Assembly: GCA_015492245.1 (NCBI GenBank) | Contig: WGFM01000017.1 | Span: 38,693-102,692, forward strand | Length of the DNA stretch: 64,000 nucleotides | Direction: 5' to 3' | Source of the DNA: Deltaproteobacteria bacterium | GTDB taxonomy: Bacteria > Desulfobacterota > GWC2-55-46 > DRQE01 | Shown here: positions 1 to 64,000 of the stretch, in pieces | Position numbering within the stretch: position 1 is the stretch's first letter | How the letters are laid out: the number at the start of each line of letters is the position of its first letter | Translations under genes and position numbers: made by a program | Notes under the pieces: model-generated | The model's input: only the letters and a program-made list of their open reading frames with translations | The model's database searches: none | Told to the model about the DNA's origin: nothing

Positions 1-2114
1 CCGTCTACGGCAGGGCGAAGGCCATCGTGGTGGCAACAGGCATGCACACAGAGATAGGCAAGATCGCCACCATGCTCGAGGAGGTAAAGCCCGAGCCCAC
101 TCCTCTGCAGAAAAGGCTTGCAGAGTTCGGCAGACTCCTTGTCTACATAGCAGGCGGGGTGTGCGCACTTATATTCCTTATAGGTGTGATGCGGGGAGAC
201 TCGATCCTCGATATGTTCCTTGTAGCCATAAGCCTTGCAGTGGCTGCCATACCAGAGGGGCTTCCAGCGGTGGTAACCATAGTGCTGGCCCTGGGTGTGC
301 AGCGTATGGTCAAAAGACATGCACTAATACGAAAACTACCTTCCGTGGAAACACTGGGCTCGGCAACCATCGTGGCATCTGACAAGACAGGTACACTTAC
401 ACAGAACCAGATGACAGTGAAAAAACTCTACCTCCCGGATGGCAGGGTGATGGATGCAACCGGCAGGGGCTATGAACCAGAGGGCAGCTTCTTCGTGGAC
501 GGCAAAGAGATAGACCCATCGAAAGAGCCTTCCTTGAGGATGCTCCTTGAGGCCGCACTGCTGTGTAACACCGCAGTATTAAAGAAGACAGAAGATGGCT
601 GGAAGATCATAGGAGACCCCACAGAGGGTGCCCTCGTTACCATGGCACAGAAGGCCGGGCTAAGGAAAGAAGAGCTCGAGAAGGGGTTCGTCTTCTCTGC
701 CGAGATACCCTTCGATGCCGAGAGAAAAAGGATGACACGGGTCTACAGGGGCAGACAGGATGGTCTGTGGCATGCCTTCACAAAGGGTGCGGTGGAGGTA
801 ATACTCAACAGATGCTCACATGCATATATAGACGGAAAGATACAGACGCTCGATGAGACAACAAGAGAGAAGATACTCAAAACAAACCAGAACCTTGCCC
901 ATCAGGCACTCCGTGTGCTCGCCATAGCCGTAAGAACATCTGATAAACCCTTCGATGTCCACCATGCAGACTCTGTGGAGTCAGGGCTTACCTTGCTGGG
1001 GCTTACCGGCATGATAGACCCACCACGGGAAGAGGTGTTCCTTGCTGTTGAAAAGGCAAGAAGGGCCGGTATGATGCCCCTCATGATAACAGGAGACCAC
1101 AAGGAGACAGCCGTTGCCATAGCAAAAGAGATAGGTATATTCGAGCAAGACGATATGGCACTTACAGGCCAGGAGCTGGATGCCATGGGTGAGGAGGAGT
1201 TCAAAAGGATTCTGCCAAAGATAAAGGTGTATGCAAGGGTCAACCCGGCACACAAGCTCAAGATAGTACGGGCATGGAAGAGCCGGGGTGACATAATAGC
1301 CATGACAGGCGATGGTGTCAACGATGCACCTGCCCTAAAGGAGGCGGACATAGGCATAGCCATGGGTATTACCGGAACAGATGTTACAAAGAGTGTTGCC
1401 GACATGGTTCTTATAGATGACAACTTTGCATCCATAGTGGCCGCTGTTGAGGAAGGCAGGGGCATATTCGATAACATAAGAAAGGTGGTGCACTTTCTGC
1501 TCTCATGCAACATAGGGGAGATACTGGTTCTCCTGGTAGCATCCCTCATGGGACTGCCTCTACCACTTCTACCGATACAGATACTCTGGACAAACCTTGT
1601 AACCGACGGGCTGCCTGCCCTTGGGCTTGCAATGGAGAAGATAGACCCAACTGTTATGGAACGAAAACCAAGGGCCAGGGACGAGGGCATCGTTACAACG
1701 AGGCTTCTTCTTGTCATGACAGTTCAGGGTGGGTTCATGGCCATATGCACCCTTGGGGTGTACTGGATAGACCTCTATCTACTGGGTGCATCTGTTGAAG
1801 AGGCAAGAACCATAGCCTTTGCAACCCTTGTGTTCTCCCAGAAGTTCCATGTGTTCAACTGCCGTAGCGAGTGGCAATCGGTCTTCGAGCTTGGCCCATT
1901 TACCAATCGTATGCTGAGCCTTGCGGTGGTCCTTATACTGATTTCACAGGTCCTCATAACCCACATACCCCAGCTTCAGCCCATATTCAAGGTTACACCC
2001 CTGGGGCTGGATAAATGGCTCCTTGTGCTCCTGGCCTCTGTTCAGCCACTTCTGTGGATGGAGGTGGTAAAGTTTATATACAAGAAGAGCGGCAGGGAGC
2101 TGCATCAGCACTGA
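1..2114 (+). CDS. P-type cation-transporting ATPase (Ca2+/SERCA-like), 5'-truncated at window edge
   Basis: Reading frame open from nt 3. Translation contains the DKTGTLT phosphorylation motif, the [11 protein letters not shown] hinge motif and C-terminal TM helices. ORF 27..2114 is the in-window part. Confidence 0.85.
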
Positions 2115-2140
2115 TGTAAACAGCCCTGACAAAGATGGGG

Positions 2141-3058
2141 CTAATCCCTGGGCACCTCGAGCATCCGCCTGAGTGCCACAAGTGCCTTCTCCCTTACATC
2201 CTCTGGCACCCTGACCATGTTCTTCATCTCACGAAGGCCTTCGGCCACATCCTCGAGTGTGGTGAGCTTCATGTTGGGGCATATGAGGGTCTTTGAAGGA
2301 AGGATGAACTTCTTGTCAGGGTTCTCTTTCTTGAGCCTCCAGAGGATACCCATCTCTGTGCCAACTATTATTGTGCTGGCGCTGGTTGAGCGTGCAAAGC
2401 TGTACATCCCTGAGGTGGAACAGACATGGTCTGCAAGGTCCACCACCTCTGGTCTGCACTCGGGATGGCATACAAACACACTGCCCGGGTTTTCCTCCTT
2501 CGCCCTGAGGACCTCCTCGGGGGTGAGTCTGTCGTGGGTGGGGCAGAACCCATCCCACCACTCGAGCTTCTTCTCTGTAAACCGCTGTATGTAATGGGCG
2601 AGGTTTCTGTCTGGCACCATGTATACCCTGTCCGAATCGAGGGATTCCACCACCCTCACTGCGTTTGCCGAGGTGCAGCATATATCGCTCAATGCCTTGA
2701 CCTCTGCCGATGTGTTCACATAGGCAACAACAGGCACGCCGGGGCGTCTTTCACGCTCTGCTTGTAGCTGGTCTGCCCTTATCATGTCGGCCATGGGACA
2801 ACCTGCATCCATCCTTGGCAGTATGACCTTCTTGTGTGGCGAGAGTATGGCGGCGCTTTCTGCCATAAAGTGCACCCCGCAGAACACTATGACATCTGCA
2901 TCTGTGCGGGCTGCCTCCTGGCTGAGCCCTAAGGAATCACCCCTTAAGTCTGCTATCTCCTGGATTTCATCGCGCTGGTAGTTGTGGGCAAGGAGTACGG
3001 CATTGCGCTCTTCAAGGAGCCTTCTGACCTCTCTTTTCAACTCCTCTGTCCTCGACAC
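2141..3058 (-). CDS. nadA: quinolinate synthase A
   Basis: 305 aa. N-terminus (…[16 protein letters not shown]…) and Cys-rich core are typical of NadA. Confidence 0.88.
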
Positions 3059-3130
3059 CCTGCTGCAACCTCCTTAAAATTCGCTGCAAAGTCTGATTAT
3101 ATATGATAAGATGTTAAAAAGGCAAGCCCC

Positions 3131-3685
3131 TTGTATCAGATGAATTTATCAGAAAGAGACAGAAAAATACTGCTCAAGATTGCAAGAGATACCATCCATG
3201 CAGTGGCAAGGGGAATGCCCCCACCTGCATTCTCAGCAAACAGCCCTGCCCTTGAGGAGGAACGGGGAGCATTCGTTACAATACACACCCGTGAGGGCAG
3301 GCTTCGTGGCTGTATAGGGGTATTCCAGTCCAACAGCCCCCTCCATGAGACCGTTCGGGACATGGCCGTTGCCGCAGCGAAGGATGACCCACGCTTCAGT
3401 CCCGTAAGGGAGGAAGAACTGCCCAATATCAGGATAGAAGTATCTGTACTCTCGCCACTTAAAAAGATAAACAGTGTGGAAGAAATAGAGGTTGGAAGAC
3501 ACGGCATCTACCTTGTGAAGGGTTTCAACCGTGGTGTCCTTCTGCCACAGGTTGCGGTAGAACACGGGTTCGATAGATACCAGTTTCTGGACCAGACATG
3601 CCTCAAGGCAGGACTTGCGCCAGATTCATGGCGTGAGGGGGCAGATATATACATCTTCGAGGCAGAGGTATTCGAAGAAGATTGA
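3131..3685 (+). CDS. AMMECR1 domain protein
   Basis: 184 aa with the conserved LRGCIG motif of AMMECR1 family proteins. Confidence 0.75.
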   Translation: MYQMNLSERDRKILLKIARDTIHAVARGMPPPAFSANSPALEEERGAFVTIHTREGRLRGCIGVFQSNSPLHETVRDMAVAAAKDDPRFSPVREEELPNIRIEVSVLSPLKKINSVEEIEVGRHGIYLVKGFNRGVLLPQVAVEHGFDRYQFLDQTCLKAGLAPDSWREGADIYIFEAEVFEED

Positions 3686-3688
3686 AGC

Positions 3689-4888
3689 CTACCTTAAGAG
3701 CCCCACCGCCTCTTTTATCCTGTCGACACCCCTTCTTATATCTTCTTCAGAGCAGGCAAAAGAGAGCCTTATGTAGCGATCGTCTCCAAACCCTGCACCT
3801 GGCACAACGCAGACCTCCCCAGTGTCAAGGAGAAAGCTGGCGAACCCTGTGGAATCATCTATGGCCCTGTCTTTATGTGCTCTGCCAAAGAATGTGGATA
3901 CATTGGCAAACACATAGAATGCACCCTGTGGCCTCACACAGCTTATACCATCTATGGAGCTGAGCCCTTCGACCATCATGTCCCTTCTCTTTTTGAACTC
4001 CCTTACCATCTCCTCCACACACTGCTGCGAACCCTTAAGGGCTGCCACAGAGGCCCACTGGCTTATGGAGGTGGGGTTGGATGTGGACTGGCTCTGAACA
4101 CGCGTCATTGCTTCTATGAGCCCTTTGGGCCCCAGGGCATATCCTATCCTCCAGCCTGTCATGGAGTAGCTCTTGGACACGCCGTTAAGGATCACCGTAT
4201 TCTCCCTTGCCCCATCGCAGACACCTGCGGCACAGACAAACTCCACCTCTCCGTAGACTATCCTGTCGTATATCTCGTCTGATATGAGGAGCACACCCCT
4301 GTCTATGGCAACCCTTACGAGCTCTTCAATCTCTCCTGGCGGGTATACACACCCGGTGGGGTTGGAAGGGCTGTTTATGACCACCGCCTTTGTCCTGTCT
4401 GTTATGGAGTCTTTCAGCCTTTCCGGGGTAAGCCTGAACCCTTCTTCCTCGCGGGTATGAACTATCCTGGGCACACCACCTGCAAGCCTTACCATGGGTG
4501 GATAGGACACCCAGTAAGGGGCCGGCACGATGAACTCATCGCCCGGGTCAAGAAGTGCCTGGCAGAGGTTGTAGAAAGAGTGCTTGCCACCACAGGATAC
4601 GAGTATCTCCTCTCTGGCATACTCAAGAGAATGGTCTTTCCTGTAGCGTTCTATTATGGCCTCCTTGAGCTCCTCCATGCCTCCAACAGGTGTATATTTT
4701 GTGTGTCCCTCCTTTACTGCCCTTATGGCCGCCTCTTTTATGTGTTCGGGGGTATCGAAGTCGGGCTCCCCTGCGGTAAAGCTTATCACATCGTGCCCCT
4801 TCTTCCTGAGCTCCTTTGCCTTGCCTGTCAGGGCAAGTGTGGGGGATGCCTCAAGCCCCATGACCCTCCGGGAAAGCCTGATATTCAT
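3689..4888 (-). CDS. class I/II PLP-dependent aminotransferase (aspartate aminotransferase-like)
   Basis: 399 aa. SKSYSMTGWRIGY PLP-lysine motif and the overall AspAT fold signature. Confidence 0.8.
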   Translation of the reverse strand: MNIRLSRRVMGLEASPTLALTGKAKELRKKGHDVISFTAGEPDFDTPEHIKEAAIRAVKEGHTKYTPVGGMEELKEAIIERYRKDHSLEYAREEILVSCGGKHSFYNLCQALLDPGDEFIVPAPYWVSYPPMVRLAGGVPRIVHTREEEGFRLTPERLKDSITDRTKAVVINSPSNPTGCVYPPGEIEELVRVAIDRGVLLISDEIYDRIVYGEVEFVCAAGVCDGARENTVILNGVSKSYSMTGWRIGYALGPKGLIEAMTRVQSQSTSNPTSISQWASVAALKGSQQCVEEMVREFKKRRDMMVEGLSSIDGISCVRPQGAFYVFANVSTFFGRAHKDRAIDDSTGFASFLLDTGEVCVVPGAGFGDDRYIRLSFACSEEDIRRGVDRIKEAVGLLR

Positions 4889-5376
4889 CCTTCCGCTCCG
4901 AATCTTTTCTTGAGCATTTCCCCCACCCCTGATGTTACGAAGGGCTCGAGCCTTCCACCAAGCTTTGCAATCTCCTTTATGAACTTGGAGCTTATGTGGG
5001 CATAGTTCTCAGAGGTCATGAGGAATACTGTCTCTATCGATGGGGCGAGCTCGCGGTTGGTCAGTGCCATCTGGAATTCATACTCGAAATCCGATATGAC
5101 ACGAAGCCCCCTGACTATAACAGAGGCTCCCTTCCTTGCAACATAGTCTATGAGAAGCCCCTTGAAACTCTCCACCCTTACATTGGGATAACTCTTTATC
5201 TCCTCCCTTATCATCTCCATCCTCTCTGCGACTGTAAAGAGCGGGCTCTTCGTTGTCTCCTCTGCAACCGCCACCACCACCTCGTCGAACAATTTGTGGC
5301 AACGCTCTATTATATCCAGGTGTCCACGGGTAATGGGGTCGAAGGTGCCCGGGTATATGGCTATGTGTTTTGTCAT
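4885..5376 (-). CDS. coaD: phosphopantetheine adenylyltransferase
   Basis: 163 aa. N-terminal IAIYPGTFDPITRGHLDII nucleotidyltransferase motif. 4-nt overlap with the upstream gene. Confidence 0.9.
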   Translation of the reverse strand: MTKHIAIYPGTFDPITRGHLDIIERCHKLFDEVVVAVAEETTKSPLFTVAERMEMIREEIKSYPNVRVESFKGLLIDYVARKGASVIVRGLRVISDFEYEFQMALTNRELAPSIETVFLMTSENYAHISSKFIKEIAKLGGRLEPFVTSGVGEMLKKRFGAEG

Positions 5377-5379
5377 CCC

Positions 5380-5934
5380 CTATTGCTCCTTTTCCAGAAA
5401 GTATACCCTTGTATCTCCGTATCTCTTCTCCTTTATTACCCTGACACCAGGGGGAGGCTCGAGCACCTGGTGTCTGGATAGTTCGCATACGATAATGCCA
5501 TCTGGACTCAACACACCGGTTGTTGCAATATGTTCAACTGTCTTCTCTGTAAGCTCCACCCTTTCGTAGGGTGCATCTATGAATATAATATCGAAGGTCC
5601 TGCCTTTTTCCGAGAGCTCCCTCAGGGCTGCCAGTGCATCCTTCTTTACAACCCTTGCCCTCTGGGTGTAGCCACACAGCCCGAGGTTTCGCTTTATAAC
5701 CTCTATGGCCCTTGCCGAAAGGTCTACAAGGGTTGTCTCTTTTGCACCCCTGCTCAGGGACTCTATTGCCATGGCACCTGTGCCTGCAAAGAGATCGAGC
5801 ACCCTCTTTCCCTCCAGCGTCTGGCCGAGCACATTGAATATGGCCTCTCTCACCCTGTCGGTGGTGGGCCTTATGAGTCTGTGTCCAAAGGTGGCAAGCC
5901 TTGTGCCCTTTCTGGCACCACCTGTAATCCTCAT
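5380..5934 (-). CDS. rsmD: 16S rRNA (guanine966-N2)-methyltransferase RsmD
   Basis: Translation matches the RsmD family (…RPTTDRVREAIFNVL…, DLFAGTGAMAIE, FIDAPY). The ORF extends to 6015, but the likely start is the internal Met at 5934, just downstream of the yjbQ stop. Confidence 0.75.
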   Translation of the reverse strand: MRITGGARKGTRLATFGHRLIRPTTDRVREAIFNVLGQTLEGKRVLDLFAGTGAMAIESLSRGAKETTLVDLSARAIEVIKRNLGLCGYTQRARVVKKDALAALRELSEKGRTFDIIFIDAPYERVELTEKTVEHIATTGVLSPDGIIVCELSRHQVLEPPPGVRVIKEKRYGDTRVYFLEKEQ

Positions 5935-5939
5935 AACAA

Positions 5940-6362
5940 CTATATACCCATTACCTTTACAGAGATGAGCCTGTTTCTTGGGCCATCGAACTCTGAAAAG
6001 TAGAGCGCCTGCCACTGGCCAAGCCCAATCCTTCCCCTGGTTAGAGGCAGAGTGAGGCCCGTGCCCACCAGGAGGGACTTGAAATGGGCATCTGCGTTCC
6101 TTCCGTAATCACCACGGTTGTGTTTGTACTCTGCCCTGTTGGGAACAAGCTCATTGAGGAAGAGGTGGAAGTCCTCCTCAAGGGCTCTGTCCTCGTTGTT
6201 AAGGTGTATGGCCGCGGTGGTGTGCCCTGTGGAGACGAGCACAAGGCCCTCTTTTATCCTGCTCTCCTCTACAATTGCCTCCACCTGGTCTGTTATCTTC
6301 ACCTCTTCGGTCTTTCTTGTGGTCGTAAGCCTTATGTTCGCCGTAAACACCCTCATGTTCAT
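5940..6362 (-). CDS. YjbQ/UPF0047 family secondary thiamine-phosphate synthase-like protein
   Basis: 140 aa. …VLVSTGHTTAAIHLNNED… and C-terminal …HNRGDYGRNADAHFKSLLVGTGLTLPL… are typical of the YjbQ family. Confidence 0.7.
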   Translation of the reverse strand: MNMRVFTANIRLTTTRKTEEVKITDQVEAIVEESRIKEGLVLVSTGHTTAAIHLNNEDRALEEDFHLFLNELVPNRAEYKHNRGDYGRNADAHFKSLLVGTGLTLPLTRGRIGLGQWQALYFSEFDGPRNRLISVKVMGI

Positions 6363-6373
6363 ATCTTTTCCTT

Positions 6374-7093
6374 TCAGACTATTTGTGGCAGCATATCGCC
6401 TGCCTTTCCATTTATGACCTCATCCATAAAGGGAGATATGGGGGTTCGCTCCGGGTTTATCTCCGCAACAAAGGCACTCCTCTGTTTCGCCATGGTTGCA
6501 AAGGACGCTGCGGGCTGAACCACTCCTGATGTGCCTATAACGAGCATGAAGTCTGTGGCCTCAACGAGTTCGTAGGCCCTGTTTATGGCACCTGCTGGCA
6601 GCATCTCTCCAAACCAGACCACCCCTGGCCTCAACAGCCCACCACAACCACAACGGGGTGGAATCTCCTTAAGGGGCACATTCCTGTCCTCTTCCTCTCT
6701 GCCACATCCTGTACACCTTATCCGCCAGATGTTGCCATGGAGTTCCACCACATCCCGGCTCCCTGCAAGGCTGTGGAGGCCATCCACATTCTGGGTTATG
6801 ATGGAGAAGTGTCTCTTCTCCTCTTCTATTCTAACCAGTGCATAATGCGCCCTGTTGGGTCTTACCTCTGAAAGCAGCCTTCTGCGCCAGTCGTAAAACT
6901 CCCAGACAAGCTTCGGGTCCCTTCTGAACGCCTCGGGGGTTGCCAGCTCTTCTGCCCTGTGGTTTCGCCACAGCCCATCATTGCCCCTGAATGTGGGCAC
7001 CCCGCTCTCTGCAGAAATGCCTGCCCCTGTAAGCACAACAGGCCTTTCGGCCCTGTGGAGCCTTTCTCTTACCCTTTCTGTAGAGGTACCCAT
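6374..7093 (-). CDS. cobB: NAD-dependent protein deacylase (sirtuin, CobB-type)
   Basis: 239 aa. GAGISAESGVPTFRG Rossmann motif, a Zn-ribbon (CTGC…CGCGG), GTS…V C-terminal motif. Canonical short sirtuin. Confidence 0.85.
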   Translation of the reverse strand: MGTSTERVRERLHRAERPVVLTGAGISAESGVPTFRGNDGLWRNHRAEELATPEAFRRDPKLVWEFYDWRRRLLSEVRPNRAHYALVRIEEEKRHFSIITQNVDGLHSLAGSRDVVELHGNIWRIRCTGCGREEEDRNVPLKEIPPRCGCGGLLRPGVVWFGEMLPAGAINRAYELVEATDFMLVIGTSGVVQPAASFATMAKQRSAFVAEINPERTPISPFMDEVINGKAGDMLPQIV

Positions 7094-7100
7094 AAAAGTC

Positions 7101-7358
7101 TCATGTCTCGAAGCTTCCTTCTCTCGATATAATACCGCTTCTTATGGCATCCTTTATTATCTGCCTTGCATTGTCCTCCTTGTCTGCCTCCACGGCTACC
7201 AGTTTGCCAGCCAGTCCGTCTCTGTCGAGTGTGTCGGCCATGCCAAGGTCTGTAACGATGCAGTCTATGTCGTATTCCTCCAGGAGTTCCTCTATTATGG
7301 AGGCATCCACTTCATCGTAAAGTATGTAAATATCTACAAATCTTATCTTCCTTGCCAT
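7101..7358 (-). CDS. small acidic protein, DUF2007-like (putative signal-transducing/PII-like fold)
   Basis: 85 aa, 8 nt upstream of cobB on the same strand. Pattern …IIEELLEEYDIDCIVTD…GKLVAVEADKEDNARQII… resembles DUF2007 proteins. Assignment is by motif recollection only. Confidence 0.35.
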   Translation of the reverse strand: MARKIRFVDIYILYDEVDASIIEELLEEYDIDCIVTDLGMADTLDRDGLAGKLVAVEADKEDNARQIIKDAIRSGIISREGSFET

Positions 7359-7451
7359 GGGTTATAGGAGTATAATTTAAAATCAAATACCTTGTCAAGC
7401 ACCCCTTGTGTCAGGGCATCTCCTCTTCCTCGCGGTGCACAGTGCCCGCAC

Positions 7452-7519
7452 CACAGCTGAAAGAAACATTTCCATTATAGCTGAAAAGATGGCCCCTAAC
7501 CACAGCCTGAAAAAAGATA
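7452..7519. repeat. three direct repeats of an AGC(C)TGAAA(A)GA motif in the divergent def / DUF2007-cobB intergenic region
   Basis: CACAGCTGAAAGAAACA (7452-68), TAGCTGAAAAGATGG (7479-93), CACAGCCTGAAAAAAGATA (7501-19), spaced about 25 nt apart. Confidence 0.3.
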
Positions 7520-7676
7520 CCTCTCTTCCTCAACGGTTATCCTTCCAGGACACCTCCCTCTTCTGTGAACTTGCAAAAATTGTATAATAACCGATCGAAG
7601 AGGGGGTTGTAAACATTTTTGGTTTTCCTTTGCATTCTGTTGGGTTATAATAGAAAATCGGGAGGTCTTTCATGCC

Positions 7677-8201
7677 ATGGTAAGAAAGATACTTAAATAT
7701 CCGGAGTCTGTGTTGAGAAAAATATCCGAACCTGTGGATAGGGTGGACGATGAGGTAAGGGCCCTCATGGCCGACCTTGTGGATACCATGCGTCATGTGG
7801 GTGGTATAGGGCTTGCTGCCCCGCAGATAGGGGTCAGCATGAGGGTCATAGTCATAGAGATACGAGAGGACGAGACAGAAGATAAAGAGCCACAGATTAT
7901 AAGGCTTGTAAACCCTGAGATAGTGGAGGCACGGGGCACCACCAGGTTTGAGGAGGGCTGCCTCAGTATCCCGGGGATAAAGACGAATGTAAGAAGAAGC
8001 GAGGTGGTGGTGGTATCTGGACTCGATGAAGAGGGTAAAGAGGTCAGAACAGAGGCAACGGGGCTTCTCTCCATAGCGCTCCAGCATGAGATAGACCACC
8101 TCGATGGCATACTCTTCATAGACAGGGTGAGCTCACTTAAAAGAGAGTTCCTCCTCAAAAGATACAGAAGACACCTGTTGAGCCAGGAGCAGGCACTTTA
8201 G
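7677..8201 (+). CDS. def: peptide deformylase
   Basis: 174 aa. GIGLAAPQIG, EGCLSIPG and QHEIDHLDG metal-binding motifs. GGGAGG RBS upstream. Confidence 0.92.
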   Translation: MVRKILKYPESVLRKISEPVDRVDDEVRALMADLVDTMRHVGGIGLAAPQIGVSMRVIVIEIREDETEDKEPQIIRLVNPEIVEARGTTRFEEGCLSIPGIKTNVRRSEVVVVSGLDEEGKEVRTEATGLLSIALQHEIDHLDGILFIDRVSSLKREFLLKRYRRHLLSQEQAL

Positions 8202-8203
8202 AG

Positions 8204-9148
8204 ATGGACCCCTCAAGGATAACCATTGTGTTCATGGGCTCTCCTGAGTTTGCCGTGCCATCCTTGGAAGCACTTTACCAGGAGGGCTACCAGATAAAGG
8301 CGGTCATAACACAACCTGCCAGGCCAAAAGGCAGGGGTAGACGCATAAGGCCAACCCCTGTGGGGGAGTTTGCAAGGAGCAGAGGTTTAGAGGTAAAGGA
8401 ACCTGCAAGACTCAAAGACACTGAGTTCCTCGACCATCTTCGCTCACTCAAGCCCCAGCTCATAGTGGTGGTTGCCTACGGGAAGATTCTTCCCAGAGAG
8501 GTGCTCTCCATACCGGGGCTTGGGTGCATAAACCTTCATGCCTCGCTTCTTCCAAGGTGGCGGGGGGCAGCCCCTGTGCAGAGGGCCATCATGGCAGGTG
8601 ATACCACAACAGGGGTTTCGACCATGCTCATGGACGAGGGGATGGACACAGGCCCCATACTGCTCAAAAAAGAGGTGAAGATTGGCAAGGAGGAGCGTGC
8701 CGGTGAGCTCTCAGAGAGGCTTGCACGCATAGGGGCAGAGCTTCTGGTTGAGACCATAGGGCTATATGTGGCAGGCGGGCTCGAGCCCGTCCCGCAGGAT
8801 GACTGCCTTGCCACATACGCACCACTACTGAAGAAAGAAGAGGGCAGGATAGACTGGCAGAGGCCGGCAACAGAGCTGGCAAACCTCGTAAGGGGGCTGC
8901 ATCCCTGGCCATCTGCCTATACATATCTTGCTGGAAGGCTCATTAAGATTCACAGGGTGCGTGCCACCGATGAAGAAGGTGGGCTTCCTCCAGGAAGGGT
9001 TGTAAAATCTACAGAAGATGGTATATATGTAAGCACAGGAGATGGAATACTCGTTGTAAAGGAACTCCAGCCCGAGGGTAAAACCCCCATGGGGGCAGGC
9101 CAGTTCGCAAGGGGTTACAGGGTAGATGAAGGCACGGCTTTTGAATAA
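8204..9148 (+). CDS. fmt: methionyl-tRNA formyltransferase
   Basis: 314 aa. N-terminal formyltransferase domain (…NLHASLLPRWRGAAP…) and C-terminal tRNA-binding domain. Directly follows def. Confidence 0.9.
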   Translation: MDPSRITIVFMGSPEFAVPSLEALYQEGYQIKAVITQPARPKGRGRRIRPTPVGEFARSRGLEVKEPARLKDTEFLDHLRSLKPQLIVVVAYGKILPREVLSIPGLGCINLHASLLPRWRGAAPVQRAIMAGDTTTGVSTMLMDEGMDTGPILLKKEVKIGKEERAGELSERLARIGAELLVETIGLYVAGGLEPVPQDDCLATYAPLLKKEEGRIDWQRPATELANLVRGLHPWPSAYTYLAGRLIKIHRVRATDEEGGLPPGRVVKSTEDGIYVSTGDGILVVKELQPEGKTPMGAGQFARGYRVDEGTAFE

Positions 9149-9968
9149 CAAAGAGGAATGGAAGGGAAGCCCCGAGAGCATCCCCTACAGGCCCAACAGG
9201 AAGATAATAATAGGGCTTCTTGTCCTTGTAGGGCTCGGCCTGAGTGCCCTCGGGTTTGTTCTATGGTATGTGCCAACCATAGGGCTTAAGAATCTTCATC
9301 CCTCGCTGCCCTATGTGTTCGGGGTCATTGTGGGTGGCATGCTTGCTGTAACGCTGGGAGGGCTCGTGCTCATGGGTGTGGCCCTCATAAAGGGGAGGAT
9401 TGTGGTCTCCTCGCCTGCATTCCGCGGGGTGTTGATAAAGCTCTTCCTGCCCCTGATGATGCTTGTGGGCGGGGTTGCAGGCATACCACGAATAAGGATA
9501 GAACAGGCATTCATAGAGCTCAACAACCGTCTTGTCCGCGAGACGATACGCCGCAGGGGCAGGGGGCTCGCCCCGAACAGGCTCGTCCTCCTCATGCCAC
9601 ACTGCATACAGTATGACAACTGCAGGATAAAGGTTACACGAGAGGTGCGTAACTGTGTTGGCTGTGGCAGGTGTGAGATAGGAGACCTCATAGATGTATC
9701 TGATAAGTACGGTGTGAAGCTATTCGTCCTTACAGGTGGCACTGTGGCACGGAGGAAACTCGTAGAATACAGGCCCGATGCAGTGGTTGCCGTTGCCTGC
9801 GAGAGAGACCTTACAAGCGGCGTGCAGGATGCCTACCCCCTGCCTGTCATAGCCGTAATAAACAAACGCCCCAATGGCTACTGCATAGAGACAGGTGTAA
9901 ACATAGAGGATGTAAAACGGGCACTGGAAGACCTCCTCAACCCCGAACCCTCCCCACAGGCAGGCTAA
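9126..9968 (+). CDS. DUF116 family membrane protein (fmt-associated, CxxC…CxxC)
   Basis: 280 aa with N-terminal TM helices and Cys motifs (MPHCIQYDNC, CVGCGRCEIGD). Overlaps the fmt 3' end. DUF116 genes are typically adjacent to fmt. Confidence 0.55.
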   Translation: MKARLLNNKEEWKGSPESIPYRPNRKIIIGLLVLVGLGLSALGFVLWYVPTIGLKNLHPSLPYVFGVIVGGMLAVTLGGLVLMGVALIKGRIVVSSPAFRGVLIKLFLPLMMLVGGVAGIPRIRIEQAFIELNNRLVRETIRRRGRGLAPNRLVLLMPHCIQYDNCRIKVTREVRNCVGCGRCEIGDLIDVSDKYGVKLFVLTGGTVARRKLVEYRPDAVVAVACERDLTSGVQDAYPLPVIAVINKRPNGYCIETGVNIEDVKRALEDLLNPEPSPQAG

Positions 9969-10007
9969 TCCTTTCCCTTTACACCAGAAAACACTTCTGT
10001 TATCTTT

Positions 10008-11750
10008 TTGTGTATGCAAAAGATACGCATAGCCATGGCCCAGATAAACCCCACCGTGGGAGCCCTCGGAAGGAACGCAGAGAAGATACTGCGCTTTACA
10101 CAGAGGGCACAGAAGATGGGTTGTGATGTGGTGGTCTTTCCAGAGCTTGCACTAACAGGCTACCCGCCAGAAGACCTTCTCCTGAAACCAGGCTTCATAG
10201 AGGACAACATAGAAGAACTCAAGAGGCTCTCCCGCAGGATAACAGGTATTACCGCCATAGTGGGCTTTGTGGACAGAACCGACGAGATATACAACGCCTG
10301 CGCCATAATACATGGTGGAAGGGTAGAGGGTGTGTATCACAAGATGTTTCTTCCAAACTACGGGGTGTTCGATGAGGAACGCTACTTTCAGGCAGGCTCC
10401 ATCCCGCTGAACATGGTCATAGAGGATGTAACAATCGGCATCGGCATATGCGAGGACATATGGTATCCCGAAGGGCCTGCAAGGGCGCAGGCACTGGCAG
10501 GGGCACATATTGTAGTGAACATAAATGCCTCTCCATACCACTTCGGCAAGGCACGCATGAGAGAGGAGATGCTCGTAGCCCGTGCCCTGGACAACGAGGT
10601 CGTGGTGGTATACAACAACATGGTGGGCGGACAGGATGAACTCATCTTCGATGGACAGGGCATGATAATAAACGAAGAGGGCCAGATTATCGCCCGAACA
10701 AGGGCATTCAAAGAGGAGCTTCTCACAAAAGAGCTCGACCTCGAAGGGGTCACAAGAAAGAGGCTACACGATAGGAGAAGACGAAAAGAAAAACTCGAAG
10801 AAGAAGGACCACCTGTTGAAACCCTTGTGCTGAGGAGGGCAAAGATAAGAAAGAGAAGGCCTGCGCTGGAGAGGACATCTGCCATCACACCTCCTCTTTC
10901 ACCACTCGATGAGGTGCTCGAGGCCCTTCTGCTCGGCACAAAGGATTATGTGGCAAAAAACCGTTTCAAGCACTGTGTCATAGGCCTGAGTGGTGGCATA
11001 GACTCCTCACTCGTTGCCTATGTGGCCACAAAGGCCCTGGGTAGAAAGGCCGTTACAGGGGTGTTCATGCCCTCAAGATACTCATCCACAGAAAGCAGAG
11101 AGGATGCAACCCGGCTTGCAGGAAACCTGGGCATGGAGTTTCTCACCATACCGATAGACCCCATATTTGAACAATACCTTGCCATCCTCAACCCCCATTT
11201 CAAGGGGCTTGGGGCCGATATTGCAGAGGAGAACATACAGGCCCGTATAAGGGGCAACATCCTTATGGCACTGAGCAACAAATTCGGCTGGCTTGTGCTC
11301 ACCACAGGCAACAAGAGCGAGATGTCCGTGGGCTATGCCACCCTCTATGGAGACATGGCAGGTGGCTTTGCCGTGATAAAGGATGTGCCAAAAACCCTTG
11401 TCTACGAGCTATCACGCCACATAAACCACAAGGAGGGCTACCCGGTGATACCCCAGAGGGTGCTCACCAAAAAACCCTCGGCAGAGCTGAGGCCCAACCA
11501 GACAGACCAGGACACACTACCTCCCTACGAGGTGCTCGACCCGATCCTTAAGGCCTATGTTGAGGAAGACAGGTCTCTTGCCGAAATAGTGGACATGGGC
11601 TATCCAAAGAGGCTTGTAAAGAGGGTCATAAACATGGTGGACCGCAGTGAATACAAAAGGCGCCAGGCCCCACCTGGCATAAAGATAACCCCCAGGGCCT
11701 TCGGCAAAGACAGAAGGATGCCCATAACCAACCATTATGAGGCAGGCTGA
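10008..11750 (+). CDS. nadE: glutamine-dependent NAD+ synthetase
   Basis: 580 aa. N-terminal CN-hydrolase (nitrilase) domain plus C-terminal NAD synthetase with the SGGIDSS P-loop. Confidence 0.9.
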   Translation: MCMQKIRIAMAQINPTVGALGRNAEKILRFTQRAQKMGCDVVVFPELALTGYPPEDLLLKPGFIEDNIEELKRLSRRITGITAIVGFVDRTDEIYNACAIIHGGRVEGVYHKMFLPNYGVFDEERYFQAGSIPLNMVIEDVTIGIGICEDIWYPEGPARAQALAGAHIVVNINASPYHFGKARMREEMLVARALDNEVVVVYNNMVGGQDELIFDGQGMIINEEGQIIARTRAFKEELLTKELDLEGVTRKRLHDRRRRKEKLEEEGPPVETLVLRRAKIRKRRPALERTSAITPPLSPLDEVLEALLLGTKDYVAKNRFKHCVIGLSGGIDSSLVAYVATKALGRKAVTGVFMPSRYSSTESREDATRLAGNLGMEFLTIPIDPIFEQYLAILNPHFKGLGADIAEENIQARIRGNILMALSNKFGWLVLTTGNKSEMSVGYATLYGDMAGGFAVIKDVPKTLVYELSRHINHKEGYPVIPQRVLTKKPSAELRPNQTDQDTLPPYEVLDPILKAYVEEDRSLAEIVDMGYPKRLVKRVINMVDRSEYKRRQAPPGIKITPRAFGKDRRMPITNHYEAG

Positions 11751-13047
11751 AAGAACACTCAAAAAGCTCTACCTTGCCGGCACAGGGGCGGTGATGCCTG
11801 AAGATGCCGTAAGAAGACACCTTCGCCTTTCCCGTAACATCCTCTGTGCAGATGGCACCCGCTACAACCTCGAAAGGTTCAGAAACATCCATGTTGTAGG
11901 TGCAGGCAAGGCCGCCCCTGGCATGGCCCGTGCAGTGGAGGACATACTGGGTAGCAGGATAACCGCAGGTGTGGTGGTTACAGAATATGGCCTTCCGTGC
12001 AGGACAGAAAGGATAGAGGTATTTTATGGCAGACACCCTGTGCCCGACAGGGGTGGGCTGAAGGGGGCAAAAAGGGTGCTCTCTCTGGCAGAGGGGGCAA
12101 AAGGGGACGACCTTGTTATATGCCTCATCTCGGGCGGGGCAAGCGCCCTTCTTCCTGCACCTGTGGATGGAATAACATTGAGGGATAAACAGCTTGTAAC
12201 AGAGCTTCTTGTAAGAAGTGGTGCCCACATAGGAGAGATAAATACAGTAAGAAAGCATCTGTCCAGGATAAAAGGCGGTGGGCTTGCGAGGGCATGTTAC
12301 CCTGCAACGGTTCTGACCCTTATAATATCCGATGTGGTGGGTGGGTCTGCTTCCACCATAGGCTCAGGGCCAACAAGCCCGGATGCCACCACAGTGGACG
12401 AGGCCATTGGAATCCTCAAAGGATACTCCCTTACAGAGATGCTGCCAGAAAGGGTACTTGAGGTCCTTCGGGCGAGAACCCATGAGACCCCCAAACCAGG
12501 AGACCCTGTATTCAGGAAGACAAAAAACTTCATCATCGCAGACAACATTACAGCCCTCAAAGAGGTCAAAAGGGCTGCCCGCGCCATGGGCTACAGGGCT
12601 GTCATAATAACCTCTCTCCTTACAGGAGATGTGGGGGATGCAGCGGGCTTCATAGCCTCGGTAATAAAAGAGGCACGTTTGAGTGGAAACCCTTCAAAGC
12701 CACCCTGCTGCATACTCTTCGGTGGAGAGACCACCGTAAGGGTGAGGGGCAGGGGCAGGGGTGGCAGGTGTCAGGAGCTCGCACTACTTCTTGCAGAAAA
12801 GATTACATCTATTGGCGGTGTGGCCGTCCTATGTGCAGGCACCGATGGCATAGACGGCATAACCCCTGCCGCAGGCGCCTTTGTGTATGGCACAACACTT
12901 AAAAGGGCACAGAGGCTGGGGCTTGACCCCAGAAGGTTTCTCCTGAAGAACGACTCCTACAACTTCTTCCGCCCCCTGGGAGACCTCTTCATTACAGGCC
13001 CCACAGGCACCAATGTGGCAGATATGGTGATATGTCTTGTGGAATAG
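11737..13047 (+). CDS. glycerate 2-kinase (MOFRL family)
   Basis: 436 aa. DUF4147/MOFRL architecture (…VVGAGKAAPGMA…, …GGETTV…). Overlaps the nadE end. Confidence 0.75.
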   Translation: MRQAERTLKKLYLAGTGAVMPEDAVRRHLRLSRNILCADGTRYNLERFRNIHVVGAGKAAPGMARAVEDILGSRITAGVVVTEYGLPCRTERIEVFYGRHPVPDRGGLKGAKRVLSLAEGAKGDDLVICLISGGASALLPAPVDGITLRDKQLVTELLVRSGAHIGEINTVRKHLSRIKGGGLARACYPATVLTLIISDVVGGSASTIGSGPTSPDATTVDEAIGILKGYSLTEMLPERVLEVLRARTHETPKPGDPVFRKTKNFIIADNITALKEVKRAARAMGYRAVIITSLLTGDVGDAAGFIASVIKEARLSGNPSKPPCCILFGGETTVRVRGRGRGGRCQELALLLAEKITSIGGVAVLCAGTDGIDGITPAAGAFVYGTTLKRAQRLGLDPRRFLLKNDSYNFFRPLGDLFITGPTGTNVADMVICLVE

Positions 13048-13061
13048 CAGGTGGGGTTCTG

Positions 13062-14498
13062 TCAGCCGAGCCGCTCTTTGAGAAGCCTGTTTACAAGCTG
13101 TGGGTTTGCCTTGCCACGGGTGGCCTTCATCACCTCTCCGACGAAAAAGCCCAGGAGCTTGGTCTTTCCCGCCCTGTAGCGCTCCACATTCTCAGGGTTA
13201 TCGGCAATAATCCTGTCTACAACCTGGAGCAGCTCCGATTCATCTGAGATCTGGCTCAGCCCCTTCTCCTCTATTATGGCCTCTGCATCCTTGCCGGTTG
13301 CAAACATCTCTTCGAGCACCTCTTTTGCTATCTTGCCACTTATCCTGCCGCCTTTCAGGAGCTTGAGAAGGGCGGTGAACCTTTCCGCCCCAACAGGGCT
13401 TTCCTCCATGGAGATGTTGTGCTCCTTAAGGAGTCTCAAAAGCTCGCTCATAATCCAGTTGCTCACTGTCTTTGGCTCGTTGAAAAGCCCAACGCACTCT
13501 TCGTAGAAGTCTGCAAGCCTTTTTGAGGAGGTGAGTATGCCTGCATCATAGGAAGGTAGTCCGTATTCTTCCATGAAGCGTGTCTTCTTCTGTGCCGGCA
13601 GTTCCGGCAGCATCACCCCTATGGCCTCTATCTCTTCATCTTCGAGCACAAGGGGGAGGAGGTCCGGCTCGGGGAAATACCTGTAGTCGTGTGCCTCTTC
13701 CTTCGTCCTCATGGAGCGGGTCCTTCCAGTGGAGGGCTCGAAGAGGCGGGTCTCCTGGACAACCCTCTCACCGCCTTCCATAAGGCCTATCTGCCGGGCT
13801 ATCTCATAGGTGAGGGCATCTTTGAGAAACTTAAAGGAGTTCATGTTCTTGACCTCTGTCTTTGTGCCGAACTCCTTTGTGCCCTTAGGCCTTACCGACA
13901 CATTGGCGTCGCAGCGAAGGCTTCCTTCCTGCATGTTGCCATCGCATATCTCAAGGTAGAGCAGTATGTCTCTAAGTGCCTTAAGGTAGCTTACCGCCTC
14001 TTCGGGGCTCGATATATGGGGCTCGCTCACTATCTCTATAAGGGGCATGCCTGCACGGTTGAAGTCCACAAGGCTTGAGGCCTCGTCATCCCCTTCGCCA
14101 TGGAGGAGTTTTCCCGCATCCTCTTCTATGTGTATCCTGGTTATGCCCACACGCTTTGTCCTTCCGTCGGGTGTCTCTGTATCGATGTGTCCTGCCTCTG
14201 CAAGGGGCTCGTCGTACTGGGAAATCTGGTAGCCCTTTGGAAGATCCGGGTAGAAGTAGTTCTTTCTTGCAAAGACACTTCGGTGGTTTATCCTGCAGTC
14301 TGTGGCAAGTGCCATCCTTATGGCATACTCCACAGCCTTCTCGTTTATAACAGGCAGAACCCCTGGCATGCCAAGGCATACGGGGCAGACCTGTGTGTTC
14401 GGTGGTCTGCCAAAGGTTGTGGAGCACCCACAGAAGAGTTTAGAGCGTGTGAGAAGCTGTGCATGAACCTCAAGCCCTATGACTGCCTCGTATTCCAT
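13062..14498 (-). CDS. gatB: Asp-tRNA(Asn)/Glu-tRNA(Gln) amidotransferase subunit B
   Basis: 478 aa. N-terminus [15 protein letters not shown]… and a GatB/YqeY C-terminal domain. Confidence 0.92.
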
Positions 14499-14501
14499 AT
14501 G

Positions 14502-15983
14502 TCAGCCCTCCCCCAGAAGTTTCCCTAAAGGTGGTCTTTTTTTGTGCCATTCGGTAGCCTCTTCGTAGGCGTGTGCAACCTTAAGTATGGATATTTCGTC
14601 GAGGAATCTACCAAGAAACTGCAGCCCCAGGGGGAGGCCCTCTTCTGTAAACCCACAGGGCACAGATATTCCAGGTATGCCTGCGAGGTTACAGGAGATG
14701 GTGAAGATGTCCGAAAGATACATTGTAAGGGGGTCCGAGAGCCTCTCGCCAAGCCTGAAGGCAGGCGTGGGAGAGGTGGGTGTAAGTATCACATCGCACA
14801 TCCTGAAGGCCTCTTCGAAGTCCCTTTTCATAAGGGTTCTCACCTGTGAGGCCTTCCTGTAGTAGGCCTCGTAATAGCCTGCTGAAAGAGAGTATGTGCC
14901 GAGCATTATCCTCCTTTTCACCTCTGCTCCGAACCCCCTGTCTCTGGTGAGTTTATACATGTCCAGTAGCCCCCCGCCTTCATCCACCCTGAGGCCGTAT
15001 TTTACCCCATCGTAGCGTGCAAGGTTGCTCGAGGCCTCAGAGGTTGCCACCAGATAGTACACACTCACTGCATACTCTGTATGGGGTAGACTCACTTCCA
15101 CACACTCTGCCCCAAGCCCTTCGAGAACACGGATTGACTCTCCTACCGCCTTTTCGACCTCTGGATGAAGCCCTTCTATGAAGTATTCTTCTGGTATACC
15201 TATCTTCATGCCCTTTATGTTACCATCGAGGTGGCTCTCATACTCATGTACAGGTGCATGGAGGGATGTGGAATCTTTCGGGTCCCTACCTGCGATAAGA
15301 GTGAGCGTTATGGCGCAGTCCCTTACACACCTTGCTATGGGGCCTGCCTGGTCAAGGCTTGATGCAAAGGCTATCATACCGTATCTCGAGACAAGTCCGT
15401 AGGTGGGCTTAAGCCCCACCACCCCACAGAGGGCTGCAGGCTGTCTTATCGAGCCCCCTGTATCGGTTCCGATGGAGAGGACACACTCTGCTGAGGAAAC
15501 TGCTGCCGCACTGCCGCCACTCGAGCCCCCTGGCACACGCCCCGGGTCCCAGGGATTGAGGGTTGGAAAGAAGGCCGAATTCTCTGTGGATGAGCCCATG
15601 GCGAACTCGTCCATGTTGAGCTTGCCGATGATTACTGCTCCCGCACCCTTAAGCCTTTCAACCACCGTGGCATCGAATGGCGGTATGTAGCCCTCCAGTA
15701 TCCTGGAGCCACAGGTGGTCTTTATCCCCTTTGTTGAGAATATATCCTTCAGCGCTACAGGCATACCCGTAAGGGGGGTTATCCCCTCTTTTTCCCTGAG
15801 CCTTCTGTCTGCCTCGTCTGCCTGTCTGAGTGCCTCTTCCCTGCATACGGTGATATAGGCACGGAGCCTGCCATCTATTGCATCTATCCTTTCAAGGTAT
15901 GCCTCGGTAAGGGCGCGTGAAGTTATCTCGCCACCTTTGAGTTTCTCCGCAAGTTCCCAGCCGTTGAGCTCTACTACATCCAC
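14502..15983 (-). CDS. gatA: Asp-tRNA(Asn)/Glu-tRNA(Gln) amidotransferase subunit A
   Basis: 493 aa. Amidase signature ([11 protein letters not shown]…). Immediately upstream of gatB. No gatC in the window. Confidence 0.92.
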
Positions 15984-16019
15984 CTTTCATCAACCTCCGC
16001 CTGTTTTTAAAACCATAAT

Positions 16020-16048
16020 ATTATAGTCATCCTGAGCCACATTTACAA
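16020..16048 (-). promoter_or_regulatory. sigma70-like promoter for gatAB (-35 TTGTAA, 17 nt spacer, -10 TATAAT)
   Basis: On the minus strand: TTGTAA at 16048..16043, a 17-nt spacer, TATAAT at 16025..16020, about 35 nt upstream of the gatA start at 15983. Confidence 0.5.
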
Positions 16049-16080
16049 CCATCTTCTTAAGGACAGGGCCATCTGTTCCC

Positions 16081-18087
16081 TTATGAGGGGACCTTCTCTA
16101 CATCGACAGGTGTGTATTTGAGTTCGGGCTGGCCAGACAGCGGGTCCACCCTTGTGGCAACAAGGGTGTTGATAGGGGTGCAAAACTCCTCTGGATAGCC
16201 AAATGGTGTAAAAAGATGCCCTCTTTTTATCCTGCCAATGATTACCACCCTCTCTGTACTGCTCAGCCTGGATGTTAGGCGCACCGTGTCCCATTCCGAG
16301 ACTCCAAGCTTCAGGGCATCCTGGTAGTTCATCACCACATAGGGAGGTGGTTCACCCTTAACAAGGGATTCCACCTTGCCTGTCTTTGTCATAGTATGCC
16401 AGTGCCTTTTCAGTCTACCTGTGATGAGCACAAAACCCTTCTGACCGTCTCTAACAGAGAAGGTGGCTGGTATAAACACCGCCTTTCCTGACGAACTGCT
16501 GGAGACAGCTTCTTTGCAACTTTCACCTGTCAGTCTGGAAGGCAACATGCTGTAGTCAAGGCCTGAAAGGTCGCAGTGTGTGTCCCTCGTTGTCTCCTTC
16601 AACTCCAGGAATATCTCCTGCGGACTGCTGAATCCAAAAGGTTCTCGCCAGCCCATCTTCTGTGCCATCTCCACGAATACCCTCCAGTCAGGCTTCGCCT
16701 CTGCATGGGGTTCTGAGAATCTTTCGCAGTATGTAATGGTCCTGTCTCCTGAAATCATGGTTCCACTCTTTTCACCAAGCTGGGCTGCTGGAAGGAGCAT
16801 ATTCGCATATCTGGCTGTATCGTTGAAGTAGGGATCCTGCACAACGAGGAAAACCCTTTCGAGGGCACTCTGCACAAGACCAAGCCCTGGCAGTGAAACT
16901 GCAGGATTTGTTCCCACCACCCAGAGAAACCTTATATCTCTGCTGACCATCCTGTCTACAGCCTCTGTTATAGTGAGACCAGGAACACCTTTTATACCGC
17001 CAACGCTCCAGAACCTCTCCATAAAGGACCTGTCTGCCTTGTCGCTCACCCTCCTGTAGCCCGGCAACCCCTCTGTCAAATATCCCATAAGCCTGCCACC
17101 CATGGCGTTACACTGACCTGTCAGTGGAAAGGGGAACCCCCTTTTGCTGTCGAGCCTGGCTGTTGCAAGGTGGAGATTGAGGATTGAAAAATTCTTCATC
17201 GTCCCACTGGCAGATTGATTTATGCCCTGACACCAGAAGGTTATAAGCTTTCTGCTCTCTGCAAACACATTGGCGAGAAACTCTATGTCCTGACCGTCGA
17301 TCCTGCATATCCTGCCTGCCACATCCACAGGATAGGCCTGTGCACATCGGAGGGCATCTTCAAATCCTTCGGTGCCCGTCCCTATGAAACCTTTATCGAT
17401 ACGACCAGTCCTGTAAAGAAGCCCCAGCACGGCGTTGAACAGGACCGTATCCGTGCCTGCTCTCAAGGGTATGTGGACATCATTTGCTGAAGCTGTCTCT
17501 GTATAAACGGGGTCTATGGTTATTATCCTGGTGTGCCCCTCTATACGCCTCTTCAATACCCTCCTGAAGAGCACGGGGTGCGATATTGCGGCATTCGAGC
17601 CTACGAACAGGAATGTATCTGCATCGTCTATGTCTGCATAGGAGCCAAAGGTGCGGTCAGAACCGAACACACGCCTGAAGGCACTGATGCTTGAAGCCAT
17701 GCATAGCCTTGTGTTTGCATCAATGTTGTTGGTTCTCAGAAAGCCTTTGACAAACTTGTTTATAACATATATCTCCTCTGTCAGAAGCTGTCCAGAAATG
17801 TAGAAGTACACCTGTTCAGGGGACGAACTCATGAGCACATCCTTCAGGATACTATACGCCTCCTGCCAGCTTATCTTCCTGAACGGCTTGTCCACCCCTT
17901 CCCTGAACATGGGAGTGGTTATTCTCCCCTTTCCCAGTATCTCGGCTATATGGAGAGGTTTTATGCAGAGCTCACCCCTTGATGTGGGATGCTCCCTATC
18001 AGCCCGAACAGAGAGCATACCCTCTGTGGAGACTTCCACACGCATTCCACATCCAACACCACAATATGGACATTGCAACCTCATCAA
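16081..18087 (-). CDS. molybdopterin (bis-MGD) oxidoreductase, assimilatory nitrate reductase (NasA/NarB)-like
   Basis: 668 aa. N-terminal CPYCGVGCG [4Fe-4S] motif characteristic of NarB/NasA-type enzymes, then MGD-binding domains. No in-frame TGA, so no Sec codon here. Confidence 0.65.
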   Translation of the reverse strand: MMRLQCPYCGVGCGMRVEVSTEGMLSVRADREHPTSRGELCIKPLHIAEILGKGRITTPMFREGVDKPFRKISWQEAYSILKDVLMSSSPEQVYFYISGQLLTEEIYVINKFVKGFLRTNNIDANTRLCMASSISAFRRVFGSDRTFGSYADIDDADTFLFVGSNAAISHPVLFRRVLKRRIEGHTRIITIDPVYTETASANDVHIPLRAGTDTVLFNAVLGLLYRTGRIDKGFIGTGTEGFEDALRCAQAYPVDVAGRICRIDGQDIEFLANVFAESRKLITFWCQGINQSASGTMKNFSILNLHLATARLDSKRGFPFPLTGQCNAMGGRLMGYLTEGLPGYRRVSDKADRSFMERFWSVGGIKGVPGLTITEAVDRMVSRDIRFLWVVGTNPAVSLPGLGLVQSALERVFLVVQDPYFNDTARYANMLLPAAQLGEKSGTMISGDRTITYCERFSEPHAEAKPDWRVFVEMAQKMGWREPFGFSSPQEIFLELKETTRDTHCDLSGLDYSMLPSRLTGESCKEAVSSSSSGKAVFIPATFSVRDGQKGFVLITGRLKRHWHTMTKTGKVESLVKGEPPPYVVMNYQDALKLGVSEWDTVRLTSRLSSTERVVIIGRIKRGHLFTPFGYPEEFCTPINTLVATRVDPLSGQPELKYTPVDVEKVPS

Positions 18088-18290
18088 CGCCTCCTGACCT
18101 TCACCATTGAGAATTTTATTATGGAGTCTGCATCGACCACGGATAGAAGAACCTCTGGAGGGTGGCTCTGCACAGAAGGTTCTACCTGTTCATTCATAAT
18201 GCAAGGAGTTTGCCACAGGTATAAAAATCTGGGATCCTTCTTTATTAATCCTATCCCTGGGCTGTGCTGTATCGTAAACGGCCATCTGTT

Positions 18291-18307
18291 TGCACAAATA
18301 TTGTGCA
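18291..18307. promoter_or_regulatory. perfect palindrome TGCACA-N5-TGTGCA in the divergent intergenic region
   Basis: TGCACAAATATTGTGCA lies between the start of the Mo-oxidoreductase (minus) and ctaB (plus). Candidate dimeric regulator operator. Confidence 0.35.
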
Positions 18308-18421
18308 GACAGTCGATGGGCCTGCTGCTCTGTGTAGCATGGCCAGCCTGGAAGCCCGGCACCGCCATGGTGTTCCACACATAAAAGCTATTGACTTTTT
18401 ATTCGATTCATAATAAATTTT

Positions 18422-19303
18422 ATGGTAGTTATGGAGCTTCGTGGGTACATATCTCTCTTCAAGCTTCGCATATGCGGGCTTATAACCTTCAGTGCCATCG
18501 TTGGTTACATAGCGGCACTGCCGTCAACCACTCTCTCCTTCTACAAGATACTGCTCCTTACGGTTGCCACCATGCTTGCGGCCATGTCTGCAAGTGCATT
18601 CAACCACTATTTTGAGCGTGATATAGACGCGGTGATGAATCGCACCAGAACAAGGCCCATGGTGGTAGAGAAGTCCCTCCATCCTGCGATTGTCATATCC
18701 ATAGCCCTCGGGCTTCTTCTGGTGGCACTGCTTCTGTCGGTAAAGGCACTGAACTACATGGTTGCCCTTCATCTTGGGCTTGGTGCGTTCGTATACGCAG
18801 TGATATACACTGTGTGGCTTAAGAGGAGGAGCTGGCTCAACATAATAATAGGTGGGCTTGCAGGCAGTTTCGCGGTGCTTGCAGGGGGGGCATCGGCCTC
18901 CCCCGGGCTCTGTATGCAGCCCGTGCTTCTTGCCGTAGTCATGTTCTTCTGGACACCATCGCATTTCTGGAGTTTCGCCATACTCCATGCAGAGGACTAC
19001 AGAAGGGCAGGCATACCCATGTTGCCGGTGGTCATAGGCTACCAGAAGACCGCCCTCTACATAATGCTCAACTCCATACTGCTTGTGGTCTCTTCCCTGC
19101 TTCCCTTCATACTCGGATACAGCGGGTTGATATACCTTGCAGGAGCCATCGCGGGTGGTGCCTATGTTCTGTGGTGGAACGGAAGGCTCTTGAAGGATAT
19201 GTCGCAGGAAGTGCTGAGGAAGAACTTCCTTGCATCCATGATATACCTTGCCACACTGTTTGGCGCACTTATCGTCGATACGGTTGTTCGCTACAGCCAA
19301 TAA
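18422..19303 (+). CDS. ctaB: protoheme IX farnesyltransferase (heme O synthase)
   Basis: 293 aa polytopic membrane protein, UbiA superfamily, with typical CtaB/CyoE motifs. Confidence 0.85.
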   Translation: MVVMELRGYISLFKLRICGLITFSAIVGYIAALPSTTLSFYKILLLTVATMLAAMSASAFNHYFERDIDAVMNRTRTRPMVVEKSLHPAIVISIALGLLLVALLLSVKALNYMVALHLGLGAFVYAVIYTVWLKRRSWLNIIIGGLAGSFAVLAGGASASPGLCMQPVLLAVVMFFWTPSHFWSFAILHAEDYRRAGIPMLPVVIGYQKTALYIMLNSILLVVSSLLPFILGYSGLIYLAGAIAGGAYVLWWNGRLLKDMSQEVLRKNFLASMIYLATLFGALIVDTVVRYSQ

Positions 19304-19308
19304 AAGCC

Positions 19309-19338
19309 TTGACAAAAGGGGGTTGTTGGTTGTATTTT
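19309..19338 (+). promoter_or_regulatory. sigma70-like promoter upstream of the cytochrome c gene
   Basis: TTGACA at 19309-19314, an 18-nt spacer, TATTTT at 19333-19338. An AGGAGG RBS precedes the ATG at 19377. Confidence 0.4.
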
Positions 19339-19376
19339 ATGAAAAGGAAAATTCTTGAGAAAGGAGGAAAGAAGGT

Positions 19377-19694
19377 ATGAAGAGATTTATCTGGCTCGCT
19401 GTGTTTGCACTTGTTGTGGGATTCAGTGGAGGTGCATTTGCAGGTGATCCCGCAAGCATATATGCAGCAAAGTGTGCAATGTGCCACGGTAAAGGCGGCG
19501 AGGGTTCAACGATGGCACCGCCTCTGAAAGGTACCGACTTCATGAAAGGTGATGCACAGGCCATAAAGGATGTCATCCTCAATGGCCGTTCCGGAAGTGC
19601 AAAGAAATTCTCGAAATACCCCATAGCCATGCCAAAGTTCAAGTTCTCGGATGCTGACCTTGATGCTCTGGTAAAGTATATGAAAGGCTTCTGA
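19377..19694 (+). CDS. class I mono-heme c-type cytochrome (signal peptide + CAMCH)
   Basis: 105 aa. N-terminal signal peptide, a single CxxCH (CAMCH), and a distal Met ligand (AMPKF). Confidence 0.8.
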   Translation: MKRFIWLAVFALVVGFSGGAFAGDPASIYAAKCAMCHGKGGEGSTMAPPLKGTDFMKGDAQAIKDVILNGRSGSAKKFSKYPIAMPKFKFSDADLDALVKYMKGF

Positions 19695-19723
19695 TATTTA
19701 AGTCCAGCAAAGGAAATACCTTG

Positions 19724-19757
19724 CCCGAACCCCTTTGGGGGTTCGGGTTTTTTATTT
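19724..19757. terminator. rho-independent terminator (bidirectional) between the cytochrome c gene and bioC
   Basis: CCCGAACCCC-TTTG-GGGGTTCGGG, a perfect 10-bp stem, followed by TTTTTTATTTT. Confidence 0.8.
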
Positions 19758-20636
19758 TCTTGCAACCACATAGAGAAGGTCATAACTTACCCTTATACCC
19801 TCGTCTGAAGAAAACTCCCTGCGATAGACCTGCTCTACCTCTTTGAGCAGCATACCCCTTGAAAGACTCCTTGAGCCATCTCTGGAGGGGTTGGTTGCCC
19901 CTGTATGCTTGAGGGTCCTCAAAAACTGCCAGAGGCTGGCATAAGAGCGTACCTTGGGCATCCTTTCCATGTCAATATCTCTGAAGCCAGCCCTTCTGAG
20001 CAGGCCCTCTATCTGTTCAGCCCCTCTGAACTCCATAAGAGGCGGCAGACTGGCCCTTCCTGTAACAGAGACCACCTTCTCCACAGAGCTTCTAAGCTCC
20101 CTGAAGGTGGCTCCACCCAGGGTCGAGAAGACGAAATACCCCCCTTTCCTTAAGACCCTTGCCACTTCGCTGAATGCACAGAGTTGGTCTGGCATCCACT
20201 GGTATGTGAGGTTCGACACAACAAGATCGGATGCACCGGCACGAAGAGGAAGCCTCTCACAATCTGCACCAAAAACGATTATCCTCCCCTTGAATTTTTC
20301 CCTTACCTGCTCCACCATGGGCAGGGCGATGTCGAAACAGAGTATTTCTGCCTGTGGGAAGCTTTCGAGCAAGAACCCTGTAACGAGCCCTGTGCCACAA
20401 CCTGCATCCACTATCCTTCGAAACCCTGCCCCACAAGGAACATACCCCATGAGCTCACAGGCTGCCTCTCTCTGGAGTGTTGCATAGCCATCGTATGTTC
20501 CCGCAGAAATGGAGAATGCCCTCTTTACATGTTCCTTGCAAAGCGCCTTCACAGTGCCTCCATGAACCTCCTTGTAAGGGTTACAAACCTTTCTGGCTCT
20601 GTAACAAATGGTGCGTGCCCGCAGCCACAGAACCAC
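19752..20636 (-). CDS. bioC: malonyl-[ACP] O-methyltransferase BioC-like SAM-dependent methyltransferase
   Basis: SAM-binding motif VDAGCGTG. Sits in the bioB-bioF-bioH-bioC cluster. True start is probably downstream of the ORF's first Met, since 87 nt overlap with bioH. Confidence 0.65.
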   Translation of the reverse strand: MVLWLRARTICYRARKVCNPYKEVHGGTVKALCKEHVKRAFSISAGTYDGYATLQREAACELMGYVPCGAGFRRIVDAGCGTGLVTGFLLESFPQAEILCFDIALPMVEQVREKFKGRIIVFGADCERLPLRAGASDLVVSNLTYQWMPDQLCAFSEVARVLRKGGYFVFSTLGGATFRELRSSVEKVVSVTGRASLPPLMEFRGAEQIEGLLRRAGFRDIDMERMPKVRSYASLWQFLRTLKHTGATNPSRDGSRSLSRGMLLKEVEQVYRREFSSDEGIRVSYDLLYVVARK

Positions 20637-21325
20637 TCAAGCCCTGCCCCATCTATCTTTCCTTTGAGGTATTCTGCACTTCCGGGTGGACATACCCCAT
20701 CCTCTGTGCCATGGAGGATGAGTACAGGCAGCCTTACCCTGCCGAGAGTCTCTCTCAGGTCCACATCCATGAGGGCCTTTAGTGCACAGGCCACATCCTC
20801 TGGCTCAAACCCCTCAGGGCCGAACCCATAGGTGGATAGGAACCTTTTTGCCCGAGGGGTTGAAAGTTCTCGCCCTGTAAAGTTGAGTGGGTAGAACCTC
20901 CTGAGGGTCTCTACAGGGGATGCCTTCAGGTCCATGAGCATCCTTCTCACAAGTGGCGGGGGCTGGCCATGTGGGAAGCCCTCTCTCTTTACGAAAGATG
21001 GTGTTGCCCCCACCAGTATGATTCCCCTCAAGTTTACCCTTCCATCCACAACAGCCTTCAGCATCACCTTTGCCCCAAGGGACCATCCGATCCCAACGAT
21101 GGAGTCCCCTTCTACAGAGTTGAGGGTCTCTACAAGGAGTGCCACCGCTGGCTCAAGCCCCGGTTGCTGCCACCTTCGGGCTATACCATGGCCGGGAAGG
21201 CTGCAGAGTATGGGTTCACCGAACCCATCGAGCACAGGGCTCCACACCCTGCTGTCTGTTGCCCAGCCGTGTATAAAAAGGGGTCTACAGAGAGAGCTCA
21301 TCTTTAAGCTCCTCCATGGCCGCAA
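20549..21325 (-). CDS. bioH: alpha/beta hydrolase, pimeloyl-ACP methyl ester esterase (BioH-like)
   Basis: 258 aa. GWSLG nucleophile elbow and a catalytic His near the C-terminus. Lies between bioF and bioC. Confidence 0.65.
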   Translation of the reverse strand: MRPWRSLKMSSLCRPLFIHGWATDSRVWSPVLDGFGEPILCSLPGHGIARRWQQPGLEPAVALLVETLNSVEGDSIVGIGWSLGAKVMLKAVVDGRVNLRGIILVGATPSFVKREGFPHGQPPPLVRRMLMDLKASPVETLRRFYPLNFTGRELSTPRAKRFLSTYGFGPEGFEPEDVACALKALMDVDLRETLGRVRLPVLILHGTEDGVCPPGSAEYLKGKIDGAGLEWFCGCGHAPFVTEPERFVTLTRRFMEAL

Positions 21326-22463
21326 GAAACTCCTCTACATCCCGGGTTGTGTGCTCTGAAGACAGGGTAATCCTCAACCTTGCCGTGCCTTCCGGCACCG
21401 TTGGTGGTCTTATCGCCTGCACAAAGAAGCCCATCTGAAGAAGCCTCTCCGAGAGCTCCCTGGCCTTGTGGTTGTCTCCCACCACAAGGGGCACCACATG
21501 GGTATGGCTTGATAGGGTATTAAGCCCCAGCTCATTGAGGCCTGCCCTCATTAGCGCCGCATTGGTTGTAGGCCTCTTTCTTCTTTCCACATCACGCTCT
21601 GCAATATCTATCGCCTTTATGGTTGCCTGACATACCGCAGGTGGCAGGGCCGTAGAAAAGATAAACCCCCTTGCCCTGTTGACAAGGTAGTCCACAAGCC
21701 CCTGTTGGCCCACAACGAAGGCCCCGCAGGTGCCGAATGCCTTGCCAAAGGTGCCCATATATATGAGCCTTTCGCTTCCTTCGAGCCCGCAGTGCTGATG
21801 CACACCCCTTCCATCCTCACCCATAACACCCACCCCATGGGCATCATCCACCAGGATGATGGCATCGTACCTTTCTGCAAGGTAGAGCATCTCCTTGAGT
21901 GGCGGGGTATCTCCATCCATGCTGAAGACCCCATCTGTAAGGATAAACCTCTTTGGGGCCCTGCTCTTTTTGAGCATACCCTCGAGAGAGTCCATGTCCA
22001 GATGGGGATAGCGCCTGATGGTGGCCCTGCTCAAAAGGGCACCATCTATGATCGAGGCATGGACGAGCCTGTCCACAAAGAGCTCTGTGGCCCTGTCTGC
22101 AAGAGAAGGGATTATGGATGTATTAGCATGCCAGCCCGAGTTGAAGATAAGGGCTGCCTCTGTGTGCTCAAACCCCTTTATCCTCTCTTCAAGCTCTACA
22201 TGGGCAGGGTGTGTGCCGGTAACGAGCCTTGATGCCGTAGAGCCCGCACCATACCTTTCAACACCTTCGATGAAGGCCCTTTTAACATCTGGATGTCTGG
22301 AGAGCCCGAGATAATCGTTAGATGAAAAAAGCCTTGTCTTCTTTCCATCCACCCATGCCCAGACCCCATCTATGGGGACACACATCCTTAAAGAGCGCCT
22401 GAGCCCCCTCTCCACCCTGTCTTTGAGGAAGCCCTCTATGGTCTCTTTCAGAAACCCTGTCAT
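21285..22463 (-). CDS. bioF: 8-amino-7-oxononanoate synthase
   Basis: 392 aa PLP-dependent alpha-oxoamine synthase (…GTFGKAFG… PLP-Lys region). Confidence 0.85.
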   Translation of the reverse strand: MTGFLKETIEGFLKDRVERGLRRSLRMCVPIDGVWAWVDGKKTRLFSSNDYLGLSRHPDVKRAFIEGVERYGAGSTASRLVTGTHPAHVELEERIKGFEHTEAALIFNSGWHANTSIIPSLADRATELFVDRLVHASIIDGALLSRATIRRYPHLDMDSLEGMLKKSRAPKRFILTDGVFSMDGDTPPLKEMLYLAERYDAIILVDDAHGVGVMGEDGRGVHQHCGLEGSERLIYMGTFGKAFGTCGAFVVGQQGLVDYLVNRARGFIFSTALPPAVCQATIKAIDIAERDVERRKRPTTNAALMRAGLNELGLNTLSSHTHVVPLVVGDNHKARELSERLLQMGFFVQAIRPPTVPEGTARLRITLSSEHTTRDVEEFLAAMEELKDELSL

Positions 22464-23482
22464 CGTCCTGGTTTTAGCCCCAGGTCCTCGAGCATCTTAA
22501 GGTCTTCTTCAGGGGGTCTGCCCCTGGTGGTGAGGTAGTTGCCTATCATCATCCCATTTGCCCCTGCGGCAAAAATGAGGCACTGAAGGTCTCTCAGGTT
22601 GGCCTCTCTGCCACCGCAGACTATTATGCTCCTGTCTGGAAGGATGAACCTGTATAGGGCTATTGTCAGGAGGCATTCCCTGGGGGTGAGATAGTTTGCA
22701 TCCTCAAGCGGGGTGCCTGGCCTGGGGTTGAGAAAGTTTATCGGCACAGAGTCCACACCGAGCTCTTTAAGTGTCATGGCAAGCTCTATCCTGTCCTGCC
22801 AGCCCTCACCAAGGCCGAATATGCCACCACTGCATACATAGAAGCCGAGCTCCTTTGCAACCCTTACCGTCTGGACATCCTCCTCGTAGTCATGGGTGGT
22901 GCATACCCTTGGGAAGAAGGAGCGAGAGGTCTCAAGGTTGTGATGATAGCTCTCAAGCCCTGCCTCCTTGAGCCTCCTGAGGGTCTCCTTGTCGAGAATC
23001 CCCAGTGAGGCACACCTTTCAAGCCCTGCCCTCTCCTTCATGAGTTTGAGTGCCCTCTCAAGTATCTCTACATCCTCTCTCTTTGCCACCTTGGTGCCAC
23101 TTGTAACTATGGAGAACTCACGGGCCCTCCACCTTGTGGCCTCAAGGGCCGTCTCGACTATCCTCTCTGCAGGCAGCATGGGATAGGTGGGTGCCCCTGT
23201 ATTATACCTTACACTCTGGGCACAGAATGTGCAGTCCTCTCCACAGAGCCCGCTTTTGGCATTCACTATGCTGCAAAGAGAGACCTCATCACCCTTGAAA
23301 TGCCTCCTCACACGCTCTGCATGGGGAAGCACCTGGAATATCCCCTCCTCACCAAGACGAACCAGCTCCTCTGCCTCCCTCCAGCCTATCCCGGCCCCAC
23401 CAAGGGCCTTCTCTGTTATCTCCTCCAGAAATCCCATGACAGAAAGACTGAATACCACATAAGATGGATGATTGTCAACCAT
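22460..23482 (-). CDS. bioB: biotin synthase
   Basis: Radical SAM CxxxCxxC (CGEDCTFCAQS) and a BioB C-terminal Cys cluster. The track ORF starts at a TTG (23503). The ATG at 23482 or 23437 is more likely, which would leave the BirA box upstream. Confidence 0.88.
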   Translation of the reverse strand: MVDNHPSYVVFSLSVMGFLEEITEKALGGAGIGWREAEELVRLGEEGIFQVLPHAERVRRHFKGDEVSLCSIVNAKSGLCGEDCTFCAQSVRYNTGAPTYPMLPAERIVETALEATRWRAREFSIVTSGTKVAKREDVEILERALKLMKERAGLERCASLGILDKETLRRLKEAGLESYHHNLETSRSFFPRVCTTHDYEEDVQTVRVAKELGFYVCSGGIFGLGEGWQDRIELAMTLKELGVDSVPINFLNPRPGTPLEDANYLTPRECLLTIALYRFILPDRSIIVCGGREANLRDLQCLIFAAGANGMMIGNYLTTRGRPPEEDLKMLEDLGLKPGR

Positions 23483-23503
23483 ATTGTGGATGCTGGTTAA
23501 CAA
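23472..23503. promoter_or_regulatory. BirA operator (bioO): TTGTCAACC-N14-GGTTAACAA
   Basis: Inverted repeat with a 14-nt spacer matching the classic BirA box TTGTTAACC-N14-GGTTAACAA at the 5' end of the bio operon. Confidence 0.7.
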
Positions 23504-23569
23504 TCGTCTTGCACAATGTGGTCGAACTTCTCTCCTCCAGCATCCTTATTTTGTGCTAAAATCAACGAT

Positions 23570-24985
23570 ATGGAGCCGAAGCTTATAGAGAGGGTAGCCC
23601 GTGAGCTCGATGGTCTGCTGAAAGGGGGCATAATATCTCGTATCCACCAGCCCGAACCCAGAACCCTTACCATGAGGGTCTTCAGGGAGAGGGAGCGCTG
23701 TCTTCTCATCTCCTGCCATCCTCTTTTCTGCCGCATACATCTTACAGAGAAGAGGCCAAAAAACCCGCCTGTCCCGCCACGCTTCTGTGCCCTTTTGAGG
23801 AGCCGAATCCTCAATGAGAGGGTCCTCGGCATCGAGGCCCTCGAGGGTGAAAGAATAGTGCACATAAAATTAAGAGACTTTACCCTTGTGGCAGAACTTA
23901 CAGGGAAGTCCTCCAATGTGATACTCGTGGACAGGGACGGGACCGTTGTGGATGCACTGCGCCACTTTCCGCCTGAGGGATCAAAAAGGGTGGTCTTCCC
24001 GGGAGTAAGGCTTCTACCCCTTCCAAGGCCAGAGAGTGCGAGAGAAAGGCCCACCCCTTTGGAAAGACAGGAAGGTGAAAGCTGGAACGAGGCGGTGGAT
24101 AGATACTACACAGGGCTTACAGAAAAAGAAAGATTCCAGAGAGAATACACACTTACAGGGCGGGCACTTAGGGAGGCAAGAAAGAGGGTTGAAAGAAAGC
24201 TTGAAAACATGCTCTCCGACAGGGAACTGGCAGAAGCAGAGCTTGACCACGGCAGGATAGGAGAGATCCTTCTTTCAAGCTTCCATCTGTTGAGGCGTGG
24301 AATGAGCGAGATAGAGCTTGAAGACATATACAAGAGCCCGCCAGAGAAGATACGCATAGAGCTTGACCCGGCCCTGAGCCCGCAGGAAAACGCCGAAAGA
24401 TACTTCCGCCGCTCGAAGAAGGCAAAAAAGACCATCGAGATGGTGGCCAGAAGACTTCCAGAGGTTGAGGCAGAGCTTGAATACATAGAAGAGCTCCTCT
24501 ACGAGCTCGAGGGTATCAAAACCCCTGAAGAGCTGGAAGAACTAAGGGGTGTACTCATAAAAGAGGGCTACCTCAAAGAACCCACCAGGCCTGTGGCAGG
24601 TGTGAGCCCAAAGCCTTCAGGCCCCCCATCCATCGGAAGACTTACAGTGGATGGCTTCACCATACTCTACGGCAAGAACAGCCGTGCAAACGACATTCTT
24701 TTGCGGGAACATGCGGCAGGAGAAGACCTGTGGTTCCATGCCAGGGGGGTTGCAGGCTCCCATGTGGTGCTCAAGCTTGCAGGCAGACCCCCCACAGATG
24801 AAGCCATAAAACATGCCGCAGGGGTGGCAGCCTACTTGAGTAAAAACAGGCCGTCCCTGAAGGTTGAGGTAATATTTACAGAGGCAAAGAATGTGAGAAA
24901 ACCCAGAGGGGCAAGACCAGGGCTTGTAACGGTGGCTGAACACCGAACAATCGTGGTGGAACCTGTGGAGGTGGACAGGGGATGA
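23570..24985 (+). CDS. NFACT-family RNA-binding protein (RqcH/FbpA-like, DUF814 C-terminal domain)
   Basis: N-terminal NFACT-N (…MRVFRER…LLISCHP…), coiled-coil middle, C-terminal NFACT-R (…GKNSRANDILLREHAAGEDLWFHARGVAGSHVVLK…). Start taken at the ATG at 23570. Confidence 0.7.
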   Translation: MEPKLIERVARELDGLLKGGIISRIHQPEPRTLTMRVFRERERCLLISCHPLFCRIHLTEKRPKNPPVPPRFCALLRSRILNERVLGIEALEGERIVHIKLRDFTLVAELTGKSSNVILVDRDGTVVDALRHFPPEGSKRVVFPGVRLLPLPRPESARERPTPLERQEGESWNEAVDRYYTGLTEKERFQREYTLTGRALREARKRVERKLENMLSDRELAEAELDHGRIGEILLSSFHLLRRGMSEIELEDIYKSPPEKIRIELDPALSPQENAERYFRRSKKAKKTIEMVARRLPEVEAELEYIEELLYELEGIKTPEELEELRGVLIKEGYLKEPTRPVAGVSPKPSGPPSIGRLTVDGFTILYGKNSRANDILLREHAAGEDLWFHARGVAGSHVVLKLAGRPPTDEAIKHAAGVAAYLSKNRPSLKVEVIFTEAKNVRKPRGARPGLVTVAEHRTIVVEPVEVDRG

Positions 24986-25028
24986 ACGGTGTAGAAAAGC
25001 CACCCTGGGGGACCCCTTCCTGAAACAA

Positions 25029-25068
25029 GCAAAAAAGGGGAGATGGCTACTTAAGTAGCCATCTCCCC
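25029..25068. terminator. bidirectional intrinsic terminator (perfect 15-bp palindrome flanked by an A6 tract)
   Basis: AAAAAA-GGGGAGATGGCTACTT|AAGTAGCCATCTCCCC. For the minus-strand tRNA operon it is followed by UUUUUU. It also closes the plus-strand NFACT gene. Confidence 0.7.
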
Positions 25069-25080
25069 CTCTCTGTCTTC

Positions 25081-25158
25081 TGGCGTCCCCAGGGGGATTT
25101 GAACCCCCGTTACCGCCGTGAAAGGGCGGTGTCCTTGGCCAGGCTAGACGATGGGGAC
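25081..25158 (-). tRNA. tRNA-Glu (anticodon UUC), CCA encoded
   Basis: Reverse complement GTCCCCATCGTCTAGCCTGG…CCGCC-CTTTCAC-GGCGG…GGTTCAAATCC…GGGGACGCCA. Cloverleaf with anticodon loop CUUUCAC. Confidence 0.9.
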
Positions 25159-25173
25159 GCAGGTGAGAAAGAC

Positions 25174-25249
25174 TGGTGAGCCGCCCGGGACTCGAACCCG
25201 GGACCACCTGCTTAAAAGGCAGATGCTCTACCAACTGAGCTAGCGGCTC
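25174..25249 (-). tRNA. tRNA-Lys (anticodon UUU), CCA encoded
   Basis: Reverse complement GAGCCGCTAGCTCAGTTGGTAGAGCATCTGC-CTTTTAA-GCAGG…GGTTCGAGTCC…GGCTCACCA. Confidence 0.9.
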
Positions 25250-25444
25250 AAACCATACGCATCTATACCCCTAATTATCCCCTGCAGGATAATTACATAT
25301 CTTTATCACAGAGAATCAACGCTTGTCAAACATTTTGTATCCCACCACGGAAGGTTACATATTTTTGTTGACAATTCTGTCCTCTATAAAGTAAATTTAT
25401 AGACTCCACAGGCGAAACCCTTGCAAAAAAAAGGAGAATAACCC

Positions 25445-26788
25445 ATGGCCGTTGTAAGACCCTTCAGGGCGGTGCGCTACAACCCGCAGAAGGTAAAGGA
25501 CCCATCGAAGGTTACAGCACCCCCCTATGATGTTATATCCCGGGAGTTCAAGGAAGAACTCCAAAAAAGGCACCCCCACAACATTATAAGGCTCATCCTG
25601 GGCAAAACCCACGACACATCCGACGATACCCTCTACGAGAAGGCACGAGAATATCTTGAGGGCTGGCTTAAAGAGGGCGTACTCATAAGGGATGAAAGGC
25701 CTGCCCTTTACCCCTATACGCAGACATACCAGGTGGACGGAAGGCCTGTAACACGCACAGGCTTTATAGGGCTTGCACGCCTCGAAGAACCCGAAGAAGG
25801 TGGAATAAAGCCCCATGAGAGGACCCTCTCAGGGCCCAAGGCGGACAGACTGAAGCTCCTCGCAGCCTGCCAGGCAAACTTGAGCTGCATATTCTCGCTC
25901 TACCCTGAAGACGGCGGCAGCCTTCAGGAAAGAAGCATAAACTCGCTTATGGAAGATGCCCTCAAGGGGCCACCACTGGTTGAGGCAATAGATGACGATG
26001 GTGTTATACACAGGCTATGGAAGATAGATGACCCGCAGACCATAGAGGCCATAGCCACGAAGATGAAGGACAAAGAGCTCTTCATAGCCGATGGACACCA
26101 CCGCTACGAGACCGCACTCAAATACCGACAGATGATGCTCGAGAAGACCGAAAACCCCACAGGTGAAGAGCCCTTCGACCATGTGATGATGTACTTTACG
26201 AGCATGGCAGACCCGGGGCTACTCATATTCCCCACCCACAGGGTGGTGCACAGCCTTGAGGACATCGATAGAGAAGGACTCCTTGAAGAATGCAAGAAGT
26301 ATTTTGATGTCGACCCCCTTCCATTCGATGAGGCCACAGAAGAGAAGGTTAAGGAGGAGTTCCTTGAAAGATTGAAAGAAGAGAGCGAGGAGAAGATAAA
26401 GTTTGGCCTCTATGTGCGGGACAACCCTGTCTACTACATGCTCACCTTCAGGGGCAAGGAGGTCATGGACGCACTTTTCGGCTCATCAATGGCAGAGGTG
26501 CACAAGGGTCTCGATGTAACGGTGCTCCATTCGGTCATACTGGAGAAGATACTGGGCATAGACAGAGAGGCACAGGAGGCCGGAAAGAACCTTACATACA
26601 TAAAGGATGCCAGGGATGCACTCAAGGTGGTAGAGGGTGGGAACAACCAGCTCCTGTTCCTTATGAACCCCACGAGGATAGAGGATATAAGGCGGGTCTC
26701 TGAGGCAGGCCTCCTCATGCCGCAAAAGTCCACATACTTCTATCCGAAACTCCTTTCGGGGCTGGTGATAAACCTTCTTAAAGAATGA
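25445..26788 (+). CDS. DUF1015 domain-containing protein
   Basis: 447 aa. N-terminus MAVVRPFRAVRYNP…PPYDVISRE… is typical of DUF1015. Function unknown. Confidence 0.65.
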   Translation: MAVVRPFRAVRYNPQKVKDPSKVTAPPYDVISREFKEELQKRHPHNIIRLILGKTHDTSDDTLYEKAREYLEGWLKEGVLIRDERPALYPYTQTYQVDGRPVTRTGFIGLARLEEPEEGGIKPHERTLSGPKADRLKLLAACQANLSCIFSLYPEDGGSLQERSINSLMEDALKGPPLVEAIDDDGVIHRLWKIDDPQTIEAIATKMKDKELFIADGHHRYETALKYRQMMLEKTENPTGEEPFDHVMMYFTSMADPGLLIFPTHRVVHSLEDIDREGLLEECKKYFDVDPLPFDEATEEKVKEEFLERLKEESEEKIKFGLYVRDNPVYYMLTFRGKEVMDALFGSSMAEVHKGLDVTVLHSVILEKILGIDREAQEAGKNLTYIKDARDALKVVEGGNNQLLFLMNPTRIEDIRRVSEAGLLMPQKSTYFYPKLLSGLVINLLKE

Positions 26789-27459
26789 GCCTGCCTGTGG
26801 GCACAGAGGAGCTTGAAAGAATAGGGCCATTTCTGTTCAGAAACATCGATGCGGGCCAGAGGATAACCACCGACACACTCCTTCTTGCAGAGTTCCTCCT
26901 GCCCGTTCATCCCACGGAAAAGACCATAGAGCTTGGCACAGGCACCGCCCCGATACCCCTCATACTGTGCTGGAAGACAGGGGTAAGAAAGATAGTGGCC
27001 CTGGAGGTGAATGGCCATGCCTTCAGGGTGGCAGAGGAGAATATCGAGGCCAACAACCTTGCAGACAGAGTGGAACTTCTCTGTGAGGACTGGCGCGAGC
27101 TTGAGTCCATATACCCGGAGGGTAGTTTCCAGCTGGTGGTGAGCAATCCTCCCTATGTGAAAAAGGGTGGGGGACGAATCAGCCCGCACCCTGGAAGGGC
27201 TACAGCAAGGTGCGAAATCTTCGGAACCCTTGAGGACCTGGTGGATACAAGCACCTATCTTGTATCAGGGGATGGCAGGATATGCTACATATACCCTGTG
27301 AGACGGTTCTTCGAGCTTACAGGGGCACTCAAACAGAGGGGGTTTGGCGCACTTAAGGTAAGGTTTGTTCACACAGGAAAGGCCAGAAAGGCAACCCTCT
27401 TTCTGATAGAGGCAAGAAGAGGCAACCGCCTTACCATAGAAGAACCCCTATCTCTTTAG
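26785..27459 (+). CDS. SAM-dependent methyltransferase, small-domain N6-adenine/N5-glutamine type (TrmN6/YfiC-like)
   Basis: 224 aa with IELGTGTA and the NPPY catalytic motif. 4-nt overlap with the DUF1015 gene. Confidence 0.65.
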   Translation: MSLPVGTEELERIGPFLFRNIDAGQRITTDTLLLAEFLLPVHPTEKTIELGTGTAPIPLILCWKTGVRKIVALEVNGHAFRVAEENIEANNLADRVELLCEDWRELESIYPEGSFQLVVSNPPYVKKGGGRISPHPGRATARCEIFGTLEDLVDTSTYLVSGDGRICYIYPVRRFFELTGALKQRGFGALKVRFVHTGKARKATLFLIEARRGNRLTIEEPLSL

Positions 27460-27905
27460 CCCCCCTGTGGAGAACGCCCTCTGCATGGCCCTCCTTACGG
27501 CATCTTTCAGAAGAGGATCCTTTATGGAACCTATCGTATCTTCTATATAGCGGCTCTCTTCATCACTGAGCTCTCTTCTTTCTGCCTCAGGAGGCCTCCT
27601 CCTATCGGCCACGCTCTTAAGTGTGCCAACCCTGAAGATCACCCTTTCTATGGCATTCCCACCAAGCCGCTGGTTGAGCCTTCTTCTTATAAGCTCTGCA
27701 TGGAACCTCAGCTCTGTAGCCCACACAGGGGAATGAACCCTTACATGGAGCACGCCGTCTTTAAGAAACGAGGGCTCACACCTTCTGGCAAGCTCCTTGC
27801 CCACCACACCCTGCCAGACCCTCTTTATACGGGCCTCTTTCAACATGCTTTTCAGCCCCGGAAAGGATAACCCCCCGGAGAGCACATCTCCTATGGAGAC
27901 AGGTC
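27448..27905 (-). CDS. DUF721 domain protein
   Basis: C-terminal two thirds of ORF 27448..28059 match the DUF721 pattern (…VWQGVVGKELARRCEPSFLKDGVLHVRVHSPVWATELRF…). The exact start is uncertain, probably GTG. Confidence 0.45.
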
Positions 27906-27908
27906 TTT

Positions 27909-28166
27909 TCACGAGAACCTGTTGTGGTTGAGTCTGCCGCCTATGAACTGTCCCAGTATGGCACCTATGGCCATTATGGGTATGTATTTGTATGTAACCC
28001 CTGCATAGGTGCGCAAAAGAAACAAAAAGGGTATGGGTATGTGGATATAGAGAAACCACACAAACGAAAACTTCCTTGAGCCAGCCCTGAGGTAGCCAAA
28101 GGGGAGATTCAGCACAAGGGACAGAATTGTAAGCAGGATTAAGGTTGCCATAATAGTTTCCATCAA
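27909..28166 (-). CDS. hypothetical small membrane protein
   Basis: 85 aa with two to three predicted TM helices. No recognised motif. Confidence 0.3.
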   Translation of the reverse strand: MMETIMATLILLTILSLVLNLPFGYLRAGSRKFSFVWFLYIHIPIPFLFLLRTYAGVTYKYIPIMAIGAILGQFIGGRLNHNRFS

Positions 28167-28221
28167 TCCTTTATCTTACAGTATTGGAGCCATGGGTGTC
28201 AATTCTGAAGAGCTTTTCCCC

Positions 28222-28250
28222 TTGACTATATACCCCAAATAGGCTAATTT
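28222..28250 (+). promoter_or_regulatory. sigma70-like promoter upstream of lysS and the OM-biogenesis gene run
   Basis: TTGACT at 28222-28227, a 17-nt spacer, TAATTT at 28245-28250, 37 nt upstream of the lysS ATG. Confidence 0.45.
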
Positions 28251-28286
28251 TACAGTTTAACGGTTATCCGGCCAGGAAGGTTAACT

Positions 28287-29774
28287 ATGAGCGAAAAGAG
28301 CCAGGAATACATGCAGCGCCTTGCAACCCTGAAAAGGCTTAAGGATATGGCTGTGGAACCCTATCCCAATGACTTTGTGCCCACCGCCACCACAGAAGAG
28401 TGCAGAAAGAGGTTCGATGGCCTTACAGCCGAAGAGCTCGAAGGGATCAACGAGAAAGTACAGGTTGCGGGCAGGATGATGAGCCTGCGCAGCTTCGGCA
28501 GGGCAGCATTCACCCATATACAGGACAGAAAGGGCAGGATTCAGCTCTACTTCAAGAAAGACCTCCTCGGTGAAGAGGGCTGGAAAAGGCTAAGGCTCTG
28601 TGATGTGGGAGACATAATAGGGGTTGAAGGTAGACCATTCCGCACAAAGACAGGTGAGCTCACCATCGAGGTAAGGGGTCTTAAGCTTCTTGCAAAGGGA
28701 CTGCACCCCCTGCCAGAAAAGTGGCACGGCCTTAAGGATGTGGAGATACGCTACAGGCAGCGCTACCTTGACCTCATGGTGAATAGCACAGTAAGGGAGA
28801 CCTTCCTTAAGAGAACCGAGATTATAAGGCTTATACGGGAGTTTCTGGTAGAGAGGGACTTCCTCGAGGTGGAAACCCCCATGATGCATACCATCCCTGG
28901 AGGGGCTGCTGCAAAGCCCTTTGTTACATACCATAATGCCCTGGGCATGGAGCTATATTTGAGGATAGCGCCTGAGCTATACCTTAAAAGGCTCCTTGTG
29001 GGCGGGTTTGAGCGTGTCTTCGAGATAAACCGCAACTTCCGTAACGAGGGTGTATCCACCCAGCACAACCCGGAGTTCACCATGCTCGAGTTCTACCAGG
29101 CATATGCAACATACGAAGACCTGATGGAGCTTACAGAAAAGATGCTCCTTTTCATACTCGAACGGCTCGGTGTGGGACACAGAGTCCAGTATCAGGGCAG
29201 AACCATAGACTTCAGCCCCCCCTGGGAGAGTATACCCCTTGTGGATGCAATCGTAAAGTACGGGGGGGTGGAAAAAAGGGTGCTCCAGGATGAAGGCCGG
29301 GCAAGAGAGCTTCTCAAAGGGCTTGACCCGAAGGCAAGGGATGATATGCCCCATGGCAAGGTCCTTGCGGAGATATTTGAGAAGACAGCAGAGGACAGGC
29401 TCATAAACCCCACATTTGTAACCCATTATCCTGTGGAGGTCTCCCCCCTTGCAAGGCGAAACCCACAGGATACAGGGGTTGTGGACAGGTTCGAGCTTAT
29501 AATAGATGGCAAGGAGATAGCCAATGCCTTCAGTGAGCTGAACGATCCGCTCGACCAGAAAGAACGGTTCCTCAGACAAACGGAAGAGCGTAAAAAAGGA
29601 GACGAAGAGGCACACCGCTACGACGAGGACTTCCTGAGAGCACTCGAATACGGCATGCCTCCGGCAGCAGGCGAAGGCATAGGCATAGACAGGCTGGTTA
29701 TGATCCTTACAGATTCTCCATCGATAAGGGATGTAATACTCTTCCCGCTTTTAAAAGAGAAGACGGAAAGGTAG
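28287..29774 (+). CDS. lysS: lysine--tRNA ligase (class II)
   Basis: 495 aa. N-terminal OB anticodon-binding domain and class II motifs 1-3 (…FRNEG…, …GGGIGIDRLVM…). Confidence 0.95.
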   Translation: MSEKSQEYMQRLATLKRLKDMAVEPYPNDFVPTATTEECRKRFDGLTAEELEGINEKVQVAGRMMSLRSFGRAAFTHIQDRKGRIQLYFKKDLLGEEGWKRLRLCDVGDIIGVEGRPFRTKTGELTIEVRGLKLLAKGLHPLPEKWHGLKDVEIRYRQRYLDLMVNSTVRETFLKRTEIIRLIREFLVERDFLEVETPMMHTIPGGAAAKPFVTYHNALGMELYLRIAPELYLKRLLVGGFERVFEINRNFRNEGVSTQHNPEFTMLEFYQAYATYEDLMELTEKMLLFILERLGVGHRVQYQGRTIDFSPPWESIPLVDAIVKYGGVEKRVLQDEGRARELLKGLDPKARDDMPHGKVLAEIFEKTAEDRLINPTFVTHYPVEVSPLARRNPQDTGVVDRFELIIDGKEIANAFSELNDPLDQKERFLRQTEERKKGDEEAHRYDEDFLRALEYGMPPAAGEGIGIDRLVMILTDSPSIRDVILFPLLKEKTER

Positions 29775-29797
29775 ACTGAAGAACCCTTTTCTCCCCT

Positions 29798-31072
29798 TTG
29801 TTTGATATGTCCTACGAATTCTTTATAGGGCTCAGATACTTAAGGTCCAAACGAAAGCCCACCTTCGTATCGGTTATAACCTTCATATCCGTGCTGGGTA
29901 TTACCGTGGGGGTTATGGCACTCATAATAGTGCTCTCTGTCATGTCAGGGTTCGAGAAGGATATAAGGGATAAGATTCTCGGCATAAATGCCCATATTGT
30001 GGTGCTCAAATACGGCAACATAGAGGAATACAGGGAGCTTGGAGAAAAACTCAAAGGGGTGGAAGAGGTAAGGGCCACCACACCCTTCGTATACAGGCAG
30101 GCGATGGTCTCAACCCCCTACGGCGCTACGGGCGTGGTGGTTAGAGGAATAGAGGTCGAGAGTTTCGACAGGATTACAGAACTCTCGAAGAAGATGACAC
30201 AGGGCGGTCTCGAGGCTCTTGAGACCGGGTTCAGGGAGGCAGCACAGAAGGGCACACTGCCAGGCATCGTCATAGGAAATGAGCTTGCGAAGACACTTGG
30301 GGTGTGGGTGGGAGATGGGGTTAACCTTATAACCGTGCTCGAAGAGGAGGGCATAGTTACGGGCACCCCGAGGATAGCAAAATTCCAGGTGGTGGGCATA
30401 TTCGATGTGGGCATGTATGACTACGACTCGGGGCTTGCCTTCATATCCCTTGAGAACGCCCAGAGGCTCTTCAGGATGGGGAAGACCGTTACAGGTATGG
30501 AGGTCGAGATAGAAGACATCTACAGGGCAGATACGGTGAAAGAACGCATACTCTCGGTAATCGGCAGGGACTACAGGCCTGTAACATGGATGGAGATGAA
30601 CCGTAACCTCTTTTCAGCCCTGAGGCTTGAAAAGACAGCCATGTTCATAATCCTCACCCTTATAATACTGGTTGCAGCGCTCAACATCATAAGCACCCTC
30701 ATAATGGTTGTCATGGAGAAGGGCAAAGAGATAGCAATTCTTAAGAGCATGGGCGCCACATCGAGTGGAATAATGCGCATATTTATGATACAAGGAACTG
30801 TTATAGGCATGGTGGGCACATTTCTGGGCACGGTGCTTGGCGTGGTATGTGCACTGAATCTTGAGCCCATTGTGGCATCTATCGAGAGAATGTTTAACTT
30901 CAAGCTCCTTCCACCGAGTGTGTATTACATAGACAGGCTTCCTTCCCAGGTTGAGTCCTCGGTGGTTGTGGTGATTGTTGTGGTATCCCTTGCGATAAGC
31001 TTCCTTGCCACACTGTATCCATCCTGGAAGGCATCGAGGCTTGATCCCGTAGAAGGGCTGCGATACGAGTAA
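29798..31072 (+). CDS. lolC: lipoprotein-releasing system permease (LolC/LolE, FtsX-like)
   Basis: 424 aa. N-terminal TM, a large periplasmic domain, and a C-terminal FtsX 3-TM domain. Confidence 0.85.
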   Translation: MFDMSYEFFIGLRYLRSKRKPTFVSVITFISVLGITVGVMALIIVLSVMSGFEKDIRDKILGINAHIVVLKYGNIEEYRELGEKLKGVEEVRATTPFVYRQAMVSTPYGATGVVVRGIEVESFDRITELSKKMTQGGLEALETGFREAAQKGTLPGIVIGNELAKTLGVWVGDGVNLITVLEEEGIVTGTPRIAKFQVVGIFDVGMYDYDSGLAFISLENAQRLFRMGKTVTGMEVEIEDIYRADTVKERILSVIGRDYRPVTWMEMNRNLFSALRLEKTAMFIILTLIILVAALNIISTLIMVVMEKGKEIAILKSMGATSSGIMRIFMIQGTVIGMVGTFLGTVLGVVCALNLEPIVASIERMFNFKLLPPSVYYIDRLPSQVESSVVVVIVVVSLAISFLATLYPSWKASRLDPVEGLRYE

Positions 31073-31101
31073 CACCGGAAAGGAGCAAAGACAGGTAGAC
31101 C

Positions 31102-31776
31102 ATGGAGCTTATAAGAACCGAGACACTCTGCAAGAGCTATTCAAAAGGAGAGATAAGGGTAGAGGTGTTGAAGGGGATAGATGTGAGCATACAGAGGAGA
31201 GGGTGTGTGGCCATACTCGGTGCATCAGGGGTGGGAAAGTCCACATTCCTCAACATCCTTGGTGCACTCGACAGACCCACCAGCGGACAGGTATATTACA
31301 GGGACACACCCCTTTTTACCATGGGAGAACAGAGCCTTGCAGAGTTCAGGAACAGAAAGGTGGGTTTCGTCTTCCAGTTCCACCACCTTCTGCCAGAGTT
31401 CACGGCCCTGGAGAATGTTATGCTGCCTGCCCTCATAGGAGGAGTGGCCTTCGAAGAGGCAAGAGAGAGGGCAGAAGGGCTCCTTAAAGAGGTGGGGCTT
31501 GGAAGAAGGCTCGACCACCGCCCCGGTGAACTCTCCGGGGGCGAGCAGCAGAGGGTCTCTCTTGTTCGTGCACTGGTGCAGACACCCGAGGTCATACTTG
31601 CGGACGAGCCCACAGGCAACCTGGACTCGAAGACAGGCATGGAGGTAGTTGAACTCCTCCTGCAGTTCAACAGGGATAAGGAGATAACCATCGTTATGGT
31701 TACCCATAACGAAAAGATAGCGTCCCTTATGTCAACAAGATTAGAGATGGTAGATGGAAAGATAGTCAATGCATGA
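31102..31776 (+). CDS. lolD: lipoprotein-releasing system ATP-binding protein
   Basis: 224 aa ABC ATPase with Walker A GASGVGKST and signature LSGGEQQR. Confidence 0.9.
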   Translation: MELIRTETLCKSYSKGEIRVEVLKGIDVSIQRRGCVAILGASGVGKSTFLNILGALDRPTSGQVYYRDTPLFTMGEQSLAEFRNRKVGFVFQFHHLLPEFTALENVMLPALIGGVAFEEARERAEGLLKEVGLGRRLDHRPGELSGGEQQRVSLVRALVQTPEVILADEPTGNLDSKTGMEVVELLLQFNRDKEITIVMVTHNEKIASLMSTRLEMVDGKIVNA

Positions 31777-34477
31777 CAAGGAGGCTTGCAGAAAGGTCTT
31801 GGACAGGGTAAAGAGGGTTCTGCTTCTGACTATAACAGCTGTATTCCTTCTTGCCGGCCATACCGCCGAGGCAAAGGAGGTGGGCGTTGTTCTCATACCC
31901 TTCGATGTATACGCTGAAAAGGATATATCCCCACTGAGAAAGGAGATCATGGAAACGCTTGCAGAGAAACTAGAAAAGGAAGGGGTGAGGATAAGGGGTA
32001 TGGAGAGCATAAAGGAACTGTTCCTTGAAGGTGGGCTCAAAGAACTCACAGATAAACAGGCAATAGAGCTTGCCAGAGACGAGGGGGCAGGCTTTGTAAT
32101 AAGGGGAGCCATAACCCTTATAGGGGGAAGGTTCTCCCTGGATATGTTTGCCCTCGATACAACCGATGGCAGGTTCGTTGCGTTCTACCACAAAAAGGCC
32201 TCTTCCAGGGAGGCACTCATAGATGGTATCAAAAAGATCATACCAGAGCTTAAAGAAAGGCTTGAGCTCGCACTCCAGAAGATACCTGTGGAAAGAAGCG
32301 GTATGGTAACACGAATAGTGGTTGAGGGAAACAGACGAATAGATGCAGATGCCATACTCAAAAGGGTCTCCACAAGGGTGGGTGAGCCGTTCTCCACAGA
32401 CAGGGTAAAAGAGGATATACACTCCATATACGGTATGGGATACTTCGATGACATAATGGTGGATCTTTCCGACTACGAGGGTGGTAGGCAGATTACCTTC
32501 ATGGTCAGGGAAAAACCCCTCGTAAAGAAGATAGAGTTCAGGGGCAACAGGAACATAAAGGAAGAACGCCTGCGGGAGACCATAACCCTTAAGGAGAACA
32601 CCATACTCGACCGCATGCTCATAAAAGAAAATGTGCAGATAATAAAGGCCCTCTACAACCAGGAAGGCTACTACCTTGCAGATGTAAAAGAAGAGATTAC
32701 AGGAGACGGTGTGGGTGTAACCGTGGTGTTCAACATAACCGAGGGTGAGCAGGTAAAGGTCAAAAGGATTACCATAATAGGCAACAGTGTTCTAAGTGAT
32801 AGGAAGATAAAAAGGCTTATGAAGACGAAAGAAAAGGGGCTGTTCTCTTTCTTGACAGGCTCTGGCACATTCAATGAATATGTGTTCGAGGACGACCTTT
32901 CGGGTATAATAAGATATTACCTTGACCATGGATACATAAAGGCTGATATAACAGACTACAGGGTGCTCCTCAGCGAGGACAAAAGATGGTTCTACATCAC
33001 CATGGCCATAGACGAAGGGGTTCAATACAGGGTGGGAAAGATAGATGTCTCTGGAGACATAATATTCTCCAAGGAGGAGATACTCGAAAAATTCAGGCTC
33101 TCCACAGGCGATGTCTTCAGCAGGCGTCAGCTACACAAGACCATATCTGCCCTTACAACCCTTTATGGTGACAGGGGCTATGCAAATGCAGAGTTCAACC
33201 CTGTAACCCATATAGATGAGGAGAGAAAGACCATCGACATAACCATGAAGATTTCCATGAATGTGCCTGTGTATGTGGAAAGGATAGAGATAAGTGGCAA
33301 TATAAGAACCAGAGACAAGGTCATAAGAAGGGAACTCGAGTTCTCAGAGGGAGACCTCTACTCTGCCTCTGCCATGAGGATGAGCAGAAACAACCTGCGA
33401 AGACTCGGCTACTTCGAAGAGGTAAGGATTGAAAAGAGCGAGGGCAGCACACGCGACAGGGTAAGAATACATGTACGGGTAAAGGAAAGACCCACGGGCA
33501 TGATAACCTTCGGTATGGGATACAGCAGCGTGGACAAGGTCATAGTCATGGCATCGGTATCACAGGCGAATTTTATGGGCACAGGGATAAAGCTCAACCT
33601 CTCTGGCAATATAAGTGCAACGAGCAGCCGTTATATGATAAGCTTTACAGAACCATGGCTCTTTGATAAACCCTATATGGGTGGATTTGACCTCTACAAT
33701 ACATACAGAGATTATCCAGACTTTTCGATGGATAAGAACGGAGGGGTTCTGAGGTTCGGTTTCCCCATATACAAGAGGATAACCATGGGATACCTCACCT
33801 ACAGATACGAAAAGGTGGAGATTACAGATGTTGCCGAGACCACGAGTGCCCTCATAAAAGAACAGGAGGGCATCAGCACCGTAAGCAGCGTCAAGGCCCT
33901 TGTAAGGCACGACAGCCGTGATGACTTCTTCTTCCCCACAGAGGGAACGGTGGCAACGGCCTCTGTAGAGGTGGCAGGAGGTATTGTAGGAGGCAACACC
34001 AACTATGCAAAATACGAGGCAAGTGCAGGAAGATACTTCCCCATGCCAAAAGAGACCACCCTTATGACAAGGCTTACCCTGGGCTATGTGCACAGCTTCG
34101 GTGGAAAGAAGGTGCCTGTATACGAAAGATACTTCCTTGGTGGCATGAATACCATAAGAGGGTTCGATACCCGCAGCATCGGCCCCAAGGACCGCATCAC
34201 AGGAGAGGTCATTGGTGGGAAAAGCATGCTCATACTCAACACGGAGTATCTTTTCCCCTTATTTCCGGAGAACAACTTCATGGGGCTTGTCTTCTTTGAT
34301 GCAGGCAATGCCTATGAAGGGCCAATAGACCCTTCCACACTCAAGACCACTGCAGGAACTGGTATTAGGTGGTACTCTCCCATTGGCCCGCTGAGGCTTG
34401 AGTGGGGATACAACCTCAATAGAAAAGAGGACGAGAAACAATCAGCATGGGGCTTCACCATAGGAGGATTTTTCTAA
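31769..34477 (+). CDS. bamA: outer membrane protein assembly factor BamA with an extra N-terminal domain
   Basis: 902 aa. Signal peptide, about 150 aa of non-POTRA sequence, five POTRA-like repeats (from …RIVVEGNRRID…), and a C-terminal Omp85 barrel ending …GFTIGGFF. Confidence 0.9.
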   Translation: MHDKEACRKVLDRVKRVLLLTITAVFLLAGHTAEAKEVGVVLIPFDVYAEKDISPLRKEIMETLAEKLEKEGVRIRGMESIKELFLEGGLKELTDKQAIELARDEGAGFVIRGAITLIGGRFSLDMFALDTTDGRFVAFYHKKASSREALIDGIKKIIPELKERLELALQKIPVERSGMVTRIVVEGNRRIDADAILKRVSTRVGEPFSTDRVKEDIHSIYGMGYFDDIMVDLSDYEGGRQITFMVREKPLVKKIEFRGNRNIKEERLRETITLKENTILDRMLIKENVQIIKALYNQEGYYLADVKEEITGDGVGVTVVFNITEGEQVKVKRITIIGNSVLSDRKIKRLMKTKEKGLFSFLTGSGTFNEYVFEDDLSGIIRYYLDHGYIKADITDYRVLLSEDKRWFYITMAIDEGVQYRVGKIDVSGDIIFSKEEILEKFRLSTGDVFSRRQLHKTISALTTLYGDRGYANAEFNPVTHIDEERKTIDITMKISMNVPVYVERIEISGNIRTRDKVIRRELEFSEGDLYSASAMRMSRNNLRRLGYFEEVRIEKSEGSTRDRVRIHVRVKERPTGMITFGMGYSSVDKVIVMASVSQANFMGTGIKLNLSGNISATSSRYMISFTEPWLFDKPYMGGFDLYNTYRDYPDFSMDKNGGVLRFGFPIYKRITMGYLTYRYEKVEITDVAETTSALIKEQEGISTVSSVKALVRHDSRDDFFFPTEGTVATASVEVAGGIVGGNTNYAKYEASAGRYFPMPKETTLMTRLTLGYVHSFGGKKVPVYERYFLGGMNTIRGFDTRSIGPKDRITGEVIGGKSMLILNTEYLFPLFPENNFMGLVFFDAGNAYEGPIDPSTLKTTAGTGIRWYSPIGPLRLEWGYNLNRKEDEKQSAWGFTIGGFF

Positions 34478-34497
34478 AAAACAACAAGGAGAGGAAG

Positions 34498-35022
34498 ATG
34501 AAAAAGATAGCTTCTATAAGCGTGGTGTTCATCCTGCTGGGTTTTGTACACCTTGCAGCAGCAGAACTCAAGATAGGCTATGTAAACTTGCAGAGGGCAC
34601 TCAATGAGTGCGAGGCTGGCAGAAGGGCCAAGGCAGAGCTCAAGGAAGAGGCAAAAAAACTCGAAAAACAACTCACAGAAAAACAGGAGGAACTCAAGAA
34701 ACTCCGTGAAGAGATAGAGAAGAAACACGCCGTATGGAACGAGGAGACACGAAAGGCAAAGGAAAGGGACTATCAGACGAAGAGCCAGCACTTACAGCAG
34801 GAGTTCGTAAGGCTCAGCGAGGAGCTTAACAGAAAAAGAGGACAGAAGGAAGAGAAGATCATAAAGGAACTGCGCGCTCTCATAGACCAGGTGGCAGAGG
34901 AGAAGGGGTATACCTATGTGCTGGAGGCCTCCACGGGACTTGTCATCTACGGACCCGAAGAGGACGACATTACGGACCTGGTCATAAAACTATACAACGA
35001 GAAACTGAAAGAGAAGAAATAG
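34498..35022 (+). CDS. skp: periplasmic chaperone Skp/OmpH
   Basis: Signal peptide MKKIASISVVFILLGFVHLAAA followed by a long coiled-coil. Start placed at the internal ATG at 34498 after the bamA stop. Confidence 0.8.
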   Translation: MKKIASISVVFILLGFVHLAAAELKIGYVNLQRALNECEAGRRAKAELKEEAKKLEKQLTEKQEELKKLREEIEKKHAVWNEETRKAKERDYQTKSQHLQQEFVRLSEELNRKRGQKEEKIIKELRALIDQVAEEKGYTYVLEASTGLVIYGPEEDDITDLVIKLYNEKLKEKK

Positions 35023-35034
35023 AGAGAACACCCT

Positions 35035-36069
35035 GTGGCAGAAGGAAAGAGGCTTGAGGAACTGGCAGAACTTGTGGGTGGCACCCTGCGGGGCGACGGC
35101 TCTGTAGTGATAACAGGGGTCGCCTCTCTCGAAGAGGCCTGCAAGGGGGATATAACCTTTCTCTCCCACCCGCGCTACAAGAGGTTTCTGGCCACCACCA
35201 AGGCGTCTGCCGTGGTGGTCTCGCCTGAACTTGCAGACACCATGGCTGGTAGAAACCTCATTGTAGTCCAGAACCCCTACCTTGCCTTTGCAAGGATAAT
35301 GGCATCCATAGGGCCCACAAGGCACCCGTCCCCTGGAATCCATCCTTCAGCCTTTATAGACCCATCTGCCACCATCGGTGAGGATGTTTCCATACAGGCA
35401 GGGGTCTTCCTGTCGAGGGGCGCAACGGTGGGCAACAATGTGGTGCTCTACCCAGGGGTATATGTAGGTGAAGATGTGGAGATAGGGGCAGATACCATCA
35501 TACACTCCAATGTGTCCATACGCGAGGGGGTAAGAATAGGCCACAGGGTTATAATACACTGTAACAGCGTTATAGGGAGCGATGGGTTCGGCTACACACA
35601 GGTCGGCTCAAGGCATGTCAAGATACCACAGGTGGGCACAGTGGTGATAGCAGACGATGTTGAGATAGGCGCATGTGTAACCATAGACAGGGCAACCACA
35701 GGTGCCACCGTCATAGGCAGGGGCACAAAGATAGATAACCTGGTGCAGATAGGCCATAATGTAAAGATAGGTGAGGATACCATAATCGTGGCACAGAATG
35801 GCATAGCAGGCTCTGCAAAGGTGGGCAACAATGTAACCCTTGCCGGCCAGGTGGGGGTTACAGGGCATCTTGAAATAGCCGATGGTTGTGTTATAGGGGC
35901 AAAATCACTGGTTTCATCAAGCATAAGGACCAGGGGGGTCTACACGGGCTACCCTCTTGGAGAACACAAACGCTGGCTCAAGGCACAAACCCTTGTGCAG
36001 AAACTACCAGAGCTGAAGGAAAAGCTCAAAGAGCTTGAGGAAAGGCTGGAGAAGCTGGAGAAAAAATAA
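35035..36069 (+). CDS. lpxD: UDP-3-O-(3-hydroxyacyl)glucosamine N-acyltransferase
   Basis: 344 aa with left-handed beta-helix hexapeptide repeats and an LpxD N-terminal domain. Confidence 0.9.
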   Translation: MAEGKRLEELAELVGGTLRGDGSVVITGVASLEEACKGDITFLSHPRYKRFLATTKASAVVVSPELADTMAGRNLIVVQNPYLAFARIMASIGPTRHPSPGIHPSAFIDPSATIGEDVSIQAGVFLSRGATVGNNVVLYPGVYVGEDVEIGADTIIHSNVSIREGVRIGHRVIIHCNSVIGSDGFGYTQVGSRHVKIPQVGTVVIADDVEIGACVTIDRATTGATVIGRGTKIDNLVQIGHNVKIGEDTIIVAQNGIAGSAKVGNNVTLAGQVGVTGHLEIADGCVIGAKSLVSSSIRTRGVYTGYPLGEHKRWLKAQTLVQKLPELKEKLKELEERLEKLEKK

Positions 36070-36086
36070 AACCAAAGGAGGCAAGT

Positions 36087-36536
36087 ATGGTGGAAAGCAA
36101 TACTTCCTGCATAGAGATACAGGAAATCATGAAAATACTACCCCACCGCTATCCTTTTCTCCTCATAGACAGGATCGTTGAGCTTGAAAAGGGCAGGATG
36201 GCCAGAGGCATAAAGAATGTAACCATGAACGAGCCCTTCTTCCAGGGGCACTTTCCCTCACACCCAATAATGCCGGGAGTACTCATAATAGAGGCCATGG
36301 CACAGGTTGGAGGTGTGCTTGCCTTCAAATCTGCAGATATGTCCAACAGGCTCGTATACTTTATGGGTATAGATGGAGCAAGGTTCAGAAACCCTGTCCT
36401 TCCTGGCGACACCCTTGAAATCCTCTGTGAGGTAAAGAAGACACGGGGCACCATATGGACATTTACAAGTAATGCCCATGTTAATCAAAAGCGCGTTGCA
36501 GAGGCAGAACTGATGGCAACAATGGTGGAGAGGTGA
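36087..36536 (+). CDS. fabZ: 3-hydroxyacyl-[ACP] dehydratase
   Basis: 149 aa hot-dog fold with a catalytic HFP…PGVL region. Confidence 0.9.
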   Translation: MVESNTSCIEIQEIMKILPHRYPFLLIDRIVELEKGRMARGIKNVTMNEPFFQGHFPSHPIMPGVLIIEAMAQVGGVLAFKSADMSNRLVYFMGIDGARFRNPVLPGDTLEILCEVKKTRGTIWTFTSNAHVNQKRVAEAELMATMVER

Positions 36537-36543
36537 AAAGATT

Positions 36544-37365
36544 ATGAAGAAGACTTGTGAGGTAAGAATCCATCCAACAGCAATAGTGCATCCCACGGCA
36601 GAGCTTGATACAGGGGTCGAGGTGGGTGCCTATTCCATAATAGGAGAAAATGTGCGAATCGGCAAGGACACCTGGGTGGCCTCCCATGTGGTTATACACC
36701 ACAACACCACCATAGGAAGCCAGTGCAGGTTCTACCCCTTCTCATCGGTTGGCATGGACCCACAGGATATAAGCTACAGGGGAGAACCCACAGAGACCAT
36801 CATTGGAGACCGTAACATCGTAAGAGAGTTCGTTACCATCCACAAGGGCACCCCGAAGGACAGGGGCAGAACGGTGTGTGGAAAGGACAACCTCTTTATG
36901 AACTATGTCCACATAGCACATGACTGTGTCATTGGAGACCATGTTATAATGGCAAACGCAGCGACCCTTGCAGGACATGTCATAATAGAGGCCCATGCGA
37001 TAGTGGGTGGGCTCGTTGCGATACACCAGTATGTACGGATTGGTGCCTACTCCTTCATCGGTGGTGCATCTGCTGTAAGCAAAGACATACCCCCTTATGT
37101 TATGGCGGTGGGCAACAGGGCGCATCTGCACGGGCTCAACAGTGTGGGGCTGAGAAGGCAGGGCTTCAGCCGCCAGGACATTGCCGAGATAAGGAGGGCC
37201 TATGCAATCCTTTTCAAGTCCTCCATGCCCCTCAAGGAGGCAACAGAAAGACTCAAAGAGGAACTGCCCGACTCGACTCATGCAAAGAGATTTCTGGCCT
37301 TCATAGAGGGCTCAACGCGGGGGGTTGCAAAGGAAAGGATACACCACCACTCTACAGAAGATTAG
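36544..37365 (+). CDS. lpxA: acyl-[ACP]--UDP-N-acetylglucosamine O-acyltransferase
   Basis: 273 aa hexapeptide-repeat protein with the LpxA C-terminal helical domain. Confidence 0.9.
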   Translation: MKKTCEVRIHPTAIVHPTAELDTGVEVGAYSIIGENVRIGKDTWVASHVVIHHNTTIGSQCRFYPFSSVGMDPQDISYRGEPTETIIGDRNIVREFVTIHKGTPKDRGRTVCGKDNLFMNYVHIAHDCVIGDHVIMANAATLAGHVIIEAHAIVGGLVAIHQYVRIGAYSFIGGASAVSKDIPPYVMAVGNRAHLHGLNSVGLRRQGFSRQDIAEIRRAYAILFKSSMPLKEATERLKEELPDSTHAKRFLAFIEGSTRGVAKERIHHHSTED

Positions 37366-37392
37366 AAAAACAGGGCAAGGAAAACACAGACA

Positions 37393-38394
37393 ATGGCAAA
37401 GAAGATAAAGACAGCAGTCATAGGGGTGGGCCACTTCGGAAGGCTCCACGCCACAAAATTTAAAGAGCTCGATGGTGTAGAGCTCGTTGCCGTGGTGGAT
37501 GTGGACAGAGAGCGTGCCCGAGCAGTGGCAACAGAGCTTGGCACCACTGCGTACACAGACTACCATGAGCTCACAGACAGGGTGGATGCAGTAAGTATTG
37601 TAACACCAACGGCTACACACTACAGGATAGCAAGCCACTTTCTCTCCAGCGGTGTGGATGTGCTGATAGAAAAGCCCATGACAGCAAACCCAGAGGAGGC
37701 TGAAAAACTCATAAAGGAGGCTGAAAAACGAGGGGTTGTGCTTCAGGTGGGGCTCCTTGAAAGGTTCAATCCGGCTGTCAGGCTCATGCGTGAAAAGGTG
37801 AGCACACCACTCTTTATAGAGTCGCACAGGCTTGCGCCCTTTTCCACCAGGGCACTCGATACGGATGTGATATACGACCTTATGATACACGATATAGACA
37901 TGGTGTTGAGCCTTGTGGACTCGGATGTGGAGATGGTGGATGCCGTGGGTGTACCTGTAATATCCGGAAAGATAGACATAGCCAGTGCAAGGATAAGGTT
38001 TAAAACAGGGTGTGTGGCAAATATAACTGCGAGCAGGGTCTCGAGGGAGAAACAGCGCAGAATAAGGGTCTTCCAGCCCTGCACATATCTATCCATAGAC
38101 TATGACACCCAGCGTGCCACCATAATGCACCTGAAACAGAAAGAGGATAGCCGCCCCACACTTGAGAAGGAAAGCCCCAGGATAAGGAAGGGAGACCCCC
38201 TCATGGAAGAGATAAGGGCATTTGTGGATGCCTCTCGCAAAGGGCTGCCACCAGCGGTGCCAGGCACAGAGGGAAAGAGGGCGCTCGAGGTGGCAAAGAA
38301 GATAAAGGGCTCAATAAAGCTCTCCCTCGAGAAGGCGGGGCACCATCTCGAAGGTGTGCCAGACCTTTCACAGGTGATCACCAGTGCGGACTGA
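37393..38394 (+). CDS. Gfo/Idh/MocA family NAD(P)-dependent oxidoreductase embedded in the lipid A cluster (GnnA-like candidate)
   Basis: 333 aa with an N-terminal Rossmann motif (AVIGVGHFGRLH) and the EKP motif. Sits between lpxA and lpxB. Confidence 0.8.
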   Translation: MAKKIKTAVIGVGHFGRLHATKFKELDGVELVAVVDVDRERARAVATELGTTAYTDYHELTDRVDAVSIVTPTATHYRIASHFLSSGVDVLIEKPMTANPEEAEKLIKEAEKRGVVLQVGLLERFNPAVRLMREKVSTPLFIESHRLAPFSTRALDTDVIYDLMIHDIDMVLSLVDSDVEMVDAVGVPVISGKIDIASARIRFKTGCVANITASRVSREKQRRIRVFQPCTYLSIDYDTQRATIMHLKQKEDSRPTLEKESPRIRKGDPLMEEIRAFVDASRKGLPPAVPGTEGKRALEVAKKIKGSIKLSLEKAGHHLEGVPDLSQVITSAD

Positions 38395-38406
38395 ACCTTA
38401 AGGACT

Positions 38407-39552
38407 ATGACGAGAACCATCCTTATGATAAGCGCAGAGGCATCAGGAGACCTTCACGGAAGCTCGCTCATAAAGGAAATCAAGAAGATAGACCCCTCTG
38501 TAAGGATAAAGGGCATGGGCGGCCAAAAGATGCTTCAGGCAGGGCTCGAGGGTATAGACTCCTCACAGCTTGCAGTGGTGGGGCTACAGGAGGTGGCAGA
38601 AAAACTCAGAGACATAGTAGGGGCATACAGAAGACTGAAGCGCCTTCTTTACGAAGAAAGATTCCACTGTGTTGTGCTCATAGACTATCCCGAGTTCAAC
38701 CTGAGGTTCGCAAGGCTTGCAAAAAAAAGAGGAGTGCCTGTAGTATATTACATAAGCCCACAGGTATGGGCATGGAGAAGGGGCAGGACAAGAAAGATTG
38801 CCAGGGTGGTGGACAAGATGCTCGTGGTCTTTCCCTTCGAAGAGACCATCTACAGGGAGGCCGGTGTGGATGTGGAGTATGTGGGGCATCCGCTGGCCGA
38901 GAAGGCGACCCTCAATGTCTCGAAGGAAGAGGCAAGGGAATCCCTCTCTCTTGAAAGAGAGGGTGTGGTGGTCTCGGTTCTTGCAGGAAGCAGAACCGAT
39001 GAGGTGAAAAGGCTTCTTGCCCCCATGCTCAAAGGGGTAAGGCTGTTTAAACAAAGGGTGCAGAAAGATGTGGCCATCCTGATACCTGTGGCAGATACAA
39101 TACAGGATGAACTCATAAAAGAAGAACTCGGGGCAACAGGCACCACAGCAAGGATTGTGAGGGGAAGACTCTACGAGGCCCTGAGGGCATCGGACATTGC
39201 CGTTGTTACCTCGGGTACCGCCACCCTTGAGACCGCCCTTATCGGAACCCCCATGGTAATCGTATACAGGGTCTCGCCACTTTCTTATCTTGTTGGAAGG
39301 TTCCTTGTGGGGGTAAAATATATAGGGCTGCCCAACATAGTGGCAGAAGAAGGGGTGGTGCCAGAGCTCATACAGGAGGATGTAACCCCTGAAAAGATCG
39401 CAGCCCATATGTCGCACCTGTTCACCGATGAGAAGGCAAGAGCCGGTATAACCGCTCGCTTCAAGGAAATAAGAAGGGTTCTTCTGAAAGACGGCTCTGC
39501 CCCCAGAAGGGCTGCACAGATAATATACCGGATAGCCTGTAAGGGAGACTGA
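38407..39552 (+). CDS. lpxB: lipid-A-disaccharide synthase
   Basis: 381 aa. N-terminus …MISAEASGDLHGS… is typical of the LpxB GT-B fold. Confidence 0.9.
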   Translation: MTRTILMISAEASGDLHGSSLIKEIKKIDPSVRIKGMGGQKMLQAGLEGIDSSQLAVVGLQEVAEKLRDIVGAYRRLKRLLYEERFHCVVLIDYPEFNLRFARLAKKRGVPVVYYISPQVWAWRRGRTRKIARVVDKMLVVFPFEETIYREAGVDVEYVGHPLAEKATLNVSKEEARESLSLEREGVVVSVLAGSRTDEVKRLLAPMLKGVRLFKQRVQKDVAILIPVADTIQDELIKEELGATGTTARIVRGRLYEALRASDIAVVTSGTATLETALIGTPMVIVYRVSPLSYLVGRFLVGVKYIGLPNIVAEEGVVPELIQEDVTPEKIAAHMSHLFTDEKARAGITARFKEIRRVLLKDGSAPRRAAQIIYRIACKGD

Positions 39553-39556
39553 CCCT

Positions 39557-41317
39557 ATGGCCCTTTATCTGAGACTTCTAATATTCCTGCGCCCCTACTG
39601 GTTAAGGCTGACGCTGGCCGTGGCGTGCATGATAATCTTCGCCATATCCAATGGCCTGATGGCATACCTCATAGGGCCTGCCATAAAACTCCTTTTCGAC
39701 AAGGAGAAGATACCTGCCCAATACGGCCTGCCCGATATAACGATATTCTCTGCACAGAACATGCAGGTTCTTCTTCCTCTTGCCATAATCGTGGTGGCCA
39801 TTGTAAGGGGTGTAAGTTCTTACGGCAATACCTACTACATGGGATATGTGGGGCAGCGTGTCATAGCAGACTTAAGGAAGGCCCTTTATGCCCACATACT
39901 GGAGCTTCCATACGAGTTCTTCGTAAGAAACCCTGCAGGTGGGCTGACATCAAGGCTCACAAACGATATAAACCTCCTTGAGAAGGCAACGGCAGACACC
40001 CTGATACACGCCTTCAAGCAGGGGCTATCGGTGGTGGTGCTCGCTGTAATAATACTCATGATGGACTGGCAGCTTGCACTAATAGGAGGCATTGCCTTCC
40101 CCCTTGCCATATATCCTGCCATGAGGTTCGGCAGGAAGATAAAGAACATCTCCCGCAAGGGACAGGTAACCCTTGGTGATATGGCATCTGTAATACACGA
40201 GGCATTGAAGGGTATAAGGGTTGTAAAGGGTTTCGGCATGAAGGAATACGAGACCAGAAAGTTCAGCCAGGAGAACGAACGGTTTGCCCGCTACAGGACA
40301 CGGGCGATAAAGATAAGGGGAATATCGAGCCCCTTTATGGAGACCTTTGCGGCCACAAGTTTCGCCCTCACCATATGGTATGCAAGCTACAGAATATGGC
40401 AGGGCACACTCACCCCCGAGGCATTCATAACATTCTTTGCGGCCATAGTCATGCTTTATCAGCCTGTGAGGGTACTTAACGGCGTATACCTGAACCTCCA
40501 GCAGGGCCTCGGCTCTGCCCAGAGGATATTCGAGATACTCGATACCCCCACAGAGGCCATAAAAGACGGCACAAGGATATGCACCGGTATCATAGATGGT
40601 ATAGAGTTCATAGATGTATCCTTCAGTTATGGGGAGAAAGAGGTGCTCAGGGGCATAAACCTCAAGGTAAAGAAAGGCGAACGGGTTGCCATAGTGGGCT
40701 CAAGCGGGGTGGGCAAATCCACTCTTGTAAACCTTGTCCCAAGGTTTTATGATGTTACAGGTGGGGCCATACTCATAGATGGTGTGGACATACGGGAGTT
40801 CACCCTTGCCTCGCTTCGCAGCCAGATAAGTATAATATCCCAGGATGTGATACTCTTTAACGACACGGTGAGAAACAACATAGCCTATGGCAGACCCGAG
40901 GTGAGCGAGGAAGAGGTAATAAGGGCAGCGCTTTCAGCCAATGCACACCAGTTTATAGAGGAACTGCCACAGGGATACGACACCGTGATAGGTGAAGGTG
41001 GCATAAGGCTTTCAGGAGGCCAGCGCCAGCGCCTTTCCATCGCACGGGCCATACTGAAAGATGCGCCCATGCTTATAATGGACGAGGCGACATCCTCGCT
41101 CGATGCAGAGTCTGAAAGGGCGGTTCGGGAGGGGCTTAGAAACCTCATGGAGGGCCGCACCACCTTCGTAATAGCCCACAGGTTCTCCACCATAAAAGAC
41201 GCCACCAGGATAGTGGTGCTCTCTGGTGGAACCATAGTGGAAGCGGGCAGCCACGAAGAACTCATAGAGAAGAGTGGGGAGTACAGAAGGCTCTATTCCA
41301 TACAGTTTCAGGGATAG
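39557..41317 (+). CDS. msbA: lipid A export ABC transporter permease/ATP-binding protein
   Basis: 586 aa. Six-TM exporter domain and an NBD with Walker A GSSGVGKST and signature LSGGQRQR. Confidence 0.85.
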   Translation: MALYLRLLIFLRPYWLRLTLAVACMIIFAISNGLMAYLIGPAIKLLFDKEKIPAQYGLPDITIFSAQNMQVLLPLAIIVVAIVRGVSSYGNTYYMGYVGQRVIADLRKALYAHILELPYEFFVRNPAGGLTSRLTNDINLLEKATADTLIHAFKQGLSVVVLAVIILMMDWQLALIGGIAFPLAIYPAMRFGRKIKNISRKGQVTLGDMASVIHEALKGIRVVKGFGMKEYETRKFSQENERFARYRTRAIKIRGISSPFMETFAATSFALTIWYASYRIWQGTLTPEAFITFFAAIVMLYQPVRVLNGVYLNLQQGLGSAQRIFEILDTPTEAIKDGTRICTGIIDGIEFIDVSFSYGEKEVLRGINLKVKKGERVAIVGSSGVGKSTLVNLVPRFYDVTGGAILIDGVDIREFTLASLRSQISIISQDVILFNDTVRNNIAYGRPEVSEEEVIRAALSANAHQFIEELPQGYDTVIGEGGIRLSGGQRQRLSIARAILKDAPMLIMDEATSSLDAESERAVREGLRNLMEGRTTFVIAHRFSTIKDATRIVVLSGGTIVEAGSHEELIEKSGEYRRLYSIQFQG

Positions 41318-41326
41318 GTAAGGTTT

Positions 41327-41976
41327 ATGCTCGAAGAACTTAAACTTAGGATTGTTACAACCCTCGGGGCATGGTTCATAAGGCTGTTGCGCCTTACGAT
41401 ACGCATAGAGTATGTGGACTTCGATCTCTACAGGGAGAGGCTTGCCTCTGGCAGGCAGAGCATCGTGGCGTTCTGGCACGGAAGGCTTCTGATGATGCCC
41501 TATGCCTCATACCGTGAGGGGATGACCGTGCTCGTAAGCCTCCACAGAGATGGAGAGCTCATTGCCCGTACGATAGGACACTTCGGTATCAGGGCGGTGA
41601 GGGGCTCTACCTCGAGGGGAAGCCTTGGCGGCCTAAAGGGGCTTCTTAAGGCCATAAAAGATGGCAGAGACATTGCCATAACACCTGATGGCCCCCGGGG
41701 GCCTCTCTTCAGGGCCCAGCGCGGCATAATAGACATAGCAAAAAAGACAGGGCTGCCCATAATACCACTTGCATTCAGTGCCAGTAAAAAAAAACACTTA
41801 AGAGCTGGGACCGCTTCATAATACCCTATCCCTTCTCAAGGGGTGTCTTCATATGTGGCAGACCTATTACAGTACCTGGCACTGCCACAGAGGAAGAGCT
41901 TGAAGAGAAAAGAGAGGAGCTCGAGAAAACACTCATGGAGATTACACACAGGGCAGACAGATACTTCGACAGATGA
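41327..41976 (+). CDS. DUF374 (lysophospholipid-acyltransferase-like, kdtA-associated) protein interrupted by a -1 frameshift in an A9 tract
   Basis: Frame 1 (41327..41821) carries the DUF374 core incl. ITPDGPRGP. After the A9 run (41786-41794) the conserved C-terminus (…SWDRFIIPYPFSRGVF…) continues in the -1 frame to a stop at 41974-76, overlapping the kdtA ATG. An A10 tract would restore a 216-aa protein. Confidence 0.65.
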
Positions 41977-43301
41977 TATATATCCTCTACGATATAATCC
42001 TCCATATCAGTGTCATGGTGCTTCTGCCCTATTTTATGTTCAAGATGCTTTCAGAGGGAAAGTATCGCACAGGCATACCAGAAAGGTTTGGCATCTACAG
42101 AGACGAAAAGCTACGCGCCCTCCAGGGTGGTGATGTGGTGTGGTTCCACGCCGTAAGCGTGGGAGAGACGAAGGCGGTGCTTCCGCTCCTGAAACTCTTC
42201 AAGGAGAGGTATCCAGAAAAGAAGGTGGTCTTCTCTACCATCACATACACGGCCAACAGGGTGGCAAAGAACGAAGAGCCCCTGCTCATAGATGCCCTCC
42301 TATACTTTCCCTTAGACCTTTCATGGGTAGTCAAGAGGGCTGTTGCAAGGCTCAGGCCATCGCTCTTCGTGGTGGTGGAAAAGGAGGTGTGGCCAAATAT
42401 CATACATACCCTGCACGAAAATGGGGTGCCCATAGTGGTGGTAAACGGCACTGTTTCAGAAAGGTCCTTTGGAAGGTATAGAAAACTCGGCTTTTTCTTC
42501 ACCGGCATATTCTCAAGCATAACCCGCTTCTGCGCACGCACCGAGGATGATAGGGTGCGTGCCGTGGCACTTGGTGTGCCAGCCCAGAGGGCTGTGGCCA
42601 CAGGTAACCTCAAGTTCGATATAGAGGATGTGGAGCTGAAAGAGGCTGACAGGGAAACCCTCAGAGAAGAGCTTGGCATAGGACAGGATGACCCCGTGGT
42701 AGTGGCAGGAAGCACCCATGCAGGTGAAGAAGAGGCACTCATCGGTGTCTTCAAAAGGCTCAAAGAGGGGTTTCCAGCACTTAGGCTCATACTCGCCCCA
42801 AGACACCCGGAAAGGTTCGATGAGGTGGCTGCCCTCTTGAAGGCCTCGGGACTGAACTTTAAAAGAAGGACGAACAAAGAAAGGGCCGGTGAGAGGACGG
42901 ATGTGGTGCTCCTCGATACCATAGGGGAGCTTACAGCCCTCTACGGCCTTTCCACGGTGGCGTTCGTTGGCGGAAGTCTTGTGGAAGGGGTGGGCGGACA
43001 CAACCTTCTTGAGCCTGCCGTATTCTCAAAGCCTGTTGTATACGGAGGGCATCTCAAGGGCTACCTCTATATGGCAGAACTTCTCGAGAAAGAAGGCGGT
43101 GGCATAAGGGTTACAGACAGAGAGGGCCTCTTTTCTGCCCTCTCATCCCTCCTGGCCGACAGAGGACTCTGCAAAGAGGCCGGAATGGCAGCCCGCAGGG
43201 TGGTCGATAAAAACCGTGGTGCCACAGAGAAGACCATGAGCCTTATAGAAGAGGTGATACAGGAGCACTCCCTCTTGAGAGACGAAAGAAGAGATGCATA
43301 A
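41973..43301 (+). CDS. kdtA: 3-deoxy-D-manno-octulosonic acid (Kdo) transferase
   Basis: 442 aa. N-terminal membrane anchor, …VWFHAVSVGE… motif, GT-B C-terminal domain. Confidence 0.9.
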   Translation: MIYILYDIILHISVMVLLPYFMFKMLSEGKYRTGIPERFGIYRDEKLRALQGGDVVWFHAVSVGETKAVLPLLKLFKERYPEKKVVFSTITYTANRVAKNEEPLLIDALLYFPLDLSWVVKRAVARLRPSLFVVVEKEVWPNIIHTLHENGVPIVVVNGTVSERSFGRYRKLGFFFTGIFSSITRFCARTEDDRVRAVALGVPAQRAVATGNLKFDIEDVELKEADRETLREELGIGQDDPVVVAGSTHAGEEEALIGVFKRLKEGFPALRLILAPRHPERFDEVAALLKASGLNFKRRTNKERAGERTDVVLLDTIGELTALYGLSTVAFVGGSLVEGVGGHNLLEPAVFSKPVVYGGHLKGYLYMAELLEKEGGGIRVTDREGLFSALSSLLADRGLCKEAGMAARRVVDKNRGATEKTMSLIEEVIQEHSLLRDERRDA

Positions 43302-44358
43302 CCTTCCCCATCCATACAGGTTGGTCCTTTGGCCCTTGTCCGCCCTCTATGGGGCCATCGTAAGGTTCCGTAACCTTCTCTACCTCAAGGGTGTACTTAA
43401 AAGCACAAGGCCCTCTGGTGTAAGGATTATCTCTGTGGGCAACCTGACCGTTGGAGGAACTGGCAAGACCCCTGTAACCATCCATCTTGCAGCCTGTCTT
43501 AAAGATAGGGGCATGAGGGTTGCCATACTCAGCCGTGGCTACAGAAGGACCACCAGGGGTGCAAGGGTGGTCTCTGATGGAGAAAGGCTCCTTATGAGTC
43601 CTCAGGAGGCAGGCGATGAGCCCTGTCTTATGGCACAAAGACTCAGGGGGGTGCACCTTGTGGTATCGGAGAAGAGAACAGCAGGTGCAGAGCTTCTTAA
43701 AGAGAGGTTCGGGCCAGATGTGATACTCCTCGACGATGGGTTCCAACATCTTGCCATAAAGAGGGACCTCGATATTGTGCTCATAGATGGCAGGCAGCTC
43801 TCCGAAAATCCCCGGGTTCTTCCCTCCGGCCCCCTGCGCGAACCCCCTGACTCGCTCAAGAGGGCAGACATCATACTCTTTAAAGACCACACACACCTAC
43901 CCCGCCCCTTCGCACCCTACATTGAAGGTAAACCCCGATGGGGCTTTTCCTACAGGGCTGGCAGATTGCTCGATGAAGGGTTCAGACCCCTTGGCGGTGC
44001 AGGACTCTTGAAGGATAGAAGGGTTGTGGCGGTCTGTGGTATAGCAGAGCCCGACTCCTTCTTTACCACCCTCGAGGGCTGTGGCGCCAGGGTGGTGGAA
44101 AGGGTTGGCCTTCCAGACCACCACCTCTACACCGAAGCAGATGTGGCAACACTTGTGGATAGAGTCGAAAAAACCGGGGCAGAGTGGGTCCTGACCACAG
44201 AGAAGGACGGGGTCAAGCTTAAGGATTGCAAGGGAGTAGAGGCTCTACCCCTCAGGATACTCACCATAGATGTGGCGATAGAGGAAGAAAAACCCTTTGT
44301 CTCAAAGGTGCTCGAGCTTTCTGGTATTGAAACTGCTGGCAGTTGTGATAAAATATAG
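43294..44358 (+). CDS. lpxK: tetraacyldisaccharide 4'-kinase
   Basis: 354 aa with P-loop GNLTVGGTGKTP, typical of LpxK. Confidence 0.85.
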   Translation: MHNLPHPYRLVLWPLSALYGAIVRFRNLLYLKGVLKSTRPSGVRIISVGNLTVGGTGKTPVTIHLAACLKDRGMRVAILSRGYRRTTRGARVVSDGERLLMSPQEAGDEPCLMAQRLRGVHLVVSEKRTAGAELLKERFGPDVILLDDGFQHLAIKRDLDIVLIDGRQLSENPRVLPSGPLREPPDSLKRADIILFKDHTHLPRPFAPYIEGKPRWGFSYRAGRLLDEGFRPLGGAGLLKDRRVVAVCGIAEPDSFFTTLEGCGARVVERVGLPDHHLYTEADVATLVDRVEKTGAEWVLTTEKDGVKLKDCKGVEALPLRILTIDVAIEEEKPFVSKVLELSGIETAGSCDKI

Positions 44359-44374
44359 ATAGAAGGAACGAGTT

Positions 44375-44565
44375 AGGGGCGTTGCACGAACCAACGTGTG
44401 TGTGCGTAAGTCCCATCCGCAGGGTGCGTACAAACCACCTAAGGAGGCCCTACGGCGAGGAAGGAGGCAAGCCATCCAGTCCATAATAAGGAGTGGATGG
44501 GGAGGCCTTTCGAGCTGAGAGCCGGCGGATTGGATGAAAGAGGTTCGGTGCAACGCCTCTTTTTG
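44375..44565 (+). ncRNA. candidate structured ncRNA of unknown class (closed by a 13-18 bp terminal helix, ends in a U-tract)
   Basis: AGGGGCGTTGCACGAACC (44375-92) pairs with GGTTCGGTGCAACGCCTCT (44543-60), followed by TTTTT. Internal stems include CCATCCAGTCC-ATAATAA-GGAGTGGATGG and CCGCAGGG…CCCTACGG. No credible ORF. Class not recognised. Confidence 0.3.
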
Positions 44566-44579
44566 GTCTTCTTTCTGGA

Positions 44580-44676
44580 GGAAGGGGAAAGGGCCCGGTG
44601 GCCCTGCGGGTCTTCAAAACCCGTCGGTCCCTCTAAGAAAGGGGCTGGAGGGTTCGACTCCCTCCTCCTTCCGCCA
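44580..44676 (+). tRNA. selC: tRNA-Sec (selC), anticodon UCA, CCA encoded
   Basis: 97 nt. 8-bp acceptor (GGAAGGGG/CTCCTTCC), 6-bp D-stem with a 4-nt loop, anticodon loop CUUCAAA, long variable arm, 5-bp T-stem (GAGGG-TTCGACT-CCCTC), discriminator G. 3' half is near-identical to E. coli selC. Confidence 0.88.
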
Positions 44677-44891
44677 AAGCCTGCGTAACATCAACATGTC
44701 CTCCCCTGAAAAGAGACTCCCCACCGGCTTGTCATAAAAGGCTGGCTGGTCAACCTGTTCCTGCCTTATCAGGTATATGCCCCGTGTCTTTTCTGTTTAG
44801 ATTTTACACTGTCTGGAAAGAAAAAAATTGACATGCCTACAGGCTGTGCGATAACATTTCAAATACTGTCTTTAGCGGAGGCCAGTGGTAA

Positions 44892-45866
44892 ATGCAGATA
44901 CAGGAGGTGCTCGCCCTCATAAAAGAGGACATGCGCAGGGTGGAAGAGGAGTTCAGGAAAAACCTTCTTTCCGATGTCTATCTCATAAGAAGGGTTGGTG
45001 AATACATACTCAACAGCGGCGGAAAAAGGTTCAGACCCCTTATGGTGCTTCTTGCCAGCAGGCTCTGTGGTTACCATGGAGGGCTACACATACCACTTGC
45101 AGTGGTGGTTGAGTTCATCCACACGGCCACCCTTCTGCATGACGATGTGGTGGACAACGCAACACTGCGCCGTGGCAGCCCATCGGCAAACGCCATATGG
45201 GGCAACGGCTCCAGTGTGCTCGTGGGGGACTACCTTCTTTCAAAGGCCTTCTCCATAACGGTGGCGCAGGGAAACATCAGGGTGCTCGACATACTGTCCA
45301 ACACCACCACTCGCATGGCCGAAGGCGAGGTGCTCCAGCTTATTAAACACTCCGATGTGAACGCAACAGAGGATGAATACCTCCATGTAATAACCGGTAA
45401 AACAGCGGTCCTCTTTTCAGCCTGCTGCAGGATACCGGCGGTGCTGGCAAACCTTCCCACAGAAAAGGAGGAGGCCCTTGCAACCTATGGCATGTCCATA
45501 GGTATCGCATACCAGCTGATGGACGACTGTCTGGACTACACCTCGAAGTCAGAAGACCTCGGCAAGACCATAGGAAATGACCTCAGGGAGGGCAAGGTTA
45601 CCCTGCCACTCATAAAGACCTACAGGGATGCAACGGAAAAGGAAAGAGTAACAATAAGAGAAGCAGTGGAGGCAGAAAGTGTAGACGAGAAGACCCTCAA
45701 CGAGGTGCTCGTCATAATAAAAAAGTATGGTGGAATAGAGTATACACTGGACTTTGCAAAGGGTTACATAAACAGGGCAAAGAGCTGCCTTGAGCACTTC
45801 GAGCCCGATACAGAACGGGCTGCGCTCGCTGCGGTTGCAGACTATGTGATAGAGAGAACCAACTGA
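44892..45866 (+). CDS. polyprenyl diphosphate synthase (IspB/octaprenyl-heptaprenyl type)
   Basis: 324 aa with first DDxxD (LLHDDVVDN) and second DDxxD (MDDCLD) motifs. Confidence 0.85.
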   Translation: MQIQEVLALIKEDMRRVEEEFRKNLLSDVYLIRRVGEYILNSGGKRFRPLMVLLASRLCGYHGGLHIPLAVVVEFIHTATLLHDDVVDNATLRRGSPSANAIWGNGSSVLVGDYLLSKAFSITVAQGNIRVLDILSNTTTRMAEGEVLQLIKHSDVNATEDEYLHVITGKTAVLFSACCRIPAVLANLPTEKEEALATYGMSIGIAYQLMDDCLDYTSKSEDLGKTIGNDLREGKVTLPLIKTYRDATEKERVTIREAVEAESVDEKTLNEVLVIIKKYGGIEYTLDFAKGYINRAKSCLEHFEPDTERAALAAVADYVIERTN

Positions 45867-45880
45867 TCTTACAGCCCCTT

Positions 45881-46519
45881 ATGGACAAAGAAGACAAGGC
45901 AAAGAGGGTCCTTGCGGTACTCAAGAAGGCATTCCCAAGGGCAAAGACCGAGCTGAACTTCAAGACTCCCCTTGAGCTTCTTGTTGCAACCATACTCTCT
46001 GCCCAGTGCACGGATAGAAAGGTTAATGCCGTAACTCCAGAGCTTTTCAGCCGCTTCAGAACACCCGAGGATTACGCCACAGTAGATACCGCAGAGATAG
46101 AACGATACATAGGCTCCATAAACTTCTACAAGAACAAGGCACGCTCCATAAAGCTCTGCTGCAAACGCCTTGTAGAGGAGTTCGGCGGCAGGATGCCCCG
46201 CTCCATCGAGGAGATGACCCGTCTACCAGGGGTTGGCAGAAAAACGGCCAGCATTGTGCTTGCAGAGGCCTTTGGCATACCCGCACTTGCAGTGGACACC
46301 CATGTGAAGAGGGTGGCACAGAGGCTGGGGCTTGCCTCAGGCGATAAGCCCGATGATATAGAGGAAGAGCTGAAGGGCCTTGTGCCCGAGAAGGACTGGC
46401 GCTCTGTAACCAACCTCTTCATACTCCATGGTAGAAGGGTATGCCGGGCAAAAAATCCACTCTGTGGAGAATGCGGCTTAAGAGAGTTCTGTGAATACTA
46501 TAAAACAAAAGGAGGCTAA
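45881..46519 (+). CDS. nth: endonuclease III
   Basis: 212 aa. HhH-GPD motif (LPGVGRKTA) and a C-terminal [4Fe-4S] cluster (C…CGECGLREFC). Confidence 0.9.
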   Translation: MDKEDKAKRVLAVLKKAFPRAKTELNFKTPLELLVATILSAQCTDRKVNAVTPELFSRFRTPEDYATVDTAEIERYIGSINFYKNKARSIKLCCKRLVEEFGGRMPRSIEEMTRLPGVGRKTASIVLAEAFGIPALAVDTHVKRVAQRLGLASGDKPDDIEEELKGLVPEKDWRSVTNLFILHGRRVCRAKNPLCGECGLREFCEYYKTKGG

Positions 46520-46525
46520 ACCATT

Positions 46526-47293
46526 ATGGGTCTTCTTGAAGGTAAAAAGGCTCTTATCTTTGGTGTTGCAAACGAGAGAAGCATCGCCTGGGCCATCGCA
46601 AAGGCACTCCATACAGAAGGTGCACAGTGTGCCTTCACCTATGCAACCGAAAGGCTTAAAGAAAGGGTGGAAAGGCTTGCCCACTCACAGGGCTCCGATA
46701 TTGTGCTGCCCTGTGATGTTACAAAGGACGAGGAGGTGGAGGCCACATTCTCCACAATAAAGGAGAGGTGGCAGAGCCTGGACATACTGATACACTCTGT
46801 GGCATTTGCGAAGAAGGAAGAACTCAAGGGGAAACTGCTTGACACAACACGAGAGGGCTTCGGCCTTGCCATGGATGTAAGTGTCTATTCCCTCATAGCC
46901 CTTACCAGGCAGGCCTCCCCCCTCATGCGAGAGGATGGAAGCATAATGACCCTTACATACCTTGGAAGCCAGAAGGTTGTGCCAAACTACAATGTCATGG
47001 GGGTGGCGAAGGCAGGGCTTGAGGCAGCGGTAAGATACCTTGCAGAGGATATGGGCCCCCAGGGTGTGAGGGTGAATGCCATATCCGCAGGGCCTGTCAA
47101 GACCCTTGCAGCCATGGGTATATCAGGGTTTGGCGAGATACTCAAGAGGGTCGAGGAGAAGGCCCCCCTGAGGCGCAACATATCGCAGGAAGATGTAGCA
47201 GGTGTGGCACTCTTTCTTGCAAGCCCGCTTTCAACAGGTGTTACAGGGGAGATAATCTATGTGGATGCGGGCTACAACATAATGGGGCCTTGA
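46526..47293 (+). CDS. fabI: enoyl-[ACP] reductase (NADH)
   Basis: 255 aa SDR with GVANERSIAWAIA and the Y-x6-K catalytic dyad region typical of FabI. Confidence 0.9.
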   Translation: MGLLEGKKALIFGVANERSIAWAIAKALHTEGAQCAFTYATERLKERVERLAHSQGSDIVLPCDVTKDEEVEATFSTIKERWQSLDILIHSVAFAKKEELKGKLLDTTREGFGLAMDVSVYSLIALTRQASPLMREDGSIMTLTYLGSQKVVPNYNVMGVAKAGLEAAVRYLAEDMGPQGVRVNAISAGPVKTLAAMGISGFGEILKRVEEKAPLRRNISQEDVAGVALFLASPLSTGVTGEIIYVDAGYNIMGP

Positions 47294-48543
47294 GCATGCG
47301 CATAATAGCAGACCTCCACATACACAGCCGTTATTCCCGTGCAACCAGCAAAGAGATGACACTGCCCACAATAGCCCGCTGGGCAAGGAGAAAGGGCATA
47401 AACCTTGTCGGCACAGGAGACTTCACCCACCCACAGTACCTGAAGTCCATAGAGGAAGGGCTTGTGCCAGCCGAAGATGGGCTCTTCATGCTCGAAGATG
47501 AACCCACGGTACGCTTCATGCTCACAGTAGAGGTGAGCAACATCTACAGCCAGGCAGGTAGCCTCCGCAAGATCCACACCCTCCTTTTTGCCCCATCCCT
47601 TAAGGCTGCAAAGGAGCTCACAGAGAGGCTCAAGGCCATGGGCAATGTGTATGCCGATGGAAGGCCTGTGTTCGGTTTTCCGGCGGTAGAGCTACTCAAG
47701 ATGGCACTTGACATATCAGAGGATTTTCTTGTCGTTCCAGCCCATGCATGGACACCCTGGTTCTCCATATTCGGCAGCAAATCGGGGTTCGACTCCATAG
47801 AAGAGTGCTTCGGCGATTACTCCAAATACATCTACGCCATAGAGACAGGGCTATCGAGCAACCCTGAGATGAACTGGCGGCTTTCGGCCCTCGATGGGGT
47901 AGCCCTTCTTTCGAACTCCGATGCCCACTCACCGGCAAAACTGGGCAGGGAGGCCAATGTGTTCGAGTGTGAGTCGAGTTATCCTGCCATAATGGATACC
48001 ATAAAGAGCAAAGACCCTGAGAGGTTTCTTTTCACCATAGAGTTCTTCCCCGAAGAGGGGAAATACCACTACGATGGACACAGGGAATGCGGGGTGGTCC
48101 TCTCACCAGAGGAGACGAGAAAGGCCCGTGGGCTGTGCCCTGTCTGTGGCAGGGAGGTTACAGTTGGGGTTATGAACAGGGTGGAAGAGCTTGCCGACAG
48201 ACCCCCGGGCTTTGTGCCAGAAGGTGCCATACCACAGCGCTCGCTCATACCACTTGAGGAAATCGTAGCAGAAGCACTGGCAAGAGGGGTCAACACGGCA
48301 GCCGTGAAGAAGGAATACCGCCGTATGACCGATGCTTACGATGAGTTCACCATACTTATGGACCTTACAGAGGAGGAACTGCAGAAAATAGCCCATCCCA
48401 TGGTGGCAGAAGGTATTGGCAGGGTGCGCCGCGCCCAGGTGCATATAAGCCCTGGTTTCGACGGCGAGTTCGGCAAGATAAAGCTCTTCGAAGAACCACA
48501 AAGACCAGAAACAAAGGGGCCCACACAGATGGGGCTGTTCTGA
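47290..48543 (+). CDS. PHP-domain protein of the TIGR00375 family / endonuclease Q-like
   Basis: 417 aa. N-terminal PHP motif ADLHIHSRYSRA…GTGDFTHP and a Cys-rich Zn-ribbon-like segment (HRECG…CPVCGREV). Architecture resembles archaeal/Bacillus EndoQ, but this is assigned from memory. Confidence 0.45.
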   Translation: MSMRIIADLHIHSRYSRATSKEMTLPTIARWARRKGINLVGTGDFTHPQYLKSIEEGLVPAEDGLFMLEDEPTVRFMLTVEVSNIYSQAGSLRKIHTLLFAPSLKAAKELTERLKAMGNVYADGRPVFGFPAVELLKMALDISEDFLVVPAHAWTPWFSIFGSKSGFDSIEECFGDYSKYIYAIETGLSSNPEMNWRLSALDGVALLSNSDAHSPAKLGREANVFECESSYPAIMDTIKSKDPERFLFTIEFFPEEGKYHYDGHRECGVVLSPEETRKARGLCPVCGREVTVGVMNRVEELADRPPGFVPEGAIPQRSLIPLEEIVAEALARGVNTAAVKKEYRRMTDAYDEFTILMDLTEEELQKIAHPMVAEGIGRVRRAQVHISPGFDGEFGKIKLFEEPQRPETKGPTQMGLF

Positions 48544-48586
48544 CCCCATCTGAAAAGAGTGCCATCTTCTGGTATAATCTTCTTCT

Positions 48587-49441
48587 ATGATACCCCTCTA
48601 TCCAGAAACCACGGAGGTTACACTCCAGGAAAAGGAAGAACTCGCCCCTTTTTTCTCATCCATCGATGAGCGAATCTCTGAGTTCACCTTTGCAAACATA
48701 TACCTCTTCAGATACACACACAACTACAGGCTCTCACGGTTACCGGATGATAGAATACTCATCACAGGAAGTGATGATGGAGAAAGTTTCTTCATCCTTC
48801 CAGGAGGGCCTGTAGAACCCACCCTCCTTGAAGAGCTCTTCGAAAGGTTCTCCTCCATGAAGTGTGTATCAGAGAGGTTCGCAAAAGTGCTCGAAAGGCG
48901 TGGCTACAGGGTTACGGAGGACAGGGATAACTTCGACTACATCTTCCTTACAGAAGGGCTCGGCAGCCTCTCTGGAAGAAAGATGCACAAAAAGAAGAAC
49001 CTTTACAACAGGTTTGTCTCCACCTGGAATGCAACCCTTGAGCCCATAGATGAAAGAAGAAGGGCACAGGTGCTGAGTGTGCTCGAACGATGGCGGGAAG
49101 AGAGAGAAGATGGGGGAGACTACAGGGCTGCAAAAGAGGGAATAGAGCTGTTCGGTGAGCTGGGGCTTGAAGGCAGCCTCTGCTGCATAGACGATACACC
49201 CGTTGGATTCATCCTCGGCGAGCCCCATCCCTGTGGAGACACCTTTCTTGTTCACTTCAGAAAATCTGTAAGGGGTTATACAGGGATAGCGGAGTTTGTG
49301 CTCAAAACCTTTGCAGAGAGGATTAAAGAGAGGTTTCGATACATAAACATGGAGCAGGACCTCGGCAGAGAGGGCCTCAGGCAGGCAAAGCTGGGGTTCA
49401 GGCCCACAGGATTTGTAAAAAAGTTCAGGGCTTACAGATGA
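48587..49441 (+). CDS. GNAT-fold protein, DUF2156/LPG-synthase-C-like (possible aminoacyl-tRNA or acyl-utilising transferase)
   Basis: 284 aa. Pattern …FANIYLFRY… and C-terminal …INMEQDLGREGLRQAKLGFRPTG… resemble MprF C-domain / FemAB-like GNAT proteins. Low-confidence assignment. Confidence 0.35.
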   Translation: MIPLYPETTEVTLQEKEELAPFFSSIDERISEFTFANIYLFRYTHNYRLSRLPDDRILITGSDDGESFFILPGGPVEPTLLEELFERFSSMKCVSERFAKVLERRGYRVTEDRDNFDYIFLTEGLGSLSGRKMHKKKNLYNRFVSTWNATLEPIDERRRAQVLSVLERWREEREDGGDYRAAKEGIELFGELGLEGSLCCIDDTPVGFILGEPHPCGDTFLVHFRKSVRGYTGIAEFVLKTFAERIKERFRYINMEQDLGREGLRQAKLGFRPTGFVKKFRAYR

Positions 49442-50442
49442 TGGTTCAACGCTACTATCCGCTCTCTCGCTACCTTAAGGAGCGCTTTGGCTCAAGGGTG
49501 CAGCGGGTCTCCATATACGGCGGGTTTACCTGCCCCAACAGAGACGGCACACTCTCCACAGGTGGCTGCATATACTGTGTGCCAGCCCTTCTCATACCCG
49601 ATGCATACACGGCCGGGATGGGTGTTACAGAACAGCTCAATACAGGCATAAAGAGGCTTAAGAAGAGATACCGCACAGACAGGTTCATCGCCTACTTCCA
49701 GATAAACACCAGCACCCATGCCCCACTTGAAGAGCTTGAAAAACTCTATACCGAGGCCATTGGACACCCCCATGTGGTTGCCCTCTGTGTGTCCACACGA
49801 CCTGATTGCGTGGACTCAGGGGTGCTTGAGCTACTCTCTCGCCTCAAGGAGGAAAAACACCTGTGGATAGAGCTTGGGCTACAGTCGGCCAACAACAGAA
49901 CACTCGAGATCATAAACCGTGGGCACAGCGTGGAGGACTTTGGAAGATGTGTTGAAAAGACAAAGGCCTACGGGATAGATGTCTGCACCCATGTGATATT
50001 CGGGCTACCAGGTGAGGGCAGAGAGGATATGCTCGAAACCATAGGGCTTGTGGCCGAACTCGAGCTGTGGGGCATAAAGTTTCACCAGCTCGATATAGTA
50101 AAGGGCACCCCGGTTGAGGCCCTCTTCAGAGAGGGCAGACTCTCCCCCCTTGAGCTTGAAGCATATGTAGAGTGTGTGGTAGAATCCCTTGAGCTTCTCT
50201 CGCCACATACCACCATACACAGGCTCTCTGGCTCCACACCGGCCGAACACCTCGTAGCTCCCCTGTGGAGCCTCGACAGAGAAAGGGTGAGAAGGACCGT
50301 AGAAGGGCTTCTCGAAAAGAGGAATACATGGCAGGGAAGGCTCTGGAATAAAAACAAAGGAGGCTTGGAAGATGGCAGACCCAAGGGTTGGAAGACTTGC
50401 CACCATACTTGTGAACCACTCTCTACAGGTAAAAAAAGATGA
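49438..50442 (+). CDS. radical SAM protein, TIGR01212 (YhcC-like, Elp3-related) family
   Basis: 334 aa. N-terminal …GGFTCPNRDG…GGCIYC… cluster characteristic of TIGR01212, then a TIM-barrel rSAM core. 4-nt overlap with the upstream gene. Confidence 0.8.
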   Translation: MMVQRYYPLSRYLKERFGSRVQRVSIYGGFTCPNRDGTLSTGGCIYCVPALLIPDAYTAGMGVTEQLNTGIKRLKKRYRTDRFIAYFQINTSTHAPLEELEKLYTEAIGHPHVVALCVSTRPDCVDSGVLELLSRLKEEKHLWIELGLQSANNRTLEIINRGHSVEDFGRCVEKTKAYGIDVCTHVIFGLPGEGREDMLETIGLVAELELWGIKFHQLDIVKGTPVEALFREGRLSPLELEAYVECVVESLELLSPHTTIHRLSGSTPAEHLVAPLWSLDRERVRRTVEGLLEKRNTWQGRLWNKNKGGLEDGRPKGWKTCHHTCEPLSTGKKR

Positions 50443-51442
50443 GCTGGTTCTTATAAACTCATCGAGTGAGCTTGCAAAACCACTGGTGCTTGCACTCTAC
50501 AGGGAGGTCCTTCGGGCAGGGGGACACCCTTACATGAACATAGGCTTCGAAGAGGCTACGAACATCTTCTACAAAGAGGCGGGAGAGGCCCAGCTTCTTC
50601 ACTTCCCGAAGATAAGACACTACGAGGCAAAAAACATGGATTGTGTTGTAAACATCCGTGCCCCTATAAACAAGAAGGCCCTTTCCAGTGTAGACCCTGT
50701 GAAGATGGGCAGGCGCGCAAAGGTATTAAGGCCCATAATGGATACCATAGTGAACAAGAAACGCTGGGTGCTGTGCAACTATCCCACAAATGCACTGGCA
50801 CAGGAGGCAGACATGAGCCTCGAAGAATACGAACAGTTCCTCTATGGCGCAACAAACATAGACTGGAACAGGGTCAGGAAACTTACAGAGAAACTGAAAA
50901 GGCTGCTCGATAAGGCCTCGGAGATAAGGATAGTGGGTGAAGATACAGACCTTACACTGAGCATAAAGGGCCGGCCTGCCATACCCTGCTGGGGTGAGCG
51001 TAACATGCCCGATGGAGAGGTCTTCCTCTCGCCTGTTGAAGACTCTGCAGAGGGCTACATATACTACGAGCATCCTGCCATATACCAGGGTAGAGAGGTT
51101 ACGGGCATAAGGCTGCGGTTCAGAAGGGGCAGGGTGGTTGAGGCAAGGGCCGAAAAGGGCGAGGAGTTCCTCCTCTCCATGCTCTCCACAGACAGGGGTG
51201 CGCGCTACCTTGGAGAGATAGGCATAGGGGTCAACTACGGGATAAAGAAGTTCTCAAAGGACATACTCTTCGATGAGAAGATAGGTGGCACCGTGCACCT
51301 TGCCATCGGCAAGTCCTACAAGGAGGCAGGCGGCAGGAACATATCTGCCATACACTGGGATATGATAAAGGACTTGAGAAAAGGCGGCACACTCTACATG
51401 GACGGAAAACCCATACAGAAAAACGGCAGATTCCTCATCTGA
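50372..51442 (+). CDS. aminopeptidase, M29 family (AmpS/PepS-like)
   Basis: 356 aa. N-terminus MADPRVGRLATILVNHSLQVKKDELVLI… and C-terminal metal-binding residues typical of thermophilic M29 aminopeptidases. Overlaps the upstream ORF by 70 nt in another frame. Confidence 0.75.
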   Translation: MADPRVGRLATILVNHSLQVKKDELVLINSSSELAKPLVLALYREVLRAGGHPYMNIGFEEATNIFYKEAGEAQLLHFPKIRHYEAKNMDCVVNIRAPINKKALSSVDPVKMGRRAKVLRPIMDTIVNKKRWVLCNYPTNALAQEADMSLEEYEQFLYGATNIDWNRVRKLTEKLKRLLDKASEIRIVGEDTDLTLSIKGRPAIPCWGERNMPDGEVFLSPVEDSAEGYIYYEHPAIYQGREVTGIRLRFRRGRVVEARAEKGEEFLLSMLSTDRGARYLGEIGIGVNYGIKKFSKDILFDEKIGGTVHLAIGKSYKEAGGRNISAIHWDMIKDLRKGGTLYMDGKPIQKNGRFLI

Positions 51443-51515
51443 CTCAAAAATACTTGAATAAAGCCAGAAATAGAGATATTATCAAAAGCTATACAAAACA
51501 AAGGACTTTTCACGG

Positions 51516-52100
51516 ATGGAAAGGCAGACCCTTCTTAACACCATAGAGGAAGCCATCGGGATAAAGAGGCGTTTCTTCGAAGAGAACGCAGAGAGGCTTG
51601 TAGAAGGTGCCCATCTTCTGGCAGAGGCATTTAAGAAGGGAGGAAAACTTCTTATTGTGGGCAATGGTGGTTCCTCTGCAGATGCACAGCACCTTGCCGC
51701 AGAGTTTGTAAACCGCTTTGAGATGGAGCGCCCACCGCTGCCTGCAATAGCACTTACAACGGATACCTCGATCCTCACAAGCGTAAGCAATGACTACAGC
51801 TTCGATGAGGTCTTCTCAAAACAGCTGCGGGCACTGGGAGCCACGGGAGACATGCTCCTTGCCATATCCACAAGTGGCGACTCAGAGAATGTGCTAAAGG
51901 CTGTTCGGACGGCAAGAGAGATGAGTATGGGCTCCATAGCCCTTACAGGTAGAGACGGCGGAAGGCTGAAAGCTCTGGCAGATATAAGCCTTGTGGTGGA
52001 GACAGATAGCACCCCCAGGATACAGGAGGTGCACATAACCGCCTGCCACATACTCTGCGAGCTCGTTGAACAGATACTGTTTAAGGGATGCAGCAGATGA
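51516..52100 (+). CDS. gmhA: SIS-domain phosphoheptose isomerase
   Basis: 194 aa SIS domain (…LLIVGNGGSSADAQHLAAEF…, …ISTSGDSENV…). Confidence 0.8.
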   Translation: MERQTLLNTIEEAIGIKRRFFEENAERLVEGAHLLAEAFKKGGKLLIVGNGGSSADAQHLAAEFVNRFEMERPPLPAIALTTDTSILTSVSNDYSFDEVFSKQLRALGATGDMLLAISTSGDSENVLKAVRTAREMSMGSIALTGRDGGRLKALADISLVVETDSTPRIQEVHITACHILCELVEQILFKGCSR

Positions 52101-53041
52101 AGTTCAAACCCATAGGGCCTGAGGGGGTAAAGACCTGTTCCCTCAAGGAGAGAAAGAGCAAGGTCTCTCTCGAGGGGCTCTGCGGACTATTTTCCAAAGG
52201 CGGCAGCTTCCAGGAGTTCATCTCCACCCTTCCCCACCTCCTTGCAGGCAACACCTTGAGGGAGGTAATCGGTGCAATCCTTGATGCCACGAGGGCCGGA
52301 AAGACCGTTGCCATGGGCATGGGGGCACATGTCATAAAGACAGGCTTGAGCCCCATAATAATAGACCTGATGCGCCGTGGTGTTGTAAATGCCGTGGCGA
52401 TGAATGGTGCAGGCATAGTGCACGACTTTGAGCTCGCCTTTGCAGGCACAACATCAGAGGATGTGGAGGACGCCCTCTCGACCGGCAGGTTCGGCATGGC
52501 AGAAGAGACAGGCACAATGATAAACGAGGCCATAAAGCGTGGGGCAAGAAGGGGGCTCGGTATGGGCGAGTCTGTGGGCAGAATGATAGAGAAGAGTGAT
52601 TTCCCCTACAGGGATACGAGTATCCTTGCTGCTGGCACAAGATACGGTGTGCCTGTTACCGTGCATGTGGCGATGGGCACGGACATACTCCATATACACC
52701 CTGCAGTGGATGGTGCACTTACAGGCAGGGCCACCCTAAAGGACTTCCGCCTCTTTACCGGCGTGGTGGCAACCCTCGAGGGAGGGGTGTTCCTAAATGT
52801 AGGCTCTGCGGTTATAATACCAGAGGTGTTCCTCAAGGCACTCACCCTTGCAAGAAACCTTGGCCACAGGGTAAAGAGGTTTACCACCGTAAATATGGAC
52901 TTCATCCAGCACTACAGACCCATTACCAATGTGGTAAGGCGCCCCACCATGGAGGGTGGCAGGGGCTACACCCTTACAGGACACCATGAGATAATGCTGC
53001 CCCTCATATATGCGGGCATAACAGAAGGGCTTGGAGAATAA
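52088..53041 (+). CDS. deoxyhypusine synthase-like (DHS-like NAD-binding) family protein
   Basis: 317 aa. Segments …GVVNAVAMNGAGIVHDFE… and …VPVTVHVAMGTDILHIHP… parallel DHS motifs (…MVDVLVTTAGGVEED…, …IPVFSPALTDGSLGD…). Family-level call only. Confidence 0.45.
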   Translation: MQQMKFKPIGPEGVKTCSLKERKSKVSLEGLCGLFSKGGSFQEFISTLPHLLAGNTLREVIGAILDATRAGKTVAMGMGAHVIKTGLSPIIIDLMRRGVVNAVAMNGAGIVHDFELAFAGTTSEDVEDALSTGRFGMAEETGTMINEAIKRGARRGLGMGESVGRMIEKSDFPYRDTSILAAGTRYGVPVTVHVAMGTDILHIHPAVDGALTGRATLKDFRLFTGVVATLEGGVFLNVGSAVIIPEVFLKALTLARNLGHRVKRFTTVNMDFIQHYRPITNVVRRPTMEGGRGYTLTGHHEIMLPLIYAGITEGLGE

Positions 53042-54437
53042 AACCATGGGAAAGAGAAAACCCTGGGCAGGCAGGTTCAAGAAGGCGCTTCATCCCCTTG
53101 TGGAGGAGTTTACCGCCTCCATAGGGTTCGACAAGAGGCTTTTCCACCAGGACATAAGGGGCTCCATCGCCCAGGCACATCTTCTTGAGAGGGCAGGTAT
53201 ACTCACAAAAAGAGAAAGGGCCAGGATAGAGCGTGCACTTAAGGAAATAGAAAAAGAGATAGAGACCGGCAGACTCTCCCTTGGCACCGATACCGAGGAC
53301 ATCCACATGGCCATAGAGAAAAGGCTTATAGAGAAGATAGGCCTGCTGGGTGGAAAGCTCCACACAGGTAGATCAAGAAACGACCAGGTAGCCCTTGACT
53401 TAAGGCTCTACATAAAAGAGGAGACCAGCAATATACTCCGCCTTATACACACGCTCAAGACCACCCTATATGAGCTGGCCAGAAAGAACATTGATGTCAT
53501 AATGCCGGGCTATACACATCTACAGAGGGCACAGGCGGTGCCGCTGGCACAACATCTTCTTGCATACTACGAGATGCTCAAGAGAGACAGCCAGAGGCTC
53601 AAGGATTGTCTCAAAAGGGTGGACTCCATGCCCCTTGGCTCTGGCGCCCTTGCAGGCACAGCCTTCGATGTGGACAGACACTACGGGGCAGAGCTTCTGG
53701 GGTTTTCAACTGTTACAGAAAACAGCATGGATGCCGTGAGCGATAGAGACTTCGTTATAGAGTTCATAAGCCACTGTGCGGTGGTTATGATGCATCTGTC
53801 CAGGATGTGTGAAGAGATAATACTCTGGGCAACAGAGGAGTTCGGTTTCATGGAGCTTGACGATAGCTTTTCTACAGGCTCAAGCCTCATGCCACAGAAG
53901 AAGAACCCCGATGTGGCAGAACTCGTAAGGGGAAAGACCGGCAGGGTCTATGGAAACCTTGTTGCCATACTCACCGTCATGAAGGCCCTGCCCTTAACCT
54001 ACAACCGCGACATGCAGGAAGACAAGGAACCACTTTTCGACACTGTAGATACGGTGAAGGGCTCGCTTTCTGTTGTCTCCCCCATGCTCCGAACGATGAA
54101 GATCAAAAAAGACGCCCTCCTTGAGGCAACCCGTGGAGGATTTCTTACCGCAACAGATGTGGCAGACTATCTTGTAATGAAGGGTGTTCCCTTCAGGGAG
54201 TCCCATCACATAGCAGGCAGTATAGTTGCCCACTGTATAGACAGGGGTAAGGAGCTTACAGAGCTTTCGCTTTCCGAGTGGCAGCGCTTTTCCCCGCTCA
54301 TCGAAGAGGATATAAAGAAGGTCATAACCCCCGAGGGCTCTCTGGAAAGGAGAAGGGCCCCTGGCGCTGCATCCATCAGGGAGGTCAGGCGTCAGCTCAA
54401 AAGAATAGAAAGGGAACTAAAAAAAGAATCCCTATGA
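53031..54437 (+). CDS. argH: argininosuccinate lyase
   Basis: 468 aa fumarate-lyase superfamily with signature GSSLMPQKKNPD. Confidence 0.92.
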   Translation: MENKTMGKRKPWAGRFKKALHPLVEEFTASIGFDKRLFHQDIRGSIAQAHLLERAGILTKRERARIERALKEIEKEIETGRLSLGTDTEDIHMAIEKRLIEKIGLLGGKLHTGRSRNDQVALDLRLYIKEETSNILRLIHTLKTTLYELARKNIDVIMPGYTHLQRAQAVPLAQHLLAYYEMLKRDSQRLKDCLKRVDSMPLGSGALAGTAFDVDRHYGAELLGFSTVTENSMDAVSDRDFVIEFISHCAVVMMHLSRMCEEIILWATEEFGFMELDDSFSTGSSLMPQKKNPDVAELVRGKTGRVYGNLVAILTVMKALPLTYNRDMQEDKEPLFDTVDTVKGSLSVVSPMLRTMKIKKDALLEATRGGFLTATDVADYLVMKGVPFRESHHIAGSIVAHCIDRGKELTELSLSEWQRFSPLIEEDIKKVITPEGSLERRRAPGAASIREVRRQLKRIERELKKESL

Positions 54438-54583
54438 AGGCAAAAACATTTCTTCTGATAATACTCACAGTCTCTGTAATCTCCTTTTCATACGGTTGTG
54501 GCAGGAAGGCACCTCCACAACCACCGCTTGAAGAAGAAAGACACGCTTCCAAGGAGGTAGACCATGCACTACTTCGACTATAG
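54434..54583 (+). CDS. small lipoprotein, LptM/YifL-like (lysA-associated)
   Basis: 49 aa: MKAKTFLLIILTVSVISFSYGCGRKAPPQPPLEEE… has a signal peptide, a lipobox (SYGC), and a Pro-rich stretch after Cys. Its ATG overlaps the argH stop (ATGA) and its 3' end overlaps the lysA start. Confidence 0.4.
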   Translation: MKAKTFLLIILTVSVISFSYGCGRKAPPQPPLEEERHASKEVDHALLRL

Positions 54584-55823
54584 ACGGGGCAAGCTCTACG
54601 CAGAGGGTGTATCCATAGAGAGGATAGCCCGTGAGGTTGGCACCCCTGTCTTTATCTACAGTGCAAAGACCACAAGGAGGCACTACCGTGCCTTCGATGG
54701 TGCGTTTCGTGGGGCAAAACACCTTGTGTGTTACTCTGTGAAGGCAAACTCGAATATAGCCATCTTAAGGCTTCTTTCGAAAGAAGGTAGCGGGTTCGAC
54801 ATAGTCTCTGGTGGTGAGCTCTTCAGGGTCCTCAAGGCAGGTGGGGATGTGAGGAAGGTTGTATTCTCAGGGGTTGGAAAGAGGGATGACGAGATAGAGT
54901 ATGCAATAAAGAAGAACATCCTCATGTTCAATGTGGAAAGCCCCCAGGAACTGCGAAGGATACACTCCATAGCAAGAAGACTTAGAAAGAAGACCCCAAT
55001 AGCCATAAGGGTGAACCCTGACATAGACCCGAAAACACACCCCTACATATCCACAGGACTCAAGAAGAACAAGTTCGGCATAGAGACAGAGCTTGCCATA
55101 AAGGAATACATCCATGCAAAACAGAATCTTCCATGGCTTGAGCCCATAGGGGTGGACTGCCACATAGGCTCGCAGATAACAGAGCTTTCGCCCTTTGTGG
55201 AGGCCCTTAAGAGGGTGGTAAAGCTGGTAAACTTCCTGCAGTCTGAGGGACTCAACATAGGGTATCTCAACATGGGTGGTGGGCTCGGCATAACCTACAG
55301 GGATGAGGCCCCTCCCCATCCTTCAAGCTATGGTGAGGCGGTTATAAGAGAGACAGGGGGGCTCGGGCTTACACTCATATTCGAGCCGGGTAGAGTCATA
55401 ATGGGTAACTCGGGGATACTCGCCACAAAGGTGCTCTATACAAAAGAGGGTAGCCTTAAGAACTTCGTCATAGTGGATGCCGCAATGAACGATCTGCCAC
55501 GCCCCTCTCTTTACGATGCATATCACGAGGTAAGGCCCGTGGTAGACAAGAAGAGGGGAGAGCTTACGGCAGACATCGTCGGGCCCATCTGTGAGTCCGG
55601 AGACTTTCTTGCAAGGGACAGAACCATAAAAGAGGTGGAGCCAGGGGAGTTACTCGCCTTCATGAGCGCAGGCGCCTATTGCTTCTCCATGTCCAGCAAC
55701 TATAACTCACGGCCCAGAAGTGCAGAGGTGCTTGTAACAGGCAGAACCTACCATGTGATAAGAAAGAGGGAGGGGCTTAAAGACCTCATAAGGGGCGAAA
55801 TCATACCAGAAGGGCTTGAATAA
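54564..55823 (+). CDS. lysA: diaminopimelate decarboxylase
   Basis: 419 aa fold-III PLP decarboxylase (…VCYSVKANSN…, …EPGR…). Followed by dapF-dapA-dapB. Confidence 0.88.
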   Translation: MHYFDYRRGKLYAEGVSIERIAREVGTPVFIYSAKTTRRHYRAFDGAFRGAKHLVCYSVKANSNIAILRLLSKEGSGFDIVSGGELFRVLKAGGDVRKVVFSGVGKRDDEIEYAIKKNILMFNVESPQELRRIHSIARRLRKKTPIAIRVNPDIDPKTHPYISTGLKKNKFGIETELAIKEYIHAKQNLPWLEPIGVDCHIGSQITELSPFVEALKRVVKLVNFLQSEGLNIGYLNMGGGLGITYRDEAPPHPSSYGEAVIRETGGLGLTLIFEPGRVIMGNSGILATKVLYTKEGSLKNFVIVDAAMNDLPRPSLYDAYHEVRPVVDKKRGELTADIVGPICESGDFLARDRTIKEVEPGELLAFMSAGAYCFSMSSNYNSRPRSAEVLVTGRTYHVIRKREGLKDLIRGEIIPEGLE

Positions 55824-55848
55824 AACCCTGTGTGGAAGAGGTGGAAGG

Positions 55849-56685
55849 ATGAAGCTTGAGTTTGTAAAGATGCACGGGCTTGGAAACGACTTTATGGTGC
55901 TTGACCTCAGGGGCAGGCGTATAAGGGGGCTTGCAGATATTGTAAAGAGGCTTTCCAACAGAAGGTTCGGCATAGGGTTCGACCAGGCCCTCCTTCTCAA
56001 GGACTCGAAGAAGGCAGACTTCTGTATGGAGATATACAACGCCGATGGCTCCAGGGTTGAGATGTGTGGCAACGGGATAAGGTGTGTTGCAAACTACATA
56101 TGGAAAAGGGGGCTTAAAAGAAAGCCCTCACTCTCCATAGAGACTCTGGCAGGCATAAAGGTGGTCGAAAGGATAAAGGGTGGGCTTGTAAGGGCGGATA
56201 TGGGTAAACCGGTGCTCGAAGGCAGCCTCATACCCGTAAGGAAGAAGGGGCATGTAAAGGATTATCCCCTGAAAGCGGGTGGAAAAAGATTCGAGGTTAG
56301 CTGTGTATCCATGGGTAATCCCCATTGCGTGATACTTGTGGACTCTACAGATGACTTCGATGTTGCCCGTTTCGGCCCGCTGCTTGAGACCCACAGGTTC
56401 TTTCCCAGAAGGACCAATGTGGAGTTTGTGGAGGTGATAAACAAAAAGAGGATAAGGATGCGTGTGTGGGAAAGGGGCAGTGGAGAGACCCTCGCCTGTG
56501 GCACAGGCGCCTGTGCGAGTGCGGTGGCAACACACATAAAAGGATTGACACAGCGAAAGGTTGTGGTCTATCTTAAAGGAGGGGAACTCCTTATAGAATG
56601 GTCGAGAGACGACAACCATGTATACATGACAGGCCCGGCAGAAGAGGTCTTCGAGGGCACAATAGATGTAAAATCCAGGAGGTAA
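55849..56685 (+). CDS. dapF: diaminopimelate epimerase
   Basis: MKLEFVKMHGLGNDF N-terminus, two catalytic Cys (…MCGNG…, …ACGTGACA…). Start at the internal ATG at 55849 with an upstream GGAGG-like RBS. Confidence 0.9.
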   Translation: MKLEFVKMHGLGNDFMVLDLRGRRIRGLADIVKRLSNRRFGIGFDQALLLKDSKKADFCMEIYNADGSRVEMCGNGIRCVANYIWKRGLKRKPSLSIETLAGIKVVERIKGGLVRADMGKPVLEGSLIPVRKKGHVKDYPLKAGGKRFEVSCVSMGNPHCVILVDSTDDFDVARFGPLLETHRFFPRRTNVEFVEVINKKRIRMRVWERGSGETLACGTGACASAVATHIKGLTQRKVVVYLKGGELLIEWSRDDNHVYMTGPAEEVFEGTIDVKSRR

Positions 56686-56691
56686 CAGGCC

Positions 56692-57573
56692 ATGTTCAAG
56701 GGCTGTTTCACAGCACTGGTTACACCGTTCAGAGAGGGCAGGATAGATGAAGAAGCCCTGGGAAGGCTTCTTCGTCTACAGATAGAGGCAGGGGTGTCTG
56801 GTGTGGTTCCATGCGGCACCACAGGAGAGAGCGCCACCCTCTCCTACGAAGAGCACAATCGCCTTGTGGAGCTTACAAAAGAGCTCACCGATGGCAAAAT
56901 AAAGGTTATAGCAGGCACGGGCTCCAACTCCACGGCAGAGACCATCATGCTCACAAGACATGCAGAAGAGGTTGGGGCAGATGGAGCACTCCTTATAACA
57001 CCCTATTACAACAAACCCACACAACATGGACTCTTCGAGCATTACAGAAAGGTCTCAGAGCATACCTCCATACCCATAATCCTCTACAATGTGCCAGGAA
57101 GAACCGGCGTCAACATGCTTCCAGAGACGGTGGCAAGACTTTCGGAGCTTGAAAACATCGCTGGAATAAAAGAGGCATCGGGAGACCTTGACCAGGTAAG
57201 TAAAATCATAGAGCTGACGGATGAGGACTTCGCCGTGCTGTCAGGCGATGACTCACTTATACTGCCAATGCTTGCCATAGGAGGAAAAGGGGTAATATCT
57301 GTAACATCCAACCTGTTGCCCCCAGAGGTCTCGCTTCTTTGTAAACACTTCTTCGATGGCAACCTCGAGGAGGCAAGAAGGCTACACCAGAGGCTTCAGC
57401 CTCTCAACAGGGCCATGTTCATGGAGACCAACCCCATTCCTGTCAAAACCGCACTTGCCATGATGGGGTGTGTGGAGGAAGAGTTGAGGTTGCCGCTTAC
57501 ACCGATGGCTGACGCAAACAGGATAAGGCTTGAGGAACTGCTTAAAAACTACGGACTCATCAAGGAGGCTTGA
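56692..57573 (+). CDS. dapA: 4-hydroxy-tetrahydrodipicolinate synthase
   Basis: 293 aa TIM-barrel aldolase (…GTTGES…, Schiff-base Lys region …YNVPGRTG…). Confidence 0.9.
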   Translation: MFKGCFTALVTPFREGRIDEEALGRLLRLQIEAGVSGVVPCGTTGESATLSYEEHNRLVELTKELTDGKIKVIAGTGSNSTAETIMLTRHAEEVGADGALLITPYYNKPTQHGLFEHYRKVSEHTSIPIILYNVPGRTGVNMLPETVARLSELENIAGIKEASGDLDQVSKIIELTDEDFAVLSGDDSLILPMLAIGGKGVISVTSNLLPPEVSLLCKHFFDGNLEEARRLHQRLQPLNRAMFMETNPIPVKTALAMMGCVEEELRLPLTPMADANRIRLEELLKNYGLIKEA

Positions 57574-58379
57574 TCCACATGGTTAAGATTGCCATCACCG
57601 GTATATCTGGCAGGATGGGTAGAGCCATAGCAAACTGTATAGAAGAGGAAGAGGGTGCAGAGCTTGCAGGTGCCCTTGAGAGAGAAGGGCATCCATGGAC
57701 AGGCAGAGCCCTCTCGGAGCTTACGGGGCTGAACAGCGATGTGGTGGTTACAGACAACCCTGAAGAGGCATTCAAGGAGGCAAATGTAGTCATAGACTTT
57801 ACCATACCCGAGGCCACGGTGAAGAACCTTGAGGTTGCAGCAGCGTTGGGAAGACCTGTGGTAATAGGCACAACAGGATTCTCTGCAGAGCAACGGGCCA
57901 CAATAACCGACACCTCACGGCGTGTGGGGGTTGTGTTCTCTCCGAACATGAGTATCGGGGTAAACCTGCTTTTCAGGCTGGTTACCGAGGCTGCCCGTAT
58001 ACTCGGAGATGAATACGATGTGGAGATAGTGGAATACCATCATCGCCACAAAAAGGATGCTCCCTCTGGCACAGCCCTTAGAATTGCCGAACTCATTGCC
58101 CATACCCTGGGTAGAGACCTCGACAGGGTTGCCGTATACGGAAGGAAGGGCATTACAGGAGAGCGCCCCGTAGAAGAAATAGGCATACAGAGTGTGAGGG
58201 CCGGAGACATTGTGGGAGACCATATAATTCTTTTTGCAGGCTCTGGCGAAAGGCTGGAGCTTACACACAGGGCACACTCGCGCACCACCTTTGCAAAAGG
58301 TGCGGTAAAGGCAGCCCTCTGGGTGGCAGACAAATCCACGGGGCTCTATGACATGCAGGATGTGCTGGGGCTAAGATAA
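57570..58379 (+). CDS. dapB: 4-hydroxy-tetrahydrodipicolinate reductase
   Basis: 269 aa. N-terminal GISGRMG Rossmann and the E(Y)HHRHKKDAPSGTA catalytic motif. Confidence 0.9.
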   Translation: MIHMVKIAITGISGRMGRAIANCIEEEEGAELAGALEREGHPWTGRALSELTGLNSDVVVTDNPEEAFKEANVVIDFTIPEATVKNLEVAAALGRPVVIGTTGFSAEQRATITDTSRRVGVVFSPNMSIGVNLLFRLVTEAARILGDEYDVEIVEYHHRHKKDAPSGTALRIAELIAHTLGRDLDRVAVYGRKGITGERPVEEIGIQSVRAGDIVGDHIILFAGSGERLELTHRAHSRTTFAKGAVKAALWVADKSTGLYDMQDVLGLR

Positions 58380-58456
58380 ACAGGGTGCAACAGGCAGCTC
58401 CTGCGGTGTGATAGAAGAACACCCTGTTCCAAAACAAAAACAGAGGGAGGTTTCTG

Positions 58457-59230
58457 ATGACAAGGCTTTTAATGTATATGCTGGTGGGTGCGTTCCTGCT
58501 GGTGAGTGTGCCTTCCTACGGGTTCGAAGGAAAGGCATGCACAGAGGATAGGGGCTGCAAAGGTGAATGCATAAAGTGCCATAGCCTTACTACGAAAGAG
58601 GCATCCAGGTTGCTTAAGGCAGAAAAACTCAAGGCAAAGGTGTTGAGTGTGAAACCGGCTCAGGTAAAGGGGTTGTGGGCCGTGGAGGTGGAAAGGGCCG
58701 GAAAGAGGTTTGTCGTATATGTGGACTTTGCCAAGAAATACCTTGTAGAGGGCAGGTTCACCCTGCTGGCCGAGCTTGGCAGACCGATTCTGAAAAAGGT
58801 GGATGTGGCGAGTATCCCCACAGAGGATGCAATACTTCTTGGTAGAAAGGATGCAGAGACAAAGATAATAATATTCGATGATCCTGATTGCCCCTATTGT
58901 AAGAAACTGCACGGAGAACTCAAGAAGATAGTAAAAAAACGCAAGGACATAGCCTTCCTGCTGAAGATGTATCCCCTTGCCATACATCCCGAAGCCTATG
59001 ACAAGTCGAAGGCCATAGTGTGCAAGAAGAGCCTCAAACTCCTTGAGGACGCCTTTGCAGGAAAGAAACTTCCACCACCCTCTTGCGAGACCACGGTGAT
59101 TGATGATAATATAAAACTTGCAAGAAAACTGGGCATAGAGGGCACACCTGCCATCATATTTCCCGATGGAAGGTTGATACCCGGGTATGTGGATGCAGAT
59201 ACATTGCTCGAGGTTCTTGAGATGAAATGA
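58457..59230 (+). CDS. periplasmic thiol:disulfide interchange protein (DsbC/DsbG-like) with an additional N-terminal CxxCH motif
   Basis: 257 aa. Signal peptide, then a CKGECIKCH segment, then a dimerisation-like domain, then a thioredoxin fold with CPYC. Confidence 0.7.
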   Translation: MTRLLMYMLVGAFLLVSVPSYGFEGKACTEDRGCKGECIKCHSLTTKEASRLLKAEKLKAKVLSVKPAQVKGLWAVEVERAGKRFVVYVDFAKKYLVEGRFTLLAELGRPILKKVDVASIPTEDAILLGRKDAETKIIIFDDPDCPYCKKLHGELKKIVKKRKDIAFLLKMYPLAIHPEAYDKSKAIVCKKSLKLLEDAFAGKKLPPPSCETTVIDDNIKLARKLGIEGTPAIIFPDGRLIPGYVDADTLLEVLEMK

Positions 59231-59235
59231 ATAAG

Positions 59236-59307
<72 letters not shown>

Positions 59308-59398
59308 TTACCTGAAGATGGTAAGAAATATAGCATCGATTGTCAAGCAGTAGTATTACCTGCACCCTTTGCACAAACCTGGAATGGAGCGGAAGAAT

Positions 59399-60808
59399 AT
59401 GCCTGAAAAGGTTCTTATAATAGAGGATGACAGGCTATCGGCTCAGATGCTCAGGGATATTCTTCATGTCCATGGCTACCAGACCATGTGCGCACACGAG
59501 GGTAGAGAGGGGCTGGAACTTGCCAGAAGAGAAGAGCCAGACATAGTGCTGCTTGATCTTGTGCTTCCCGGGATGAATGGGGTCAGCATATGTGAGGCCA
59601 TAAGGACACTTGAGACCCACAGAAGACCCTCCATAATAATAGTATCCCACAGGGGTGAAAAGAAGACCATCGCAGAGGCCCTGCAGAAGGGCGCAGATGA
59701 CTTTCTTGTAAAACCCGTGGACGAACTGGAGCTTCTCGCAAGACTTCGGGCACAGACACGGCTTATAAAGTTCCATCGTGAACTTGAAGAAGACAAGAGG
59801 AATCTTCAGGCATTGCTGGATATAACACAGGCCATAAGCGCAACCCTTGATACCAGCAAGGTGCTCCAGATACTGGTGGAAAGGGTTGCAAATGTAACCA
59901 ATGCGGTAAGATGCTCGATAGTGCTCATAGCAACAGATTCAGAGGGCTATGTGCTCGCCTCGCATGACGACAAATCCATCATGAACTTCAAGATAAACCT
60001 TGGTAGATACCCGGAAATACAGGAAGCGCTCAAGACCAAGTCCACACTCGTGCTCGATGACATGGTGAACCACCCACTTCTCAGACCTGTAAGAGACCAC
60101 ATAAAGAATCTTGTGGGCATGAGTGTGCTGGTGGTACCCATAGTGTTTCATGAGGAAGTACTGGGCACACTGTTTCTAAGAAGCCGTAAGGCAGGCAGGG
60201 GCTTTACAAAAAAGGAGATAGACTTCTGCCAGATAGTGGCAAACTCCTCATACCACGCAATAAAGAACGCAAAGCTCTTCGAGAAGATAAAGAAGGAGAA
60301 GGAACACCTCAAAGAGATAGCCATAAGGGACTCCCTTACAATGCTCTACAACCACAACTTCTTCTACACCCGTCTCGAAGAAGAGTTCGACAGGGCCGTT
60401 AGATACGAAACCTCGCTCTCACTTATAATGATGGATGTTGATGACTTCAAACGCATAAACGACACCTATGGGCACAGAACAGGCGATACGGTTCTGAAGG
60501 AAATTGCCAACATAATAAAGAAGAGTGTGCGTAAAAGTGATATAGTTGCCCGTTACGGTGGAGAGGAGTTTGTGGCCCTTCTGCCCCATACCCCATTGAG
60601 CGGGGCCGTGGAAGAGGCCGAAAGGATTCGCAAGCTCATCGAGGAGCACTGCTACGCAGGACTTCTTACAGAGAGTGTAACCGTCAGTGCTGGGGTTGTC
60701 TCATACCCTGAAAAGATAGTGATGAACAGCGTTGACCTTGTAAACCTTGCCGATGAGGCCCTCTACAGGGCAAAGGCAGCAGGCAAGAACCGTGTAGAGG
60801 TGGTATAG
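59399..60808 (+). CDS. response regulator receiver-GAF-GGDEF diguanylate cyclase
   Basis: REC domain (LIIEDD…DIVLLDLVLPGMNG), central GAF, C-terminal GGDEF with intact RYGGEEF. Start taken at the ATG at 59399. Confidence 0.85.
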   Translation: MPEKVLIIEDDRLSAQMLRDILHVHGYQTMCAHEGREGLELARREEPDIVLLDLVLPGMNGVSICEAIRTLETHRRPSIIIVSHRGEKKTIAEALQKGADDFLVKPVDELELLARLRAQTRLIKFHRELEEDKRNLQALLDITQAISATLDTSKVLQILVERVANVTNAVRCSIVLIATDSEGYVLASHDDKSIMNFKINLGRYPEIQEALKTKSTLVLDDMVNHPLLRPVRDHIKNLVGMSVLVVPIVFHEEVLGTLFLRSRKAGRGFTKKEIDFCQIVANSSYHAIKNAKLFEKIKKEKEHLKEIAIRDSLTMLYNHNFFYTRLEEEFDRAVRYETSLSLIMMDVDDFKRINDTYGHRTGDTVLKEIANIIKKSVRKSDIVARYGGEEFVALLPHTPLSGAVEEAERIRKLIEEHCYAGLLTESVTVSAGVVSYPEKIVMNSVDLVNLADEALYRAKAAGKNRVEVV

Positions 60809-60952
60809 CTCTGCCTGCCCCTTGGGGGCCATATCTGGCACCTGCCTTGAAGAACAGGCCTTCCCCCTACAGTAGTTACCCATAGCCAACCATGTCTACA
60901 GGACACCTTCTATGGTTCAAACCATCGTGGTCCAATTCATCCAACAGTGGTA

Positions 60953-62245
60953 TCAGCCCTGGCCGAGCCCTTCTCTGTCTATCTTTATGGCACACAGGGC
61001 ACCACACATGGTGCACACATTCTCATCCTCTGGAAGGCGGGAGCTTCTGAACTCTCTTGCCCTCTGGGGATCAACGGAAAGCCTTATCTGGGTCTCCCAG
61101 TCGAGCCTTCTTCTGGCAAGGCTCATCTCCACATCCTTCTCTACGGCCCCGGGAACCTTCTTTGCAATATCTCCTGCATGTGCTGCTATACGGGCTGCAA
61201 TAACACCTTCTTTGACATCCTCAATGGTTGGCAGCCTCAGGTGTTCGCCAGGTGTTACATAGCAGAGAAAGTCTGCCCCCTTCGAGGCCGCAATTGCCCC
61301 ACCTATGGCACTGGTTATGTGGTCATAGCCTGCGCCTATGTCCGTAACAAGCGGGCCGAGCACATAGAAGGGCGCACCACTGCAGAGCCTTTTCTCAAGC
61401 AACACATTTGCCTCTATCTCGTCTATGGGAACATGTCCAGGCCCCTCTATCATAACACCCACACCACTTCTGTGGGCAACATCGCGTAGCTCGCCCAGGG
61501 TCATGAGCTCCTCTATCTGCACACCATCGGTTGCATCCCTGAGGCAGCCGGGCCTCAAGGCATCGCCAAGGCTTAAGACCATGTCATAACGCTTTGCAAT
61601 GGCCACAAGCTCATCGAACCTTTCGTAGAAGGGGTTCTCCCTCTTGTTATAACGCATCCACTCTGCCATAAGGGCTCCACCCCTGCTGACTATACCCATG
61701 AGACGGGGATCTTTCTTGAGCCTCTCGAGGGTTGAAAGCCTTATTCCGCAGTGCACCGTTACAAAGTCCACACCGTCAGAGGCGTGTCGGGCCACCATCT
61801 CGATAAACTCCTCTGGAGCAAGCTCCACGAAGGACTTGCCCTGCCCCTTTGCAAAGAACGCCGCCTGATAGACCGGCACGGTGCCCACAGGCACGGTGGA
61901 CTCTCTTAGTATCATCTTTCTTATGCCATCTATGTCTCCACCGGTGGAAAGGTCCATCACAGAATCTGCCCCGCTCTCTATGGCCACCTTGAGCTTGAGG
62001 AGCTCTTCCTGTGGGTCCTCTCTATCTGTAGATGTGCCTATGTTGGCATTGACCTTTGTGCGAAGCCCCCTTCCTACGGCAAGGGGTTTTATGGTGCTCT
62101 GGCGTTCTCTGTTGCAGGTTATGACCATGGTGCCCTCTTTTAGTCCATCCCGTATAAACCCTGGGGATACACCTTCTGCCCTGGCCACCTCCTCCATCTC
62201 CTCTGTTATGTTGCCAGAAGAGGCAAGCTCTATCCTTGTCATCAC
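60953..62245 (-). CDS. thiC: phosphomethylpyrimidine synthase
   Basis: 430 aa short-form ThiC with the C-terminal CTMCGALCAIK Fe-S motif. Confidence 0.95.
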   Translation of the reverse strand: MMTRIELASSGNITEEMEEVARAEGVSPGFIRDGLKEGTMVITCNRERQSTIKPLAVGRGLRTKVNANIGTSTDREDPQEELLKLKVAIESGADSVMDLSTGGDIDGIRKMILRESTVPVGTVPVYQAAFFAKGQGKSFVELAPEEFIEMVARHASDGVDFVTVHCGIRLSTLERLKKDPRLMGIVSRGGALMAEWMRYNKRENPFYERFDELVAIAKRYDMVLSLGDALRPGCLRDATDGVQIEELMTLGELRDVAHRSGVGVMIEGPGHVPIDEIEANVLLEKRLCSGAPFYVLGPLVTDIGAGYDHITSAIGGAIAASKGADFLCYVTPGEHLRLPTIEDVKEGVIAARIAAHAGDIAKKVPGAVEKDVEMSLARRRLDWETQIRLSVDPQRAREFRSSRLPEDENVCTMCGALCAIKIDREGLGQG

Positions 62246-62877
62246 AGGATAACCTCCTTTTTGTTCTTTCTTATCTCACGGATAAGCCTCTCTGTCTCTT
62301 CCCTTATATCAGGGGCTGCCATGATGGCAGAAATCACCGCCACCCCATGCACACCACACATTATGACCTCTCTTATGTTCTCCTTCTTTATCCCACCCAG
62401 TGCAAACACGGGCACCGACAGCCTGGATGCCTCTTTGAGTGGCGCCGTGCCAACAGGCAGGCCGAACCTCCTTTTAGAGGGTGTATAGTATACAGGCCCA
62501 AGGGTTGCAAAGTCTGCCCCTTCTCTCTCTGCCCTCTCTGCGGCCTCCACGGAATGGCAGGAAACCCCTATGAGGAGTCTTCTGCCGAACCGCTCCCTCA
62601 GGGCAGAGGGGCTGAAAGAGTTCTCAGGTAGATGCACCCCATCTGCCCCGCACAGAAGTGCCACATCCACCCTGTCGTTTATAAAAAGGAGGGCACCGTA
62701 TCTTTCTGTAAGCTCTCTTAAGGCCAAAGCAACCTGTAAGAGTTCTCTTCCATCGAGGTCTTTTTCACGCAGTTGCACCGCCTTTGTGCCTCCCTTGAGG
62801 GCCTCTTCCACCACATAGAGGAGTCCTCTATCAGCGGCAATCTTCCTGTCGGTTATAAGGTAGAGGTCAAACCCCAT
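62242..62877 (-). CDS. thiE: thiamine-phosphate synthase
   Basis: TIM-barrel ThiE motifs (…LYLITDR…, …GADGVHL…). Start placed at the internal Met (62877) abutting the lgt stop. Confidence 0.88.
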   Translation of the reverse strand: MGFDLYLITDRKIAADRGLLYVVEEALKGGTKAVQLREKDLDGRELLQVALALRELTERYGALLFINDRVDVALLCGADGVHLPENSFSPSALRERFGRRLLIGVSCHSVEAAERAEREGADFATLGPVYYTPSKRRFGLPVGTAPLKEASRLSVPVFALGGIKKENIREVIMCGVHGVAVISAIMAAPDIREETERLIREIRKNKKEVIL

Positions 62878-63650
62878 CACTTCTTTTTTGTCCACAGCCT
62901 TCTTTTCCATATTATTGTTGAGGCCACGATCATCAGTGCAAGGCTTACAAGCTGGGCTGCCCTGAAGGGGCCCAGCATGAGGCTGTCTGCCCGGAATGCC
63001 TCGACGAAGAATCTACCCGCAGAGTAGAGCACAAGGTATGTGGCGAATATGAACCCTTCTTTGTGCTCCCTTTTTCTCAACACAAACCACAGAACCGTGA
63101 ATATGCAGAGGTTCAACACCATCTCATAGAGCATGGTGGGATGTATGGGTATACCCGGGAATTCTCTGCCCGCAATGCTGTCTGGCGGGAAGACCACACC
63201 CCAGGGTAGTGTTGTGGGCACCCCATGGGCATCGCCATTCATGAAGTTGCCGAACCTGCCGAATGCCTGCCCCAGTATTATGGCAGGTGCCACCGCATCT
63301 GCCATCTTCCAGAAGGGTATGTTCTTCCTTCTAAGATAGATGTAGGCCACCATAAGCCCACCGATTATACCACCATGTATGGCAAGACCTCCGTGCCATA
63401 TGGCAGGTATCTCAAGGGGGACACTCAGGTAGTACTGCCAGTTGAAGAGCACATAATAGAGCCTTGCTCCCACTATGCCACCCACAACTGCCCACAAGAC
63501 AAAGTCCATCACCTCTTCTTCCTTGAGCCCTATGGCCTTTCTCTTTACCTCTTTTCTTATGAGAAGGCTGCCCACCACTATGGCGACCACATACATCAGT
63601 CCATAGAAGCGAACCTCAAAGGGACCGAGCTTGAAGAGAACGGGCCACAC
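62877..63650 (-). CDS. lgt: prolipoprotein diacylglyceryl transferase
   Basis: 257 aa polytopic protein with the Lgt signature GRFGNFMNGDAHG. Confidence 0.88.
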   Translation of the reverse strand: MWPVLFKLGPFEVRFYGLMYVVAIVVGSLLIRKEVKRKAIGLKEEEVMDFVLWAVVGGIVGARLYYVLFNWQYYLSVPLEIPAIWHGGLAIHGGIIGGLMVAYIYLRRKNIPFWKMADAVAPAIILGQAFGRFGNFMNGDAHGVPTTLPWGVVFPPDSIAGREFPGIPIHPTMLYEMVLNLCIFTVLWFVLRKREHKEGFIFATYLVLYSAGRFFVEAFRADSLMLGPFRAAQLVSLALMIVASTIIWKRRLWTKKK

Positions 63651-63673
63651 CGTCTTTTATCCTCTCTCCTTGT

Positions 63674-64000
<327 letters not shown>

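Follow-up and report, generated by a model that had tools for sequence, protein, structure and literature searches.

The lipid A cluster and the break in lpxJ

The window analyzed here, a stretch of 64,000 nucleotides with a GC content of 52%, carries on its forward strand a tightly packed cluster of lipid A genes in the order lpxB-msbA-lpxJ-kdtA-lpxK (38407 to 44358), recognized from its open reading frames (ORFs) and from the Pfam matches of orthologues in relatives. In this cluster, lpxB (38407 to 39552) and msbA (39557 to 41317) are followed by lpxJ, the subject of this report, and then by kdtA (waaA), which encodes the Kdo transferase (41973 to 43301; PF04413 on the orthologous product), and lpxK (43294 to 44358). 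The gene order of the lipid A cluster is identical in Nitrospira.

Within lpxJ lies the longest homopolymer of the window, a forward-strand run of nine A's (A9) at 41786 to 41794, which the sequence, together with the length and phase of the run in relatives, marks as a candidate recoding site. From its ATG to the end of the run (41327 to 41794), the gene encodes residues 1 to 156 in the 0 frame, an assignment based on the ORF list, the translation, and a match to PF04028. The codons around the run read AGT AAA AAA AAA CAC in this frame, the run itself specifying Lys154 to Lys156. Beyond it, the 0 frame continues through the tail HLRAGTAS to a TAA at 41819 to 41821 (tail and stop, 41795 to 41821), giving a truncated product of 164 amino acids (41327 to 41821) that ends in SASKKKHLRAGTAS. 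The remainder of the gene, residues 157 to 216 (41794 to 41976), lies in the -1 frame according to its translation, dN/dS, homologues, and structural model. This frame is open only from 41788 and reads KKTLKSWDRFIIPYPFSRGVFICGRPITVPGTATEEELEEKREELEKTLMEITHRADRYFDR up to a TGA at 41974 to 41976. A TAA of the -1 frame at the upstream edge of the run (41785 to 41787) confines the frame change to 41788 to 41821. Codon phase, counted from the ORF start, places a -1 slippery heptamer of the X_XXY_YYZ type, A_AAA_AAA, at 41788 to 41794.

These observations bear out the reading of the first-pass annotation that the A9 run breaks the DUF374 frame and that the -1 frame runs on to a stop overlapping the next start codon: the TGA shares the sequence ATGA with the kdtA ATG at 41973, and no Shine-Dalgarno (SD)-like sequence was found before that start. 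Its expectation that ten A's would encode a 216-amino-acid protein also held, since inserting one A restored an intact gene. Two details needed correction. The 0-frame stop follows 8 sense codons, not 10, and the proposed slippery context, A AAA AAA AAC, does not match the codon phase of the gene.

From base composition alone, 0.33 runs of at least nine A's or nine T's are expected in 64 kb. Chance statistics within the window thus make a single A9 unremarkable, and its weight comes from conservation. Other long runs in the window include an A8 at 38721, which is in frame in an intact lpxB, and an A8 at 25425, which is apparently intergenic; no ORF breakage was seen at runs of G7 or C7. A general homopolymer error in the assembly was rejected because these other runs break no genes.

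The interrupted gene belongs to the LpxJ family (DUF374) and encodes a putative lipid A secondary (late) acyltransferase. PF04028 (DUF374) matches with 94.5 bits against a gathering cutoff of 26.8. The model spans only residues 63 to 126, and therefore the Pfam domain itself is uninterrupted by the break. It is also because the model ends at residue 126 that the C-terminal piece alone had no match in Pfam or NCBIfam and is assigned to the family via homologues. The homologues bear out the earlier description of the C terminus as a conserved part of the family. Mutagenesis of LpxJ from Rickettsia typhi identified six essential residues, namely W60, H61, D86, D132, W172, and D173 (PMC6148475), which map with a near-constant offset to W50, H51, D75, D121, W161, and D162 of the window protein. 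W50/H51, D75, and D121 sit in the 0-frame part, whose last residue before the shift is K156. By residue mapping and comparison with homologues, W161 and D162 (TGG GAC, 41806 to 41811; R. typhi W172/D173) lie beyond it, and only the frame-corrected protein contains them. Across 44 full-length homologues, all six essential residues are invariant, as are P167 and G173, which, like W161 and D162, follow the shift. The predicted -1-frame peptides SWDRFIIPYPFSR and GVFICGRPITVPGTATEEELEEK are the window's counterparts of LFASWDR- and FMVPYPWSR-type peptides of Nitrospira. An AlphaFold model of the frame-corrected protein reached a pLDDT of 86.6; its best-defined portion was the post-shift segment, modeled as two core strands and a C-terminal helix (pLDDT of ~96). 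The top Foldseek matches in the PDB were PatA, LpxM, and PlsC (E of ~1e-5, TM of ~0.5), in keeping with an acyltransferase fold. The nearest named full-length homologues are from metagenome-assembled genomes of Thermodesulfobacteriota/"Deltaproteobacteria," and relatives come from hydrothermal-vent metagenomes.

Conservation of the break

The break is conserved among the relatives of the window gene. Its five closest protein clusters (98, 84, 84, 80, and 70% identity) are all 164 to 166 amino acids long. In the relatives' DNA, which comes from assemblies made independently of one another at NCBI, ENA, and Logan, the site reads AGT AAA AAA AAA C and is followed by a conserved -1-frame ORF. The first-pass annotation had singled out tract length in orthologous loci and the presence of the downstream segment as informative, and both proved to be so: none of the close relatives (70 to 100% identity; the window species and four related lineages) departs from A9 or from its phase, and each retains the segment in the -1 frame. 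There, dN/dS is 0.09 to 0.26 versus 0.13 to 0.28 for ORF1, and it rises to about 1 to 3.5 when the same downstream DNA is read in the 0 frame. Between lineages of the window clade, dS reaches 0.6 to 2, and third codon positions hold 220 of the 351 substitutions. The -1-frame segment is under strong, coding-type purifying selection comparable to that on ORF1.

The same defect recurs across the family. A protein query against genome contigs missed the closest relatives, because tblastn splits the gene, but brought out broken loci in three divergent genomes (L035, L057, and L064) through match lengths that were not multiples of 3. These loci carry TCA AAA AAA AAA and likewise require a -1 shift. 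A metagenome scan for DUF374 matches with at least nine A's at the site returned 112 genes, among which 109 were one A short, 3 were in frame, and none had one A extra. Since the scan required that run length, broken genes with shorter runs would be missed, and only the protein-based samples described below cover that gap. All 121 broken homologues are one A short, none has an A in excess, and every run is a pure, uninterrupted A9 or A10. Grouping them at 90% identity gives 80 clusters and at 70% gives 29; the least similar pair is 34% identical, and the clades involved include Nitrospira and Syntrophorhabdaceae. The 0-frame tail is unconserved, with lengths from 1 to 57 codons. The end of the -1-frame ORF overlaps the start of the next gene in 32 of the 33 loci in which A9 has the window's phase (phase 0). 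Such family-wide conservation of the break is invisible from one window.

For Syntrophorhabdaceae and Nitrospira, controls were chosen by protein, independent of the DNA pattern. In-frame relatives are variable at the residues of the site, while broken genes keep KKK and a pure run of at least nine A's. Among Syntrophorhabdaceae, KKK occurs at the break in 55/55 truncated clusters versus 14/51 in-frame relatives. In-frame relatives from Nitrospira mostly have STKQ, SSKH, or SAKR at the site; about 50 truncated clusters from that group nearly all end in SKKN, with one A8-type SKKT and no SKKS. Starting from three truncated Nitrospira-type proteins, we found TCA AAA AAA AAC in 15/15 contigs. Nitrospira also has in-frame pure A7, A10, and A13 alleles and a probable A8 allele. 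A Fitch count on a neighbor-joining tree put the number of switches between the broken and the in-frame state at 27 or more, a figure that is probably inflated by the poor resolution of a tree built from a 210-amino-acid protein. Given how readily the state changes in evolution, "programmed" could stand for a break that is no more than tolerated and locked in, as opposed to a regulatory one.

Decoding of the A run

The first-pass annotation had listed three explanations for the break without choosing among them: a sequencing error, a phase-variable pseudogene, and expression by transcriptional or -1 ribosomal slippage. The evidence supports the last of these. The same break has been maintained under selection in more than 100 distantly related lineages, and from this we infer slippage decoding as opposed to an error or a dead gene. 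More specifically, it is probable that full-length, active LpxJ requires a net -1 change in A9, that this arrangement has been selected and fixed, and that the change comes about mainly through slippage of RNA polymerase. RNA polymerase would realign on the nine A's such that a fraction of mRNAs gains one A (A10), and these would be translated conventionally into the 216-amino-acid enzyme. Unedited A9 mRNAs would yield the 164-amino-acid product, a presumably inactive form from which the essential Trp-Asp pair is missing, as are two core strands and the C-terminal helix. Ribosomes slipping by -1 on the in-phase A_AAA_AAA would make an identical protein and may contribute. The net outcome would be substoichiometric LpxJ from the lpxB-msbA-lpxJ-kdtA-lpxK operon.

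Slippage of bacterial RNA polymerase is efficient on nine A's or T's (PMC5009743), and poly-A cassettes in Escherichia coli gave frameshifting of 10%, 40%, and 63% for 7, 9, and 11 A's, respectively (PMC3711429). The E. coli enzyme is reported to need longer poly(A) than poly(T) runs (PMC6260861), which counts against polymerase slippage. RNAalifold detected no conserved upstream nascent-RNA hairpin of the kind that stimulates polymerase slippage. Two properties of the run count in favor of the polymerase: among the 121 broken homologues it is never shorter than nine and occurs in two codon phases, and all nine A's are retained, including positions that no single heptamer needs.

It is unlikely that programmed -1 ribosomal frameshifting on unedited A9 mRNA, at A_AAA_AAA or at A_AAA_AAC in Nitrospira-type genes, is instead the main mechanism. 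Every run of at least nine A's contains an in-phase A_AAA_AAN heptamer, an X_XXY_YYZ heptamer is in phase in all three configurations, and for the window-type A9 in phase 0 the polymerase and ribosome models both predict exactly nine A's. The window also encodes a tRNA-Lys(UUU) that pairs equally well in both frames, and IS elements use these same heptamers (PMC3711429, PMC4066793). However, SD-like motifs upstream of the run are depleted (2.7% of loci versus 24% of control windows). Downstream of the run, RNAalifold found 0 conserved pairs among 75 diverse sequences, and the window's own fold is ordinary (z = -0.81); an Rfam search at the site returned nothing. Within the window's five-lineage clade, RNAalifold did place a hairpin ~12 nt past the run (41806 to 41866 in the window), with a marginal column-shuffle z of -1.97 that speaks for the ribosome, yet several pairs of this clade-specific structure are broken and none is backed by compensatory changes. 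Low-level -1 ribosomal frameshifting can proceed without stimulators, although these are usually present. The letters of the run also weigh against the ribosome, as conservation extends to the ninth A and to the A of the Ser codon TCA even though no single heptamer needs both. A8G variants, which would appear as SKKS, number 0 among the ~50 truncated Nitrospira clusters, and A_AAA_AAG, the most efficient heptamer in E. coli, never occurs at the site.

The remaining explanations place the change in the DNA, in the data, or nowhere at all. At a contingency locus, replication slippage would toggle A9 (OFF) and A10 (ON), with selection on ON cells preserving the downstream frame. Such switching would fit the different tract lengths of Nitrospira lineages, the many state changes on the tree, and the precedent of lpxL1 in Neisseria meningitidis, a lipid A late acyltransferase gene switched by poly-A/poly-G indels (PMC2667671). 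Nevertheless, we consider it improbable, since tract length differs in 0/26 pairs with at least 95% nucleotide identity; one species has A9 in each of 10 independent samples, and A9 is likewise constant over every assembly of the window species and of its relatives; and in-frame A10 alleles differ by 8 to 10% at the DNA level from the A9 loci closest to them. Moreover, OFF outnumbers ON by 109:3 in the scan with no tract one A too long, and nine A's would leak full-length product anyway, hence no true OFF state. Together with purifying selection and the 121:0 imbalance between short and long tracts, this leaves the phase-variable pseudogene poorly supported. It is very improbable that the gene is a nonfunctional remnant or that the 164-amino-acid product is a real protein with the downstream segment untranslated. 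Gene callers do report only the 164-amino-acid ORF, and the Pfam domain lies wholly within ORF1. Yet the -1-frame segment is constrained as strongly as ORF1 and carries invariant residues essential in R. typhi along with core fold elements, whereas the 0-frame tail is conserved in neither length nor sequence. Least credible of all, with almost no probability left to it, is a homopolymer sequencing or assembly error hiding a true A10, or a gene split in two with a separately translated second half. Homopolymers are classic error sites and ORF2 adjoins kdtA, but different projects, assemblers, and samples independently give one and the same tract length, A10 and A13 tracts that are in frame were assembled correctly in other genomes, and the -1 frame opens only at 41788 in the window. 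We therefore rejected sequencing error, given A9 in independent assemblies and the same break in more than 100 unrelated metagenome contigs. A split gene was rejected as well, because 96 of the 121 loci offer the -1-frame ORF no start codon ahead of the essential Trp.

Under slippage at the A run, the overlap of the -1-frame stop with the kdtA start means that reinitiation at kdtA may also be gated. It is conceivable, albeit speculative, that the run is a regulatory device, with slippage, as affected by temperature, nucleoside triphosphate pools, or elongation rate, setting both the supply of active LpxJ and, in window-type genes, reinitiation at the SD-less start of kdtA, whose product, the Kdo transferase, is essential. 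If so, lipid A acylation and Kdo addition would be tuned posttranscriptionally, and Nitrospira, Syntrophorhabdaceae, and vent thermophiles would have arrived at this solution repeatedly.

Significance and comparison with known systems

To our knowledge, few bacterial chromosomal genes outside mobile elements depend on recoding, among them prfB, dnaX, Mg-chelatase, and a few others. If our interpretation is true, an enzyme of outer membrane biogenesis would join them, with a full-length form reachable only by slippage. Nitrifying Nitrospira, syntrophic Syntrophorhabdaceae, and lineages from hydrothermal vents, all groups of environmental importance, are among those in which the event is conserved or has recurred. 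In such genomes, annotation pipelines call a truncated "DUF374 protein" of 164 to 210 amino acids that has lost the Trp-Asp pair and looks like a pseudogene. Genome-based predictions of lipid A acylation (penta- versus hexa-acyl) would mis-score these taxa as being without a late acyltransferase. The family also offers a large natural data set on the lock-in of a slippery homopolymer, in which in-frame relatives vary freely and broken ones cannot lose the run.

We found no published description of this lpxJ recoding in the literature, and the A run would add to a known type of recoding as a previously undescribed case. Conserved frameshifts within poly(A) tracts that transcriptional slippage corrects are described for the insect endosymbionts Buchnera and Blochmannia (Tamas et al. 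2008; Wernegreen et al. 2010; summarized in PMC3017870), where a mixed mRNA pool is reported to contain about 30% full-length transcripts. The lpxJ gene resembles the endosymbiont genes in that an otherwise intact gene carries a single-base frameshift within a run of A's, the frameshift is shared between species, and the downstream frame has not degraded. The endosymbiont cases are scattered over many genes of AT-rich, reduced, drift-dominated genomes. In contrast, lpxJ involves free-living bacteria of moderate to high GC content and one site in one family, spread over several phyla and more than 100 lineages. A GeneTack cluster labeled "Tetraacyldisaccharide kinase / acyltransferase" (PMC3711429) also concerns lipid A genes with A/T-rich sequence near the frame transition. 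We rejected it as the same event, as it represents a different site and the cassettes tested do not match the internal SKKK; translational coupling, and perhaps programmed frameshifting, is what its authors propose for that junction of lpxK with a neighboring acyltransferase gene, which comes from AT-rich genomes (PMC3711429).

Other systems share particular features with lpxJ. The Mg-chelatase genes chlD/bchD form a -1 frameshift cluster at A runs (GeneTack, PMC3711429; PMC9227772) and, like lpxJ, are nonmobile metabolic genes with a conserved poly-A, of 7 to 11 A's in their case, that needs -1 correction. In that case too, efficiency increases as the run lengthens. They belong to another protein family and were validated with reporters in E. 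coli, whereas the case for lpxJ is comparative. The -1 frameshift sites of E. coli dnaX and of IS3/IS1-family elements (A_AAA_AAG, A_AAA_AAA, and A_AAA_AAC) share the heptamer class and the direction of the shift. However, those sites have an upstream SD and/or a downstream stem-loop or pseudoknot, often with only 6 to 7 A's, while lpxJ has no conserved stimulator and a run that is always at least 9. In N. meningitidis, interruption at a poly-A likewise affects a gene for a lipid A late acyltransferase, lpxL1, and alters lipid A acylation, but lpxL1 is a DNA-level ON/OFF switch that varies in both directions among isolates of one species (PMC2667671). The out-of-frame length of lpxJ is fixed in each lineage and preserved from one species to the next. 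Transcriptional slippage on 9 to 10 A's or T's is known from dnaX of Thermus thermophilus and of Chlorobi (Larsen et al. 2000; PMC5009743, PMC3711429). Like lpxJ, dnaX there is a chromosomal housekeeping gene with a run of 9 to 10 and no RNA stimulators, and it gives two products, as lpxJ probably does. The roles of the products are reversed, however: in dnaX, the 0-frame product is full length and slippage gives a useful shorter subunit, whereas in lpxJ the 0-frame product lacks catalytic residues and the recoded product would be the full-length enzyme.

The split lpxJ gene and its product

Judging from its sequence, the interrupted DUF374 gene (41327-41976, plus strand) is predicted to encode a lipid A late acyltransferase of the LpxJ family, which serves as an alternative 3'-secondary ("late") acyltransferase in bacteria without LpxM (PMC6148475). 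Its N-terminal open reading frame matched the Pfam DUF374 model at 94.5 bits, with the model spanning residues 63-126 only. As the first-pass annotation had described, a run of nine A's at 41786-41794 splits the gene. The original frame (0 frame, plus strand) starts at 41327 and closes at a TAA at 41819-41821 after 164 aa (...AGT AAA AAA AAA CAC TTA AGA GCT GGG ACC GCT TCA TAA), eight sense codons past the run and not 10 as previously counted. A TAA at 41785-41787 closes the -1 frame, which is open from 41788 on. Its product, KKTLKSWDRFIIPYPFSRGVFICGRPITVPGTATEEELEEKREELEKTLMEITHRADRYFDR, terminates at the TGA at 41974-41976, which lies within the ATGA of the kdtA start, and translation of the window with one additional A gave the intact 216-aa protein, both in agreement with the earlier description. 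The slippery context had been read as A AAA AAA AAC; the in-phase heptamer is instead A_AAA_AAA and not A_AAA_AAC. By chance, 0.33 runs of at least nine A's or T's are expected per 64 kb, such that an A9 tract is not improbable from composition alone. Two A8 runs also occur in the window, neither of which disrupts a gene: one is in frame in an intact lpxB, while the other (25425-25432), directly upstream of a GGAG-ATG start region, is apparently intergenic.

The segment beyond the break carries residues that matter for function. In Rickettsia typhi LpxJ, activity is abolished by each of the substitutions W60A, H61A, D86A, D132A, W172A, and D173A (PMC6148475), and these six positions align, with a nearly constant offset, with W50, H51, D75, D121, W161, and D162 once the window protein is repaired. 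Because K156 is the final residue encoded ahead of the frame change, the 164-aa product is without two essential residues and should be inactive, so that, with the break, the operon would yield less active LpxJ. Among 44 full-length homologs, W161, D162, P167, and G173 were invariant. An AlphaFold model of the repaired protein (pLDDT 86.6, pTM 0.84) resembled PatA, LpxM, and PlsC in fold, and its highest-confidence part, two core strands and a long C-terminal helix, falls after the break.

Conservation and spread of the break

In a database of 5.8 billion proteins, the five closest clusters (98, 84, 84, 80, and 70% identity) were all 164-166 aa long, while more distant homologs were approximately 220 aa. 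The DNA behind these five clusters, drawn from NCBI metagenome-assembled genomes, ENA hydrothermal-vent and REYS20 metagenomes, and one Logan assembly, without exception read AGT AAA AAA AAA C, with unchanged phase and a conserved open reading frame downstream in the -1 frame. Recurrence of the same A9 in NCBI, ENA, and Logan assemblies contradicts the homopolymer sequencing error that the first-pass annotation had entertained, and orthologs lacking the downstream segment were absent among these close relatives. The A9 tract was unchanged although dS among close lineages reaches 0.6-2. Furthermore, dN/dS of the -1-frame segment (0.09-0.26) matched that of the upstream part (0.13-0.28), while the same downstream DNA read in the 0 frame gave values of approximately 1-3.5, and substitutions were concentrated in the third positions of -1-frame codons (220 of 351). 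From comparative evidence on assembled sequences, we infer that the break is neither an error nor a dead gene, which argues against the pseudogene half of the proposed phase-variable pseudogene. A separately translated second half was considered and rejected: the window's -1 frame is open no earlier than the run, and among the matches listed, 96 of 121 related loci offer no start codon ahead of the essential Trp.

The break extends well beyond these relatives. In three divergent genomes, with tblastn identities of 51-58% to the window protein, the corresponding Ser-Lys-Lys-Lys site is encoded as TCA AAA AAA AAA, and an identical -1 correction is required. We then scanned metagenomes for A9, 10-14 nt, and a coding pattern for the conserved Trp-Asp-x-Phe-h-h-Pro. 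At least 120 stretches matched this pattern, which required A9, and at least 112 were DUF374 genes; among the matches listed, 109 of 112 were one A short, three were in frame, and none had one A too many. At least 38 loci had the window-type configuration (NNY AAA AAA AAA C; A9, phase 0), at least 72 had TCA AAA AAA AAC (A9, phase 2), and at least 11 had TCA AAA AAA AAA N (A10, phase 2). Clustering of the broken genes gave at least 80 groups at 90% identity and at least 29 at the 70% level; among the matches listed, the most distant pair was 34% identical. The phase-2 A9 clade belongs to Nitrospira/Nitrospirota, and a large phase-0 clade is the Syntrophorhabdaceae, including sequences labeled Syntrophorhabdus aromaticivorans.

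Because the DNA scan demanded A9, we controlled for ascertainment by sampling on protein similarity alone. In the Syntrophorhabdaceae, essentially all matches at or above approximately 65% identity were truncated, with KKK exactly at the break in 55 of 55 truncated clusters versus 14 of 51 in-frame relatives, which otherwise had SRKK, SRKR, TRKR, SRHR, and others. Nearly all of the approximately 50 truncated Nitrospira clusters ended in SKKN, equivalent to TCA AAA AAA AAC, a sequence found in 15 of 15 contigs traced from three truncated Nitrospira-type proteins; none of the truncated clusters had the SKKS ending that would signal an A8G variant. Nitrospira in-frame relatives mostly had STKQ, SSKH, or SAKR at this site. 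Since in-frame relatives vary while broken ones keep KKK or SKKN, the protein does not need three lysines, yet broken genes always hold at least nine uninterrupted A's. A lone exception to the rule of one missing A would be P0200, a Nitrospira-type protein of 179 aa with 43 member sequences: its SKKTLREL tail implies A8, a tract two A's short or, measured against A7, one A too long.

Intact genes add to the history of the tract, whose length holds steady over short times and shifts over longer ones. Nitrospira in-frame alleles were pure A7 (KK), A10 (KKK), or A13 (KKKK), and an AAG interruption was never seen. Such pure-run alleles at the same site included A10 in L001 (JACRLF010000038.1, 3442-3451), L209, and L212, A13 in L210, and A7 in L211. 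By retaining a slippage-prone homopolymer, these intact genes should produce some out-of-frame transcripts. A10 alleles differed from the nearest A9 loci by 8-10% of their DNA, and a rough neighbor-joining/Fitch reconstruction required at least 27 state changes over 138 tips versus 41 with shuffled tips. This history fits either adaptive expression tuning or a ratchet, in which a gene one A short could no longer lose its run while in-frame genes would be free to do so. The break is strictly one-sided, with no gene carrying a surplus A, and it goes in the direction for which either insertional slippage by the polymerase or a -1 slip of the ribosome could compensate. In a separate DUF374 gene, L165 (Ga0154370_1059, minus strand; approximately 2718-2745 on the reverse complement), ...GLLREIKKKK is fused straight to TFKSWDAF... 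through an A13 run. Approximately 45 residues are absent, including the essential PDGP Asp, which resembles either the outcome of a deletion from one A-rich site to another or a collapse during assembly.

Candidate routes to full-length LpxJ

If RNA polymerase added one A on the A9 tract, full-length LpxJ would result, and -1 ribosomal slippage at the in-phase heptamer would give the same protein, joined as SKKK-T. Of the slippage options raised by the first-pass annotation, we favor the polymerase as the probable main route. Among the matches listed, the run in broken genes is never shorter than nine and is found in two phases, and conservation covers all nine A's, including positions outside any single heptamer. 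Upstream Shine-Dalgarno-like motifs are depleted (2.7% of loci versus 24% of control windows), RNAalifold found no conserved upstream pairs and, in 75 diverse sequences, no conserved downstream pairs, folding downstream of the run in the window itself is unremarkable (z = -0.81), and Rfam gave no match at the A9 site. Published results point the same way: a stretch of 9 A/T, roughly as long as the RNA-DNA hybrid, suffices for efficient slippage by bacterial RNA polymerase, as used by Thermus dnaX (PMC5009743), and poly-A cassettes in Escherichia coli gave 10, 40, and 63% frameshifting with 7, 9, and 11 A's (PMC3711429). For the window sequence, transcripts with A10, A7, or A13 are predicted to encode full-length protein, those with A8, A11, or A14 to terminate within two codons, and those with A9 or A12 to give the truncated form.

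The motif depletion and the lack of conserved downstream pairs weigh against the ribosome as the main route, which we retain as an unlikely alternative. Any run of nine or more A's contains an in-phase heptamer, however, and for the window-type configuration the two models predict the same. There is also a marginal hairpin in the window's five-lineage clade, a stem-loop at 41806-41866 that includes CCCUUCUCAAGGGG and starts approximately 12 nt past the run (-15.7 kcal/mol; z = -1.97 against column shuffles). Neither covariation nor compensatory changes support it, other clades lack it, and it is in part unavoidable because of Pro...Arg-Gly codons (CCN...CGN GGN). Phase variation at the DNA level, the other half of the pseudogene proposal, is quite improbable: tract length was constant within each of 26 pairs sharing 95% nucleotide identity or more, and one species had A9 in all 10 independent samples. 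All remaining explanations together seem more improbable still. The tRNA-Lys(UUU) expected to read the tract's AAA codons adjoins tRNA-Glu(UUC) at 25081-25249 (minus strand).

Operon context and known systems

The gene lies in a compact lpxB-msbA-lpxJ-kdtA-lpxK cluster (38394-44358) with overlaps or very short gaps throughout: 4-9 nt between lpxB and msbA and between msbA and lpxJ, a 4-nt lpxJ/kdtA overlap, and an 8-nt kdtA/lpxK overlap (43294-43301). This arrangement suggests a single translationally coupled operon. The -1-frame open reading frame overlaps, at its end, the start of the next gene in 32 of 33 window-type loci; in the window, that gene is kdtA (ATGA), whose start has no Shine-Dalgarno-like sequence ahead of it. 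Since 0-frame ribosomes terminate 151 nt before the -1-frame stop, translation of kdtA (Kdo transferase) may be coupled to the frame change. Beyond the cluster, a selenocysteine tRNA (44580-44676, plus strand; anticodon TCA, Rfam tRNA-Sec 71.9 bits) sits in an approximately 530-nt gap free of open reading frames, between lpxK and a polyprenyl synthetase gene, so that selenoprotein synthesis is probable in this organism.

Full-text literature searches found no description of a frameshift or slippage in LpxJ/DUF374, though an earlier mention may exist. The "LpxK/acyltransferase" cluster of GeneTack concerns a different site, at a gene junction (PMC3711429). For the phase-variation reading, the analog is meningococcal lpxL1, with its poly-A phase variation (PMC2667671). 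The closest precedents are Thermus dnaX (PMC5009743), the Mg-chelatase poly-A cluster (PMC3711429), and the conserved poly(A) frameshifts of Buchnera and Blochmannia that are rescued by transcriptional slippage (summarized in PMC3017870). We classify the lpxJ A run as a putative further case of an already known type of recoding.

What the first reader, a model, noticed from the sequence alone, without database searches (positions are those of the whole stretch)
44375..44676. selC (tRNA-Sec) preceded by an unclassified ~190-nt structured element that ends in a U-tract
Directly after lpxK there is no ORF. Instead, the 5' and 3' ends of a ~190-nt stretch pair (AGGGGCGTTGCACGAACC with GGTTCGGTGCAACGCCTCT). 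Inside it are two further hairpins (CCATCCAGTCC-ATAATAA-GGAGTGGATGG, CCGCAGGG…CCCTACGG), and a TTTTT run follows the closing helix. A textbook tRNA-Sec (anticodon UCA, 8/5 acceptor/T arrangement, long variable arm) starts 15 nt later. The upstream element matches none of the classes I can recognise by eye: not tmRNA, RNase P, SRP, TPP or glycine riboswitches. It could be a 6S-like or novel sRNA, or a processing or regulatory leader for selC. selC also implies selenoproteins elsewhere in this genome.
Basis: partly seen in the sequence, partly recalled or inferred. Interest (0 to 1): 0.6.

Follow-up and report, generated by a model that had tools for sequence, protein, structure and literature searches.

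The report
New structured RNA gene beside selC
The stretch before the selenocysteine tRNA gene is a real, separately promoted structured RNA gene from a family that matches no known RNA class. I found it in nine lineages of uncultivated sulfate-reducer-like bacteria; it is neither their 6S RNA nor a leader made for selC, and its function is unknown.

Summary
tRNA-Sec lies at 44580-44676. Upstream, about 44361-44564, is a roughly 205-nt RNA ("X") that folds far better than shuffled sequence (z = -5.3) and matches no Rfam 15 family.

I found 14 further X loci (12 distinct sequences); with the window these represent 9 lineages of uncultivated Deltaproteobacteria/Thermodesulfobacteriota MAGs and metagenomes. 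All share:
- a sigma-70-type promoter with an extended -10;
- a purine-rich leader;
- a 16-20 bp closing helix P1 followed at once by a U-tract;
- two stacked three-way junctions;
- a nearly invariant core (CCAUCCGC-A-GGGUGCGUAYAAACCACCU-AARG ... GCGGAUUGG-A-rich);
- an apical arm of very variable length (X is 157-250 nt in total).

Compensatory changes support P1, P5 and P4.

X is not 6S RNA: in four lineages a separate 6S-like gene sits directly upstream of X. X is not a dedicated selC leader either: four lineages have X with no adjacent selC. Even so, selC follows X on the same strand in five lineages, and in four of them I found no promoter for selC. There selC is probably co-transcribed by read-through and released by RNase P.

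Best reading: a new stand-alone stable RNA that acts in trans, probably by binding a protein. Its function is unknown.

The parts
44327..44354 (+). Sigma-70-type promoter of the RNA gene, lying inside the 3' end of lpxK: -35 TTGAAA (44327-44332), 16-nt spacer, extended -10 TGaTAAAAT (44346-44354)
   Evidence: Consensus scan scores 10/12 with a TG. The -10, with its TG in all but L086/L090 (TTGATATAAT), is at the same distance from the RNA in all homologs; the -35 is clear in most and weak in L093, L094, L086/L090 and L098 (alignment; sequences).
44361..44374 (+). Predicted transcription start (A at 44361, the 7th nt after the -10) and the purine-rich single-stranded 5' leader AGAAGGAACGAGUU
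   Evidence: An AGRGRRA-type leader starts exactly 6 nt after the -10 in every lineage except L086/L090, whose leader is A-rich (GAAAGAC). The start site is inferred, not measured.
44375..44392 (+). P1, 5' strand of the closing helix
   Evidence: Pairs with 44542-44560 in the MFE structure. 12 of its 18 pairs show changes on both sides across 14 sequences.
44394..44407 (+). P2, a small 4-bp hairpin (ACGU-GUGUGU-GCGU)
   Evidence: Predicted in the MFE. Other lineages have different 4-bp hairpins at the same place: GUCC/GGAC in L084, GGGU/ACCC in L086, AAGC/GCUU in L098. The alignment here is too poor for formal pair counts.
44412..44420 (+). P3, 5' strand (CCCAUCCGC), nearly invariant
   Evidence: Pairs with GCGGAUUGG at 44525-44533. 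It is invariant in 13 of 14 aligned sequences, so there is no covariation for or against it; 96% of cells are paired.
44422..44440 (+). P4 hairpin GGGUG-C-GU-ACAA-AC-CACCU, nearly invariant, with a bulged C
   Evidence: 99% of cells are paired, with one G-C to A-U double change in L084 and a second, at another pair, in L098 (GGAUG/CAUCU).
44441..44445 (+). J4/5 junction (AAGGA; family consensus AARG)
   Evidence: Conserved unpaired segment in alignments A5 and A6.
44446..44523 (+). P5, the variable apical arm, including the apical hairpin at 44473-44501
   Evidence: 3 of the 6 basal pairs have changes on both sides. Arm length varies from about 35 to 130 nt between lineages.
44525..44533 (+). 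P3, 3' strand (GCGGAUUGG), nearly invariant
44534..44541 (+). J3/1, an A-rich junction (AUGAAAGA; family consensus WRRAAAG)
   Evidence: AAAG is conserved in 12 of 13 aligned core sequences.
44542..44560 (+). P1, 3' strand of the closing helix
44560..44564 (+). U-tract immediately after P1 (terminator-like)
   Evidence: In the sequence. A run of 5-8 U (interrupted in L093 and L098) follows P1 in every homolog. The hairpin-plus-T scanner does not call it a terminator because the 'loop' is about 150 nt.
44565..44579 (+). 15-nt spacer between the RNA and tRNA-Sec; no promoter found
   Evidence: No promoter-like site lies between 44355 and 44827. The spacer sequence is not conserved within the clade.
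44580..44676 (+). selC, the tRNA-Sec gene (anticodon UCA, encoded CCA)
   Evidence: ARAGORN; Rfam RF01852 at 71.9 bits.

Best explanation
The stretch 44361-44564 is a member of a previously undescribed family of stand-alone structured RNA genes, called X here.

Transcription and 3' end. X is transcribed from its own strong sigma-70-type promoter inside the end of lpxK. The whole molecule is closed by a 16-20 bp helix (P1) followed directly by a U-tract. P1 plus the U-tract most likely serves both as a somewhat leaky intrinsic terminator and as a clamp that protects the two ends of a stable RNA.

Functional part. Two stacked three-way junctions carry the function. Their P3/P4 helices and adjoining junction strands are almost invariant across lineages whose LpxK proteins are only about 45% identical. 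The apical arm is a freely variable spacer.

Inferred mechanism. That pattern fits an RNA acting in trans through a specific three-dimensional core. I think it most likely binds a conserved protein, as the RNA part of a ribonucleoprotein or as a sequestering RNA. It fits poorly with a base-pairing sRNA or a cis-acting leader.

Relation to selC. In the window's lineage selC has no promoter of its own. It sits 15 nt after X's U-tract, so tRNA-Sec is most likely made by read-through of X's terminator and cut out by RNase P, which also sets the 3' end of the X precursor.

What is shown and what is inferred.
- Shown: the gene family, its structure, its independence from 6S RNA, and that it occurs without an adjacent selC.
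- Inferred: the transcript ends, terminator read-through, RNase P processing, and protein binding.
For: Structure:
- The fold is far better than chance (z = -5.29; z = -5.5 for the L098 homolog).
- In 14 sequences aligned to the core model, 93.1% of cells are paired against 86.6% in shuffles. 16 pairs have changes on both sides against 9.3 +/- 1.7 (0 of 500 shuffles reach this), and against 2-7 pairs in the slid-partner controls.
- G-U pairs and a strong strand asymmetry (242.6 bits on the + strand, 16.7 bits on the - strand) point to RNA rather than a DNA element.

Independent gene:
- An extended -10 promoter at a fixed distance, a purine-rich leader and a U-tract directly after P1 are present in all lineages.
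- X lies after lpxK, after lpxL, after hisD or elsewhere, often followed by convergent genes.

Conservation:
- X is 90-93% identical within the window clade, where LpxK is 56-85% identical.
- The core is invariant at about 45-50% LpxK identity.
- The apical arm varies so that total length runs from 157 to 250 nt.

Not a known class: no Rfam hit, no tmRNA, no conserved ORF.

Not 6S: a separate 6S-like gene is adjacent in L086, L084, L098 and L092.

selC as a passenger:
- selC follows X on the same strand in the window clade (15 nt), L094 (44 nt), L092 (65 nt) and L093 (140 nt), with no promoter-like site in the spacers.
- L098 has a terminator and a TTGAAC-N16-TAGAAT promoter in between.
Against: - There are no expression data, so the transcript ends, abundance and read-through are all inferred.
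- No candidate protein partner was identified. No gene other than lipid A genes and selC recurs next to X.
- The invariance of P3 means that helix has no covariation support.
- A 16-20 bp helix enclosing about 150 nt is not a canonical intrinsic terminator, and the scanner does not call it.
- L094 and L092 have long U-tracts (7-8 U) yet selC lies downstream without a visible promoter. Either read-through is substantial or weak promoters were missed.
- An invariant core with variable periphery fits a ribozyme or a ligand-binding RNA as well as it fits a protein-binding RNA.
- Recurrence next to selC in 5 of 9 lineages may reflect a functional tie that this explanation treats as passive.
Confidence: 0.5

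Rival explanations
1. X is functionally tied to the selenocysteine system. It could be a cis-acting attenuator or leader that sets selC expression, with P1 plus the U-tract as a conditional terminator. Or it could be a trans-acting RNA that helps tRNA-Sec maturation, charging or delivery.
For: - selC lies directly downstream on the same strand in 5 of 9 lineages: the window clade, L092, L093, L094 and L098.
- In four of these no promoter was found in the spacer.
- None of the 38 other lpxK loci scanned for tRNAs (L003-L040), all of which lack X, has selC nearby. So X-selC behaves as a unit rather than lpxK-selC.
Against: - Four lineages (L084, L086/L090, L087/L088, L089/L091) keep X with an intact core, promoter and U-tract but have no selC within the flanks. 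Convergent genes follow X instead.
- L098 has a terminator and a separate selC promoter between the two genes.
- P1 is a 16-20 bp near-perfect helix, far too stable for a ligand-controlled switch. No alternative anti-terminator pairing is conserved.
- The 11-bp complementarity between the X core and the tRNA-Sec D/anticodon stem has one mismatch in L092 and is lost in L098. An 8-mer match of this kind is expected about 0.3 times by chance (my own calculation from the sequences).
Confidence: 0.13
2. X is a base-pairing regulatory sRNA of the envelope. It would target mRNAs of lipid A, outer-membrane protein or porin genes through one of its conserved single-stranded segments.
For: - X sits directly after the lipid A late genes (lpxK or lpxL) in 7 of 9 lineages.
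- In three lineages it is next to convergent PEGA-domain and porin genes.
- It has its own promoter and a U-rich 3' end, as many enterobacterial envelope sRNAs do (the comparison is from general knowledge).
Against: - The conserved part is mostly helical (P3, P4) and embedded in junctions. There is no exposed seed.
- The size (157-250 nt) and the double three-way-junction architecture are unusual for seed-type sRNAs.
- The synteny can be explained by descent within one clade. It is broken in L087/L088 (after hisD) and L089.
- No target complementarity was identified.
Confidence: 0.12
3. X is a ribozyme or a ligand-binding RNA: a sensor or catalytic RNA whose invariant junction core forms an active site or binding pocket.
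For: The pattern is the conservation signature of riboswitch aptamers and ribozymes: invariant junction nucleotides, an invariant bulged C, an A-rich junction strand and a length-variable peripheral arm, all closed by P1.
Against: - X has no consistent downstream gene to regulate.
- It matches none of the riboswitch or ribozyme families in Rfam 15.
- It appears once in the window and the core pattern was not found in viral contigs, unlike most small self-cleaving ribozymes.
- No chemistry can be inferred from sequence alone.
Confidence: 0.13
4. X is a second, highly divergent 6S-type RNA that binds RNA polymerase holoenzyme, possibly with an alternative sigma factor. It would have arisen by tandem duplication of the neighbouring 6S gene.
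For: - X lies directly next to a 6S-like gene in four lineages.
- It has a long closing helix. The P1-P3 junction has 20-24 nt (including the small P2 hairpin) on its 5' side and 8-10 A-rich nt on its 3' side.
- By eye there are short resemblances to 6S: UCCGC(U)AGGG and CCACCU.
Against: - The Rfam 6S model gives no hit to X at E <= 10, although it detects the neighbouring gene.
- X is branched, and its most conserved part is a three-way junction rather than the stems flanking a bubble.
- A profile search of X against the four 6S-like sequences scores no better than 500 dinucleotide shuffles.
Confidence: 0.07

Closest known systems
6S RNA (SsrS, Rfam RF00013)
   Same: - A stand-alone stable RNA of similar size (about 180 nt).
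- Its own strong sigma-70-type promoter.
- 5' and 3' ends paired in a long closing helix, with an asymmetric unpaired region above it.
- In four lineages the X gene lies directly beside the 6S-like gene.
   Different: - No match to the 6S covariance model.
- Two three-way junctions instead of a rod.
- The invariant part is a junction core, not the stems flanking a central bubble.
- A separate 6S-like RNA exists in the same genomes.
Orphan structured bacterial RNAs found by comparative genomics (for example raiA, OLE and other Breaker-lab motif classes), as I recall them from general knowledge
   Same: - Defined only by conservation and covariation.
- A complex multi-junction fold with an invariant core.
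- Not upstream of a consistent gene, and restricted to particular lineages.
   Different: - No sequence or structure match to any of those families in Rfam 15.
- X is smaller (157-250 nt).
- X is uniquely associated with lipid A genes, a 6S-like gene and selC.
tRNA genes embedded in stable-RNA operons (for example spacer and distal tRNAs of rRNA operons), released by RNase P; established E. coli biology, from general knowledge
   Same: - A tRNA without its own promoter lies immediately downstream of a stable RNA whose ends are held in a long helix.
- The two must be separated by processing.
   Different: - Here the upstream RNA is not rRNA.
- A U-tract terminator-like signal lies between the two genes.
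- The arrangement is not universal in the family.
Transcription-terminating riboswitch leaders
   Same: A folded domain closed by P1 and followed by a U-tract, upstream of a gene on the same strand in some lineages.
   Different: - P1 is 16-20 bp and is itself the only 'terminator stem'.
- There is no alternative pairing.
- The downstream 'gene' is a tRNA, or is absent altogether.

Membership tests
tRNA-Sec (selC) | Anticodon UCA, 8-bp acceptor and 5-bp T stem, long variable arm, score above the Rfam RF01852 threshold | tested here: met
   ARAGORN calls tRNA-SeC (tca) at 44580-44676. RF01852 scores 71.9 bits against 47. The 8/5 arrangement and the encoded GCCA end were read from the sequence.
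6S RNA | Match to the 6S covariance model (RF00013) | tested here: not met
   No 6S hit at E <= 10 on window 44250-44800 or on the 157-nt homolog in L086, and none in the whole window at E <= 0.5. The same model finds the neighbouring gene in L086 at 34.9 bits, E 8e-6.
6S RNA | Unbranched rod: closing stem, large central bubble, terminal stem | tested here: not met
   The consensus has two three-way junctions (P1-P2-P3 and P3-P4-P5). P1, P4 and P5 are supported by compensatory changes.
6S RNA | It is the 6S RNA of its genome: no other 6S-like gene is present | tested here: not met
   A distinct 6S-like gene with its own promoter lies between lpxL and X in L086, L084, L098 and L092.
6S RNA | Binds sigma-70 holoenzyme and templates product RNAs | not testable with these tools
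   This needs biochemistry.
Riboswitch / cis-regulatory leader (of selC) | Always located in the 5' region of the gene or genes it controls | tested here: not met
   There is no same-strand downstream gene in L084, L086/L090, L087/L088 or L089, where convergent genes follow X. In L098 a terminator and a promoter separate X from selC.
Riboswitch / cis-regulatory leader (of selC) | An expression platform with mutually exclusive pairings (short P1 against an anti-terminator) | tested here: not met
   P1 is 16-20 bp and nearly perfect in all members. No conserved alternative pairing was seen in the alignments.
RNase P RNA | Conserved regions CR-I to CR-V with a P4 helix, and a match to the Rfam RNase P models | tested here: not met
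   No RNase P family hit at E <= 10. The window's AAGUCC...GCAGGGUGC resemblance to CR-I is not conserved: homologs have AAGCCC, AAGACC, AAGAUC, GAUACC or AAAACC.
tmRNA / SRP RNA | tRNA-like domain and tag reading frame (tmRNA); domain IV motif (SRP RNA) | tested here: not met
   ARAGORN finds no tmRNA. There are no SRP or tmRNA Rfam hits. The apical part, which would carry SRP domain IV, is the most variable part of X.
Rho-independent (intrinsic) terminator | A GC-rich stem with a short loop, followed at once by a U-tract | tested here: inconclusive
   A U-tract directly follows P1 in all members. But the 'loop' is the whole RNA of about 150 nt, and the scanner does not call it.
Seed-type (Hfq-dependent) base-pairing sRNA | A conserved single-stranded seed plus a terminal hairpin with a U tail | tested here: inconclusive
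   A U tail is present. The conserved bases lie mostly in helices and junctions, and no target was identified.

The most novel reading that the evidence does not exclude
X is a new class of housekeeping-type functional RNA, either a ribonucleoprotein RNA or a catalytic RNA. Under this reading its invariant double-junction core works on, or together with, tRNA-Sec, for example in its maturation, its conversion from Ser to Sec, or control of its level. That would explain why the X-selC pair is kept as a unit in five deep lineages of Thermodesulfobacteriota-like bacteria.
Probability: 0.1. Interest if true: 0.85.

Novelty: categorically new. Interest (0 to 1): 0.62.

Why it matters
Bacteria have very few classes of independently transcribed, intricately folded RNAs whose core is conserved at near-rRNA level. 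Each new class has so far revealed a new ribonucleoprotein, ribozyme or sensor.

X has that signature:
- about 45 core nucleotides (P3, P4 and the adjoining junction) that are almost invariant across lineages whose proteins are only about 45% identical;
- a freely variable arm;
- protected ends.

X sits in a small cluster of stable-RNA genes (6S-like RNA, X, tRNA-Sec) in uncultivated sulfate-reducer-like bacteria from vents, sediments and groundwater.

If X binds a protein or a ligand, it defines a new RNA-based function. If it is tied to tRNA-Sec, it would be the first dedicated RNA partner of the bacterial selenocysteine system.

On the practical side, the covariance model and the 24-nt core pattern give a direct way to find it in other genomes. 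The 157-nt L086 version is small enough for probing and structural work.

The claim of novelty rests on Rfam 15 and a limited full-text search, not on an exhaustive literature review.

Tried and rejected
- **Minimal RNase P RNA.** The window shows AAGUCC...GCAGGGUGC, like CR-I, after a P3-like hairpin. Rejected: no Rfam RNase P hit, and AAGUCC is not conserved in homologs.
- **6S RNA.** Rejected.
- **X derived from the neighbouring 6S gene.** An nhmmer search of the X profile against the four 6S-like sequences scored no better than 500 shuffles.
- **Base-pairing with tRNA-Sec.** X AUCCGCAGGGU is complementary to tRNA GCCCUGCGGGU. The match has one mismatch in L092 and is lost in L098, and is about what chance gives (sequences).
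- **Shine-Dalgarno mimic.** UAAGGAGG in J4/5-P5 is replaced by UAAUCGGG, UAAAGUGG or CAAAGAGG in homologs.
- **Small protein gene.** There is no conserved ORF.
- **11-nt tetraloop-receptor reading of CCUAAG/AUUGG.** The motif is not invariant, and its CC covaries within P4.
Not conserved.
- **First metagenome pattern** (TAAGTCCN{4,10}CAGGGTGCGNNCAAACC). It found nothing because it included bases specific to the window clade.
- **Viral contigs.** No match to the core pattern.
- **X next to lpxK in other clades.** 78 other lpxK loci (Desulfuromonadales, Nitrospinota, Nitrospirota, Acidobacteriota and others) and three further loci (L095-L097) have no X. The 20 of them that I scanned against Rfam have no 6S.
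- **The local CM alignment of L098.** It suggested compensatory changes in P3. On inspection this was an artefact: the true P3 3' strand is the distal GCGGAUUGG.
- **Literature.** Full-text searches for selC with 6S RNA, lpxK with structured RNA, tRNA-Sec with novel structured-RNA motifs, and the 17-nt core sequence found no description. One 2026 preprint that mentions tRNA-Sec could not be opened.
Full report
**1. The observation**

- lpxK (Pfam LpxK, E 9e-96) ends at 44358.
- AGGGGCGTTGCACGAACC (44375-44392) is complementary to GGTTCGGTGCAACGCCTCT (44542-44560).
- TTTTT follows at 44560-44564.
- The hairpin CCATCCAGTCC-ATAATAA-GGAGTGGATGG lies at 44473-44501.
- tRNA-Sec starts 15 nt after the T-run. 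ARAGORN calls tRNA-SeC (tca) at 44580-44676, and Rfam RF01852 scores 71.9 bits against a threshold of 47.

The 201-nt stretch folds at -91.9 kcal/mol against -66.7 +/- 4.8 for dinucleotide shuffles (z = -5.3, 0 of 200). No Rfam 15 family matches it, even at E <= 10 or in a whole-window scan at E <= 0.5. ARAGORN finds no tmRNA.

**2. It is a conserved gene with its own promoter**

A sigma-70-type site lies inside the end of lpxK: TTGAAA, 16 nt, TGaTAAAAT, at 44327-44354. Relatives found through LpxK keep the order lpxK-RNA-selC.
- These are L001, L002, L081, L082 and L083, with LpxK 56-85% identical.
- The RNA is 90-93% identical among them, including the promoter.
- The RNA-tRNA spacer and the region after selC are not conserved.
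- The purine-rich leader (AGRGRRA) begins 6 nt after the -10 in all but one lineage. I therefore place the start at 44361; this is inferred.

**3. The family is wider and is not confined to selC**

A covariance model of the six close sequences (R1) found a distant copy in L084 with no tRNA after it. A core pattern taken from both, ATCCGCNGNGTGCGTANNAACCAC, found nine metagenome contigs, and all nine are true homologs at 34-141 bits (L091 is cut by the contig end). A core-only model (R2) added a diverged copy in L098. It found none in 78 other lpxK loci from other clades or in L095-L097.

In all there are 15 sequences from 9 lineages, 157-250 nt long. All come from uncultivated MAGs or metagenomes. 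The nearest named relatives of the window's LysRS are labelled Deltaproteobacteria or Thermodesulfobacteriota. The LpxK proteins of loci that carry X are each other's best relatives at 43-53% identity. The core pattern is absent from viral contigs.

**4. Structure**

All members but one fold on their own into the same architecture; the L093 MFE keeps only P1.
- P1: a closing helix of 16-20 bp.
- P2: a 4-bp hairpin.
- P3: CCAUCCGC paired with GCGGAUUGG.
- P4: the hairpin GGGUG-C-GU-AYAA-AC-CACCU.
- J4/5: AARG.
- P5: an arm of about 35-130 nt.
- J3/1: an A-rich strand ending in AAAG.
- A U-tract directly after P1.

On the model-based alignment of 14 sequences:
- 93.1% of cells are paired, against 86.6% in shuffles.
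- 16 of 43 pairs have changes on both sides, against 9.3 +/- 1.7 in shuffles (0 of 500 reach 16) and 2-7 when partners are slid.
- By helix: P1 has 12 of 18 such pairs, P5 has 3 of 6, and P4 has 1 of 7.

A second compensatory change in P4 occurs in L098. P2 is replaced by different 4-bp hairpins in L084, L086 and L098. P3 is invariant, so covariation can neither support nor contradict it.

No ORF is conserved. G-U pairs and the strand asymmetry of the model score (242.6 against 16.7 bits) show that the + strand RNA is the functional form.

**5. Genomic context**

X follows these genes:
- lpxK in the window clade, L093 and L094;
- lpxK-lpxL in L084, L086/L090, L092 and L098;
- hisD in L087/L088;
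- neither in L089/L091.

Downstream, selC lies on the same strand in five lineages: the window clade (15 nt), L094 (44 nt), L092 (65 nt), L093 (140 nt) and L098 (280 nt). No promoter-like site was found in the first four spacers. L098 has a hairpin terminator and a TTGAAC-N16-TAGAAT promoter in between.

In L084 and L086/L090 a convergent PEGA-domain gene follows X directly. L087/L088 and L089 also have convergent genes and no tRNA-Sec. X therefore exists without an adjacent selC. Yet the X-selC pair is kept in most lineages, and none of the 38 lpxK loci lacking X that were scanned for tRNAs has selC.

**6. X is not 6S RNA**

Between lpxL and X in L084, L086, L092 and L098 there is another conserved RNA gene with a TTGACA-17-TATCAT promoter. 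The Rfam 6S model matches the L086 copy over its full length at 34.9 bits. That is below the curated 46.4 threshold, but E is 8e-6 for that search, and the copy has the typical GGUGUGCAAGCC ... GGAAGCCUGAA motif.

X itself never matches the 6S model. X is branched, and a profile comparison with the four 6S-like sequences is no better than shuffles. The window has no 6S hit, so the window genome's 6S gene must lie elsewhere.

**7. What it most likely is and does**

Shown: X is a stand-alone, single-copy, structured RNA gene of a family absent from Rfam 15. I found no description of it in the held literature.

Inferred: the following points.
- The strong promoter, the long clamp helix and the U-tract indicate a stable RNA that is terminated, leakily, at its own closing helix.
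- The invariant junction core with a free-running peripheral arm indicates a specific three-dimensional site. I judge that it most likely binds a conserved protein (confidence about 0.5 for the whole explanation).
- In the window lineage, tRNA-Sec is most likely produced by read-through and released by RNase P. Placing a low-abundance tRNA behind a terminator would be a simple way to keep its level low.

Rivals (detailed in the Rival explanations section):
- a real functional tie to the Sec system (0.13);
- a ribozyme or ligand-binding RNA (0.13);
- an envelope-regulating base-pairing sRNA (0.12);
- a divergent second 6S-type RNA (0.07).

**8. Comparison with known classes, and novelty**

The closest analogies are 6S RNA (size, promoter, closing helix, neighbourhood), orphan structured RNAs defined by comparative genomics, and tRNAs embedded in stable-RNA operons.

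Membership of 6S, RNase P, SRP RNA, tmRNA and the riboswitch families was tested and not met. Only selC is a known family member. I rate X a new RNA class, with the caveat that this rests on Rfam 15 and a limited text search.

Interest is moderate to high: the core is unusually conserved and the gene neighbourhood is unusual, but the known distribution is narrow and the function is unknown.

Noticed in passing
L086 2612-2785 (+); L084 about 2275-2455 (+); L098 about 7965-8135 (+); L092 about 1410-1580 (-): A separate conserved RNA gene with a TTGACA-17-TATCAT promoter lies between lpxL and X. The Rfam 6S model matches the L086 copy at 34.9 bits, below the 46.4 gathering score but at E 8e-6. 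These look like the 6S RNAs of these lineages, missed at the curated threshold.
   Followed up: partly
L098 9122-10160: selC is followed at once by T5orf172/MUG113 and phage-lysozyme genes. This suggests a mobile element integrated at selC, as is known for selC in enterobacteria.
   Followed up: no
window 31769-44358 (+): One long outer-membrane and lipid A gene cluster runs into the RNA gene: bamA-ompH-lpxD-fabZ-lpxA-GFO family-lpxB-msbA-DUF374-kdtA-lpxK. The last four genes were checked by Pfam in the window. The rest are read from the gene calls of the 85% relative L081.
   Followed up: partly
window 16081-18087 (-) and the rest of the window: A molybdopterin oxidoreductase (Fe4S4, Molybdopterin and Molydop_binding domains) reads through without an in-frame TGA. 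No selA, selB or selD was found among the 46 window ORFs scanned against Pfam (16 of 62 candidate ORFs not scanned), so the selenoprotein genes implied by selC are not evident here.
   Followed up: partly
window 44361-44374 with 44565-44579; L098 8600-8615 with 8833-8850; L093 4699-4712 with about 4895-4915: The purine-rich 5' leader of X can pair with the pyrimidine-rich trailer after the U-tract. This extends P1 by about 15 bp in L098 and 7 bp in L093, but only weakly in the window. It may be a processing stem; it is not universal.
   Followed up: partly
window 44828-44857 (+): A TTGACA-18-TAACAT promoter-like site lies in front of the polyprenyl synthetase gene (44892-45866). It is conserved in L081 and L082. 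The 150 nt between selC and this site are not conserved.
   Followed up: no
window 47290-48543 (+): A 417-aa ORF had no Pfam hit in my scan. Its ortholog in L081 carries a precomputed PF27218 (MJ0043_C) hit.
   Followed up: no
window 25081-25249 (-), 59235-59307 (-): Other tRNA genes in the window: a tRNA-Lys(ttt)/tRNA-Glu(ttc) pair and tRNA-Thr(cgt).
   Followed up: no
L084 2456-2760; L086 2244-2600; L098 8140-8590: The spacers around the 6S-like gene contain further hairpin-plus-T terminators and short conserved stretches (for example TCGTCATTG...CTCCTTGCATCT in L086 and L098). I could not say what these are.
   Followed up: no
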